DNA from: a virus
Lineage: Duplodnaviria; Caudoviricetes
Length of the DNA: 52,139 bases
IMG/VR virus record: IMGVR_UViG_3300030419_007825
Span: 1-52,139 of that record
Reading direction: 5' to 3' (one strand)
Shown: positions 1 through 52,139 of the stretch, one piece after another
Layout of the letters: each line of letters opens with the position of its first letter
Numbering within the stretch: the first letter of the stretch is position 1
The notes under the pieces: model-generated
What the model saw: only the letters and a program-made list of their open reading frames with translations
What the model was told of the DNA's origin: nothing
Database searches by the model: none
Position numbers and translations under genes: made by a program

Positions 1-110
1 GCTTGACACATGCTGTTGAGAAGTTTAAGGACTTTGGGCTAGCATCGCATGTCACGCTCCTTAAGGGAGAGCGCTCTAGAGTTGCAACCTTTGCCGCACA
101 GAATTTGTGA
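1..110 (+). CDS. phoH: PhoH-like ATPase, C-terminal fragment (truncated by window start)
   Basis: Not in the ORF track. The frame starting at nt 3 reads LTHAVEKFKDFGLASHVTLLKGERSRVATFAAQNL* (TGA 108-110), matching the typical PhoH-family C-terminus (GL..AVEKF.....H..L.KGERS..A..A...L). Confidence 0.75.
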   Translation, partial: LTHAVEKFKDFGLASHVTLLKGERSRVATFAAQNL

Positions 111-117
111 GATTAAA

Positions 118-363
118 ATGGAACTAGAAAATATGGAATTAGCCTCAACTTTGTCGGTTGAAACCCCTCTTAAACAGATGGTTGTTGATTACATCGGGGA
201 AAGGCTAGATCCCGAAGATGGCGACGTAACAGTTCAGATGGCCGTAGATGTGTTCGCTCTGGAATTCCCGGAGTTTCTGTTAGCAGTAGCCGAAGAAAAT
301 TTCCTTCGGGGCTATGAGCAGGCGTTAACTGATATGGCTGCTACCATGAATAAGCAAGAGTAA
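118..363 (+). CDS. Hypothetical acidic protein
   Basis: ORF track gives 49..363, but that overlaps the phoH end, so ATG 118 (MELENMEL...) is the more likely start. The stop overlaps the next start (TAATG). Confidence 0.65.
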   Translation: MELENMELASTLSVETPLKQMVVDYIGERLDPEDGDVTVQMAVDVFALEFPEFLLAVAEENFLRGYEQALTDMAATMNKQE

Positions 364-983
364 TGGAATATTATATCTACAACGTTCCTTTATTCGTGGT
401 TGATAGGCCCGATGAAAGCGTGCACATTGGAGAGTTCTGTTCGGAAGTAGAGGATTACTTGGCGCCTGGTCTCTTAAGAGATGTAGAAGTTATCTATATT
501 GGCAACTTTAAAGAGTTGGGAGACAGAAATGCTATGTTCTCTAACGGAGGCATTTATATGACTTCTCTAGAGCCCACTACTTTTGATATGGTGGAGAATT
601 TTGTTCACGAGGTAGCTCACTCGCTTGAGCAGCGCTATGGACCACACATATATAGTGACGAGTTGATAACAGAATTTAAAGGCAAGCGAGAGCGACTCCG
701 TCATGCGCTGGAAGCAGAAGGTTTTTATATTAACCCGGCGCTTTATCAGTTTTCGGAGTATAATAGAAAATTTGATGACTTCTTGGCTAATACGGTAGGA
801 TACCCCACGCTGCTAACACTAACGATGGGCCTCTTTTGTTCTCCCTATGGAGCCACATCAATCCAAGAGTATTTTGCAAACGGATTTGAAAAATACTTTC
901 TTGATAACCCCCGGGCGGTGAGAGATATCTCTCCGACCCTGTACGAAAAGATTGAAGAAATAATTAATGACAACGAAACGTGA
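363..983 (+). CDS. Zincin-like metallopeptidase-fold protein
   Basis: HExxH motif (FVHEVAHSLE) plus downstream EYFANGF, a typical third-ligand motif of zincin domains. Confidence 0.6.
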   Translation: MEYYIYNVPLFVVDRPDESVHIGEFCSEVEDYLAPGLLRDVEVIYIGNFKELGDRNAMFSNGGIYMTSLEPTTFDMVENFVHEVAHSLEQRYGPHIYSDELITEFKGKRERLRHALEAEGFYINPALYQFSEYNRKFDDFLANTVGYPTLLTLTMGLFCSPYGATSIQEYFANGFEKYFLDNPRAVRDISPTLYEKIEEIINDNET

Positions 984-1749
984 ACATATATCGTATTCAG
1001 AACTAAAAGATTGGGCTCATTGCCCACACTATCACAAGAAAGCATGGGTGGAAAAGGTTGCTCCCTTTGAGGGCAACGAATATACTGCCTTCGGTAGTGC
1101 AATCCATGACGTCTGCGAGAAAAAACTCCTTAAGGAAGATATTAACGAGACAGAGGTATTCCAGATTGGATTCAATAAGCGGCTGCAGGAATTGGTTGAA
1201 AAAAATATAGAGGTAAATCCACAGAATGTTGAGCAGATGAAAACAGCTGGGCCCGCAATCCTAGCGGAAGTTGAAGATGCCTTGGAAGAATATTTTGGTG
1301 ACTATGAGGTTTTCTCGTCGGAGGAAATGTTATATGTTCCCATCGAGAATTTTAATATTTTCTTTAAAGGTTTTGTTGATGCCGTCGTTAAGGTAGGAGA
1401 CACCTATCATTTATTCGACTGGAAGACTTGCTCATGGGGATGGGATTCGCGCAAGAAAGCAGAAAAGCTCGTCACATATCAGCTTACACTGTATAAGCAT
1501 TTTTTCTGTTTGAAGCACAAAATCGACCCGACTAAGGTAGAAACACACTTTGCGCTTCTTAAAAGAACAGCCAAAAAAGACCGGGTAGAGATATTTAGAG
1601 TAACGAGCGGTCCGAGAAAAACGGAAAACGCGCTTAAACTTCTCTACCAAGCAATATACAATATAACCAAAAAGTTTGCCATTAAAAATCGGCTGAATTG
1701 CCACAAGCCGTATCCGTGCAAGCTGCTCAATACCGAACATTGTCGTTAG
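967..1749 (+). CDS. Cas4/RecB-like PD-(D/E)XK exonuclease with probable Fe-S cluster
   Basis: N-terminal ISYSEL...CP, GSAIH, KGFVDAV...DWKT, YQL..Y, and a C-terminal Cys cluster (NCHKPYPCKLLNTEHC). Confidence 0.8.
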   Translation: MTTKREHISYSELKDWAHCPHYHKKAWVEKVAPFEGNEYTAFGSAIHDVCEKKLLKEDINETEVFQIGFNKRLQELVEKNIEVNPQNVEQMKTAGPAILAEVEDALEEYFGDYEVFSSEEMLYVPIENFNIFFKGFVDAVVKVGDTYHLFDWKTCSWGWDSRKKAEKLVTYQLTLYKHFFCLKHKIDPTKVETHFALLKRTAKKDRVEIFRVTSGPRKTENALKLLYQAIYNITKKFAIKNRLNCHKPYPCKLLNTEHCR

Positions 1750-1757
1750 GAGACAAA

Positions 1758-3008
1758 ATGTCAGATAAAATCAAGATCTTTACGATCAGTGACCATCCTC
1801 TATCGCCTTCTGGGGTGGGCACCCAAACAAAATATATCATTGAAGGTATGCTTAAGACTGGAAAGTATCAATTCATTAGCTTTGGCGGTGCCATGCAGCA
1901 CCCTAATCATCAGCCTCAGAAAACTGAACAGTGGGGAGAGGATTGGATTATTTGGCCGGTTGATGGTTACGGCAATCCGGATATGGTGAGAGCCATGATA
2001 AACCAGAATAAGCCTGATATTTTATGGTTTATGACAGATCCTCGTTTTTATGGTTGGTTGTGGCAGATTGAGAATGAGATTCGCGTTAACGTTCCCATGG
2101 TTTATTATCATGTGTGGGACAACTATCCCTATCCTACTTTTAACCGACCCTATTATCTGTCCAACGATCACATTGCTTGTATTTCTAAGTTGACTTATGA
2201 TATTGTACAAAACGTTGCGCCCGAAGTGGACTCTTCTTATATTCCACATGCGGTGGATGGGGATATTTTTAAGCCCTTAGACCCCAAAAAGAGTGCCGAA
2301 TTTAAGATTTCCAAGGGCTTGGGCAAGAAGTTTGTTTGTTTCTGGAATAGTCGAAACGCCCGGCGAAAACAATCAGGTACTCTTATCTGGTGGTTTAAGG
2401 AATTCTTGGATCGGGTGGGCCACGACAACGCATGCCTCATTATGCATACTGATACGAAAGATGTTCATGGTCAGGACTTAGAAGCAATAATTGCTGAACT
2501 GGGCCTAGTCAATGGCGAGGTATTGTTCTCCCGAGATAAATTAAGCGCTGCAGATCTTTCAGTTGTTTACAATATGGCCGACGTTACTCTTTGCATCTCT
2601 GATGCCGAGGGATTTGGTCTATCAACGTTGGAGTCTCTCTCCAGCGGAACGCCTATCATTGTTAATATGACCGGAGGCCTTCAGGATCAAGTGACGGATG
2701 GCGAGAATTGGTATGGGATTGGCATCGAGCCAAGCTCTAAGGCTATTATCGGCTCTCAACAGGTGCCTTATATTTATGAAGACCGCATGAGTAAGGACGA
2801 CTTCTTGGATGCTCTAGAAAAAATATATAACATGAGCACCAAAGAACGCCACGAATTAGGCCTTAAAGGGTCCGAATGGGCGCGCAATTTCTTTGGGTTT
2901 GACAAGTTCATCGAGCGATGGGATGAATTGTTTACTTCAATTCATGAAAACAAGGGTTCGTGGGAACATCGCGAAGGTTACACACCATATGAAGTGAGGG
3001 TATATTAA
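1758..3008 (+). CDS. Glycosyltransferase, GT-B fold (GT4-like)
   Basis: AEGFGLSTLESLSSGTP (ExFG...E) motif and SRNARRK. SD AGGAG before ATG 1758 (ORF track start 1698 is probably too early). Confidence 0.85.
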   Translation: MSDKIKIFTISDHPLSPSGVGTQTKYIIEGMLKTGKYQFISFGGAMQHPNHQPQKTEQWGEDWIIWPVDGYGNPDMVRAMINQNKPDILWFMTDPRFYGWLWQIENEIRVNVPMVYYHVWDNYPYPTFNRPYYLSNDHIACISKLTYDIVQNVAPEVDSSYIPHAVDGDIFKPLDPKKSAEFKISKGLGKKFVCFWNSRNARRKQSGTLIWWFKEFLDRVGHDNACLIMHTDTKDVHGQDLEAIIAELGLVNGEVLFSRDKLSAADLSVVYNMADVTLCISDAEGFGLSTLESLSSGTPIIVNMTGGLQDQVTDGENWYGIGIEPSSKAIIGSQQVPYIYEDRMSKDDFLDALEKIYNMSTKERHELGLKGSEWARNFFGFDKFIERWDELFTSIHENKGSWEHREGYTPYEVRVY

Positions 3009-3009
3009 G

Positions 3010-4263
3010 ATGAAAAAGATTTTGATAAAAGGACCGGTCTTGTCGCGCTCGGGCTATGGTGAGCAAGCGCGCTTTGCCCTAAGGGCTTTACGTAGTCGTG
3101 CGGACATATTTGACATTTATATTCTGAATATCCCATGGGGATCTACGGGGTGGTTGAGCGCAAGATCCGAAGAGACTGAGTTTATTAATTTTGCCATCAT
3201 GAAAACGGCTCAATATATCCAAGCTGGCGGCCGATTTGATATATCCCTACAGGTCACGGTACCCAATGAGTTTGAGAAAATAGCTCCTCTGAACATTGGA
3301 TACACGGCGGGCATTGAAACAAATAAGGTAGCCCCACAGTGGATTGAGAAAGGGAACGCGTCCGTCGATAAGATCATCGTTGTATCTAATCATGCTAAAA
3401 AGGTTTTTGAAGAAACCAAGTATTCCATTCAAAACAGCCAGACGGGCCAACTCATTGAAGACTGGGGACTGCAGGTCCCCGTTACGGCCGTCAACTATCC
3501 TGTGCGCCTATCGGATCCGGACCCATTAGATATCGAATTCACCACCGACAAGAACTTCCTGGTTGTTTCTCAATGGGGCCCTCGAAAGAATCTAGATAAT
3601 ACTATTAGATGGTTTGTGGAGGAGTTTCATGACGATGAGACGGTAGGGTTGGTATTGAAAACAAACACGGCTGCCGACTCTATCATGGACAGGGAGCACA
3701 CTGCTGCCCGGTTGCAATCTTTATTGGGCGCCCATCCTGATAGAAAATGCAAGGTTTATTTAGTTCACGGAGAAGTGACGCCTTCACATCTGACGTGGCT
3801 ATATCAACATCCCACCATGAAAGCGCTTATCAATATCGCACATGGGGAGGGATTTGGTTTACCCCTTTTTGAGGCGGCATACAACGGCCTTCCCTTGATT
3901 ACTGTTCCGTGGAGCGGTCAGATGGACTTTATTTGCAAGCCGAACAAAAAAGGGAAGAACTATCCTCGGGTTATTAAAGTTGATTTTAACATCGATAAGG
4001 TACAGAAATCAGCTGTTTGGAAGGGTGTGATCCAGGAAGACTCAATGTGGGCGCATGCAAAAGAAGGGTCCTATAAAGCAGGCCTCCGTGCAGCTATAGA
4101 TAAAGAGGGACATCACCGAAAAGAAGCCATAGCCCTCCAGAAACATATACTGGAGAATTTTACCGAGGAAGAGATGTATAAGCAGTTTGCTGAAAATGTT
4201 TATAATCCTTCGGAGGAGGAGATGGAGTGGCTAGCAGCCCTCTCTGAAATAGAGATATTATAA
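3010..4263 (+). CDS. Glycosyltransferase, GT-B fold (GT4-like)
   Basis: SGYG N-terminal motif, PRKN, and HGEGFGLPLFEAA. Confidence 0.85.
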   Translation: MKKILIKGPVLSRSGYGEQARFALRALRSRADIFDIYILNIPWGSTGWLSARSEETEFINFAIMKTAQYIQAGGRFDISLQVTVPNEFEKIAPLNIGYTAGIETNKVAPQWIEKGNASVDKIIVVSNHAKKVFEETKYSIQNSQTGQLIEDWGLQVPVTAVNYPVRLSDPDPLDIEFTTDKNFLVVSQWGPRKNLDNTIRWFVEEFHDDETVGLVLKTNTAADSIMDREHTAARLQSLLGAHPDRKCKVYLVHGEVTPSHLTWLYQHPTMKALINIAHGEGFGLPLFEAAYNGLPLITVPWSGQMDFICKPNKKGKNYPRVIKVDFNIDKVQKSAVWKGVIQEDSMWAHAKEGSYKAGLRAAIDKEGHHRKEAIALQKHILENFTEEEMYKQFAENVYNPSEEEMEWLAALSEIEIL

Positions 4264-5114
4264 TGAAGGTTTTATTTGTTGCCGACCACTATCAGGAACA
4301 AATGAAATTTGGCGGAGGAGAAAACAACGATTCGGTTTTAATTCATCATCTCCGAAGTCATGACAATGTCGATATAACGTGCCTATACACTTCCACCACA
4401 ACTGTGGACCAAATGCGGGAGTACGATAAGGTCATTGTTGGAAACTTTATCTTTTTAAGCGAAGAAGCAAAACAATATTTGATCAACAATAAGAAATACT
4501 TGATCTATGAGCATGATCATAAATATGTAAAAACTAGAGATCCCTCAAAATTTGTAGACTTTATAGTTCCTTCCGATCAATTGGTTAATAGAGATTTTTA
4601 TGAAGGAAGTGATCAAGTAGTGGTTTTGAGCAAGATTTGCGAGGAAGTGTTAACAACGAATATTCCAGCCGCCAAGGTGCACAGTATTGGCTGCAGCTTA
4701 TGGACAAAGGACTTTTTTCATTTAGTTAAAAATTTAGAGTTATCTCCGAAGACGAGAGATGTGTGTATACTTCAAAGTCCCAATCCTACTAAAAATTATG
4801 CAGCCACTGTTAACTATTGCATTGCGAAGGGTCTGGATTATACCGCCATCTTTTCCCCAAGTCACACAAAGTTTCTAGAACAGATGGCATGCCATAAGAG
4901 ATTTTTATTTATGCCCACGGTACTAGAAACGTTTTCGCGTGTTTGCGCAGAAGCCAAAATGTTAGGACTTCAAATAATTACAAATCCAAAAATGATCGGG
5001 ATGTTTAGTGAAACATGTAGCAGCCTTTCTGGGTCTGAACTCCAATCGGCGCTATTAGAACGAAATGAAAGAGCCTTAAAATATTTTTCGGATTGGGTAT
5101 TATCCGATGGTTAG
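4263..5114 (+). CDS. Putative glycosyltransferase (GT-B, divergent)
   Basis: GGGE N-terminal loop, YEHDH, and ETFSRVCAEAKMLG (E-x7-E GT4-like motif). Confidence 0.65.
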   Translation: MKVLFVADHYQEQMKFGGGENNDSVLIHHLRSHDNVDITCLYTSTTTVDQMREYDKVIVGNFIFLSEEAKQYLINNKKYLIYEHDHKYVKTRDPSKFVDFIVPSDQLVNRDFYEGSDQVVVLSKICEEVLTTNIPAAKVHSIGCSLWTKDFFHLVKNLELSPKTRDVCILQSPNPTKNYAATVNYCIAKGLDYTAIFSPSHTKFLEQMACHKRFLFMPTVLETFSRVCAEAKMLGLQIITNPKMIGMFSETCSSLSGSELQSALLERNERALKYFSDWVLSDG

Positions 5115-5976
5115 AATAGGCTTGGCATCCGATCATAATGGCGTCGCACTAAAAAAGGAAATGGCGGAGTTTCTGCGTAAATTAGAAGATGTGTGTATTG
5201 TAGATTTGGGCCCCTTTGAAGAGGGTAAAAAAGTAGACTATGTTGATTATGCCAATCAATTGGCACAAATTTTATCTAATGGAGATGTTGATAAAGGCAT
5301 CTTAATATGTGGTACGGGCGTTGGCATGAGTATTGCTGCCAATCGGTTTGAGAAAGTCCGGGCTGCTCTTGTTCATAACATCCTCACCGCTCCAAAGTGC
5401 CGGGAACACAATGATGCCAATGTACTGTGCTTGGGAGCGTGGGTGGCAACGGCAGAGGAAAACTTTAAGATACTTGAGTCTTGGTTGGAGACGGATTTCG
5501 GCCATGGCCGACACGTCAAAAGGGTGGAGAAATTATCTACTTCCAAGCAAAAGATTGTTTTTACAAATGGTGTTTTTGATATTCTTCATGCTGGTCACAT
5601 CAATTTGCTAAATTTTGCTAAGTCCTTAGGGGATAAGCTGATTGTGGGCATCAATTCCGATGCAAGCGTTCGGTCAATTAAAGGGGAGAATCGCCCAGTG
5701 AATAAGGAGACTGATCGCAAGGCACTGCTGGAGGCCCTCGCTCCGGTGGATGAGGTGATAATTTTTGATGACGAAAAGGCCCACACTTTAGTACTCGAAG
5801 TCAGTCCATCTGTGCTCGTGAAGGGAGGGGAGTGGACAGCCGACGAGGTCCGCGCTCGCGATGGAATACCCCCAGAGGTGGAGATTAAAATTTACCCGAT
5901 TGTGGGGGACTATTCTACAACTGCTATTATTAAGAAAATTCATGAAAAAGATGATTGGAAAAAGCAAGGATCCTAA
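5107..5976 (+). CDS. Fusion of an RpiB/LacAB sugar-phosphate isomerase with an HldC/RfaE-II-like sugar-1-phosphate nucleotidyltransferase
   Basis: N-half has ASDHNG, DYVDY, ICGTGVGMSIAANR, REHNDANVLCLG, GRHVKRV (RpiB). C-half has FTNGVFDILHAGH, GINSDASVRSIKGENRP, KGG and YSTT (HldC-type, HxGH). Confidence 0.9.
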   Translation: MVRIGLASDHNGVALKKEMAEFLRKLEDVCIVDLGPFEEGKKVDYVDYANQLAQILSNGDVDKGILICGTGVGMSIAANRFEKVRAALVHNILTAPKCREHNDANVLCLGAWVATAEENFKILESWLETDFGHGRHVKRVEKLSTSKQKIVFTNGVFDILHAGHINLLNFAKSLGDKLIVGINSDASVRSIKGENRPVNKETDRKALLEALAPVDEVIIFDDEKAHTLVLEVSPSVLVKGGEWTADEVRARDGIPPEVEIKIYPIVGDYSTTAIIKKIHEKDDWKKQGS

Positions 5977-6877
5977 AAGGGTTTTGGTGTTGGGAGATTC
6001 CATTTTAGACCATGATATTGTCTGCAATGCAATGGGTCTTTCTTTGGAGACGCCGACTTTAAAAGCCCGTCTTCATTCGGAGAGTTACAAATTCGGTGGC
6101 GCCGCCAACGTTGTTAATAATTTATTAGCTCTCGGATCTTTTGTAACTTACGTTACTCCTGTGGCTGCCGATAAATATGAGTCAAAGTACCATAAGTGGG
6201 AGCATCCTCGATTAGATCTGATCCCCCTTAGTTACCAGGGACAAAACATAGTAAAGTCTCGATATTGGATCAAGCGCGGTGAACACTCTTATAAGCACCT
6301 TCAAATTAACCAAGGAACCTTATTTGTCGACGTGGAAAAAGCGCTAAAGACGATTAGCGATATTGTAGTCGAGGGGATATATGATGCAATCATTTTAGTG
6401 GACTATCGAGGCGGCCTATTTTCCAGGAATGAAGTCAGTCGTAAGTTGGTAGAGGCGATATCATCTACTCATTCATGTGTTTATGCCGCATCGCAAGTGT
6501 CGGATAGGGAGAGTCAATACTCACTTTTTGAAGGGGTAGATGTTATTTGTTTGAATGAACAAGAAGCGCGCTCAGAGCTTGAAGATTTTAGTCCAATCCC
6601 CGAGGATATTTTGCGTCTTTCTCGGCATTTGGATACCAGAGTTTGTGTTACATTGGGATCGCATGGAAGCACTCTACATACTCGTATCGACACTGTTGAA
6701 AGTGCTGATGCCTATAGTGTGGCCGTTAAAGATACTTGCGGCGCCGGCGACAGTTTCCTCGCCGCCCTAGTGGCATCAGACGAGGATTTAGAGTTTAGCA
6801 ATAAGTGGGCCGCAGCATCGACACAACAGATAGGAACAAGTGTCCCTAACTTAGAAGAGGTGTTGGCATGGGAATAA
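5951..6877 (+). CDS. PfkB/ribokinase-family sugar kinase, HldA/RfaE-I-like
   Basis: VLVLGDSILD, SLETP, GGAANV, LNEQEA, VTLGSHG, DTCGAGDSF. Likely start is ATG 5951 (or 5942). Confidence 0.85.
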   Translation: MIGKSKDPKRVLVLGDSILDHDIVCNAMGLSLETPTLKARLHSESYKFGGAANVVNNLLALGSFVTYVTPVAADKYESKYHKWEHPRLDLIPLSYQGQNIVKSRYWIKRGEHSYKHLQINQGTLFVDVEKALKTISDIVVEGIYDAIILVDYRGGLFSRNEVSRKLVEAISSTHSCVYAASQVSDRESQYSLFEGVDVICLNEQEARSELEDFSPIPEDILRLSRHLDTRVCVTLGSHGSTLHTRIDTVESADAYSVAVKDTCGAGDSFLAALVASDEDLEFSNKWAAASTQQIGTSVPNLEEVLAWE

Positions 6878-7548
6878 AAGACAGGGTTTTAGAGGCCAAT
6901 CAATGGATTGTAGATAAAGGCCTTGTTGAGCTAACATGGGGGAATGTGAGTGCGGTGGCGACCAATGGGGATTCGGTGGTTATTAAGCCATCGGGAGTTC
7001 AATTAGATACCACTACCAGAGATGACATGGCTGCCGTTGATTGGGATGGTAATCATCTTTCGGGACAAAAACCGTCGGTAGATACCCCATCTCATTTGGC
7101 TTTGTATAATAGCTTTCCTGAAATTGCTAGCATTGTTCACACGCATTCTAAGTATGCTACTATATTCGCCCAAGCGGGGCACCCAATTCCGTGCTTGGGG
7201 ACAACACATGCCGATTATTTTTATGGGGATGTTCCCTGTGTGCCCCACCCCCCCGAGAAGGAAGTCGAAAATGACTACGAGGAAAATACTGGCCGAATAA
7301 TAGGTGAATATTTTAGCGAGAATGAGTTAAACTGTTTGTATATTCCGGGATGTGTGGTAAAGGGACATGGAGTTTTTACATGGGGTCAAACGATAGAAGC
7401 CGCCTTGGAAAATGCATATGTGCTAGAGGTGGTAGCAGAAATGGCATATAAAACGTTGATGCTGGACCGCTATAGTTGCTTGGCTGATTTTGTTTTAGAA
7501 AAGCATTTCGGCCGCAAACATGGGGATACTAAATATTATGGCCAGTGA
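6868..7548 (+). CDS. araD: L-ribulose-5-phosphate 4-epimerase (AraD/UlaF/SgbE-like, class II aldolase fold)
   Basis: TWGNVS, IKPSGV, KPSVDTPSH, HTHS, GTTHADYFYG, HGVFTWG, and C-terminal KHFGRKHG..YYGQ, all diagnostic of AraD. Confidence 0.85.
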   Translation: MGIKDRVLEANQWIVDKGLVELTWGNVSAVATNGDSVVIKPSGVQLDTTTRDDMAAVDWDGNHLSGQKPSVDTPSHLALYNSFPEIASIVHTHSKYATIFAQAGHPIPCLGTTHADYFYGDVPCVPHPPEKEVENDYEENTGRIIGEYFSENELNCLYIPGCVVKGHGVFTWGQTIEAALENAYVLEVVAEMAYKTLMLDRYSCLADFVLEKHFGRKHGDTKYYGQ

Positions 7549-7951
7549 AATTAAGTACGGACCGCAAGAGTTGCCTCCTATTGATAGCGTGGTGAAAGAG
7601 GTGCACAAATATTGGGGAGACATGAAGACCCTCTTTGAAAATGATCAATATTCTGTAAAGAGAATATTCATGAAAAAGGGAACCCAAAGTAGTTTAGAAT
7701 ACCATGTTAAAAAAGAGGAATCTTACTACATAGAATCCGGGAAGTTGAAAGTAGGTACTCGCATAGGCCGCGCCCGAAACACCTCTCTCGTGTTAAACCA
7801 AGGTGATGTATTTCATATTCCACTGGGATTTATGCATATGAGGATAGCCCTAGAGGATACGGTCATCATAGAGTTTTCTACTCTGGATGACGATGCTGAT
7901 TCTCACATAGTAGAGGACGGCAAAACTTATGTTCATAAGGAGGAAGAATAA
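7538..7951 (+). CDS. Cupin, sugar-isomerase-like (mannose-6-phosphate/lyxose isomerase type)
   Basis: KYWG, SLEYHVKKEESYYIESG, GDVFHIPLGFMH and IIEFST cupin motifs. Confidence 0.75.
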   Translation: MASEIKYGPQELPPIDSVVKEVHKYWGDMKTLFENDQYSVKRIFMKKGTQSSLEYHVKKEESYYIESGKLKVGTRIGRARNTSLVLNQGDVFHIPLGFMHMRIALEDTVIIEFSTLDDDADSHIVEDGKTYVHKEEE

Positions 7952-7952
7952 G

Positions 7953-8621
7953 ATGAAGTTATTTATTGATACAGCAAATTTAGATGAGATTAGTACTGCT
8001 CTAGAGTATGGTCTCGCACAGGGGGTAACAACAAATCCCTCTCTGCTGGCTAAAGAGCCGCAAGCAGACTTTTATGCTCATATCCAGAGGATTGCTGATG
8101 TGTGCACCGAGTTAAGCCCGGATATTCCTTTGTCCGTAGAGGTTTTCGCACAAACACCAGATGCAATGATCGACCAGGCCCATCATATCGTGGGAACAAT
8201 TAAATACACTAATTTAAATATCAAAATCCCCGTGGGGTTTGATGAAATGAGGGTGGTAAAAGCCCTCAGCAATGATGGGGTGAGGGTGAACTGTACTTGC
8301 TGTTTTACAGCCACTCAGATGCAGCTCGCCGCAGCCGCTGGCGCTCGTTATGTATCACTTTTTTACAATCGCGCTCTGGACAGCCAGATCGACGCCCTGC
8401 AAACTCTGCGCCGCACTAGAAAATTTATTGATACTAATCTTCTCAATTGTGAGATCATTGCGGGAAGTATTAGAAATGCTTATGACCTTGAGGACTGTTG
8501 GGATGCTGGGTGCGATATTGTAACAGCAGGGATGCCAGCCATACGCAAGTCGGTCGCGCACTTAAAGACAGACGAATCAGTGGAAGGGTTTTTGAAGGAT
8601 TTTGCAGCATGGATCGAATGA
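7953..8621 (+). CDS. Transaldolase (short TalC/FSA family)
   Basis: FIDTAN, GVTTNPSL, SVEV, catalytic Lys in IKIP, VNCT, YVSLFYNR, AGSIR. SD AGGAGG upstream of ATG 7953. Confidence 0.9.
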   Translation: MKLFIDTANLDEISTALEYGLAQGVTTNPSLLAKEPQADFYAHIQRIADVCTELSPDIPLSVEVFAQTPDAMIDQAHHIVGTIKYTNLNIKIPVGFDEMRVVKALSNDGVRVNCTCCFTATQMQLAAAAGARYVSLFYNRALDSQIDALQTLRRTRKFIDTNLLNCEIIAGSIRNAYDLEDCWDAGCDIVTAGMPAIRKSVAHLKTDESVEGFLKDFAAWIE

Positions 8622-8938
8622 CTTACGTAATTGATATTGACGACACCATATGTCGTACCAACGGCAGCGATTACGAAAATTCCCAACCTCTAAATGACCG
8701 GATTGCAGCGATAAATAAGTTGTATGAGGAGGGGCATACCATATTGTTTTTAACCGCTCGTGGAATGTGTCGAAACAACAATGATCAATTAGGCGCGATC
8801 GCTGAATTGTACAATTTTACCCACGATCAACTTGTGGCCTGGGGAGTTAAATTTCATAAATTGTTTTTGGGCAAGCCGGCTGGGGATGTGTACATAGACG
8901 ACAAAGCCTGTAAGGATACGGATTTTTTTGATGTATGA
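8618..8938 (+). CDS. Small capless HAD-superfamily phosphatase (capsule-biosynthesis type)
   Basis: DIDDT (DxD motif I), TAR (motif II), GKP..DVYIDDK (motifs III/IV). ATGA overlap with the transaldolase stop. Confidence 0.8.
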   Translation: MTYVIDIDDTICRTNGSDYENSQPLNDRIAAINKLYEEGHTILFLTARGMCRNNNDQLGAIAELYNFTHDQLVAWGVKFHKLFLGKPAGDVYIDDKACKDTDFFDV

Positions 8939-9626
8939 AACTCCGGACTGGTTTTTTGACAAGTTAAGGCAAAAACACAACTTTTGCTATGTAAGATACA
9001 ATGATGGCGAAATGATGGGCATTGATAGGGTTGGGGCCATAGCAGCAAGAGGGGACCAAGTTGTTAACCGTTCCTTACATGAGAAATTAATCGAGGGTAT
9101 CTCGCACCGGCAGGAAGATTATTATATTGGACTTCCCTGTGGGACTTGCTTCCCCAAACACGCCCAATTAGCCGCAGAGCTGACGCGGGGCCATGGTTGG
9201 ATAACATCAGCAGTGCTGCTAACCAATAGAAATTGGAAAAAATTCTATGATAATTTTCCGGACGCTTGCGGTGAGAGGTCTGTAATATGGGTGGGTGGCA
9301 AATCTCAATCTAAGCAAAATTTAATAGACTATGGACTGAATATAAAGAAGTGTGTTCTGGTGCCAGAAAAAAATAGTTGGACTTACTATGAAAAGTTAAA
9401 AGAATTAGTGCCCCCTCTTTTTGTTAAGAACGACATTGTCGCTGTATCGCTGGGTCCGACAGCAAGGGTGTTGTGTAAAGAATGGTTTGAGGAATACCCC
9501 GATACAACTTTTATAGATATGGGGAGCCTCTTAGACCCAGTAACGCGAGGGGTGTATTTTACTGCCCATAAGGGCTGGGACGAGACAGGGTTCAACCTGC
9601 AGAACAGGTGTCCAGAGTGCAATTGA
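8931..9626 (+). CDS. GT-D fold (DUF1792-like) glycosyltransferase
   Basis: RYNDGE, LGPTARVL and IDMGS match the GT-D signatures R(F/Y)xDGE, LGPxA and IDxG. Confidence 0.7.
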   Translation: MYETPDWFFDKLRQKHNFCYVRYNDGEMMGIDRVGAIAARGDQVVNRSLHEKLIEGISHRQEDYYIGLPCGTCFPKHAQLAAELTRGHGWITSAVLLTNRNWKKFYDNFPDACGERSVIWVGGKSQSKQNLIDYGLNIKKCVLVPEKNSWTYYEKLKELVPPLFVKNDIVAVSLGPTARVLCKEWFEEYPDTTFIDMGSLLDPVTRGVYFTAHKGWDETGFNLQNRCPECN

Positions 9627-10468
9627 AGAAAGTGCTTTTTGCCGGCCCATGGGTGGGAGAGTTTGGTTGGGAACTATTTTGCTGGCATGCCTACGTTAGA
9701 AGCCTTTCAAGGTTTTATGATGAGACTGTGTGTGTTGGCCCACCACATTCCGAGTTCATGTATAGAGATTTTTGTGATAAGTACATAAACTTCACCCCTG
9801 AATATGGTGATTATAGAGACTCGTTTTACAAAGTTGGATTTTCTATTGATGGTCCCCTTATTCGTGGACTAATGAAAAAAGCAGAAATCTCTACAGAAGA
9901 AAATCAGGTTTCGATATTTGCACCTCGGAGAATTGGAGATCCGCCGCGTACACATTACAATGAAAAGTTCCAATTTGGCAATCAACTTATTGCACCTGAG
10001 TATATTAAATTTGGAACACAAAGAGAAGAATACAAAAACACCATTATTTTTCACGCTAGGAATAGGACCTTGCGTCAGGGAGATAACTGGCACGAAGATA
10101 ATTGGAAACCCTTAGCTGAATCTTTGCTTACTAAAGGATACGAGATAGTTTCAATAGGGCTCAAGAGCGAGTCGCTGCATATTGAGAACACAACAGACAA
10201 GAGAGAATGCGATCAACAAGAGTTATTAGATATTTTACATAGTGGTGTTGCGATTTTTGGACCATCATCCGGCGCAATGCATTTAGCAACCCTATGCGGA
10301 TGCTCGCAGATAGTTTGGACAACCGACTATAATTTAGAGAGGTATACAAAAAATTGGAACCCTTTCGAAACGCCTGTGTTATTCTTGTCGAAGCATGGCT
10401 GGCAACCACCTCCCGAATATGTATTTGAGGAATTTGGCAAATGGGGGCGCCACGGAGGAGGTATATAG
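9608..10468 (+). CDS. GT9-like (heptosyltransferase-like) glycosyltransferase
   Basis: N-terminal GEFGWEL, NW...NW..L, and GPSSGAMHLA (xDSGxxHLA-like GT9 motif). Start codon uncertain (9608/9617/9623). Confidence 0.6.
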   Translation: MSRVQLKKVLFAGPWVGEFGWELFCWHAYVRSLSRFYDETVCVGPPHSEFMYRDFCDKYINFTPEYGDYRDSFYKVGFSIDGPLIRGLMKKAEISTEENQVSIFAPRRIGDPPRTHYNEKFQFGNQLIAPEYIKFGTQREEYKNTIIFHARNRTLRQGDNWHEDNWKPLAESLLTKGYEIVSIGLKSESLHIENTTDKRECDQQELLDILHSGVAIFGPSSGAMHLATLCGCSQIVWTTDYNLERYTKNWNPFETPVLFLSKHGWQPPPEYVFEEFGKWGRHGGGI

Positions 10469-10470
10469 GA

Positions 10471-11133
10471 ATGAGTAAGAGTAGCGAAATTGAAAAGCAT
10501 TTTTTGGATGCATTTGCAACCACTAATAAAGAGTTTATTTATATACCAATACCAAAGACGGGCACCAGATCAATCCTTAAACTGATGAATAAGATTTATG
10601 GAAAAGACCTTAAATTTTCTCACCACTCCTATAAATGGGTAGCCAACACGATCTCCCAAGCAGAGTTGGCGCGCGCAAAAGTTTTTGCAACCGTTAGAAA
10701 TCCCTGGGCTAGGATGTATTCTATATTTTCATATTATGGACCTCAGAGTAAGTTCCCTCTTAAGTCAAAAAACTTCAGGGATTTTATAATGACATCTCCC
10801 ATAGAATATGCCAATTGGTATCAGGACGAGGGCTGCTGGGAAGATTTTTATAATCAATCTCGATGGCTCGCAGATGTGTCCGGAGAAATAAAAGTTGATA
10901 AAATATTTAAATTAGAAAATTTAAATAATCGAGATCTTAATGGTTTTTTTGGAGTAAGTGGGCACAAGATTTATCATGTAAATCGGTCTACCTCCAAGAA
11001 GCAACATTACTCTTTATTTTACGATGATGATATGATTGAAGTCGTTTATAAATTGTGCAAAGAGGACATCGACAATTTTAATTATAATTTTGAATACAAA
11101 GAGAACACAGAGAAGAGGGATAAAAATGGATAA
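10471..11133 (+). CDS. Sulfotransferase (Sulfotransfer_2-like)
   Basis: 5'-PSB IPKTGTRSI, 3'-PB VRNPWARMYS, KLENL, and C-terminal DIDNFNYNF. Confidence 0.8.
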   Translation: MSKSSEIEKHFLDAFATTNKEFIYIPIPKTGTRSILKLMNKIYGKDLKFSHHSYKWVANTISQAELARAKVFATVRNPWARMYSIFSYYGPQSKFPLKSKNFRDFIMTSPIEYANWYQDEGCWEDFYNQSRWLADVSGEIKVDKIFKLENLNNRDLNGFFGVSGHKIYHVNRSTSKKQHYSLFYDDDMIEVVYKLCKEDIDNFNYNFEYKENTEKRDKNG

Positions 11134-11755
11134 AAAATTGTTAAAGCTTACGGAAGATGGCTTGAGCTTATGGTATGAAGAAAATTATGATAAAAGTTGG
11201 TTTGTTGAGTGCACGGGTGTGGAATATTTAAAGAATTATTACACAAATCATCGCCCTAGACTGTTTGAGCGCTATCACGGATGGTTTGGTAGCCTAGGCC
11301 TAACAGGACATGGACTAGATCTTGGATTCACCAATGGAAGAGGGATTTACTTCTTTTCTAGGATCTTCCCACACTGCAAAATTACGGCCATTGATTTTAA
11401 TAAAAATACAGAATTAATACACGACCACCTAAAGAATTTAATTCCACAGATTGTAGAACTAAGAACCGAAAATTGTTCTGCTCTTTCCGATCCAGATGAA
11501 AAATATGATTTTTGCACCTCGACAGATTTTTATGAACATGTAGATGAGAGCACATATTTTAAGTCAATAAGAGAAGTTCATAGAGTTTTAAAAAAGCAAG
11601 GAAAATTTTGTGTATATTTAGGAAAAACAATCCTACCGGAGCACATTAATTTGAGACCTGATTGGCAAGTATTCCAAGATATGAAACATAACGGCTTTAA
11701 ATTTATAGATAAAAGAAATGATTTACTAGTTTTTGAAAAAAATGAAACTTCTTAG
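11126..11755 (+). CDS. Class I SAM-dependent methyltransferase
   Basis: LDLGFTNG motif I, AIDFN, YDF....FYEHV, EVHRVLKKQG. Confidence 0.75.
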   Translation: MDKKLLKLTEDGLSLWYEENYDKSWFVECTGVEYLKNYYTNHRPRLFERYHGWFGSLGLTGHGLDLGFTNGRGIYFFSRIFPHCKITAIDFNKNTELIHDHLKNLIPQIVELRTENCSALSDPDEKYDFCTSTDFYEHVDESTYFKSIREVHRVLKKQGKFCVYLGKTILPEHINLRPDWQVFQDMKHNGFKFIDKRNDLLVFEKNETS

Positions 11756-12749
11756 CGTAATTGGCACAAGGCCACAATATATTAAAATAAAGCCATTCTA
11801 TGATTTTTGCAAAAGGCAAAACATAGATCATCAAATTCTGGATACACTTCAGCATTACTCCGATAATGTTTCGAAAGATTTAATTGGTGACCTTGACCTC
11901 AGAATAGATTTTACCTTAAAAACACGAAAAGACAGCGAGCTTTCCTTCATCGCGGGTGCACTAGAAGAAATAGGACAAATTCTTCAAAGAGAAAGTCCCG
12001 ATTATGTTTTGGTTTATGGTGACACGAACTCTACCCTGTGTGCGTCTTTAGCGGCCTATAAATTGAATATTCCCGTTGCTCATGTGGAAGCAGGGCTGCG
12101 ATGTGGAGATATTCGCGTCCCGGAAGAGGTAAACCGGATCTTTGCAGATACAGTAGCGGCGATACAATTGTGTTCTTCCAAAGCTGGAATGAAAAACCTT
12201 CAACGTGGAATATATTGTGGGGATTTAGAGTATGAGATTTTAAACACCATAAACCCTTCAGTTGTACATGGCGATTTTGGAGTAATGACAATTCATCGAC
12301 AGAGTAATACCACGCCAGAGCAATTGCACAAGATTCTAGATTTTTGCTCCCAAATTCCTCACCATATTCGTTTTTATGTACACCACCGTACGTTGCCATT
12401 CTTGCGCTACGTCGACCTTCCTACCAATATAGAGGTGTACGAATCGTGTCCTTATTCGGAGATGGTGAAGAACTTGGCAGAATGTAAATTTATTTTGACA
12501 GACTCGGGTGGGATTCAGAAAACGGCCCCTTTTTTTGGCAAGAAAACTTTGGTGTTTCGGTCTAAAATTGAGTGGACCGAGACCGAAGAGGCCGGGTATG
12601 TCAAAAAAGCGGATTATAGCAAAGAGAGCCTAAATTGGCTCCTATCAGGGAATACACGACGCTCGCCTGCTTTCTATGGGAGCACCACTAACACGACTTC
12701 GGAGATAATCTATAATTCCATCGCCCAAGACCTGGAGGGTCGAGCCTAA
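11742..12749 (+). CDS. Non-hydrolysing UDP-sugar 2-epimerase (WecB/WbpI-like)
   Basis: GTRPQYIK, YGDTNSTL, HVEAGLR, PEEVNR, TDSGGIQK, EWTE. Confidence 0.9.
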   Translation: MKLLSVIGTRPQYIKIKPFYDFCKRQNIDHQILDTLQHYSDNVSKDLIGDLDLRIDFTLKTRKDSELSFIAGALEEIGQILQRESPDYVLVYGDTNSTLCASLAAYKLNIPVAHVEAGLRCGDIRVPEEVNRIFADTVAAIQLCSSKAGMKNLQRGIYCGDLEYEILNTINPSVVHGDFGVMTIHRQSNTTPEQLHKILDFCSQIPHHIRFYVHHRTLPFLRYVDLPTNIEVYESCPYSEMVKNLAECKFILTDSGGIQKTAPFFGKKTLVFRSKIEWTETEEAGYVKKADYSKESLNWLLSGNTRRSPAFYGSTTNTTSEIIYNSIAQDLEGRA

Positions 12750-13837
12750 TGAGTGTGCCATTATTTGATTTGCGGAGAGTTATTCATCCGCATGCGTCTT
12801 CTTTAAGGAGGGCATTTGAATCCTCTCTCGAAACCTGTCATTTTATCAACGGTCCTGCAGTTACAGACTGGGAGGCCGACTTGGATGACTATTTGGGGGC
12901 TGGTAAGAGTTTGGGCATCTCAAGTGGAACGGATGCATTGTTGGCCATTTTTATGGCCCTAGGACTTGAACCTGGGAGCGAGATATTGGTGACGTCCTTT
13001 ACATTTGTCGCCTCAGCGACGTCTATCGTAAGAGCAGGACTCAAGCCGGTGTTCGTTGATACAGCACCCCAATCTTTCCACCCTGGTCTTGAAGAATACG
13101 CGGCCGCCATGACTACAAATACTAAGGCAGTATTGTTAGTTCATATCTTCGGTGCGCCCAACAATATGGCCGAGATGGTTAACTTTTGCAAAACCAATGA
13201 TCTCCTATTAATTGAAGATTGCGCCCAGTCTTTAGGCGCCGAATGGGAAGGTCAAAAAATAGGTACTTTTGGGGATGCTAGTGCGTTCAGTTTTTTCCCG
13301 GCAAAGAACCTAGGTTGTTTTGGGGACGGCGGCGCCGTATCGACACCCTCGACCAAAATATATGAAACTATTAAAGCAATTAGGTCACATGGTGCAAAAA
13401 CAAAGTACCATACCGAAATGATGGGAGGCAATTTTCGTCTAGACACAATTCAGGCATCAATCTTGAGTGTTCTCTTGCCTGCATTGTCCGGTTGGCTTTC
13501 CCAGAGGGGCGAGAATGCTTTATATTATCTTGAGCACATTAATGAAAGTAAAAGCACACAACTTCCTGAGAATCTCAAAGGGCATTCGTGGAACCAGTTT
13601 ACTCTACGATCGTCCAGGCGCGATGCTCTTAAAATATATTTAGATGAAAATAACATAGGAAATGCAGTATACTATCCTATACCGTTACACAAACAACCTT
13701 TATTTGCCACCACTACTACCCAGTGTCTTCCGAACGTAGAAAAACTGTGTAAAGAGGTTTTATCGCTTCCAATATATCCTGGATTAACGCGAGATGAGCA
13801 AATAGAAGTAGTCGATAAGATTAACTGTTTTAAATAA
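12749..13837 (+). CDS. DegT/DnrJ/EryC1/StrS sugar aminotransferase (WbpE-like)
   Basis: SGTDAL, FTFVAS, EDCAQSLG, SFFPAKNLGCFGDGG, NFRLDTIQA, YYPIPLH, LSLPIYP. Confidence 0.9.
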   Translation: MSVPLFDLRRVIHPHASSLRRAFESSLETCHFINGPAVTDWEADLDDYLGAGKSLGISSGTDALLAIFMALGLEPGSEILVTSFTFVASATSIVRAGLKPVFVDTAPQSFHPGLEEYAAAMTTNTKAVLLVHIFGAPNNMAEMVNFCKTNDLLLIEDCAQSLGAEWEGQKIGTFGDASAFSFFPAKNLGCFGDGGAVSTPSTKIYETIKAIRSHGAKTKYHTEMMGGNFRLDTIQASILSVLLPALSGWLSQRGENALYYLEHINESKSTQLPENLKGHSWNQFTLRSSRRDALKIYLDENNIGNAVYYPIPLHKQPLFATTTTQCLPNVEKLCKEVLSLPIYPGLTRDEQIEVVDKINCFK

Positions 13838-13872
13838 TGTTGGTTGACAAGGACTGAACAGGTGGGAACACA

Positions 13873-14547
13873 ATGATATATATATTAACATACGACTCTT
13901 TTCATAGAAAAACGCAAGATCTCCTTTTGCGCCTTAAGGCTACCGGAGTGTCAGAGGCGCATGTATTAATTACCCCATGGGAAGATAGAAAAAATCACGT
14001 TCCCCTCATTCCTCATAGACCCCCCACAACTTTAGAAGTTGATACTGTCACTCTTTGCGACAGATTATCTTTTAAAAGCACAAAGATTGATTCATTCGAT
14101 GAGATGCCCCCACTGGAAGAAGAAGACTTTATTTTGATTGGGGGCGCCGGTATCCTACCAGAAAAAGTAGTAAAAAGCGGAAAAGTTATCAATTCTCATC
14201 CCGGCTATCTTCCGTACTGCCGCGGCCTGGATTCCTATAAATGGGCTATCTACGAAGGTAAGCCAATTGGGGTTACAACCCATATAGTATCGGAAGGGTG
14301 TGACACTGGTAAATTGATTAAGGCAAAACTGGTGCCGTTATATTCATGGGATACTTTTCATAGTGTAGCTCAAAGACAGTACGAACTAGAAATTGATATG
14401 CTTGTCGAGGCTATAAAAGATATAAAAACCTCTAAGTTGGAGCCCATAGACGAAACTCGGTCTTCGCCCAAAAGAAGAATGAAACACTCCATGGAGGTTC
14501 GTTTGTTGTCTCGATTTCAACAGATAGTAGACAAGTGTGAGATTTAA
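13873..14547 (+). CDS. Formyltransferase (N10-formyl-THF dependent; sugar N-formyltransferase-like)
   Basis: INSHPGYLPYCRG, WAI, GVTTH and DTG carry the N-H-D catalytic residues of the GART/FMT fold. Confidence 0.8.
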   Translation: MIYILTYDSFHRKTQDLLLRLKATGVSEAHVLITPWEDRKNHVPLIPHRPPTTLEVDTVTLCDRLSFKSTKIDSFDEMPPLEEEDFILIGGAGILPEKVVKSGKVINSHPGYLPYCRGLDSYKWAIYEGKPIGVTTHIVSEGCDTGKLIKAKLVPLYSWDTFHSVAQRQYELEIDMLVEAIKDIKTSKLEPIDETRSSPKRRMKHSMEVRLLSRFQQIVDKCEI

Positions 14548-14574
14548 TTAAGTGCCTGAAAAAAGGAAAATAAA

Positions 14575-15516
14575 ATGTTGAGATTTGGACTACTGGGTGC
14601 TGCTGGTTTTGTGGCGCCCCGCCACCTGCAGGCGATAAAAGAAACCAACAATAACTTATTAGCAGCAATAGATCCTCACGACTCAGTGGGGATCCTAGAT
14701 TCTTACTTCCCTCAAGCTGATTTTTTTACCGAGCCGGAAAGATTTGAAAGACACCTAGATCGCCTTAAGGACAAGGGGAAAAAGCTCGATTATTTATCCA
14801 TTTGTTCGCCAAATTATTTACATGATGCCCACATAAGAATGGGGCTTAAGAATGATATTGATGTGGTGTGTGAAAAGCCACTCTTGGTAAACCCTAAAAA
14901 CGTTGAATTGTTAAAAAAACTAGAGAAGGAAACGGGAAGAAAAATAAATTGCATTTTGCAACTTAGACTTCATGACACTATCGTCTCACTGAAAAAAGAT
15001 ATAGATAAAAATAAAATTTATGATATAGATTTAACTTATATAACACGTCGAGGAAAGTGGTACGAATACTCTTGGAAAGGTGATATTCATAAATCTGGAG
15101 GCCTTGCCATGAATATCGGAATTCATTTTTTTGATATGCTCATGTGGATTTTTGGAGAGTGCCTCGAAAGTAAAGTTTTTTATAGAACAGCGGACGCTAT
15201 TAGTGGGCGCTTGGTTCTCGACAGAGCACGAGTTAGATGGACTTTGAGCACTGATTCCACCATGTTACCAAAAAATGTTAAGGCTCCGTATCGGTCAATA
15301 TTAATCGATGGGAAAGAGCTGGAATTTAGTCATGGGTTTACAGATTTACATACAAAAAGCTACAAGCAGGTTATTGAGGGTGAAGGATTTGGCACTGCCG
15401 ACGTGATGGGGTCGCTAGAGGCCACCAGTGAAATAATGTCCTCCCGGATAGAGCCAGTTCTAGATAGGGCTTGGGTCCACCCTCTCTGTCCGGTGCTGGC
15501 CCTCCAGGAGAAGTAA
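14575..15516 (+). CDS. wbpB: Gfo/Idh/MocA oxidoreductase, WbpB/WlbA-like UDP-GlcNAcA 3-dehydrogenase
   Basis: GAAGFVAPRH, DSVGILDSYFP, SPNYLH, CEKPL, LQLR, SWKG..KSGG..NIGIHFFD and FTDLH closely match WbpB/WlbA. Confidence 0.85.
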   Translation: MLRFGLLGAAGFVAPRHLQAIKETNNNLLAAIDPHDSVGILDSYFPQADFFTEPERFERHLDRLKDKGKKLDYLSICSPNYLHDAHIRMGLKNDIDVVCEKPLLVNPKNVELLKKLEKETGRKINCILQLRLHDTIVSLKKDIDKNKIYDIDLTYITRRGKWYEYSWKGDIHKSGGLAMNIGIHFFDMLMWIFGECLESKVFYRTADAISGRLVLDRARVRWTLSTDSTMLPKNVKAPYRSILIDGKELEFSHGFTDLHTKSYKQVIEGEGFGTADVMGSLEATSEIMSSRIEPVLDRAWVHPLCPVLALQEK

Positions 15517-15519
15517 AAG

Positions 15520-16545
15520 ATGAAGGTACTCTATATAACCCCCCAGGGAGTAGGAGGCACATCACCACAGATAGAGATGGCGCAACATCTAAGACCACGG
15601 TTTGAAAGGCTAGACTTGTGTATTATCGGCCTAGACAACTTGTCTGCCTATAGAAAAGATTGGGATGTTGTGTTTGGGGCGATGGAAACGGCATGCCCGG
15701 TCGCTTTACAAGTATCGTCACAGATGAACATTCCAGCATATGGTCATTGGGAGTACATCCCCCCATTTAGGATACATGGGTACCCGGGAGGCTCAGACCC
15801 TTTGTTATGGGGCTATCGAGAAGAGCATCTGGCGGAACATTATCAAAATAAGCGCTTTTATTCCTTGTATAAATCTATAATTGATGCGGCGGCCCAAAGT
15901 ACCATTAGTTCTTGCGCTGGCCATGCCTTTAAGGAAACAGCAAAAACCTTTTCAGGACACGATTTAGATAATTGCTTTATCAAATATCCTGCCAGCCCAA
16001 TGCCTCTAAATAAAGACCGCAATGCGGAAAAAAGAGATTATTTTATTACGGTTTCCCGGCTAGTTCCCAACAAAAGGGTGGCCGATCTGGCTAAGGCTGT
16101 TCGCAAAGCAAACTTAGAAACAACCTGGGTGATAGTGGGCGACGGCCCCGAAAAGGCCGAAATAAACCGAATTATGAAGGACAGCAAAACCAAAGTACAC
16201 TATATGCCCAATACGAACGGAGAGAAAAAGTTTTTCTTTCTTTCCAGAGCTAAGTTCCAACTTTCAGCATGGCATGGTTTGCCCCAATTAGAGGCTGCTC
16301 TGGTGGGAACACCGACTATTAATTTAGATATAGATTATATCCGAGAACTTTATGGCGATAGCCTTACGTGGGCAGCCACCACTGAGGATCTTGTTCACGA
16401 GATGAGAAATTTCGCTGAAAACCCTGTTATGTGTAAACAAAAGGCCGACACGCTTTATGAGGCAGCCATTGGAGACGCATTAAACATAAACACCATAGAT
16501 CAGGCGGCAGATATAATTGAGGATACTTTAAGAAAAATACTATAA
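15520..16545 (+). CDS. Glycosyltransferase, GT-B fold (GT4-like)
   Basis: VSRLVPNKRV, IVGDGPE, GLPQLEAALVGTP. Confidence 0.75.
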   Translation: MKVLYITPQGVGGTSPQIEMAQHLRPRFERLDLCIIGLDNLSAYRKDWDVVFGAMETACPVALQVSSQMNIPAYGHWEYIPPFRIHGYPGGSDPLLWGYREEHLAEHYQNKRFYSLYKSIIDAAAQSTISSCAGHAFKETAKTFSGHDLDNCFIKYPASPMPLNKDRNAEKRDYFITVSRLVPNKRVADLAKAVRKANLETTWVIVGDGPEKAEINRIMKDSKTKVHYMPNTNGEKKFFFLSRAKFQLSAWHGLPQLEAALVGTPTINLDIDYIRELYGDSLTWAATTEDLVHEMRNFAENPVMCKQKADTLYEAAIGDALNINTIDQAADIIEDTLRKIL

Positions 16546-16628
16546 TTTAATTATAAGAAAGGCTAGTTTGCGAAGCTTAGGGAGAAATAGGGAATGAAAT
16601 TAGACTCAAGGGAAGAGGAAATTTACGC

Positions 16629-17489
16629 GTGAGGTATATACTTGTCACCGGTGGAGCCGGATTTGTGGGGACGGCACTTATCAGGGAATTGGTTAAAGAT
16701 CCGAGCAACTGTGTTTATTCGTTAGACAATTACTTTACCGGTACAGAAAAAAATCATGTGGAAGGCGCCACCTATATTAGGGGCAACACACAGCATATAC
16801 AGGACTTAATCCACGATGGTAGCAAAATTGATATCGTATACCATTTTGGAGAATACTCCAGAGTTTCCACATCTTTTGAAGATAATGAAACTGTCTGGAG
16901 ATCAAATGTAGCGGGTACCCGAGAGGTATTAGAATTTTGTCGCAGAAACAATTGCAAATTAATTTATTCTGCTTCTAGTACTAAGTTTGGCGATGGCGGC
17001 ACAAATGCGTATGCTTCGCCCTATGCTCTTTCTAAGTCACAAAACACGGAGTTGATAAGATGCTACTCAGAATGGTTTGGCTTGGATTCGGTTATTTGCT
17101 ACTTTTATAACGTATATGGCCCAGGGCAAATCACTGAGGGCAAATATGCCACTGTTATCGGTATATTTGAGAGGCAGTATTTTGCTGACGAGCCACTTAC
17201 AGTTGTATTCCCGGGCACCCAGGAGCGATCTTTTACGCACATAGACGATGTGGTCTCTGCGTTAATAAAGTTACAAAAGGTAAAGGGTGATAATTATTGT
17301 ATCGGGAATACCGAGGCATATCAGATAGTTGAGGTAGCTAAAATGTTTAGTGATAATCTGGTATACTTAGATGAGCGCCCGGGCGAGCGCTACACAACCG
17401 CCATCGATCTTACAAAGATGGCGGAACTAGGGTGGAAGCCTGTACATAATTTGCCCGCATATGTGAAAGACATTTTACAAGGAGAATGA
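16629..17489 (+). CDS. NAD-dependent nucleotide-sugar epimerase/dehydratase (extended SDR)
   Basis: TGGAGFVG, SASS, YALSK (YxxxK), YNVYGP, RSFTHIDD. GTG start. Confidence 0.9.
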   Translation: MRYILVTGGAGFVGTALIRELVKDPSNCVYSLDNYFTGTEKNHVEGATYIRGNTQHIQDLIHDGSKIDIVYHFGEYSRVSTSFEDNETVWRSNVAGTREVLEFCRRNNCKLIYSASSTKFGDGGTNAYASPYALSKSQNTELIRCYSEWFGLDSVICYFYNVYGPGQITEGKYATVIGIFERQYFADEPLTVVFPGTQERSFTHIDDVVSALIKLQKVKGDNYCIGNTEAYQIVEVAKMFSDNLVYLDERPGERYTTAIDLTKMAELGWKPVHNLPAYVKDILQGE

Positions 17490-17490
17490 G

Positions 17491-17691
17491 ATGAAACTAT
17501 CCGACCAAGCGTTAGGTGCCCTAATGATGGCATTACAAAAATCATTAATAGAACAAACTGATATTGTGCCTGTCTTAAAGGACATGAACTTTGAAACTGA
17601 AGAAACTGAGGAGACGGACGTCCCTACTTTGGTGATTACCAATCCTCCCGTGTTTTCTCTGGATGATGCTGTATTTAATGACGAGGCCTAA
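17491..17691 (+). CDS. Small hypothetical protein
   Basis: 66-aa ORF with SD AGGAG, co-linear with neighbours. Confidence 0.6.
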   Translation: MKLSDQALGALMMALQKSLIEQTDIVPVLKDMNFETEETEETDVPTLVITNPPVFSLDDAVFNDEA

Positions 17692-17697
17692 AACCTG

Positions 17698-17949
17698 ATG
17701 CCCCGTTATGAGTACCGCTGCGGCAATTGCAAACAAACGTCTACAGTTATGCATGCGTCTGCAGAGCAGGCCACAGAGTGCCCCAAATGCAATATTTCGG
17801 GATCTCTTACAAAACTGCTATCAGCATTTTCTACAGCACCTCCGCCTCGTAAGGTGCACACCAAGGTAGGAGAAGTTACGGAAGATTTTATAGCCACATC
17901 TCGTGAAGAGCTGCAGCAACAAAAAAACGACCTAACTAAGAATAGATGA
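17698..17949 (+). CDS. FmdB-like zinc-ribbon protein
   Basis: MPRYEYRCGNC...CPKC...LTKLLS. Confidence 0.75.
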   Translation: MPRYEYRCGNCKQTSTVMHASAEQATECPKCNISGSLTKLLSAFSTAPPPRKVHTKVGEVTEDFIATSREELQQQKNDLTKNR

Positions 17950-18302
17950 TGTTACTATATGGCACACTAATATTTTCGCTTTTAATTAACATCCTCTTAG
18001 GTTGGTATGTAACAAGGTTGCTTAAAAAATTTATGTATATTTCTGCGAATATGGCAGATTTGTACCTGATCACCAAAGCCTTTAATGTATTTGTGAGCGA
18101 CCTTTATAGTATGGATTCGTTTCATGGCGAACCCATGATAGAGGAAATGGTGACGCGGATCCGAGAAGTCTCCGAAGAGATGGAGGCTTTTAGAAGCATT
18201 TTTGAATATACATTAGATGAGGAAGTAGACAACGAACTAGAGGAAGCATTAAATGCCGAGGAAGAAGAGCAAAAAAAACCATTATTTTACGCAGGTCCAT
18301 GA
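17946..18302 (+). CDS. Hypothetical protein with N-terminal transmembrane helix
   Basis: Hydrophobic LLYGTLIFSLLINILLGWYV followed by an acidic helical tail. Confidence 0.6.
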   Translation: MMLLYGTLIFSLLINILLGWYVTRLLKKFMYISANMADLYLITKAFNVFVSDLYSMDSFHGEPMIEEMVTRIREVSEEMEAFRSIFEYTLDEEVDNELEEALNAEEEEQKKPLFYAGP

Positions 18303-18939
18303 AGACGCAATCGTTAAGTATGCGCTTTCGCAAGACAATGAGCTAAGATCTAAGCTTTACGAAGAATATATACAACCAGCTTTTGACCAGATGGTCGACA
18401 AGATTATTTATACATATCGTTTTACAACGTTGCCCAACATCGACTATTTAAAAGCCGACTGCAAAGTCTGGCTAACCACAATATTAAACAAATATGACCC
18501 CAGCAAAGGCTCTAAGGCCTTTTCATATTTCTCAGTGGTAACCAAAAACTGGTTTATCCACAAAGTGAAGAGGACCAAGAGAAGGCTCCAGACTGAGGTG
18601 TTCATGGAGGATCTCCTAAACGAAGTAGATGAAGACCTTGTATCCGATGAGGAGACTTATTTTGATCGAAGAGTTGAGCTAGAGTTTTGGAAATCTTTGA
18701 ATGGAGAAATTAGTACGTGGGACTCCTTTATGTTGAAGGAGAACGAAAAGAAGGTACTGATGGCGGTCCGCATTCTTTTAGACTCCGCAGATCAAATAGA
18801 AATTTTCAATAAAAAAGCTATTTACTTATATCTCCGGGAGATAACAGGTCTTAACACAAAACAGGTTGTTAATAATTTGAATAAGTTAAGAAAACGATAT
18901 AGGGTATTTAAAATTAAATGGGAAAACGGCGAGATCTAA
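18253..18939 (+). CDS. Phage RNA polymerase sigma factor (sigma70/gp55-related, probably late)
   Basis: Region-2-like KYDPSKGSKAFSYFSVVTKNWF, N-terminal NHYF...AIVKY, and C-terminal HTH-like LREITGLNTKQVVNNLNKLRKRY. Confidence 0.7.
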   Translation: MPRKKSKKNHYFTQVHEDAIVKYALSQDNELRSKLYEEYIQPAFDQMVDKIIYTYRFTTLPNIDYLKADCKVWLTTILNKYDPSKGSKAFSYFSVVTKNWFIHKVKRTKRRLQTEVFMEDLLNEVDEDLVSDEETYFDRRVELEFWKSLNGEISTWDSFMLKENEKKVLMAVRILLDSADQIEIFNKKAIYLYLREITGLNTKQVVNNLNKLRKRYRVFKIKWENGEI

Positions 18940-19226
18940 CCCTCGAAGAATATGTAGAGGAAACGACGACAAACATCCGGGAAGACCGGGCCATGGCTAA
19001 GACCCTGTTGATGGACGTCATGGCTGATATGTCCGCTAGCGCCCACGACCGCCGGGAATTTGGCCCCCTTGCAGCAAAGTTCGTAGAAAACCTACAGCGC
19101 TCCAACGAGCAAATGGTAAAACTAGCTGCCATATTGCAACGACAAAAGACGTCCTCTGTGGGCCTCACCGCGGGAGACAAGGAAGAACTCTTTGATCTTC
19201 TCAATGAGGGTAAAGAGGATGGCTAA
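18918..19226 (+). CDS. Hypothetical helical protein
   Basis: 102-aa ORF overlapping both neighbours in the operon. Confidence 0.6.
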   Translation: MGKRRDLTLEEYVEETTTNIREDRAMAKTLLMDVMADMSASAHDRREFGPLAAKFVENLQRSNEQMVKLAAILQRQKTSSVGLTAGDKEELFDLLNEGKEDG

Positions 19227-20370
19227 TGAGGATATTGCGACACTAGAGGCGCTTAGTCTTGTATATTCTGACTTTGGCCCCCAGAGACGATCTAATCCGT
19301 ATGTGGAGTCGGTAGATACGCGTTTTGAGAGCACCCTTGATGTGCTTCGAAGAGGTACCCTTAAGGGCTTCGAGGACAATATTTTGGGCAGTGGAGACAG
19401 TATCTTTGGGATAGTGCTCCGCGCCAACGACCCGGCCGCGAGCAATCCAGCCACCAACAGTACGGCCGAAACTATGAGCATCCTTTCCCGTATTTTTGGC
19501 ACGCCCCAGTCGGTTATTCACGGCGCCCGAATAAAAGTTCTTAAGACTCCTCATACTGATATTTTTATGGATCCCCTTACTTATGACCAGACTTTAGAAG
19601 ATGCGTTGCGCATTGATAACTTTCCCTTGTTTCTCTATGACGCGAGTAAAATAACAATCGAGCCAGGAAGCTTTATATATGGCAATTTTGATGCACACAC
19701 TCTCCGCAGCGGCCTTATCGGCGAGGTGGCCGACTTGCCTCCCTTTGCTCTTGGAGTGCAGTCTTCGGCCTTGACGGCCGGTAGTTATGCCTCGGCTGCG
19801 GCCTCGACCGTGGAGGATTTTGTGCAATCATTAATGCGGGATCCCCCGCCTCCTTTGGAGGGCGCAGAAGTTTATGCTCCTTACTCACCTGAGGCCATGA
19901 AGCTTTTTGAGGAAGCTTTGGAATATGCTAGTCTGGATATTGGCTGGGCATACTTGGATAGCACTCATTATATCTTGAGCAAAGAAAGCGGCGGAAAGGT
20001 GGGGATTCCTAACTATACTTATAGAATTTTGACAGGCAGAGACCCTGTAGAAATCCCCAATATTAAAGATAAGCCAGAGCACTGGCCCACCACGTGGGCT
20101 GCGGCAAAAGCTGGAAATTTTGGAACATACTTGGGGAGATCCACGGCCACCGGGTTAGGTCAACTTTTGCAGAGTAACGCAGCTAAGTTTTACCCCAATG
20201 GTGTTGATGGCATCGGTGATGCGTTTAACGAAGCTGTAGGTTTTGTACGCTATATTTATGACCGCTACGGCGACCCCGACACTGCCCGCAGTGTATATGG
20301 GCGCATAGGAAGTTACCGTAACTCCAGGACTGGAGTGGTAATGAAAAAGACATTCAGAGAGGGGTATTAA
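19219..20370 (+). CDS. Putative baseplate-hub protein with C-terminal lytic transglycosylase (SLT/lysozyme-like) domain
   Basis: ILSKESGG (catalytic ES), ATGLGQL, and RYIYDRYG. Lies at the start of the baseplate block; SD GAGG before ATG 19219. Confidence 0.65.
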   Translation: MANEDIATLEALSLVYSDFGPQRRSNPYVESVDTRFESTLDVLRRGTLKGFEDNILGSGDSIFGIVLRANDPAASNPATNSTAETMSILSRIFGTPQSVIHGARIKVLKTPHTDIFMDPLTYDQTLEDALRIDNFPLFLYDASKITIEPGSFIYGNFDAHTLRSGLIGEVADLPPFALGVQSSALTAGSYASAAASTVEDFVQSLMRDPPPPLEGAEVYAPYSPEAMKLFEEALEYASLDIGWAYLDSTHYILSKESGGKVGIPNYTYRILTGRDPVEIPNIKDKPEHWPTTWAAAKAGNFGTYLGRSTATGLGQLLQSNAAKFYPNGVDGIGDAFNEAVGFVRYIYDRYGDPDTARSVYGRIGSYRNSRTGVVMKKTFREGY

Positions 20371-20374
20371 AAAA

Positions 20375-21328
20375 ATGGATAACAAGAACTTTCAGCCTAA
20401 ACCAGATCCGCCTCTCGTAGATTCGGATAAGCTAGGCCCACGAGACCGTGCTCTCTTTGACGACGGCCCCGGCTCTTTTTCGTTTTTAGGTTTCGGCCAC
20501 ACGCCAACCTTGGGCCCGCGCCCTAAACGAAATGTGGGCCTCGCCGAGCGCGTATACGGGTGTCCTACTGTTAATGGTTCCTTTACGATGGGGAACCAAA
20601 GAGGAAACGGTGGCCTCGCCGAGGGCTATGGCGGCCAGGGGATTGAATCTCCCACTATTGACCTTACGGTGGGTCATATGGGCCCGTATGCTAAGACTAC
20701 TGACGGGAATGGCCGCCAGCTCCTTTATAATCCTAACAAAGAAATTGACGCAGCTAGTTTTTATATATCGTCTCTAGACACTCCCGACGAGGTTTTAAAC
20801 TTGCCGGATGGAAGTATCGGAAATAAAAAGGGTCTCTCATCTATTGCCGGCATTGCTGAGGCGATCCGATTCCGCGCTAAAGGGGAGGGAGGCATGAAAT
20901 TTGTGTGCCTTCCATCAAATCGTTCCAGCCGCGGCCAAAAGAACCTCGAAAACGCGGTCATTGAGTTCATCGGCGATACCGAAGCATCCACTCAGCCATT
21001 GGTGTTAGGGGATAATCTCATAGCGCTTCTAAAAGAAATGAGCGAAGATATTGATAACGTGCGGGAAACAATGAGCGGCTTTATCAAAGACCAGGGTGAA
21101 TTAAACGATAAGGTGATGAATCATAATCACAATTCTCCCTTTTATGCACTGACAACTGCCCCGGCGTTTAATCTCCTTTTTGAGGGAATTAAATCGGCTT
21201 TTAAGAGGGTGGCTGTAACAGAGGTTAATGCGATTAATACCATCGTTAATAAAGAATCCAGTCAAAGCAATTATTTTACTCCTATGCAAGAAAAATATAT
21301 TTTAAGTTCCCTAGTAAGGACAACATAG
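20375..21328 (+). CDS. Putative baseplate central spike (gp5 C-terminal/gpV-like)
   Basis: Gly-rich beta-like N-half, QPLVLGDNL, a coiled segment, then an HxH metal-tip motif (NHNHNSP). Position just upstream of wedge genes. Confidence 0.5.
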   Translation: MDNKNFQPKPDPPLVDSDKLGPRDRALFDDGPGSFSFLGFGHTPTLGPRPKRNVGLAERVYGCPTVNGSFTMGNQRGNGGLAEGYGGQGIESPTIDLTVGHMGPYAKTTDGNGRQLLYNPNKEIDAASFYISSLDTPDEVLNLPDGSIGNKKGLSSIAGIAEAIRFRAKGEGGMKFVCLPSNRSSRGQKNLENAVIEFIGDTEASTQPLVLGDNLIALLKEMSEDIDNVRETMSGFIKDQGELNDKVMNHNHNSPFYALTTAPAFNLLFEGIKSAFKRVAVTEVNAINTIVNKESSQSNYFTPMQEKYILSSLVRTT

Positions 21329-21329
21329 G

Positions 21330-24300
21330 ATGGCAACAATTTCCCAAGCCCCAGCGATGACTGCCTCCAATCCGCAAACGGTGGCACAGAGACTTAAGTG
21401 GCACACACGCCGAATAGAAAAACCTTATGAGACGGGTACTCAAATTTTTATTAATGTTTATTCTTCTGTCATCGAGCGTGGTCGAGAAGCGACTGACTAT
21501 TTTACCGCACTTAACGAGAGTCACGCACGCCGGCTCATCCTAGATTTTTATGGGAAACCTTTGGGTTTTATGGTGCCCGTCACTCCGGCCAATATCTTCT
21601 TTCCCTCTCGGGAACTCTCTAGCCCCATTCTTCAGTTCGCCGTTTCTAAAGAAGTACTGGAGGAGGTGCCTGATGCATCGGGCGATACGGAAGGATATCT
21701 TGTACAGAACCTTATAACCTCTAGACAGATTAATAAATTTACCAAAGATATTAATACCCTCTTCCCGGTATATCAACAACAATTAAAATTTTTCAACGGC
21801 GCTATATTTCCGAGAATCAATTTCCTGGACCTCTCCGACAAGGTCGGGCTCTTCTTTGCGAACCTCCGAGATTTTATAGAATTTAATGGATATACCCAAG
21901 ATCAATATCAGAAAATAGGATTGAAGTTTGATGACAACTATCTGGTTCAAAGCGTAATACTACAGCAGGCTGATAAGGATCGTATTACCAACATTCCGCT
22001 GGTGCGGGGAGTAAAATATTATTTTGAAACCAAAAAGGAAGGACGTAATCCATATGTGAATGAGCTGGTGTCCAACATGGAAAGTGTCCTGTTCGACAGA
22101 CGCCAGAAGCTTAATTGGACACAGTTCTTATATCAATACCTGCCGAATTCTGGCATCGAGGTCAACTTCTTTGGCAAGCCCAGCACCGAAACAGAAGCCA
22201 GTAAAGCTAACAAAAGAGCCGAGGAGGGACCTTGGGGCCCTCTGGCCGCGACTGATGAAGAGGTTGAAGCGATACGTCGGTCTATTGATGATCGACAAGT
22301 CCAGGTAAAGGCTTTTGACGAAGCTAATAAATCAATCCGGGAAATTAATCAAAGTTTACAGAAGCGCCTAGAATCAATCGTCGCCGAGATGGAAAATATT
22401 ACCGGCGAGGTCGACAAGGTGATGGGAATTCTAAATAAATTTAATGTGACCACCTTGATTGAAGCTGCGCTAGAGTGTTTGCTAGTGAAGCAGGGCTTTA
22501 ACGGGGCTCTCCCCGATTTTCTCCCGGGCATTAATCCATTTAAACCAGAACCACCAAGGATAAAATTCCAATTACCAGAGATACCGACTAAGTTACCCAT
22601 CATATCAATTAACAAAGCGCTACAGGTTCAAATCAGGGAGGGTTTGAAGAGAGCCCTGATGGCCTCTTTAATGTCGATCCTGGAGTCGCTGGCGGGCATA
22701 ATAAAAGAATTCTGCCTAGAGACAGGAGATGAAGGCCCATCTCAACCTGCACAAGATGTTGTGGGCGACTTTTTAGATCCTTTAGAAGGGCCCAACCCAC
22801 TTCATCAGTGCTATATGGATTTTGGGTTCATAGTCAGTTCTCCGGATTTATTTGAGGTACCAGCTGGTCTCACGGAATCGTCAGTCCTAGAGGGATATTT
22901 GACGGAGTTTGCGCCTCTTATCACTCCGCGAGAATTATGTGATTTGTTTAATAATATAGCTTCTGCGGATGTCTTGCAGATTGCAAATAATTTAATCGAT
23001 GCTTCCTGGTCACAGCTTCGACAAAACTTTCCAGACGAAGAAGCGATACAGAGCTTTTTCGCATGTATCGGCGATCTAGTAGATCCCACCTATTGTCAGG
23101 ATGTATATAACGGACTTATCCCGCAGCTCCCCGATATTGATCCTTGTACTATTGAAGATATGCAGCCCTATCAGGACATTGTTGATCTATTAGAAAACTT
23201 AGAGGATCTTCTAGAGGCCCCGGATATGGCTTGTGGTGCGGGTATTGTCCCGGCCCTAGCCGACATTGATTCCTACAACAATTCCGTTACGGGCCTTATT
23301 GATACAGTGGTGTCCACTATTCAGCAGATGTTTGTTAATGATTTGGGGAACTTTAAGAGTGCCGCTTTATTGCCGAAGCCCCTCGGCCGCGCGGATCAAA
23401 AAAAGCTGACAGAGTTGGAGAATTTACTACAATTTATTGAGGGCCCCCCGGAACCCGAGATCCCGGAAGGGTCGGATCAGTTCTTTAACAATCTTATTCC
23501 TCAGCGCCTTGTTCAAACCTCAAATGATTTTAAAAATATTCATAATGCTCTCACCAGACAGGCACAACAATCACTAGAAGAGAACATAAAAGATATTTTA
23601 GCCAAGCAAGAGTTTCTTGTGGCTCCTGGAACTCGTGCTCTATATGAGGCTATTGAGGATAATTTTGACACAAGTTTATTGTTTGATGAAGGTGGGGATC
23701 TCGCTTCTTTGGCGTCGCCCCTCCTCGCGGTGACATATTATGCTTTTTCCACCCAGTTGGTGTTGGACATGCCTTTCCTGGCGCGCGGTGGCACACAGGG
23801 GAAAGATATCCTCTACGCAATGCGAGGCTCCTTAGAGGAGGCCTCAGATGCCTTGGCTATCTTGTCCTTACCGTTAATTACCGCGGAGCAAAAAGCTGAG
23901 AAACGCGGCATGTTGGATCTTCAAGATGCTCTGAGTCCTGTTGCTGTGGCCTTTGCTATGAGTTTTCTCAATAATACAGTCACCGATTTTACGGAGAAGC
24001 TCTTCTCCTATATGGAATCTCAACACTCTGAGCCCCTTAATCAACAGTTACTTCAAAATAAATCCCTCATGAAGCTTTATCCTTATTTTAACTTTGGATT
24101 AATAAATTCTATTGCTTATAAGATCTCAAATTCGGATTTATTCAACGCAGATACATTTGCGTCCTTAAATCTATTTCCAAAACTTTGCCAGGACGGCTCA
24201 ATAAGTAATTCGGATTTGCTCGATGTTAATGGTATCAAGCAAAGTGCGCTCCAAGAGTTTGTAGATAATTCGTGCATTGATAGAGAATTCGAGCTGGGCC

Positions 24301-27300
24301 CCGTGAGGGACGCCGGCCTTCTGGCAATTGTCGAACTATACATGCAGGTCTTAATTGTGGATCTGATTTTAAAGAACATTTTTATTACTTCTACATTTGG
24401 CATTGATTATCTTTCGAAGGCTCCCGAAATATTAGAGGAGCTAATAAATCAGATAACTACGTCGACGGCTCCCGCTGCAAGGGTTCTCAGTGTTCCCTTT
24501 AATAAATTACCCTCTTTGCTGCGCCAGGGCGCTGCTATTCTTGTTAAGAAGGTGGTGGACCGCTCTCAACAGCCTGGGATGCCCTCCTTTAAATATCCTA
24601 TCTCGGGAGAGTTACCGACAGACCAACGACAATTTATAAATAATCCTGAAAACAGTTTCGGACCGTCAGGCGTTCCTATAGAAAATTCTATGATGCAGAG
24701 TATAGCCATTCAATATTTGTTCGAAAAAAGATTACTTAGCACCAGAGACAAGATTGAAGACTTCTTCGGTGTGCGGGGTAATAATCTGGTGGAGACCTAT
24801 CTCTATAATGGCGTTCAATTTGCGGATATGAAAATGCTTGCGTTGGACTGGCCTGCTAGCTCTGTGGGCTCCAATGTAGCACCCCTCAATTACTTTACCT
24901 CCTATAACTACGTTGCTCAGGGTAGGGAAATATATGATGAATATATCTGGGGCGGCCTTCCTGACGACACGCGCGCGGCTTTTGAGGGGAGCATAGCAGA
25001 ACAAAAACTACAGAAGGAGGCAGACTCCATCCTCAAATATGGCACCATGGCTGCCGAGAAGTACTTCGAAGTGACATTTTCTCCATCTGAGCTGGAGTCG
25101 TGGGACGGACCTCTTGCCGTAAAAGAGGCTGTTCTCGCAAAGTTTGATGAATTAGTACCGCTGGGCACCGCCGCCGGTCAGGGAGTTATGGTTCTAGGCG
25201 GCCCCCCACCCAATCGAAAGTACCTCCTCAGTTTTGATCAAATGCTTGAGGTTCTTTATTTAGTTGTTGCTTCACTCGATGTTCGACGTCTTTTGCTTGA
25301 CGATGCTCTTCCTGTATACTTGAGTGGCTATAATTTGGAGCAACAGCAACCCGAAGTCGGCCCGGTCACGAGCACCGGCCGCGACTACCGCACAGGGCCC
25401 ACAAAGATAGAGGTCAATAATGGTACGTATAATGATTCAGGTCCTAGGAATTTGTCGGATTATACGTTAATTAGGGACTGGTGGAAGCATGTGAGTAGAT
25501 CGGGAGTAAACGTACTCAGTGATTGGTGGAACCCGGACCAGTCCGATTGGCATTCAAGTTGGTCTGAGGATCCCATGAAACTACCGCTTTACGGGCCCCT
25601 CAGGCAAGAAGACAATTCAGTACCGGACTGGCCAGCCATCACCAGTGAGAATGCAGTGTCCCTCATGGAAGTCAACTGGCTCGCTTTGTCGTGGCCACCG
25701 ATCACCGACGACAACGGCTTCAGCATTCTCGCTATCCATCCGCGAGTTCTTCGCGAGTACGACAACGGCATCCGCGAGCTGGCCTCCGACCCCTATAAAT
25801 CAATGCTCTATAATGCGCGCCTTTTTTCTGGATTGAACATATTTGGATACCAATCATTTAATTTGGAAGATGCAGTTGGCCTTGAGTCCAACCAGGTCCT
25901 CGAACCGGGTGCAACCCGTGTTATAGCAGAGTCTACAAACTTTGCCATTGTAGTGTCTCCGGTGAACACGGTTCGGGGGTGGCACTTTGAGGATGACGTC
26001 TTTTATGTCGGCTTCAAGAAAAAGACTCCCGAGGACACCTTACCTCTCACGGAGTCTCCGGAGGATGGCCAGCCTACATTTTATTCATCTATAGACTTCT
26101 TTGACGGCAATGAAGATACCGAGCTGTTGCAGCGCTATAGATATGAGAATTTGGTAGAGGTTTTTGAGCAGTATCCCAACGAAGAGGCATTAATGGCCGG
26201 CGCGCCCGTACAGTTCCATGAAGGCCTGACAGGGGCATTCCGAGTCGACCTTCGAGACCAGGGCTCCGATATCACCACGGCCCTCCGCCGCACTATAGAA
26301 CAGGGTAAGTCCGGCGAATCACCTCTTGCTAGGTTCCTACAAGCTATACTCCCAGAGGTGTTGATGAAAACCAGAATGACGTACATCACTCCCCAGGATA
26401 GAGATGTGGGGGGAGTAGTATCAGATGTCGCTGATAACGAGCTGCTCGTAAAATCGTTAAATACCTTTTATAAGGTGCATCCTGGGTCGACCAGCTGGCA
26501 TGTAGCCACAGACTATCAGGCTGAAGTAGATGTAACAAATAGTTTATTTAGCGACGAGGCACTGGAAGATTTCTCGGCTGAAAGTGGTACTCTTTATATG
26601 AACCGGCTGTTTGAGAACGCGATGCCGGATTTGGTACCCCAACTCGCTTCGTCCCTACAAAATTTAATCGGAGAAGAAGGTCCTATAGATTTGTCGGGGA
26701 CGCTACGCTATTTGTATATAACGGGAGAAATTAAAACATATTATGACCTCTTTACCAATGTTGACATATTTGCCGACACAAAAGCTGCGCTGCTATTAGC
26801 CCTGCAAGCGGCCTTTGGTTTGGAGGAGAGCGAGTGCGATCAGTCAGCACTTCATAACGCACTCTTAAGCGGCGCGAACCGCGCCCTCACCCCGCTTGCT
26901 GGCCTTGGAAACTCATTCTTAAACAAGATGCTACAAGAAACCCCCAAGTACATTCTAAAGGGAGTAGTGGAGCTTACAGAGCCGCATGTCATTATTAGCA
27001 AGTTGGTGAAAGATATCTCCCGCCAGGCATTTCAACAGATTCGAGCAGTACAAGATACCGGAGAACAAATTGCCGACGCCATAGGCGCAGGCGCCAATTC
27101 ATTGCCCGCAGGCGAACTGGCCCTTGGCGGATCTTCTAATTGTGCGACGGGAGACTTACCTCCCGATGCGCAGGTGGACTTGGCCGCCCTCCGCGCATCG
27201 TTGCCCGATACTCCGGATCTAGATCGTATTCTGTCTATGATTCAGACTGAGATCGACCGCGGCTTCCCCGAAGGCTTCCCGGATGCCTTGAAGCCCTCGG

Positions 27301-27446
27301 CCACCGAGAAAGATGGTATTAATTTGGAAGGAACCATTCCGTATTCATTTTTTGTGCCTCCACTAACACCGTTTGGCATCATCTATCTTCTGCTCCGATT
27401 ATCAGAACTTGGTCAACAAGAGCTGGAGACAGATGAAGAGTGTTAA
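21330..27446 (+). CDS. Giant (2038 aa) hypothetical virion-associated protein
   Basis: Uninterrupted 6.1-kb ORF between the spike and gp25-like genes. Acidic, largely helical, with no recognisable motif. Confidence 0.6.
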   Translation: MATISQAPAMTASNPQTVAQRLKWHTRRIEKPYETGTQIFINVYSSVIERGREATDYFTALNESHARRLILDFYGKPLGFMVPVTPANIFFPSRELSSPILQFAVSKEVLEEVPDASGDTEGYLVQNLITSRQINKFTKDINTLFPVYQQQLKFFNGAIFPRINFLDLSDKVGLFFANLRDFIEFNGYTQDQYQKIGLKFDDNYLVQSVILQQADKDRITNIPLVRGVKYYFETKKEGRNPYVNELVSNMESVLFDRRQKLNWTQFLYQYLPNSGIEVNFFGKPSTETEASKANKRAEEGPWGPLAATDEEVEAIRRSIDDRQVQVKAFDEANKSIREINQSLQKRLESIVAEMENITGEVDKVMGILNKFNVTTLIEAALECLLVKQGFNGALPDFLPGINPFKPEPPRIKFQLPEIPTKLPIISINKALQVQIREGLKRALMASLMSILESLAGIIKEFCLETGDEGPSQPAQDVVGDFLDPLEGPNPLHQCYMDFGFIVSSPDLFEVPAGLTESSVLEGYLTEFAPLITPRELCDLFNNIASADVLQIANNLIDASWSQLRQNFPDEEAIQSFFACIGDLVDPTYCQDVYNGLIPQLPDIDPCTIEDMQPYQDIVDLLENLEDLLEAPDMACGAGIVPALADIDSYNNSVTGLIDTVVSTIQQMFVNDLGNFKSAALLPKPLGRADQKKLTELENLLQFIEGPPEPEIPEGSDQFFNNLIPQRLVQTSNDFKNIHNALTRQAQQSLEENIKDILAKQEFLVAPGTRALYEAIEDNFDTSLLFDEGGDLASLASPLLAVTYYAFSTQLVLDMPFLARGGTQGKDILYAMRGSLEEASDALAILSLPLITAEQKAEKRGMLDLQDALSPVAVAFAMSFLNNTVTDFTEKLFSYMESQHSEPLNQQLLQNKSLMKLYPYFNFGLINSIAYKISNSDLFNADTFASLNLFPKLCQDGSISNSDLLDVNGIKQSALQEFVDNSCIDREFELGPVRDAGLLAIVELYMQVLIVDLILKNIFITSTFGIDYLSKAPEILEELINQITTSTAPAARVLSVPFNKLPSLLRQGAAILVKKVVDRSQQPGMPSFKYPISGELPTDQRQFINNPENSFGPSGVPIENSMMQSIAIQYLFEKRLLSTRDKIEDFFGVRGNNLVETYLYNGVQFADMKMLALDWPASSVGSNVAPLNYFTSYNYVAQGREIYDEYIWGGLPDDTRAAFEGSIAEQKLQKEADSILKYGTMAAEKYFEVTFSPSELESWDGPLAVKEAVLAKFDELVPLGTAAGQGVMVLGGPPPNRKYLLSFDQMLEVLYLVVASLDVRRLLLDDALPVYLSGYNLEQQQPEVGPVTSTGRDYRTGPTKIEVNNGTYNDSGPRNLSDYTLIRDWWKHVSRSGVNVLSDWWNPDQSDWHSSWSEDPMKLPLYGPLRQEDNSVPDWPAITSENAVSLMEVNWLALSWPPITDDNGFSILAIHPRVLREYDNGIRELASDPYKSMLYNARLFSGLNIFGYQSFNLEDAVGLESNQVLEPGATRVIAESTNFAIVVSPVNTVRGWHFEDDVFYVGFKKKTPEDTLPLTESPEDGQPTFYSSIDFFDGNEDTELLQRYRYENLVEVFEQYPNEEALMAGAPVQFHEGLTGAFRVDLRDQGSDITTALRRTIEQGKSGESPLARFLQAILPEVLMKTRMTYITPQDRDVGGVVSDVADNELLVKSLNTFYKVHPGSTSWHVATDYQAEVDVTNSLFSDEALEDFSAESGTLYMNRLFENAMPDLVPQLASSLQNLIGEEGPIDLSGTLRYLYITGEIKTYYDLFTNVDIFADTKAALLLALQAAFGLEESECDQSALHNALLSGANRALTPLAGLGNSFLNKMLQETPKYILKGVVELTEPHVIISKLVKDISRQAFQQIRAVQDTGEQIADAIGAGANSLPAGELALGGSSNCATGDLPPDAQVDLAALRASLPDTPDLDRILSMIQTEIDRGFPEGFPDALKPSATEKDGINLEGTIPYSFFVPPLTPFGIIYLLLRLSELGQQELETDEEC

Positions 27447-27458
27447 AGAATTTAGTTT

Positions 27459-27469
27459 AAACTAGTTAT
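27459..27469 (+). promoter_or_regulatory. Candidate late-promoter element AAACTAGTTAT
   Basis: Intergenic, 18 nt before the gp25-like ATG; 10/11 identical to AAACTATTTAT at 48107-48117. Confidence 0.35.
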
Positions 27470-27487
27470 AGCAGCGGGTTTTTTATT

Positions 27488-27889
27488 ATGATCGGGTTGT
27501 CTCCAAAATTTCCTCTAGAAATCGATACATCAGTGGGTGCGTATGCACTAAATACCACCCTTAAAGAGGTAGTAAAGCAGAACTTTATCAACTTGATGCT
27601 TACGGCCCCGGGGGAAAGAATCGCTGACATTGAATTTGGAGCGGGGTTAAGACATTATCTTTTTGAACAAAACACTCCCGGTCTTCATAGCGAGATAGCC
27701 ACCAAGATACAAGAGCAAACTAAAAAGTATATGCCCTTTGTATCCCTCGGCTCTATCTCCTTTAACAAAAGCCAACTTTTGAATGGATATGAGGACCAGA
27801 TACTAATTATATCAATAAGTTTTGCGATACCTTCGATCGGGGCAGACGAAGTGATAGTAGAGATAGGATCTGCTGTTGAAGTAATATAG
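27488..27889 (+). CDS. Baseplate wedge protein, T4 gp25-like
   Basis: VKQNFINLMLTAPGERIADIEFGAGLRHYLFE...YMPFV is the GPW_gp25 signature (LLTxPGER...FG..L...LFE). Confidence 0.9.
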   Translation: MIGLSPKFPLEIDTSVGAYALNTTLKEVVKQNFINLMLTAPGERIADIEFGAGLRHYLFEQNTPGLHSEIATKIQEQTKKYMPFVSLGSISFNKSQLLNGYEDQILIISISFAIPSIGADEVIVEIGSAVEVI

Positions 27890-27899
27890 GATTTAGATT

Positions 27900-29717
27900 A
27901 TGGCTGATGATAGGGCGAACAATAGTAAAAAACAACTGAAGATCATAAACTACGCCGGGCGTGATTTCAACTCTATACGTAACAATCTCATTGATTATGT
28001 CAAGAGATATTACCCGGATTCTTTCAAAGATTTTAATTCAGCCGGCTTCGGTTCCCTGGTTCTGGATACAGTGGCTTATGTGGGTGATGTTCTGTCTTTC
28101 TATGCAGACTATCAGCTCAACGAATCGTTCCTCGACACAGCCAACGAATACGATAACGTTGTGAAGATCGCCCGCCAGCTGGGCTACAAGTACGCAGATT
28201 CATTTTCATCTGTAGGCGAAGCACAGTTCTTTGTCTCAGTTCCTGCTTCGACAGCAGGCGCTCCCGATGAGGATTATATTCCGACTTTGCAGGCCAACTC
28301 TACATTTACTACCACCGGTGGACAAAACTTTACTTTGGTCGAAGATGTCAATTTCGCGGATCCGAACAACCCGGTGATTGTCAATAAAATCAATTCTTCC
28401 ACAGGCGCCCCTTCGGAATTCGCGATAAAAGCTACAGGCAAGGTAATATCGGGCCGAGTAGAAAGACAGACCGAGACTATCGGTGACTTCGTGAAGTTCC
28501 GTAAGGTGCCTTTGAATAGTGCCAAGCCTGTAGAGATCCTCAATGTATTCGATAGTGAAGGACACAGATATTTCCAGGTGGACCACTTAGCACAAGAGAT
28601 CGTTTTCAAAGCTATCAGAAACAACAACACTGATAAAAACATTGTTCCCTCTATCTTAAAGGCCATTCCAGTAACTCGCCGCTTCACTCTAGAAAAAGAC
28701 AGAACAGAAGCATACTTGCAGTTTGGATACGGCTCTGAGTCGGAACTTACCAACGAATCGGTTGTGGATCCGAGCAAGATTGTTTTACAACTCCACGGTC
28801 GCGACTATATAACTCAACAAAACTTCGACCCCACGAACTTGACGGAGACCGACAAGTTCGGCGTGGGTCCTTCCAACACGATTATTACTATTTTGTATCG
28901 AGTTAATGAGTCTACGGATGTTAATGCGGCCGCCAACACCCTTACACAGGTAGCGTTCCCTCTCCTTAAGTTTAACAGCCCCCAGTCCTTAAACTCTACT
29001 CTTCTTTCTCGTGTGCGCTCTTCTCTGGAGGTAACCAATGAAGATCCCATCGTCGGAGATGTTCAGGTACCCACAACTGCAGAGCTTAAGCAAAGAGTGT
29101 ATTCACACTTTTCAACTCAGAACCGAGCCGTCACTATCCAGGATTATAAGGCCATTTCCTACGCCATGCCTCCTAGCTTTGGAGCCATTCATCGCTGTTC
29201 GGTTGAGAGGGATTTTGATTCCTTCAAGAGAAACTTGAATATGTATGTTATCTCCAAAAATAAGCTCGGTTTCCTCACTGCGACCAATAAAACAATTAAA
29301 GAAAATTTAAAAACTTGGCTTTCTAACTATAAAATGATCAATGATACGATTGATATTCGCGACGCGCATGTCGTTAATTTCGGTATTAACTTTGCTATCG
29401 TGGCCGACCTGGAAGAAAATCGCTTCAATGTTTTGAATTTGGCAACTCAAAGGTTGCGCAACTTCTTTGCGAACCAGCAGTACGATATATCGGAACCATT
29501 GTATGTGGTCGATATTTACAAGGAACTTCAGAGAGTACCCGGAGTGATTGACGTGATTGATGTGCAAATCCTTCACAAACAGGGTGGCCTTTATTCCAAT
29601 ACAGATTTTGATTTTAACGACCGCCTTTCAGTAGATGGCCGCTATTTGAATGGCGAAGTAAATACTATTTTTGAATTAAAATACCCTAACGATGATATTC
29701 AAGGAAGTGTTACCTAA
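27900..29717 (+). CDS. Baseplate wedge protein, T4 gp6-like (Baseplate J superfamily)
   Basis: RDFNSIRNNL, DF...G...LD..AYVGDVLSFY.D...NESFLDTA, ARQLGYK, LQFGYG, QNRAVTIQDY. Confidence 0.9.
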   Translation: MADDRANNSKKQLKIINYAGRDFNSIRNNLIDYVKRYYPDSFKDFNSAGFGSLVLDTVAYVGDVLSFYADYQLNESFLDTANEYDNVVKIARQLGYKYADSFSSVGEAQFFVSVPASTAGAPDEDYIPTLQANSTFTTTGGQNFTLVEDVNFADPNNPVIVNKINSSTGAPSEFAIKATGKVISGRVERQTETIGDFVKFRKVPLNSAKPVEILNVFDSEGHRYFQVDHLAQEIVFKAIRNNNTDKNIVPSILKAIPVTRRFTLEKDRTEAYLQFGYGSESELTNESVVDPSKIVLQLHGRDYITQQNFDPTNLTETDKFGVGPSNTIITILYRVNESTDVNAAANTLTQVAFPLLKFNSPQSLNSTLLSRVRSSLEVTNEDPIVGDVQVPTTAELKQRVYSHFSTQNRAVTIQDYKAISYAMPPSFGAIHRCSVERDFDSFKRNLNMYVISKNKLGFLTATNKTIKENLKTWLSNYKMINDTIDIRDAHVVNFGINFAIVADLEENRFNVLNLATQRLRNFFANQQYDISEPLYVVDIYKELQRVPGVIDVIDVQILHKQGGLYSNTDFDFNDRLSVDGRYLNGEVNTIFELKYPNDDIQGSVT

Positions 29718-31243
29718 TGGCTATTTTACGATATACAGCTAGCGCCGACAATACAATTACTAATGCTTTTGACTATACTCTAGTGACGCGTGGTACCGGC
29801 TCTAACATGGGCTATGCTGATTCCCTAGAGGTATTTTCAATTTATGGGGAAACCACATCTTCCGCCGGCATGTCCCAACAGTTGTCGCGAATTTTAATTA
29901 ATTTTCCTATTTCGCAGATTTCAGCTGACCGGACCGCTGGTACTATTCCTGCGAGCGGCAGCGTTTCATTTTACCTTAAGATGTATAATGCAGAGACCCC
30001 CTTTACTCTGCCTCAGGATTTTACTTTGGTTGTGGCTCCAGTTTCTCAGTCTTGGACTGAAGGCACCGGTCTGGATATGGAGGAGTATACCGATAAGGGT
30101 TATTCTAATTGGATGTCTGCTTCTGATGGTGTAGGTTGGACCTCTGTTGGCGGCGATTACTTGACCGCCTCCAACTTTGAGGTGACTTTTCCGCAGGGGT
30201 ATGAAAACCTAGAGACCGATGTATCAGAAATTGTGGAGCGCTGGATCACGGTTGGTAATGAATTTACTAATTATGGCTTTGGAGTTCGGCTGACAGCTAG
30301 TCAGGAAGCCTACTTTTCCAGCTCCACCGGCCAAAACACAGGAAGCATCATTGATAATATTGGTGGATCGACTGACACCTATTACACTAAAAAGTTTTTC
30401 GCCCGCTCCACGCAATTCTTCTTTAAGCGCCCGGTTATTGAAGCTCGGTGGGATTCGCGCACTATGGATGATAGGGAGAACTTCTATTTCTCTAGTTCCC
30501 GCGCACCCGCAGCTGACAACCTTAATACACTGAACTTATATAACTATGTGCGTGGGCGCCTCGTCAATATTCCCGTTATCGGAAACGATCCAATTTATGT
30601 TTCATTTTATTCTAGTTCTGCCGGTTCTCCGACTGGCTCCAAGTTGCAGCTAGCCGCCGGCGGCGATGTGGCCGCAGATGGTGACCTTAATGCTACCGGA
30701 AGTCTGAGCAGCACAACAGGAATTTATACGGTGAGTGTCGCACTGACAGCCGCATCCACACCCCTTCAGGCGATACATGATGTGTGGCACAGGGATGGTG
30801 TGGAGTATTATACTGGCTCTTTTTATCCTGAGACAATGCCCACTTACGACATGGCGCCAACATTTAATAGAATAACGTCTTGTAGGAATCTTAAAAAGTC
30901 TTACTCTCGGAGTGATACTGCGCGTTTTAGATTTTTTGTTAGAGACAGAAACTGGTCGCCAACATTGTATACTGTGGCGACCGCCAACAACCCTACAGAT
31001 ATTATAGAAAGTGCTTCCTATAGTATTGTGAGGGTTGCCGACAATCATACAGCAATCGCCTACGGAACCGGATCAGACCTCTCCACGTACCTATCCTACG
31101 ATAAAGATGGCAATTATTTTGATCTGGACATGTCTATTTTGGAGGCTGATTATATGTATGAATTAAAATTGTCCTATTATAACGATAGTATAGGATCTTG
31201 GCAGGAACAACCTCAGACGTTTAAATTTAGAGTTGAAGAATAA
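29717..31243 (+). CDS. Virion structural protein with DNRLRE-like beta domain and Ig-like C-terminus
   Basis: ADNTI...SNMG, SRILINF, PVSQSWTEGTG, SNW...W...GGD, YGFGV, RPVIEARWD. Follows gp6 with a TAATG overlap. Confidence 0.6.
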   Translation: MAILRYTASADNTITNAFDYTLVTRGTGSNMGYADSLEVFSIYGETTSSAGMSQQLSRILINFPISQISADRTAGTIPASGSVSFYLKMYNAETPFTLPQDFTLVVAPVSQSWTEGTGLDMEEYTDKGYSNWMSASDGVGWTSVGGDYLTASNFEVTFPQGYENLETDVSEIVERWITVGNEFTNYGFGVRLTASQEAYFSSSTGQNTGSIIDNIGGSTDTYYTKKFFARSTQFFFKRPVIEARWDSRTMDDRENFYFSSSRAPAADNLNTLNLYNYVRGRLVNIPVIGNDPIYVSFYSSSAGSPTGSKLQLAAGGDVAADGDLNATGSLSSTTGIYTVSVALTAASTPLQAIHDVWHRDGVEYYTGSFYPETMPTYDMAPTFNRITSCRNLKKSYSRSDTARFRFFVRDRNWSPTLYTVATANNPTDIIESASYSIVRVADNHTAIAYGTGSDLSTYLSYDKDGNYFDLDMSILEADYMYELKLSYYNDSIGSWQEQPQTFKFRVEE

Positions 31244-31250
31244 TTAGGTT

Positions 31251-34200
31251 ATGAGCCTCAAAGGACTATTTGAAGATATATCTCTTACAAAGGTAGTACC
31301 TGATAAAACAGCCGCTGAAATTGGTGATGTTGTTGAGTCAGTTAGCTACCACGAAGCAGATATAATTGATGAAAAAAGATTTGTTCCGGAGATTGACTTC
31401 TCTAAGCCGGAGAACTTTGCCAAATATGGCTCAGCCGAAACCTATTATGAAGATTCCTTTACCTATATTCATTCGCTTTATCCTTACGATGGTTCTCTTG
31501 CAGAAAAGCTACAGTGGAGAAATAGCGGTTCATATATAGATCTCTATATTTTTGACAACGAATATCCCAGAACAACTGGATATATCAATTTCTCTTATGG
31601 GGGGTGGGGTACCCTCGTTGGTGCGCTAGAAAGTGGCTACGGCACCTCTGACGATGTAGAGTACATTGGGATTAAAGGCGGCCCCGGCCTCGGAGGCGGC
31701 ATCCAAGACCAGTCAGCAAATGTCTGGGATCCAGATAATAACAGAGAATCCAACCTAGAAGTAGACTTAACGGAGGGTGTTACTGTAGAATTTTGGCTCA
31801 ACAAAGAGGCTTTTAATGACACAGACACCGAAAAAGAGGTTATTCTTGATGTATGGAACAATGAGCTGTCAAGCTCAAGTGAGTACGGTAGATTTAGACT
31901 GGAATTGACCGGCGCTGCGTCGGGCCCGAGTTGGCTAGTTACGATTATGTCTGGAACCACTGGTGTCCAGTGGCAGACGATTGGCTCTGTTGAAAACGCT
32001 ACGGTGACTGATGGGAATTGGCACCACTATGCGTTTTCTTTCCTGTCCGCGTCGGCAGGCGTCACGACCAAGACCTACTTGGATGGTAATCTCCAAAAAA
32101 CCGAAACTATCGGAACCACAGGAATAAACAAAATTCAGGGCGCCCTGGAGGCCAACATCGGCGCGCTCTTCACGGCGGTGTCTGGCACGACGACGCCGAG
32201 CACCACAGCAAAGGGCGACGGCAAGCTGTCGGGCTCGTTAGATGAGTTTAGGTATTGGAAGGCCCAGCGCTCATCCGAAAAGATCGGGCGTTACTGGTTC
32301 ACGCAAGTGGGCGGGGGCACAAATACGGATATAGCCAATACCGATCTGGGTGTATATTACAAATTTAATGAAGGAATAACGGGTGTCGCTGCCACCGATA
32401 GCACAGTTTTGGATTACTCCGGCCGAGTTACAAATGGAAGCTGGACTGGGTATTCTGCTGGGTCCCGCAATACGGGCTCAGCAATCGTTTCATCCTCCGC
32501 TGCTGCTAGTGAATTCCGCGACCCGATTGTATATTCCACGCATCCGGAGGTGGTCTCTACGCTGGCCAACTTAAAGCTTTCGGGGTCAGCATATGATTTT
32601 GAAAACCCTTCGCAACTATTTTCGTTTTTCCCGTCATGGATGCAAGAAAATGATTTAGAACAAGGCGGCGAGCTGAAGAAGCTGACGCAGATAATGTCCA
32701 GCTACTTTGATAATTTGTATCTACAATTAGAGTCGCTATCTGAAATACAAGATGTAACATATCTCAGCGGTTCTTCCACAAAGGAGAACACGCTAGCCAA
32801 TCGGCTCCTAGCCAGCAAAGGATTTGTTGCCCCTGAGCTGTTCGCCGATGCTGATATTCTTGAGCAGCTCGGTGACCGAAGTGAAACGTTGCGCTATCGC
32901 GATACGCTGTCGAACATTAAGAACAAGATATATCAGAACATTTACAATAATCTTACTAATATCTACAAGACAAAGGGAACGCGACAGTCATTTAGAAACC
33001 TTCTTCGATGTTTTGGCGTAGATGAAAAGATTTATAGGATCAATGCGTATGGTAACAACGTTCAGTTTGAAGTAAGAAATAATCGTGAGCTTAATTCTAT
33101 AAAGAAGAATTATATTGACTTTAGCCAAACGGCCAGTTTTGGCGCCTCGGTATTTCTTACCTCTAGTGCAGATTCCAATACAGTTTCTTACCTCACCGGG
33201 TCTAGTCAATTGACAGGGGGCTTTGCCAGTACTCTCGAAACGTATGTTTTCTTTCCCAAGAAGCCCGATAGTTCAGACAAGGCCTACACAAACTATAGAT
33301 TCAATAGCCTGACTTCTTCGTTGTTCGGCCGCCATACGGTCGACCCGGCCGACCCCAATTCGCTTACGTGGGCCACTACTGATAATGCGAACTACCAAGT
33401 GTATGCTGTTCGTGATGAAGTCATGTCTAATGATGTTCGTTTCGTTTTAACTACGAGCGCAGGAGGAACTCTCCCGACGATTAGTTCCTCATATTATCAG
33501 GATGTTTATGATAACACAAATTGGATTTTTGCAGTAACCATCAAGCCTGCGGAGTATCCTCTCGTAGATTATGTAGAGGGCACCTCAACGACAGACTACA
33601 CCGTTGAGTTTAAGGGCACCCAGGTGGACGCTGGAGAGGTTTTAGACAGCTTCACCGTTACTGGTTCTTATAACGCTACAAACGACGGCTACGGCCCGAT
33701 AACAGGCAGCACGAGGGTATACGTCGGAGCACATCGCACAGATTTTGAAGGCTCTGTACTTGACCACACAGATGTACGGGTGGGGTACTGTAGATATTGG
33801 CTTGACGATGTTGATATGCCTACGCTCCAAGCTCACGGCAAGGACGTGACAAACTATGGCACTGATTTTCCATCGCTCAGCCCGTTTTTGTTCCAAAATA
33901 ATCAAGACTTCAATTTAAACTTTACGAAGGGCGACACTCTTGCTCTTAATTGGGATTTTCAAACTGTAACGGGATCCGACTCCTCCGGTGAGTTTGTAGT
34001 GGCAGACTTTTCGTCTGGGTCGAGCGCTATTCAGTCCAGTCGTTATGGGTTTTTAGGAAATCTTTTGGGCGCCCAGCATACGGGCCAAGGTTTCGGCTTT
34101 TTGACCAACAATACAAATGTAATTGATCCAGACTATAACATCGCTGCCGAGTTGCTAAATTTTGAACAGCTCACCTCTGAGGATATGATTGAAGTCCTCG

Positions 34201-37200
34201 ACATTCAGGATGATATTCAGTTTACCAGAGAATCGCGACCGATTAACTTTTTGTTTGCAATCGAAAAGAGCATGTATGCCACCATTTCAGAGGAGATGAT
34301 AAAAACGTTTGCGGTGATCAGTGATTTTAATAATATTGTGGGCAATCCTGTTAACAAGTACCGAAGCGAGTACAAAGATCTCCGCGTTTTAAGGCAGAAA
34401 TTTTTTGAAAGAGTGGGAAATACTCCCGACCTTGACAAATATATTGAATATTATAAGTGGTTTGATGCAGCGCTGAGCAAGATGATTGAGCAGCTTATTC
34501 CTGCGAGCGCGCAGTTCTCTAAGAATGTTCAAAGTGTGGTAGAAAGCCATATCCTTGAAAGAAGCAAGTATCAACATAAGTTCCCCACTCTAGAGTTTAA
34601 GGGTACGGATATAATGGGTGTTGTTGAGTCGCCCCTCCCGCTCAGCCCGGGCTGGAGATACACTCACCACCCCGTCGATGATCTAGAGAGCAACAACGCC
34701 AACTGGTGGCTCACCCGCGCTGCCAGAAACAAGGGTAAATTGGCTTCTGGGATCGCTGCGGTAGATGGGAATCGTCAGGTTGTTTTCGAACACACCATTG
34801 AGGACAACAGGACTCGTAAACGCGAAAATGTTTATCGATTTAAAGAACAAAGACAGAAAATAATTGCCGCCGGGACCAATTATGGCGATAACAAGATAAA
34901 GAATTACGTCTTTCATGCCACGGAGCCCTGGGGTCCCACAGTGCCCTCAACAAACGTTCCTCAGAATGTGATGGTTTCTTTTGATACAGACATTATGAGT
35001 CCACAAGTTATTAGTGATGATTTGCACCCCGGGAAGAAAAAGCGGATCAAGTATGCCATCGATCCTACAATCAACAAGGATATTGAAAGTACGGCCAAGG
35101 GAGCTTACTTAACGCCTTTCAGCCTATACAGTGCATCCTCGGCTACTGATTATAATTCGCGAATAGAAACAGGTTATCGTGAAAACATTAATTTAACAAA
35201 TCTCCATGAAGATATTGTAGGCAATAATGACACGCGCCCACTTCAAGGTCCCTTCACAGAAAAATTCGTAGGAGGCCGCTTCTATCGCCATACCGAACTT
35301 AATGACGGCACAGATACGCGTGAGTCTAGAGGGGAAGGATTCCGTTTGGCAATCGGGCTGGAGTCGGTCGATGATGCTCCTCCCGGAGCTGTAGGCGCCT
35401 TGGGTATTGTCCCTCCAAATTATCCATTTATTGATTCTCCTTCTGGTTCTGCACCACACGGTTTTTTGCCGGCCCTAAAAACAGCCCATCGGCTACGTGA
35501 TGAGGGGGTGAAAAGATCGGTAAACATTAGAAACATTCTGATGTCTACTGCATCGGCTGATGTACGCCTGTCGGGTACGCTGGTGCACAATAGGATTGGC
35601 AACTATTCAAAGAACTATCAAATTGTACAAACCTCGGGCCGCACCATTAATGATTTATATTTCCGAAAGCAAACCTTTGATTTTGCTTCATACCCGGAGA
35701 CGCTAGCGACACGAGGGCGCTTCCCGCTCACCCTAACTTCGACGCAGAACGTAGGGGGGGCTTTGGAATATGAGCTTCCCGACCGCGACGGTGTCAATTC
35801 TAATCAAACTGTTATCGTTAACCGTTTCTCGGCCCCTGGTTCGTTCGCTGCCATTTCACGTGGTTACCTAGATCCGGCGCACGAAGAGAAGTCGGTTTAT
35901 AACGTTTTACCCTATCGTAATCTTAGGGTACTCAATTATGGCCTGTCTGGTTCAGCATCCGTTGATCCTACCACGACCGGCAGCATCTTGGTGCAAGATC
36001 AAATTAATAAGCCCCGCGGATTAAAGCAGCTACTGACGCTGCACTGCGGCCGCTTTGGAATTGACGCGGCCTATGGGTCCTTCCCGACCGAGGGATATCC
36101 TACTACTGGCTCTTATCATAAAATAAATCGTAACCGTCGACGGCGGGTGTTCTATGGGGACCCTGACACTATTGAGTCGGTTTACGATAACGGCCACCTT
36201 ACTCATCCCATCCCGCGATCCACCCAGCAATACCAGTGGATTACAGCCTCGATACGCGACCAGGAAATAATTTATGGCTATACGGAATTAAGTGGGGGAT
36301 TTTTCGTTGACAGTTTGCCTCTCATCAGTCGCTCTGTGGATTATGCGGACGAGACTTTTCTATACCTGACAACAGGAATTGTCGATCCGGTCACCGCGTC
36401 GTCTAATACATTAGGCTACCCACTCGATGCTCCAACTCAAAATATTGATGGAGTGTCCTACTCTGCGTACGCTAACGCCGACTATTGGAATCCCCCCGTG
36501 TTTGATCGGCCGCCTGATTTCTTTAACTCTTTGATGCTTATGCGAAACGGTCCCTATCAAGCACCTTCATGGAAACAGGTCCGTATATCCGACCACCCGG
36601 TGATTAGAAATCACGTGAAGAATAGTGTCTATTCGGTTGCCTCTTTAACTGCCTATGACATGTCTGTAAATAGTGCCCGAGGCAGCTCCATAAAACAGTT
36701 TACTGAGCCTGTGGTATATTCCGAAGAAATGCCGCTGAGGCACACATTAGATTACTCTGGCCTCAATCTTACACTCAAAAACACCTTTGGCAACAAATTG
36801 ATTCATTTTGCTACCTATGAGATTGATAACATTGAGAATACCAGAAAAGATTATGCTTCCTCGGATCTCTACTTCAACCGCATTAACTCAATGATAATGA
36901 AAGGGTCCAATAAGGACACCACCGTGGGGGGTGCTTTAAGCAACATGTCAGTAGTATACTCTCAGCGAGTATATCCGGCAGCCTACAATTCATTCTTGGA
37001 GAGGACAAGGTCTAGGCAGCATTATAGCATTGATAATATCTGGGACAACGCTAGAGCAGAACGTTCAGACGCGGACCGTGAAAATTCCCAAGGCACTACA
37101 ATTGATAAACTATATGTAGCTTATCCCAGTAAATGGTCCACCGATGCCCACCATGTCTATAGTTCTTCTGTGAGTTTTACGTACGATGATGGCGCCGGCG

Positions 37201-40200
37201 AGCTTCAAAACTCCTATTCCCGCTACATGGTCCAAGGAAGGTACGATCCGGACAAGAACCTGGACGTAAAGATTATATACCCCGCAGCCACCTATAACGC
37301 TCGGGTGCCACTGGGAACTTATTCTTCGTCGGTGGCTACGTTCCCGGTAACAGGAGCGCGGCCTGCATATGTGGGAGATCGGTTTAACCTTGTGATGGGT
37401 ACCTTCTCGGGCTCGATTGCGAATGCGGGGTCGGGCAAATTTCCATATAAGACTTACGGAGAATTTGGTAAACATTTGCGTCTTGTAGGCAAGGACTACT
37501 CTATCGTGCCCGAATTTTTGATAAGCAAGCATATGGAGGAATATCTCCAAGGCGAAGACTTCACTACTCTGGATGACATTGACGACTTGTTCAACCTTAC
37601 GGGTTCCGGTTATGGTAACTCCGCCACTACTGGGTTCTTTAGGGAGTATAGCAATTCGGACTTCATGAAGATGTTCGATGTTGTTAACACGGCGTATGAT
37701 GGTGCTGAATTGGTCGACGGATCCAAGATGTCTCAAGATAAGATTGGCCTCAAGTGCACTGCATATTTGCAATTTTTACCATACAAGGGCTTTTATCCAG
37801 CGGAGCGCACTCTAGAACTGGCGACGCTGTTTTCGCAGTCCTATGCGCCATACATCAATAAGAGTGGCTCGTCTGGCAGCGCCACGGCCGCAGTGTATCG
37901 AGCCCTTCTTGAGCCGCTATATTCTCAGGGCGTTATGTACAATACAATTAAGTCTGGAATCGCCGTCAGCAACTTTGTTATATCCAACACCTCAAGCGCA
38001 CCCTCTTCAATTTTACCCTCGTGGGCCCCATGGTATCCGGCAACAGCTGGATCAAACATTTCGGCCTCCTCAGTTCAGAACATTAATGCAACCGCTTTGC
38101 CCGAGGGTAACCTGTATTTTAAGTACATGCTGCCTCCCTTTAGGACTATCGACGGTTCGCACTCATCTTCATACTATAATGAGAATGGCTACTTCTTCGA
38201 AAAGGTTCCGTTCGAGGCGCTTTATCAGCCCAGAAACTATCTCACCCAAGATTATGTTTCCGGTTCGGGAAGAATTTATGATACAGGACTTCATAGTGCG
38301 AGCTTGAAAGCTTACTCTGGGGACGTCTCTGAAGAAAACTATATCACATGGGACGGCGACGGCGACAGCAGGTACGAGTTGGCCATAGATAATTTCTTGT
38401 GTGAAACAGTCAACTTCTTCCAGGACGGCTTAGTATCAGTTCTATCTGGAAGGGAGGAAGACTTCGGCGCCGTTACGAGTGGGTCCGAATACTCCATGAC
38501 GCTTAAGCTCTATCGGCCCACTACCTCTAGTGTGGGCTACGACTGGGCCGACACTGGTTCAATCATCCCCGATTATGATAAGTTTGACATGTACCGACGT
38601 GTTTCTGCCTTTGGTCCCCCCCTTGCGGCGAAGAGTTGGTCCGGCTGGCCGTTCTTCGCGGGCAGCGCTAGCTATGGTGCAAGCTTCTCGCACGTGACGC
38701 CCCCTTATTTGGCCGGCTCGGGCTCTTGCACATTTACCTTTAAGGCAACCTATGATGGGCAGCCCACTTTGGATGAAATCTTTAGCAATTTAACAATCAC
38801 TTATGATAGAATGGAATTTGTAGAACTTCAAAATTCTAGCCCCAGCTTCGCCACCGATATGACCGACTATAAGGTACAGTTGAAGGACTGTTTTAACTTG
38901 ACGTCCTCTGTGAATACGGTCCCCAACAATACTAGATCGCAAAAGAAGCAGTGGCTTATCCAGTCTAAATTTGAGACTCCCGTTATTAATATTGCTGGAG
39001 ATCGACGCACGTGCTTGGACCCTGGAACAGGCGTTAAAGCCAGCGGCTCCATTTTCTTCACCCGCGCCCCTTCAGCTACCTTCATGAGCGGAACGAATGT
39101 CAATTGGGCCGATGGTCTCGGCAATACTCATACTTATATATTTACAGATGCGGCGGCTGTAAGTGCTGCCGGCGGCAAACTTCAAGTGAGCACATATGAT
39201 TGGGAGGTTTACGTAGTCAATGGCAACACGGAGGCCACTCGCAATAATCTCTATCATGCTATTACTGCCTCTAAGTGGGTAGATAGCGCCCTGAATGTGG
39301 CAACCACGTCCAGTACTGACTGGATCTATTTAGATCAGCGCTTCACGGGTTCGATCTTTAACCAGACCATCGCGAACTCTGCGAGCCCGTACGTAAATGT
39401 TGCAGGATTTGCCGGCGGAGTAAACGGCACAGCGGACGTGCAATATGGAGACGTATACGGCAATATCCCCGAAGCAACGCCCACGGGCACTGTGGTGCCG
39501 ACGTTGCCCCACTCTACTAACGGCCTTGAGGTTACTCCTAACTGTCAGCTCTTTACGCAGGGTCTCTGGCACGATTACGGGACGATACCTAGCGGCTCTG
39601 ACGAAGGCGTCTTTGCTATTATAGAATCACCGTCTCCCAAGAAAGGAAAATCTTTGGCAGAAGTGGTGCAGATGCCTATTGGTCAGCCATTCCGCGTCGG
39701 CTCCATTAAGGAACGAAGCTTGCTGGAAGAGGCTGTCGTGGCCATCCCATTCTTTATGGGCACCGATGACAGAAGGAAATACTACAAGCTAGACGAGGAC
39801 GCACAGGCTTCCATAGACACGCTGTCGGCCCATCTGGAAAAGTATGTCTTCCCGCCGCGCTTCGACTTTGTGCGCAACCCAACGATGGCCCCAGTGGCAA
39901 TGTATGTGTTCGAATTTAGTCGCGCTATAACTAAGCAGGATTTGGCCGACATGTGGCAAAACTTGCCTCCCTCTATTCATGAGTCGTTTGAGCAGAAAGT
40001 TACAGTGATTGAGCATCGACTTCTGAGAGATCAGATTTTAAATACAGAGAATCGAAAGTTGCGCCAAGATTTGCGTTGGATGGTTTTTAAGGTCAAGAAG
40101 CGCGCAGCCATGGACTACACTCGATTTATCAAACAAGGTTTGGTGGATGATACTGGCGTCATCCCAAGTAATATTAATAATGCCGCCTATTCCTACAACT

Positions 40201-40352
40201 GGCCCTATGATTATTTCTCTCTAGTTGAACTAGTTAAGATTGATGAAGCCATAGAGTACAATTCAGAGCTACCCCCAGATAGCAGAATTGAAATTGTTGG
40301 AGATGTAAACGTCCAAGCCATCCAGGCGCTTCCAGTTAGGGTGGAAGAATAA
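31251..40352 (+). CDS. Giant (3033 aa) baseplate/tail protein with LamG/ConA-like domains (gp7-like position)
   Basis: LamG motifs TVEFWL, WHHYAF, YLDG, GSLDEFRYW, YYKFNEG, DYSG. Wedge-like NIYKTKGTRQSFRNLLRCFG, followed by a second degenerate LamG-like region. Confidence 0.75.
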   Translation: MSLKGLFEDISLTKVVPDKTAAEIGDVVESVSYHEADIIDEKRFVPEIDFSKPENFAKYGSAETYYEDSFTYIHSLYPYDGSLAEKLQWRNSGSYIDLYIFDNEYPRTTGYINFSYGGWGTLVGALESGYGTSDDVEYIGIKGGPGLGGGIQDQSANVWDPDNNRESNLEVDLTEGVTVEFWLNKEAFNDTDTEKEVILDVWNNELSSSSEYGRFRLELTGAASGPSWLVTIMSGTTGVQWQTIGSVENATVTDGNWHHYAFSFLSASAGVTTKTYLDGNLQKTETIGTTGINKIQGALEANIGALFTAVSGTTTPSTTAKGDGKLSGSLDEFRYWKAQRSSEKIGRYWFTQVGGGTNTDIANTDLGVYYKFNEGITGVAATDSTVLDYSGRVTNGSWTGYSAGSRNTGSAIVSSSAAASEFRDPIVYSTHPEVVSTLANLKLSGSAYDFENPSQLFSFFPSWMQENDLEQGGELKKLTQIMSSYFDNLYLQLESLSEIQDVTYLSGSSTKENTLANRLLASKGFVAPELFADADILEQLGDRSETLRYRDTLSNIKNKIYQNIYNNLTNIYKTKGTRQSFRNLLRCFGVDEKIYRINAYGNNVQFEVRNNRELNSIKKNYIDFSQTASFGASVFLTSSADSNTVSYLTGSSQLTGGFASTLETYVFFPKKPDSSDKAYTNYRFNSLTSSLFGRHTVDPADPNSLTWATTDNANYQVYAVRDEVMSNDVRFVLTTSAGGTLPTISSSYYQDVYDNTNWIFAVTIKPAEYPLVDYVEGTSTTDYTVEFKGTQVDAGEVLDSFTVTGSYNATNDGYGPITGSTRVYVGAHRTDFEGSVLDHTDVRVGYCRYWLDDVDMPTLQAHGKDVTNYGTDFPSLSPFLFQNNQDFNLNFTKGDTLALNWDFQTVTGSDSSGEFVVADFSSGSSAIQSSRYGFLGNLLGAQHTGQGFGFLTNNTNVIDPDYNIAAELLNFEQLTSEDMIEVLDIQDDIQFTRESRPINFLFAIEKSMYATISEEMIKTFAVISDFNNIVGNPVNKYRSEYKDLRVLRQKFFERVGNTPDLDKYIEYYKWFDAALSKMIEQLIPASAQFSKNVQSVVESHILERSKYQHKFPTLEFKGTDIMGVVESPLPLSPGWRYTHHPVDDLESNNANWWLTRAARNKGKLASGIAAVDGNRQVVFEHTIEDNRTRKRENVYRFKEQRQKIIAAGTNYGDNKIKNYVFHATEPWGPTVPSTNVPQNVMVSFDTDIMSPQVISDDLHPGKKKRIKYAIDPTINKDIESTAKGAYLTPFSLYSASSATDYNSRIETGYRENINLTNLHEDIVGNNDTRPLQGPFTEKFVGGRFYRHTELNDGTDTRESRGEGFRLAIGLESVDDAPPGAVGALGIVPPNYPFIDSPSGSAPHGFLPALKTAHRLRDEGVKRSVNIRNILMSTASADVRLSGTLVHNRIGNYSKNYQIVQTSGRTINDLYFRKQTFDFASYPETLATRGRFPLTLTSTQNVGGALEYELPDRDGVNSNQTVIVNRFSAPGSFAAISRGYLDPAHEEKSVYNVLPYRNLRVLNYGLSGSASVDPTTTGSILVQDQINKPRGLKQLLTLHCGRFGIDAAYGSFPTEGYPTTGSYHKINRNRRRRVFYGDPDTIESVYDNGHLTHPIPRSTQQYQWITASIRDQEIIYGYTELSGGFFVDSLPLISRSVDYADETFLYLTTGIVDPVTASSNTLGYPLDAPTQNIDGVSYSAYANADYWNPPVFDRPPDFFNSLMLMRNGPYQAPSWKQVRISDHPVIRNHVKNSVYSVASLTAYDMSVNSARGSSIKQFTEPVVYSEEMPLRHTLDYSGLNLTLKNTFGNKLIHFATYEIDNIENTRKDYASSDLYFNRINSMIMKGSNKDTTVGGALSNMSVVYSQRVYPAAYNSFLERTRSRQHYSIDNIWDNARAERSDADRENSQGTTIDKLYVAYPSKWSTDAHHVYSSSVSFTYDDGAGELQNSYSRYMVQGRYDPDKNLDVKIIYPAATYNARVPLGTYSSSVATFPVTGARPAYVGDRFNLVMGTFSGSIANAGSGKFPYKTYGEFGKHLRLVGKDYSIVPEFLISKHMEEYLQGEDFTTLDDIDDLFNLTGSGYGNSATTGFFREYSNSDFMKMFDVVNTAYDGAELVDGSKMSQDKIGLKCTAYLQFLPYKGFYPAERTLELATLFSQSYAPYINKSGSSGSATAAVYRALLEPLYSQGVMYNTIKSGIAVSNFVISNTSSAPSSILPSWAPWYPATAGSNISASSVQNINATALPEGNLYFKYMLPPFRTIDGSHSSSYYNENGYFFEKVPFEALYQPRNYLTQDYVSGSGRIYDTGLHSASLKAYSGDVSEENYITWDGDGDSRYELAIDNFLCETVNFFQDGLVSVLSGREEDFGAVTSGSEYSMTLKLYRPTTSSVGYDWADTGSIIPDYDKFDMYRRVSAFGPPLAAKSWSGWPFFAGSASYGASFSHVTPPYLAGSGSCTFTFKATYDGQPTLDEIFSNLTITYDRMEFVELQNSSPSFATDMTDYKVQLKDCFNLTSSVNTVPNNTRSQKKQWLIQSKFETPVINIAGDRRTCLDPGTGVKASGSIFFTRAPSATFMSGTNVNWADGLGNTHTYIFTDAAAVSAAGGKLQVSTYDWEVYVVNGNTEATRNNLYHAITASKWVDSALNVATTSSTDWIYLDQRFTGSIFNQTIANSASPYVNVAGFAGGVNGTADVQYGDVYGNIPEATPTGTVVPTLPHSTNGLEVTPNCQLFTQGLWHDYGTIPSGSDEGVFAIIESPSPKKGKSLAEVVQMPIGQPFRVGSIKERSLLEEAVVAIPFFMGTDDRRKYYKLDEDAQASIDTLSAHLEKYVFPPRFDFVRNPTMAPVAMYVFEFSRAITKQDLADMWQNLPPSIHESFEQKVTVIEHRLLRDQILNTENRKLRQDLRWMVFKVKKRAAMDYTRFIKQGLVDDTGVIPSNINNAAYSYNWPYDYFSLVELVKIDEAIEYNSELPPDSRIEIVGDVNVQAIQALPVRVEE

Positions 40353-41419
40353 TGCAATTCTTTGACGACAAGCAGGACGTGTTTGATATAGTGGTTACTC
40401 CATATGGAGAATCATTGCTGGCCAAGGGGTTGTTTGATCCAGCATACTATGCCTTTTTCGATGACGATATCCTTTATGATGCCGAGTGGGCCGGCATTAC
40501 CACAGAGGTTCAAAACGATATAGAAGGAAGAATTCAGCAGGGAACACCGCGCATGCGGCCTCCATCAGTTTATACGGGGGTTGAGACTGCGATAGGGCAA
40601 ATAAATGCGGATATTCGGGCGGCTATATCAGGTTCTGGCCTAACTGATAGCACCAGTGTTGTTCAAGACACTCTTAATAATCCTATTTACAATCAAGATG
40701 GAATGCAAAACTATGGTGATAAATTTGAATTCCTTTCCAAGCCTCTAGGAAGATCAGCGCTTACCTCGAAAAAACACCCCTCCTGGTCTCTTTCAATGCT
40801 TCAGGGAGAGATCTCTTCCAGTCAGAATTATTCCGAAACAGAAACGGGCTTTGAAAACATTCCCCAAATTAATATAGATTTGAGTTATAAGCTCTATGTG
40901 AGTGAAACTGGGGACCCTGCAATCCAGTTCAATAATGCGACGGCCGAGTTTTCATCTGTCTTGTTTCCCGTAGGGTCAGGCACCCCACAAAGCACAGCTA
41001 TTTCTGACGTTATTCCTCCGACGGAGTTTCAGAACATTATATCTCAAGTTTTTCAGGACCAAACCTATTTTTCTTTAACTGATGGAAGGATCCTCATAGA
41101 CATTCTTGAAGAGAACGTTGATTTTAAAAAGGAAAATTTTGATATACAAGTGTTTATGTCGGGGTCATCAGTTAATGGGGCCAATGGTGCCCCCGTCCAG
41201 TTATTGTATGGCAACCAGGTGACAAACATGGCCACCGATGAGGTGGAAAAATACCTCACTATTCGAGTGGACCGAGAAATAACAGATGCCAGAGTGAGTG
41301 ACTTGCCACAGATTACAGAAAACAGGCTAGTAGCGGATCCGTCTGTCACCAATGTCATCAGCACAAGGGAGTTCTTGCTGAGAGATCTTTATGATCCTGA
41401 GCCGGATATATGTGATTAA
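40352..41419 (+). CDS. Virion structural protein; N-terminus paralogous to 48133..49071
   Basis: FFDDKQDVFDIVVTPYGESLLAKG.F...YYAFFDDDILY aligns with FLDNSGDIILDAVLTDTGRLRLAQG...F...KFALGDDEIDY. Confidence 0.6.
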   Translation: MQFFDDKQDVFDIVVTPYGESLLAKGLFDPAYYAFFDDDILYDAEWAGITTEVQNDIEGRIQQGTPRMRPPSVYTGVETAIGQINADIRAAISGSGLTDSTSVVQDTLNNPIYNQDGMQNYGDKFEFLSKPLGRSALTSKKHPSWSLSMLQGEISSSQNYSETETGFENIPQINIDLSYKLYVSETGDPAIQFNNATAEFSSVLFPVGSGTPQSTAISDVIPPTEFQNIISQVFQDQTYFSLTDGRILIDILEENVDFKKENFDIQVFMSGSSVNGANGAPVQLLYGNQVTNMATDEVEKYLTIRVDREITDARVSDLPQITENRLVADPSVTNVISTREFLLRDLYDPEPDICD

Positions 41420-44400
41420 TGAAAATCCGAACCAATAACGTAACTCCCAATATTGACAATGTTGTTGTCAATCAAGATGATGGGCAGTACAACATCTCTA
41501 CCACTATTAAGTTTCTAGCTCGCAATTTAGCTACTGCGAAAAAAGATTATTTTATAGTGTTGTGCTTGAATGAAGAAGTGGCTAATAGTCTCATCGGCGA
41601 TCGCGCCGAGTTGGCCTCTTACATATCTAGAAGAAAAACAACCGATAATGTTGTTGTTGTCCATGATAGGTTCTCCTACGACCCTCGACGCGCTCCCATG
41701 TATACGTCACCATATGAGAAAGTTACCCTCACAAAAGAGATAACAATAAATCAGCAAAATATTAGTAACCTTACGATTATAGTTACCACGGCGCGACAAC
41801 TACGCATGCGCAAAATAACAACCTATTCTCCCCTTAACAAGGATATGATCAGAGTGTTCCGGAACGGATCGGTACCTACCGAGAACATTGTTCTGTATGA
41901 AGACGAAGCGCAAGAAAAAATATGGATCGGCGATTTCTTCCGAGACACCCAGGGAGATTATCGTAAGCTCGATAATTCTCAATTATTTGTCAAGACGGTC
42001 CCCAACACTAAAATTATTTTTCACAGCCTTTTGGTTAAGCAGCTTTATAAAACTATAGTTAATGATTTTAATAGTTTGTTTAGTTTTAATAAAGGCTTAA
42101 ATACTACTGAAGCTATTGTCGACAGGCTATCAACGGAAAGTACAAATTATTTTTCCGATCTCTATTTTGCCAAGACGACTAATTTGCGTCTCCCGCTCAG
42201 CTTCAGTTTTAATAAACTAGCTTTTTTTAAAAACAACACGTTGTTTGGCCGCCTGATTAAAAATCAGGCCCAATTGCTTAGCTCGGTAGAACTACTCGAT
42301 GTAAGGTTTATACGAAAGAGAGTAAAGTCTTATAATCCTTCTAGTCCTTTGACTGCCTTTGGGCCTACGGTATCTTACAAAAACACTGAACAGCCCTTAG
42401 GCACCTCTGTGACCCTAATAGATATCCTCAATAATAACGGAATTATAACCGTACAAGGAACCGATACGGATATGGACCATATCACTTATGGGCTCTACCA
42501 GTACGGGGTTGAGATGGTGTTTATGGATCATACAGCGGAAAAGATCCGCGATATTATTAGTGCTGACTCAGATGGTCTGGAGTTAGCTGCGTCCAATATT
42601 AAAACCATTCTCGCTGAAGCCAGTCTTCCCAATAATTATGATGTTTATAGCCAGGAGTTTTTGGCAGCATATAAGACGAAGTATAATCTAGACCATAAGC
42701 CGATTGTTGTGGAGGCTATCAAGAAGTATGTGTCTGCGCTAGCGGTATTTTATGAAAACTTTTCCTTATCTCTCCAGGAGTCTCCAAATTCTCTGGCCCT
42801 AAAGATATACGATCTCGCCAATCCGATGACGCGAGGCCCATCAGCGCTTCAAGAGTTGCTGTCTCTTATCAATGGTCTTATTAGTGAGTTGCTCCTCTTC
42901 ATTAAGAAATCCGCCTTAGCTCCCGGGTCGGCGCAAAACCAACAGACCAAGACTTCCCAGCTAGGAAATGATGCTCGCATCATTAAGAAAAAGCATTTTT
43001 TCAAGCAGGTGGTGGATGCTGATATGCTTGTCAACGATGGGTATGATTACTTATCGACCCAGATTGGGCAATCTTTAAATCCTACGTATTCTAACTTTAG
43101 GCTTTTGAGCTACAATGAGTTTGATCAACTTAAGACTGCAGAGATAACCAAGTTTGAGGGTCTCGACTTTGCCCAAAAAGACGATATCGCACTGACTCCT
43201 AACTACTTTAAATTAAATAAACACACCACTAAGATCAATCTTGTAGAACCAGAGACAGAGGGGAACGATAGTGTCATCGGAACCCAGATTTTAGTGGCCA
43301 AAGCTTACCGAAATTCACCTATTAATTTTGGCGTGAGCCAGATTAAGAATAATAATACGGGCCTTCCTAATAAACAGATTCAAACGATTAAAAATAGTGT
43401 CATGATCGCCGCACAAAATAGTTGCCAAATTGAGGTAAATGTCGCTCCTCGAACCGATATTTTTGATACACCTGAAATACTTTTAGATGCCGACAATTAC
43501 TTGGATGCTGCTGAAAAACTATCAGAACAGTCTCCTTTTGTGATCAACAAGACCGGAAGCGTTTCATTGAATCAGTTTCTTTTTTCAATTATCAACAATA
43601 ACACAGAAGAAAGATATCTCGATACACTTCAAAATCTTAGCAACGATATGCTATCATATCTAATACAGACAGATTATTTTAGTTTAGAGAAACAGGATCC
43701 AGATAAACGCGTTAAAAATATTACTGACAAAGAGGTTTTTTACTCTAAAAATAATACATTTGATGCCTTTAATCAGCAAGTCCTTGATCAAGAAAAAGAT
43801 AAGGCTGTGCGGACCACCGCAATGAATGCCGTGTTCGACACCCATAGACAAATGGAATTTTACCCGCCCCAAGAACTTCGATATGGTGCACTCCTACGAA
43901 ATCCGGTCTCTGCCTCGCAGGTTGCGAATATTGCGATGAAATACGGCAATACCCGTAAGATAGAATATCTTGCGGGATTTAAACAGTCTGAACACACACT
44001 GTTTATGGGTGAGCCTGTGTGGGCCCCTCTTACCGAAGGGGTGTATGAGAACTTTTTTGCGTCTCAGAGGACGTTGATGTGCCGGCTTAAAGAGTATTCA
44101 TCCCTATTCAGCAAGTACGAAGGGGTTCGGTTTCCTATATATGATGAGATTTTCTTGATTGGCTCAGCCCCTACGCCCGCCCCTGCGTCGACTCCGCCAA
44201 CTATGCAGTCCTTTGCTAGTTTGGATGTCGACACAGAAAACTTGGATGAGATGCAATATGCTTGTGGCGAAGTAGAGAATGTGCAATACACTGTGGGTTC
44301 TGTGCCTATGATCTCCCGGGACCTTCCTCAAAATCAGCATACAGGCCTATATACAAATGGAAACGATTTCTTGTTGCCGAATGGAGATAAGTATGTGGGA

Positions 44401-44577
44401 TTATATCATATTCATTATGATGCGCCCCGGAAAAAATTTATTGCCATGGCAGGGGTCGCACATACGTCAAAACCACACGATAACCTAACGCCGGTGTCAA
44501 ATAAGGCACATAGAGTGCTTAGAGAAGCCATGCAATCGCGCGAAGGTGACCTACAATTAGGCGGGGGGAATTACTGA
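41419..44577 (+). CDS. Large (1052 aa) hypothetical virion protein
   Basis: Long ORF translationally coupled within the structural operon. Small C-terminal module LYTNG.DF....G..YVGLYHIH...MAG..H. Confidence 0.6.
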   Translation: MKIRTNNVTPNIDNVVVNQDDGQYNISTTIKFLARNLATAKKDYFIVLCLNEEVANSLIGDRAELASYISRRKTTDNVVVVHDRFSYDPRRAPMYTSPYEKVTLTKEITINQQNISNLTIIVTTARQLRMRKITTYSPLNKDMIRVFRNGSVPTENIVLYEDEAQEKIWIGDFFRDTQGDYRKLDNSQLFVKTVPNTKIIFHSLLVKQLYKTIVNDFNSLFSFNKGLNTTEAIVDRLSTESTNYFSDLYFAKTTNLRLPLSFSFNKLAFFKNNTLFGRLIKNQAQLLSSVELLDVRFIRKRVKSYNPSSPLTAFGPTVSYKNTEQPLGTSVTLIDILNNNGIITVQGTDTDMDHITYGLYQYGVEMVFMDHTAEKIRDIISADSDGLELAASNIKTILAEASLPNNYDVYSQEFLAAYKTKYNLDHKPIVVEAIKKYVSALAVFYENFSLSLQESPNSLALKIYDLANPMTRGPSALQELLSLINGLISELLLFIKKSALAPGSAQNQQTKTSQLGNDARIIKKKHFFKQVVDADMLVNDGYDYLSTQIGQSLNPTYSNFRLLSYNEFDQLKTAEITKFEGLDFAQKDDIALTPNYFKLNKHTTKINLVEPETEGNDSVIGTQILVAKAYRNSPINFGVSQIKNNNTGLPNKQIQTIKNSVMIAAQNSCQIEVNVAPRTDIFDTPEILLDADNYLDAAEKLSEQSPFVINKTGSVSLNQFLFSIINNNTEERYLDTLQNLSNDMLSYLIQTDYFSLEKQDPDKRVKNITDKEVFYSKNNTFDAFNQQVLDQEKDKAVRTTAMNAVFDTHRQMEFYPPQELRYGALLRNPVSASQVANIAMKYGNTRKIEYLAGFKQSEHTLFMGEPVWAPLTEGVYENFFASQRTLMCRLKEYSSLFSKYEGVRFPIYDEIFLIGSAPTPAPASTPPTMQSFASLDVDTENLDEMQYACGEVENVQYTVGSVPMISRDLPQNQHTGLYTNGNDFLLPNGDKYVGLYHIHYDAPRKKFIAMAGVAHTSKPHDNLTPVSNKAHRVLREAMQSREGDLQLGGGNY

Positions 44578-47500
44578 TGGCGCGCAAATTTTGGTTAATT
44601 AATCGCACCCTTGCTATGGATCCGTCTTTGGAAAATAGGAAAAATAATTGGTGGAGCAACGAGAAGCGACAGCATCCGATGGTGAGTCGCCGCGGCTCAC
44701 CGGAAAGTGATTACCTCCGCCGATCTTTCGCGCGCTATTTTTCATGGCAAGAAGGGAACGACCCGGATGACTATAATAACTTCGGATACCTGAATTCATC
44801 TCCCCTCGACGCCCAGGCTGGCATGCCCCCGACAGTCGGGGCCAACATCACTCAGTATGCAGATCCATATCCTGTGTTCCCCCCTCAGATTCCCGTTGTA
44901 GTAGCTTTGGCCACCGAAAACCTTCCTTCCACTGGCGCCGGCTTGGCAAAATATATCTTTGGACACCCATCCCTAGGGAATTTGAGTGGGGAATATAATG
45001 CCATTATATTATCTGGCGCGGCGGATGCTTGGCTTGAAGCTTCTGAATGGGCGTTTGGCACCTCGGGGAACTCATGGGCCAGAGATCTTTTTAACGCCCC
45101 ATTTTGGACAAATTGGCAGGCCTATGTGTTAGGAGGGTCCGCTGTCACCTCCGATGACGATGATACCCCTGAAAGACAATTTTATGGATTATTCGGGGAT
45201 AGCGGTGGTACTCTATACTATGACTATCAATTTGAAAAAGATGTTCCCACACGAGAAGAAGTGGCAGTGGCCACCAACTATAACTACTATAATGCATTTT
45301 TTGATGAGATGGCTGATAATTCGAGCATTAGCGAACTTTATATTCCGAACCTATATGTGGTCTACAGTATTGGCTCCAATGGTTCCTACCTTTACCCTAG
45401 TCTTTATAATGACGATGGCTCATCGAGACAGAAAACGGGCTTAATATTATCTAATGGAATTGGCGAGCTAGCGAATGACTATCTAGACAATAGTCGAGTC
45501 CCTATAGGTCAGGTTTTTGCCAAGAACCAAGCCCCCGACTCGATTCTCAATAGGTTCACGCGAAAAGATTTTAGTTCCCCGCTCTACACCGCTTCGCTGG
45601 AGGCTCAAGTGGCGGATAAGAATAGGCACCTTGGGATTGGGACCGAGCTTTTAGCGGGCCCAAATAATTTACTGCAAGAGATTGCAGGAAGACAACATGC
45701 TTTTCCCTATAATGCTCAAGTGAGCTTCCCTCTAGCTGGTACAGGTGACTTGTTTGACAACCTATCAAGCCAGTTGTCGTCCTCTGCCCCGGAGCAGGCC
45801 CTCAAATTTTTCTTGTTTGAGGTAATGAAAGCCAATATACTCGATTTTAATTCGGGTTCTTACGACTTTTACGAGAGCCTCGATGTCTCGGCGAGAGAAG
45901 AAGACGACGGCGAATTTAAATATTATGGTTTTGATTGGACTAATGACGGCGATTGGGTCCCTCCCAATAATCCCGAAGCTAGAGAAAAGTACGCCACCAA
46001 CACCATTGATGTAGTCCGGCTTTTTACAAGCATTTTTGAGGAGCTTGGGAATACTTATGCAAACCCCCTCGGAGCCGGGGAGACTTATAATGGCTTCATA
46101 AACCAACTGTATTCATCCGTGAGAAGTATCGTCAATGGGCAGGGCTTTATTGTAGGACAGCAATCTTTTGGATGGCCCGGTAACCCCGAAAATGATGACG
46201 ATTATAATATTTTCACCGGTGAAGTTCCCCAGTTTTTGTTATATCTGGGGCAAACTTTAGTAGATCATTCACGCACACATTCTCAGCTGCTGGAGGGAAA
46301 TGAGGCCTATAATCAAACCCTGGTTTACAAGCTAGATAAACACCTTGTAGACCCGGCTAGCGGTGAGCCGCTGCCCGAACCGGTGCAGAGCGTCTACTTC
46401 CCCAATATGAGTGCCCAAAACGTAACCTACTATGATACACAGGTAAAGTTTGGTCAACAGTATATGTATAAGGCTTATTCCTATGATTTAGTAGTTGGTA
46501 ACCAATATAAGTATTTAGACCCCCAAGTCTATCCGCCTCCGGCGGCTCCGTGGCCTACTCAACTGGCGCCGCTTATGGGATTTGCTCTCCCTCTTTCCAA
46601 CCCCATTATCCCCGGCCCCCAATTCGATTTAAACCGAACACTTCAGCCTGACACCGCGGCCGCCTCCTTTGCGCCATTCCCGGGACAGCAGATATATGTT
46701 GGTAATCCTGTAACCTGGACCACGACGGTCCCCAATCCCAACGGTGAAACCATCTTTAAAAGAGTGGATCTTACGTCAATGAGTCTTTGGTATAATTCGG
46801 ATTACAGTCTATATTTTGACTACTGGGCGCCGCCAGCTTTGGATCCAATAGCAATAGAGATTCCCAATGTTGCATACCCTACTACTATGGGCGACACAAT
46901 AAAAGATATGAATTTGACTCTGTTGGCGGCAACTATAGAGCAGGGTCTAAATTATGGGGGACCACCAGAAGCCCCCCAGGGAAACATGTGGCGCGTGAGA
47001 TTTATTCCTGAACAGGGGTCCTCCACTCAGGGGCGCTTTGTGATAGCGGCGGCTAATGAACTCACTGACTTGCCCCCCGCAAAAAAAGCAACACTCGCAC
47101 AAACGCTTAATGTGTCGTCGGGGGATGTTAATGCGCTCTTTGATATAGATCCTAATTGGACTTTTATGAGCCCTTCGCCGACGAATCTTCTTTTCAGGAC
47201 AGGCCCCCATGGTTACCAGCCGGAATATCCTTGGGACATCACCGACGCGGGCAAAGCATCAGCCCAAGTTCAAAACTATAGATCAGTTAAAATTATGGAA
47301 TTGCCATATTTTGAGACCAATGTTTTTGAAGTGGTTGATCTTCCTCCTCAGTTTCCCGACGTAGAAATAGTACCGCTGAAGGGAGAAAGTAAAAGAATTA
47401 AGATTTTGCTGAACGAGAACGCTACTCGCAATGCCTATTTGCCTATGATCATCGAGCCTGAAGACACCGCAAAGTTTGAGGAGATTAGAATAGGTCAGGG

Positions 47501-48098
47501 CCGAGATCCCGGCGAGGCGCTAGTGTTTGGATCTGATGATTCTATAGTTTCATTTCAAATATATCGTACAGACACGCCTCCACAGGCATATACTGATTTT
47601 GCGGGCCATCTAACCGATACCTTAGATACATTCACGCCGTCCGGCAGATCTATTACTACTGCTAGCAAGCTGGATATGGTGGAGCCAAATGTAGTTTATT
47701 ATTATTGTTTTAGAACGATCGATAAGAATGGGTTTATATCGGTCCCCAGTCCCATCTTGAAAGTCCAAATGGTTGACGATAATGGCCGAGTTTATCCAAT
47801 CATAGAACCATATGACCTTCCAGTCGGAGAATCTAGAAGTGCCGAAAAGCCTTTCAAGCGATATTTAGAAATAGACACCTCTTTGCAGGCGAAACAACTT
47901 ACGGGCATTCCGGCTAATGCAACGTCAGCCGGTAATCCTCTGGACGCTCCGTCGGGTGTTTCGCTATCTGGGTCTGTTTGGGATGAAAATATTACATTTA
48001 AAGTGAGAGTAGTGAGTAAGGATACTGGAAGAAAGCTAGACTTGAACTTGAACTTCAATGCGCAAGCAATTCCAAATCCTAATTTGCAGGGTGATTAA
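44577..48098 (+). CDS. Large (1173 aa) hypothetical virion protein with FN3-like segments
   Basis: YYDTQVKFGQQYMYKAY and FQIYR...VEPNVVYYYCFRTID...S.PS resemble FN3-type strands. Pro-rich central region. Confidence 0.55.
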   Translation: MARKFWLINRTLAMDPSLENRKNNWWSNEKRQHPMVSRRGSPESDYLRRSFARYFSWQEGNDPDDYNNFGYLNSSPLDAQAGMPPTVGANITQYADPYPVFPPQIPVVVALATENLPSTGAGLAKYIFGHPSLGNLSGEYNAIILSGAADAWLEASEWAFGTSGNSWARDLFNAPFWTNWQAYVLGGSAVTSDDDDTPERQFYGLFGDSGGTLYYDYQFEKDVPTREEVAVATNYNYYNAFFDEMADNSSISELYIPNLYVVYSIGSNGSYLYPSLYNDDGSSRQKTGLILSNGIGELANDYLDNSRVPIGQVFAKNQAPDSILNRFTRKDFSSPLYTASLEAQVADKNRHLGIGTELLAGPNNLLQEIAGRQHAFPYNAQVSFPLAGTGDLFDNLSSQLSSSAPEQALKFFLFEVMKANILDFNSGSYDFYESLDVSAREEDDGEFKYYGFDWTNDGDWVPPNNPEAREKYATNTIDVVRLFTSIFEELGNTYANPLGAGETYNGFINQLYSSVRSIVNGQGFIVGQQSFGWPGNPENDDDYNIFTGEVPQFLLYLGQTLVDHSRTHSQLLEGNEAYNQTLVYKLDKHLVDPASGEPLPEPVQSVYFPNMSAQNVTYYDTQVKFGQQYMYKAYSYDLVVGNQYKYLDPQVYPPPAAPWPTQLAPLMGFALPLSNPIIPGPQFDLNRTLQPDTAAASFAPFPGQQIYVGNPVTWTTTVPNPNGETIFKRVDLTSMSLWYNSDYSLYFDYWAPPALDPIAIEIPNVAYPTTMGDTIKDMNLTLLAATIEQGLNYGGPPEAPQGNMWRVRFIPEQGSSTQGRFVIAAANELTDLPPAKKATLAQTLNVSSGDVNALFDIDPNWTFMSPSPTNLLFRTGPHGYQPEYPWDITDAGKASAQVQNYRSVKIMELPYFETNVFEVVDLPPQFPDVEIVPLKGESKRIKILLNENATRNAYLPMIIEPEDTAKFEEIRIGQGRDPGEALVFGSDDSIVSFQIYRTDTPPQAYTDFAGHLTDTLDTFTPSGRSITTASKLDMVEPNVVYYYCFRTIDKNGFISVPSPILKVQMVDDNGRVYPIIEPYDLPVGESRSAEKPFKRYLEIDTSLQAKQLTGIPANATSAGNPLDAPSGVSLSGSVWDENITFKVRVVSKDTGRKLDLNLNFNAQAIPNPNLQGD

Positions 48099-48106
48099 TT
48101 TGTTGT

Positions 48107-48117
48107 AAACTATTTAT
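48107..48117 (+). promoter_or_regulatory. Candidate late-promoter element AAACTATTTAT
   Basis: Intergenic, 15 nt before ATG 48133; near-identical to the 27459 element. Confidence 0.35.
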
Positions 48118-48132
48118 GTTAGGGATTTTACT

Positions 48133-52139: not shown

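Follow-up and report, generated by a model that had tools for sequence, protein, structure and literature searches.

LmbR, a transaldolase of lincomycin biosynthesis, uses ribose-5-P as its acceptor. The GDP-octose of this pathway is made by LmbR, an octose-building enzyme, together with the LmbN isomerase, LmbP, the LmbK phosphatase, and the LmbO nucleotidyltransferase (PMC12945683), and AprG is another octose-building transaldolase (PMC13707489). A phage route to UDP-D-arabinofuranose, associated with arabinosyl-5-hydroxycytosine DNA, has been described for RB69, DLP3, and HY126 and includes the AfhE kinase/uridylyltransferase and the AfhF phosphatase (PMC13326640).

The window analyzed here, the whole 52,139-nucleotide stretch, comes from an uncultured T4-like phage and is a partial record covering about 29% of a phage genome. 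Between positions 5107 and 8938, we found six adjacent + strand genes that overlap by 4–35 bases or are separated by a 1-base gap when refined starts are used (Table 1). Pfam and NCBIfam matches confirmed the functions assigned to these coupled genes in a preliminary description of the sequence, and catalytic residues were intact in alignments of the encoded enzymes to homologs. This locus is one instance of a widespread cassette common to many phages, bacteria, and archaea. No published description of the cassette was found in a full-text literature search; its genes most likely assemble and activate a C7 or C8 sugar through an undescribed route from which the usual first enzyme is missing.

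Table 1. Cassette genes and flanking glycosyltransferase-like genes in the window.
Feature	Position	Strand	Evidence
GT-B-fold glycosyltransferase-like, 283 aa	4263..5114	+	predicted structure; directly upstream of cassette
RpiB-nucleotidyltransferase fusion, 289 aa	5107..5976	+	PF02502 E 1.9e-46, PF01467 E 4.2e-18
PfkB-family sugar kinase, 311 aa	5942..6877	+	PF00294 E 9.9e-17
AraD-type class II aldolase/epimerase, 226 aa	6868..7548	+	NF006047 274 bits
Cupin, single-domain, 137 aa (143 aa from start 7520)	7538..7951	+	PF00190, PF01050
Small transaldolase, 222 aa	7953..8621	+	PF00923 E 1.3e-42
Minimal HAD phosphatase (mini-HAD), 106 aa	8618..8938	+	DIDDT motif, TIGR01689
GT-D-fold glycosyltransferase-like	8928..9626	+	PF08759 E 6.3e-8, 33.1 bits (cut-off 27)
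Divergent GT9-like (heptosyltransferase-family) glycosyltransferase	9608..10468	+	profile-profile match

Of 56 related virus loci, 39 carried the complete six-gene set, as did 10 of 28 cellular loci, totals that include many near-duplicates; gene order was identical within 5 kb in 31 of the virus loci, and the kinase gene followed the fusion gene in 53. By contrast, no kinase, cupin, HAD, or AraD gene lay beside stand-alone RpiB at any of 52 control loci, and a transaldolase gene did so at just one. Because the set recurs across virus loci but not at these controls, its grouping is not chance, and the gene-neighborhood search proposed in the preliminary description thus uncovered a conserved neighborhood.

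We favor, with moderate confidence, a model in which the cassette produces an ADP-activated higher-carbon aldose independently of GmhA and passes it to a GT9-like transferase for use in a glycan that the neighboring phage glycosylation cluster would assemble. Within this model, an octose is our tentative choice of product, and a non-standard heptose, the less likely of the two, is rather doubtful. All steps are inferred. AraD, from the cassette or the host, would interconvert D-xylulose-5-P and L-ribulose-5-P, and the remodeled RpiB domain would convert a ketopentose-5-P to an aldopentose-5-P acceptor. The transaldolase would then join a C3 unit from fructose-6-P or sedoheptulose-7-P to the aldopentose-5-P to give octulose-8-P or, alternatively, would use an erythrose-4-P acceptor to give sedoheptulose-7-P. 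The cupin, which resembles mannose-6-P isomerase, would turn the ketose phosphate into an aldose phosphate, the PfkB kinase would phosphorylate C1, the mini-HAD would remove the terminal phosphate, and the HldE-II-like domain would form the ADP-sugar. As we discuss below, properties of the individual proteins bear on these assignments.

First, the N-terminal half of the fusion protein scored 143.7 bits against TIGR01120 (rpiB; cut-off 138.65), and the catalytic residues Asp9, His10, Cys68, Thr70, His101, Arg135, and Arg139 were kept in 41–42 of 42 distinct virus sequences. Trp112 of the fusion aligns with Arg110 of E. coli RpiB, and tryptophan occupied this position in 69/69 cassette RpiB domains, whereas 46/51 stand-alone RpiBs had arginine; Asn11, Lys97, and Gly132-Glu133 were further cassette traits. 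By offset, Arg110 corresponds to Arg113 of M. tuberculosis RpiB, which has been described as binding the pentose phosphate and partly covering the tunnel (PMC3755991). Either RpiB or the cupin may perform the isomerization proposed earlier. Plain ribose-5-P supply by the RpiB domain is unlikely because its phosphate-end pocket is remodeled; as a counterpoint, the domain passes the rpiB equivalog cut-off and so may simply produce ribose-5-P. A separate stand-alone RpiB was also kept by four of five cellular carriers, and long housekeeping transaldolases accompanied the cassette copy in all five. These housekeeping copies, together with the Trp-for-Arg change, are evidence that the cassette RpiB domain and transaldolase may be committed, specialized enzymes.

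Second, the C-terminal half of the fusion, which belongs to the cytidylyltransferase-like PF01467 family, had rfaE_dom_II as its best NCBIfam domain (158 bits; cut-off 181.5) and is an HldE-domain-II-like nucleotidyltransferase that probably forms ADP-sugars. The best NCBIfam match of the kinase was TIGR02198 (rfaE_dom_I; 96.6 bits vs a cut-off of 345), and its GAGD catalytic Asp was present in 40/40 sequences; the enzyme is a distant paralog of HldA/HldE domain I, the kinase acting at the anomeric position of heptose-7-P. The nearest relatives of the kinase and nucleotidyltransferase are therefore the two HldE domains, both matched below their cut-offs, and the previously suggested logic of isomerase, kinase, phosphatase, and nucleotidyltransferase fits the cassette.

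Third, the transaldolase is of the TalC/Thermoplasma type, with 3s0c as its best PDB match (E 3.3e-35), and Asp6, Glu60, Lys86, Thr110, Phe132, and Arg135 align with residues of 3s0c and were kept in 39–40 of 40 sequences. Phe versus Tyr at the position equivalent to Phe132 separates transaldolase from fructose-6-P aldolase, and the Phe found here therefore favors the former and disfavors a fructose-6-P aldolase identity. We propose that this enzyme would form the long ketose phosphate by C3 transfer.

Fourth, the cupin matched PF01050 (mannose-6-P isomerase C-terminal; 32.4 bits, cut-off 23.6) and PF00190 (E 7.9e-10) and was the most conserved cassette protein, with identity between loci of up to 88% and invariant Glu54, His56, Glu61, and His100 in 25 sequences. 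Its AlphaFold2 model (pLDDT 91.8) matched the CapF cupin best (Z 15.4), followed by T. kodakarensis phosphomannose isomerase (Z 14.3) and D-lyxose isomerases (Z 11.9–12.7), and its Atlas neighbor clusters bear PF01050 or PF07385. The cupin is thus a candidate ketose-phosphate/aldose-phosphate isomerase replacing GmhA, although the fold search could not tell a sugar-phosphate isomerase from CapF, a nucleotide-sugar epimerase.

Fifth, AraD exceeded the NF006047 cut-off of 257 bits and aligned over its full length with E. coli AraD (1jdi; E 4.8e-60); Asp76, His95, His97, Asp120, His171, and Tyr229 were conserved in 36/36 sequences, and the Ser75 position was Val in 32/36. It is a predicted L-ribulose-5-phosphate 4-epimerase and an optional cassette member. 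Its inclusion in the module, as first described, holds for this locus, where the catalytic residues are present, but is not universal: AraD was missing from 5/56 virus loci, one of them a 93%-complete genome, and from 7/28 cellular loci. Four of five large genomes with an AraD-less cassette carry AraD elsewhere (330–346 bits), and in 3/3 carriers from the candidate phyla radiation (CPR) AraD occurs solely inside the cassette; its loss is thus seen mainly where a separate copy sits elsewhere in the genome. The kept catalytic residues, these elsewhere copies, and the cassette-only CPR genes are evidence that AraD may perform its ordinary job in the pathway. AraD was also absent from the archaeal bin G012, of roughly 1 Mb, and this absence and that from the 93%-complete phage mean that it is not obligatory, unless it is supplied by the host or the bin is incomplete or viral.

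Finally, the divergent GT9-like transferase is a candidate user of the cassette product. A profile of seven homologs of this gene matched a profile of seven cassette-flanking GT9 genes (hhalign probability 98%, E 2.4e-13); the 84 matched columns take in the SSGxMHLA stretch. As a single sequence, the transferase had weak matches (PF01075 E 0.071; BLASTP E 0.003). GT9 genes lay beside the cassette in 8 of 16 annotated loci (6/7 cellular, 2/9 virus; part of the ORFs of each locus annotated). A downstream GT9-like user, as anticipated earlier, is thus encoded, but the directly downstream gene is GT-D-like, and a homolog of it occurred at only one other locus, L012. The gene directly upstream of the cassette had no Pfam match; its AlphaFold2 model (pLDDT 94.4) matched GT4/GT-B enzymes (BshA, HepE, GlgM) in Foldseek (E 3e-7 to 5e-7, TM 0.5–0.66). 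Homologs lay upstream of the fusion gene at 11 loci, directly so in eight (L003, L004, L006, L009–L012, L048) and about 3–6 kb away, with 23–26% identity, in L008, L022, and L063. At some of the loci, the upstream gene and the cassette are conserved together.

Could the cassette make ADP-heptose without GmhA? The transaldolase would make sedoheptulose-7-P from fructose-6-P and erythrose-4-P, the cupin would do the job of GmhA, and the kinase, HAD, and nucleotidyltransferase would complete the pathway, with RpiB and AraD merely topping up pentose-phosphate pools. We regard this alternative as unlikely, although it accords with the HldE-like kinase and nucleotidyltransferase, the adjacent GT9 genes, and the resemblance of the cupin to mannose-6-P isomerase, whose local chemistry is that of GmhA. 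It also accords with the lack of SIS genes in cassette phages: as previously noted, no SIS_2, GmhA, or GmhB match occurred in the window, which spans only part of the phage genome, and none of 10 virus records that carry the cassette had SIS_2, five of these records being at least 90% complete. But this alternative gives no role to AraD or to the RpiB domain, which is always present as a fusion with the nucleotidyltransferase and is remodeled at its phosphate end, and it leaves a dedicated transaldolase unexplained in genomes already holding housekeeping ones. Moreover, among the five cellular carriers, a canonical HldE-type kinase (327–382 bits) was encoded elsewhere, intact in G007, G008, and G009 and in pieces in G006, strong GmhA matches (180–190 bits) were present in G006, G007, and G009, and the canonical GmhA, nucleotidyltransferase, and kinase genes were clustered in G007 and G009; despite these genes, G006–G009 keep the cassette kinase (63–179 bits in these genomes), nucleotidyltransferase, and GT9. 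Because cellular carriers hold canonical GmhA and HldE elsewhere, the cassette product probably differs from ordinary ADP-heptose, although a second pathway copy in a genome is no proof of a different product. The earlier claim of a different product gained support in this way; the stereochemistry suggested with it is putative. At cellular loci L079 and L084, a GmhA-like SIS_2 gene directly adjoins the cassette, which weakens the case there for replacement of GmhA by the cupin.

The mini-HAD keeps another, improbable, alternative alive. This protein matched TIGR01689 ("capsule biosynthesis phosphatase"; E 3.3e-11) below its cut-off, retained the HAD motif residues in 31–35 of 35 sequences, and is proposed to be a terminal-phosphate phosphatase acting on a sugar bisphosphate. 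In the PDB it matched 9iqw, a "capsule biosynthesis protein" (E 1.2e-13), and 1xpj (E 3.5e-7), the latter being the best PDB match of DLP3 gp81, a homolog of the arabinofuranose-1,5-bisphosphate phosphatase (PMC13326640). By sequence, the mini-HAD belongs to the family of this phage phosphatase, and its only characterized relatives, as given in that source, act on pentofuranose 5-phosphates (PMC13326640). The product could therefore be a nucleotide-activated pentofuranose (D-arabinofuranose, ribofuranose, or L-arabinofuranose), made in parallel to the phage UDP-arabinofuranose route by isomerase, C1 kinase, 5-phosphatase, and nucleotidyltransferase, with RpiB and the cupin as two successive isomerases and the transaldolase and AraD feeding the pentose pool; RpiB and AraD are indeed pentose-phosphate enzymes. 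Against this idea, the transaldolase was present in 51/56 virus loci (of the five lacking it, L007, L021, L033, and L052 are short or cut, and L057 has only a distant stand-alone RpiB) and is kept even in cells with housekeeping copies, a DNA-hypermodification context was not seen in the window, and the HldE-paralog kinase and nucleotidyltransferase and the GT9 neighbors are all known for pyranose heptoses. To our knowledge, these three families act on heptoses only. That the cassette consists of auxiliary metabolic genes that only shift the balance of the pentose-phosphate pathway in the infected host, with no biosynthetic pathway, is very improbable: transaldolase is well known as an auxiliary gene of cyanophages (phrog_440), and RpiB, AraD, and transaldolase all use central sugar phosphates, but the genes keep a fixed order with a kinase, phosphatase, and nucleotidyltransferase inside glycosyltransferase clusters, occur also in cellular genomes with housekeeping copies, and encode a transaldolase less than 40% identical to that of any isolate phage.

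How does the higher-carbon-sugar model compare with known systems? Like the canonical ADP-heptose pathway, with which it coexists in the cellular carriers examined, the cassette combines a ketose-phosphate isomerase, C1 kinase, terminal phosphatase, and adenylyltransferase, has a kinase and nucleotidyltransferase paralogous to HldE domains I and II, and lies near GT9-family transferases; it differs in having a cupin and a 106-residue TIGR01689-type HAD rather than SIS-type GmhA and HAD-IIIA GmhB and in adding the RpiB fusion, transaldolase, and, usually, AraD. Compared by steps rather than sequences, it shares with the lincomycin pathway a transaldolase that makes a long ketose phosphate, with an isomerase, a kinase, a phosphatase, and a nucleotidyltransferase acting after it. 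The lincomycin isomerase, however, is a SIS-domain enzyme rather than a cupin, the product is a GDP-sugar rather than the ADP-sugar probably made by the HldE-II-type domain, and the setting is an antibiotic cluster rather than surface-glycan clusters of phages and uncultured microbes. The UDP-D-arabinofuranose route is likewise phage-encoded, with an isomerase, C1 kinase, nucleotidyltransferase, and terminal phosphatase of the same mini-HAD family (PMC13326640), but uses a SIS-type arabinose-5-P isomerase, an aminoglycoside/choline-kinase-type kinase, and a MurU-like nucleotidyltransferase, lacks transaldolase, RpiB, AraD, and cupin, and delivers its product to DNA. Four-gene sets in the glycan clusters of T4-like cyanomyoviruses (e.g., P-TIM68 gp191-195, S-SSM7 126-131) encode paralogs of the cupin (39% identity), the mini-HAD (47%), the kinase, and the nucleotidyltransferase, annotated as "cysteine dioxygenase", "phosphoheptose isomerase", "carbohydrate kinase", and "heptose 1-P adenylyltransferase", respectively, but no RpiB fusion, transaldolase, or AraD. 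The two sets can co-occur in a single phage (L003, L004, L009), which suggests that they make different products.

We lean towards an ADP-activated higher-carbon sugar as the product of the six-gene cassette, because ordinary ADP-heptose and a nucleotide-activated pentofuranose would each leave genes unexplained and an octose would use every gene. The six genes that the preliminary description had reported at 5107-8938, encoding an RpiB-nucleotidyltransferase fusion, a PfkB-type kinase, an AraD-like epimerase, a cupin, a transaldolase and a mini-HAD phosphatase, are all there, with neighbours that overlap by 4-35 bases or are spaced by 1 base. The reported absence of a SIS-domain GmhA and of GmhB also held within the window (~29% of the genome), where neither GmhA (TIGR00441, PF13580) nor GmhB (TIGR00213) was matched. 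SIS_2/GmhA was found in 0 of 10 cassette-bearing virus records, five of them at least 90% complete. The best NCBIfam match of the kinase, TIGR02198 (HldE domain I/HldA), was far below its cut-off (96.6 versus 345 bits), and the nucleotidyltransferase half was closest to TIGR02199 (HldE domain II/HldC; 158 bits, E 1.3e-46, versus a cut-off of 181.5).

Coordinates of the cassette genes, of their surroundings in the window and of related features in other records (L, virus or cellular loci; G, cellular carrier genomes).
Feature	Record	Coordinates	Strand
Cassette genes, starts refined from sequence	window	5107, 5942, 6868, 7538 (or 7520), 7953, 8618	+
Gene directly upstream of cassette	window	4263-5114	
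GT9-like gene	window	9608-10468	
Long glycan cluster, single run	window	1698-17489	+
Cluster section with sulfotransferase-like, methyltransferase, UDP-GlcNAc 2-epimerase, DegT aminotransferase, formyltransferase, GFO/IDH/MocA oxidoreductase, GT4 and SDR epimerase genes	window	10441-17489	
gp55-like late sigma factor	window	18253-18939	
gp25- and gp6-like baseplate wedge proteins	window	27488-29717	
Four very large ORFs (2038, 3033, 1052, 1173 aa) adjoining baseplate genes	window	21330-27446, 31251-40352, 41419-48098	
Long cellular cupin protein	L072	9904-10632	
Long cellular cupin protein	L077	9904-10632	
Long cellular cupin protein	L059	9852-10571	
Long cellular cupin protein	L079	9662-10435	
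Long cellular cupin protein	L084	4826-5605	
Long archaeal fusion relative	L060	7719-8999	
B12-binding radical SAM, AraD-less cassette	L019	4514-5992	
SPASM radical SAM and MptE-like gene, AraD-less cassette	L025	10845-11792	
Second kinase and cupin pair	L003	12384-13300	
Second kinase and cupin pair	L004	11081-12000	
Second kinase and cupin pair	L009	11058-12300	
Paralogous mini-HAD and cupin	L001 (P-TIM68)	5353-9116	
Paralogous mini-HAD and cupin	L002 (S-SSM7)	8007-10781	
Small transaldolase with weak GmhA-like SIS gene	G009	C62:81579-82822	
Small transaldolase with weak GmhA-like SIS gene	G006	C20:7556-9314	
Small transaldolase with weak GmhA-like SIS gene	G007	C3:784574-786390	

The GT9-like enzyme that had been proposed downstream as a user of the sugar is encoded by the second gene after the cassette and not by the first, which is GT-D-like and was rejected as the GT9 gene on that ground. 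A single-sequence search with the second gene gave nothing significant (PF01075, E 0.071). A profile of seven homologues matched seven cassette-linked GT9 genes with an hhalign probability of 98% (E 2.4e-13) over only 84 columns, in the C-terminal nucleotide-sugar-binding half, and the GT9-like enzyme is therefore real. The gene directly upstream of the cassette yielded a model (pLDDT 94.4) with a short structure like that of a GT-B glycosyltransferase. When part of the ORFs of nine virus and seven cellular loci were annotated with Pfam, a GT9 gene (PF01075, the heptosyltransferase family) adjoined the cassette in six of the seven cellular loci (L077, E 2.4e-26; L075, E 3.7e-22; L084, E 1.8e-21; L079, E 1.5e-18; L076, E 1.4e-16; L059, fused to a GT2 domain) and in two of the nine virus loci (L056 and L050). 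In the seventh cellular locus, L072, a genome search placed a GT9 match just beside the cassette.

The gene set recurs in other genomes. Virus contigs scanned with the single fusion protein gave no match, and an alignment of 32 fusion relatives was required; it retrieved 56 virus loci and 80 loci from species-representative genomes, all of which were searched by tblastn with the proteins of the window. This search for a conserved neighbourhood, suggested in the preliminary description, found all six genes in 39 of 56 virus loci (31 in the same order within 5 kb), in 10 of 28 cellular loci with the fusion (four in the same order within 5 kb) and in none of 52 control loci with a stand-alone RpiB (none in the same order within 5 kb), counts that overstate independent cases because near-identical loci were kept. 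Five genes without AraD occurred in 5 virus, 7 cellular and 0 control loci. The set was partial in 12 virus loci, several of which end at contig edges, and in 11 cellular loci, many on short contigs. Kinase, cupin, HAD and AraD matches were absent from all 52 control loci, and a transaldolase was matched in one. Metagenomes contain thousands of relatives of the fusion protein, and both domains are present in all of the best 120; among isolate phage genomes, 132 records matched and not one of them reached 80% coverage of the fusion. Carriers include Acidobacteriaceae (contigs of 0.93 and 0.96 Mb), Bryobacterales, Armatimonadetes, Parcubacteria, Saccharibacteria, Doudnabacteria, Pace- and Woesearchaeota, Pelagibacteraceae and one Prochlorococcus single-cell assembly; some of the groups named last may be phage DNA in bins. 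Uncultured phages commonly carry the cassette, as do CPR bacteria, DPANN archaea, marine cells of the SAR11 type and Acidobacteria of soil. Full-text searches, which covered few subscription papers and main texts only, returned no description of this gene set, and the LPS-type genes listed in the available part of a pelagimyophage paper comprise only 'rfaE' and glycosyltransferases (PMC7029224).

Several relatives depart from the arrangement in the window. Some archaeal fusion relatives (P0002, P0004, P0031 and the one in L060) are 441-469 residues long; they contain additional sequence, placed between the two domains or after them, and also match PF06574. The AraD-less virus cassettes of L019 and L025 adjoin radical SAM genes, and their glycan context differs from that of the window. 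In L003, L004 and L009 a second kinase and cupin pair, of the cyanophage type, is found a few kb downstream of the cassette, with 22-26% and 37-39% identity to the proteins of the window, and one phage may therefore make two different sugars by paralogous sets. In the isolate cyanophages P-TIM68 and S-SSM7, a paralogous mini-HAD is labelled 'phosphoheptose isomerase' and a cupin 'cysteine dioxygenase', names that look wrong for these families; in P-TIM68 a transketolase-like gene adjoins the kinase.

The RpiB domain passes the rpiB equivalog TIGR01120 (143.7 bits, cut-off 138.65), and its catalytic Asp9, His10, Cys66, Thr68, His99, Arg133 and Arg137 (E. coli numbering) are retained in 41-42 of 42 sequences. 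When 69 cassette domains were compared with 51 stand-alone RpiBs, the catalytic residues were the same in both, and the position aligned to E. coli Arg110 (1nn4) was Trp in 69/69 cassette domains versus Arg in 46/51 stand-alone enzymes. Cassette domains also have an Asn after the Asp-His pair, a Lys four residues before the ring-opening His and a Gly-Glu before the first phosphate-binding Arg. Judged by its offset from the catalytic His, E. coli Arg110 would correspond to Arg113 of the M. tuberculosis enzyme, in the β5/α5 loop, which is described in a LacAB structure paper as a phosphate-binding residue that partly covers the pentose-phosphate tunnel and is missing from the hexose-phosphate enzyme LacAB (PMC3755991). 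All cassette copies, whether AraD is present or not, thus have a pocket that is remodelled at its distal end.

AraD aligned end to end with E. coli AraD (1jdi, E 4.8e-60), passed NF006047 (274 bits, cut-off 257) and fell below the equivalog TIGR00760 (256.9 bits, cut-off 389.1). Its Zn ligands and acid/base residues (D76, H95, H97, H171, D120, Y229) are conserved in 36 of 36 distinct virus sequences, and S75, a residue that we assign to the phosphate pocket, is replaced by Val in 32 of the 36. An AraD of 330-346 bits is encoded elsewhere in four of five large genomes with an AraD-less cassette, and three of three CPR genomes have AraD inside the cassette only; none was found in a ~1-Mb archaeal bin or in a 93%-complete phage. 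Separate stand-alone RpiBs are present in four of five cellular carriers, in one adjoining the main transaldolase, and long housekeeping transaldolases accompany the cassette copies in all five. On the simplest reading, AraD catalyses its usual reaction and is open to borrowing, and the RpiB domain and the transaldolase do what housekeeping enzymes do not.

The transaldolase (PF00923, E 1.3e-42) is of the small TalC/archaeal type and aligns with a Thermoplasma enzyme (E 3.3e-35); its Asp6, Glu60, Lys86, Thr110, Phe132 and Arg135 are retained in 39-40 of 40 sequences. Glu and Phe mark transaldolases, and Gln and Tyr mark fructose-6-phosphate aldolases, a rule by which its Glu and Phe speak against the latter, a reading that we rejected. 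The phosphate-site residues (R135, S167 and R169 equivalents) are all conserved and so give no hint of acceptor length. A heptose could be made from sedoheptulose 7-phosphate by the cupin, kinase, HAD phosphatase and nucleotidyltransferase, a route compatible with the parts; it would leave the fused, remodelled RpiB domain and AraD without a role, and the dedicated transaldolase would be redundant in cells.

The HAD phosphatase (106 residues, DIDDT motif) scored 43 bits against TIGR01689 'capsule biosynthesis phosphatase', below the cut-off of 162, and is therefore a relative and not a curated member; its match to HAD-SF-IIIA was weak (E 0.0074), and residues of motifs I-IV are retained in 31-35 of 35 sequences. 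Its matches among solved structures were limited to 9iqw, a 'capsule biosynthesis protein' (E 1.2e-13), and to 1xpj (E 3.5e-7). A literature search on code 9IQW found no paper; 9iqz, a nearby code, is a phage HY126 glycosyltransferase, so 9iqw may, as a guess, be HY126 AfhF. In one study, 1xpj is the best reported PDB match of DLP3 gp81, which is homologous to AfhF; this phage phosphatase makes the 1-phosphate from arabinofuranose-1,5-bisphosphate (PMC13326640). A nucleotide-activated pentofuranose is a compatible product that agrees with the family of the HAD and with the pentose enzymes. It would not account for a transaldolase that is near-universal, for a kinase and nucleotidyltransferase of HldE type or for GT9 genes nearby.

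No cassette protein is more conserved than the cupin, which shows up to 88% identity across loci, matches the C-terminal domain of type II mannose-6-phosphate isomerases (PF01050, 32.4 bits, cut-off 23.6) and has invariant Glu54, His56, Glu61 and His100. Many cupins matched its model (pLDDT 91.8) about equally, with the CapF epimerase cupin first (Z 15.4), an archaeal phosphomannose isomerase of 112 residues next (Z 14.3) and then D-lyxose isomerases (Z 11.9-12.7); fold searches (Foldseek, VIA) did not separate isomerase from epimerase cupins. Its language-model neighbours are viral cupin clusters in which 18-72% of members match the mannose-6-phosphate isomerase family or 11-35% the lyxose isomerase family, and the latter is matched directly by the distant cassette cupin of L056 and a two-cupin protein of L072. 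We read the cupin as a candidate ketose-phosphate/aldose-phosphate isomerase; it may instead act as an epimerase. Phage copies have one cupin domain only; the cellular proteins are longer, probable two-cupin proteins of ~240-260 residues with the cupin as their C-terminal half. A weak second cupin match lies just upstream in L062, L065 and L066 (tblastn), which suggests that the N-terminal half of the long proteins is also cupin-like.

Five cellular carrier genomes were examined for a parallel canonical pathway. All five have GmhA-like matches, strong (180-190 bits) in two Acidobacteriaceae and the Armatimonadetes genome. A canonical HldE-type kinase is encoded in three (327-382 bits) and, in pieces, in a fourth; the cassette kinases of these carriers scored 63-179 bits, and the nucleotidyltransferases scored 166-195 (canonical) versus 143-151 bits (cassette). 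In two genomes GmhA, nucleotidyltransferase and kinase are grouped away from the cassette, one group with a GT9 gene. The cassette, which brings a kinase, a nucleotidyltransferase and a GT9 of its own, is therefore a second pathway; this is an argument for, and no proof of, a product different from ordinary ADP-heptose. Three of the genomes (G009, G006 and G007) also have a further small transaldolase adjoining a SIS gene with weak similarity to GmhA, at a distance from the cassette and from the canonical heptose genes alike; as an LmbR/LmbN-type pairing of transaldolase and SIS isomerase, this may be yet another higher-sugar pathway.

For an octose, AraD and the RpiB domain would make an aldopentose 5-phosphate acceptor, to which the transaldolase would add three carbons (C5 + C3), as LmbR, the transaldolase of lincomycin biosynthesis, is described to do (PMC12945683). 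The cupin would then isomerise the octulose phosphate, and HldE-like steps would activate the sugar. That the acceptor is a pentose 5-phosphate, giving octulose 8-phosphate, we propose solely because the RpiB domain and AraD occur together. With an acceptor derived from L-ribulose 5-phosphate, the predicted stereochemistry would make the product a one-carbon-longer analogue of L-glycero-D-manno-heptose. Among higher-carbon sugars we favour an octose, whose overall chance we put somewhat short of even. Counted against the favoured reading were, first, the GmhA-like SIS gene beside the cassette in two cellular loci (L079 and L084); second, CapF as top fold match of the cupin; third, an RpiB domain above the rpiB cut-off; and finally, the missing AraD in one near-complete phage genome.

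A more specific version of the octose proposal, which we consider rather unlikely, is that the cassette makes, by a route new to science, an ADP-activated manno-type octose, the LPS heptose plus one carbon, assembled C5 + C3 by the transaldolase. The remodelled RpiB domain would supply an unusual aldopentose 5-phosphate acceptor, and AraD would fix the distal stereocentres as D or L while the sugar is still a precursor; in the canonical pathway the epimerase HldD does this on finished ADP-heptose. Phages, CPR bacteria, ultra-small DPANN archaea, SAR11-type cells and soil Acidobacteria would then decorate their surfaces via GT9-like transferases; in phages the sugar could be meant for the virion or for the infected cell.

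The window, a linear IMG/VR virus record of 52,139 bases estimated at ~29% of its genome, encodes gp25-, gp6- and gp55-like proteins, a PD-(D/E)XK exonuclease and several very large proteins without a family match, and is therefore from a T4-like myovirus. A cyanomyovirus or pelagimyophage was rejected as an identification, as the best gp6-like matches, in Microcystis phage Mel-JY01 and Flavobacterium phage immuto, reach 31-32% identity. The glycan cluster contains three GT4-type transferases, a GT-B-like protein, the six cassette genes, GT-D-like and GT9-like genes, a sulfotransferase, a methyltransferase, UDP-GlcNAc 2-epimerase, DegT aminotransferase, formyltransferase, GFO oxidoreductase and an SDR epimerase. 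The content of its last section is that expected for an N-formylated amino sugar and possibly a phage-made sulfated glycan. The four very large ORFs by the baseplate genes had no Pfam or PHROG matches; they may be fibres or other host-recognition proteins, and the glycosylation cluster possibly acts on them.

Higher-carbon sugars, also in ADP-activated form, influence how bacterial surfaces and phage receptors are built and how innate immunity senses bacteria, and to our knowledge heptoses have so far had one route with fixed enzyme families (GmhA, HldE, GmhB). The cassette replaces or adds four families (cupin, RpiB fusion, transaldolase and AraD) and runs alongside the canonical pathway where both exist. 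Knowledge of its product would establish a nucleotide sugar or a biosynthetic solution not seen before, give a function to thousands of metagenomic genes labelled 'rfaE', 'ribose 5-phosphate isomerase B', 'cysteine dioxygenase' or 'phosphoheptose isomerase', and reveal glycosylation targets of large marine phages. Compared with the canonical ADP-heptose pathway, the cassette lacks the SIS-domain GmhA, the HAD-IIIA GmhB and a TIGR02198-grade kinase, and resembles it in the nearby GT9-like gene, GT9 heptosyltransferases being the canonical users. With the lincomycin-type octose pathway it shares a dedicated transaldolase within the cluster.
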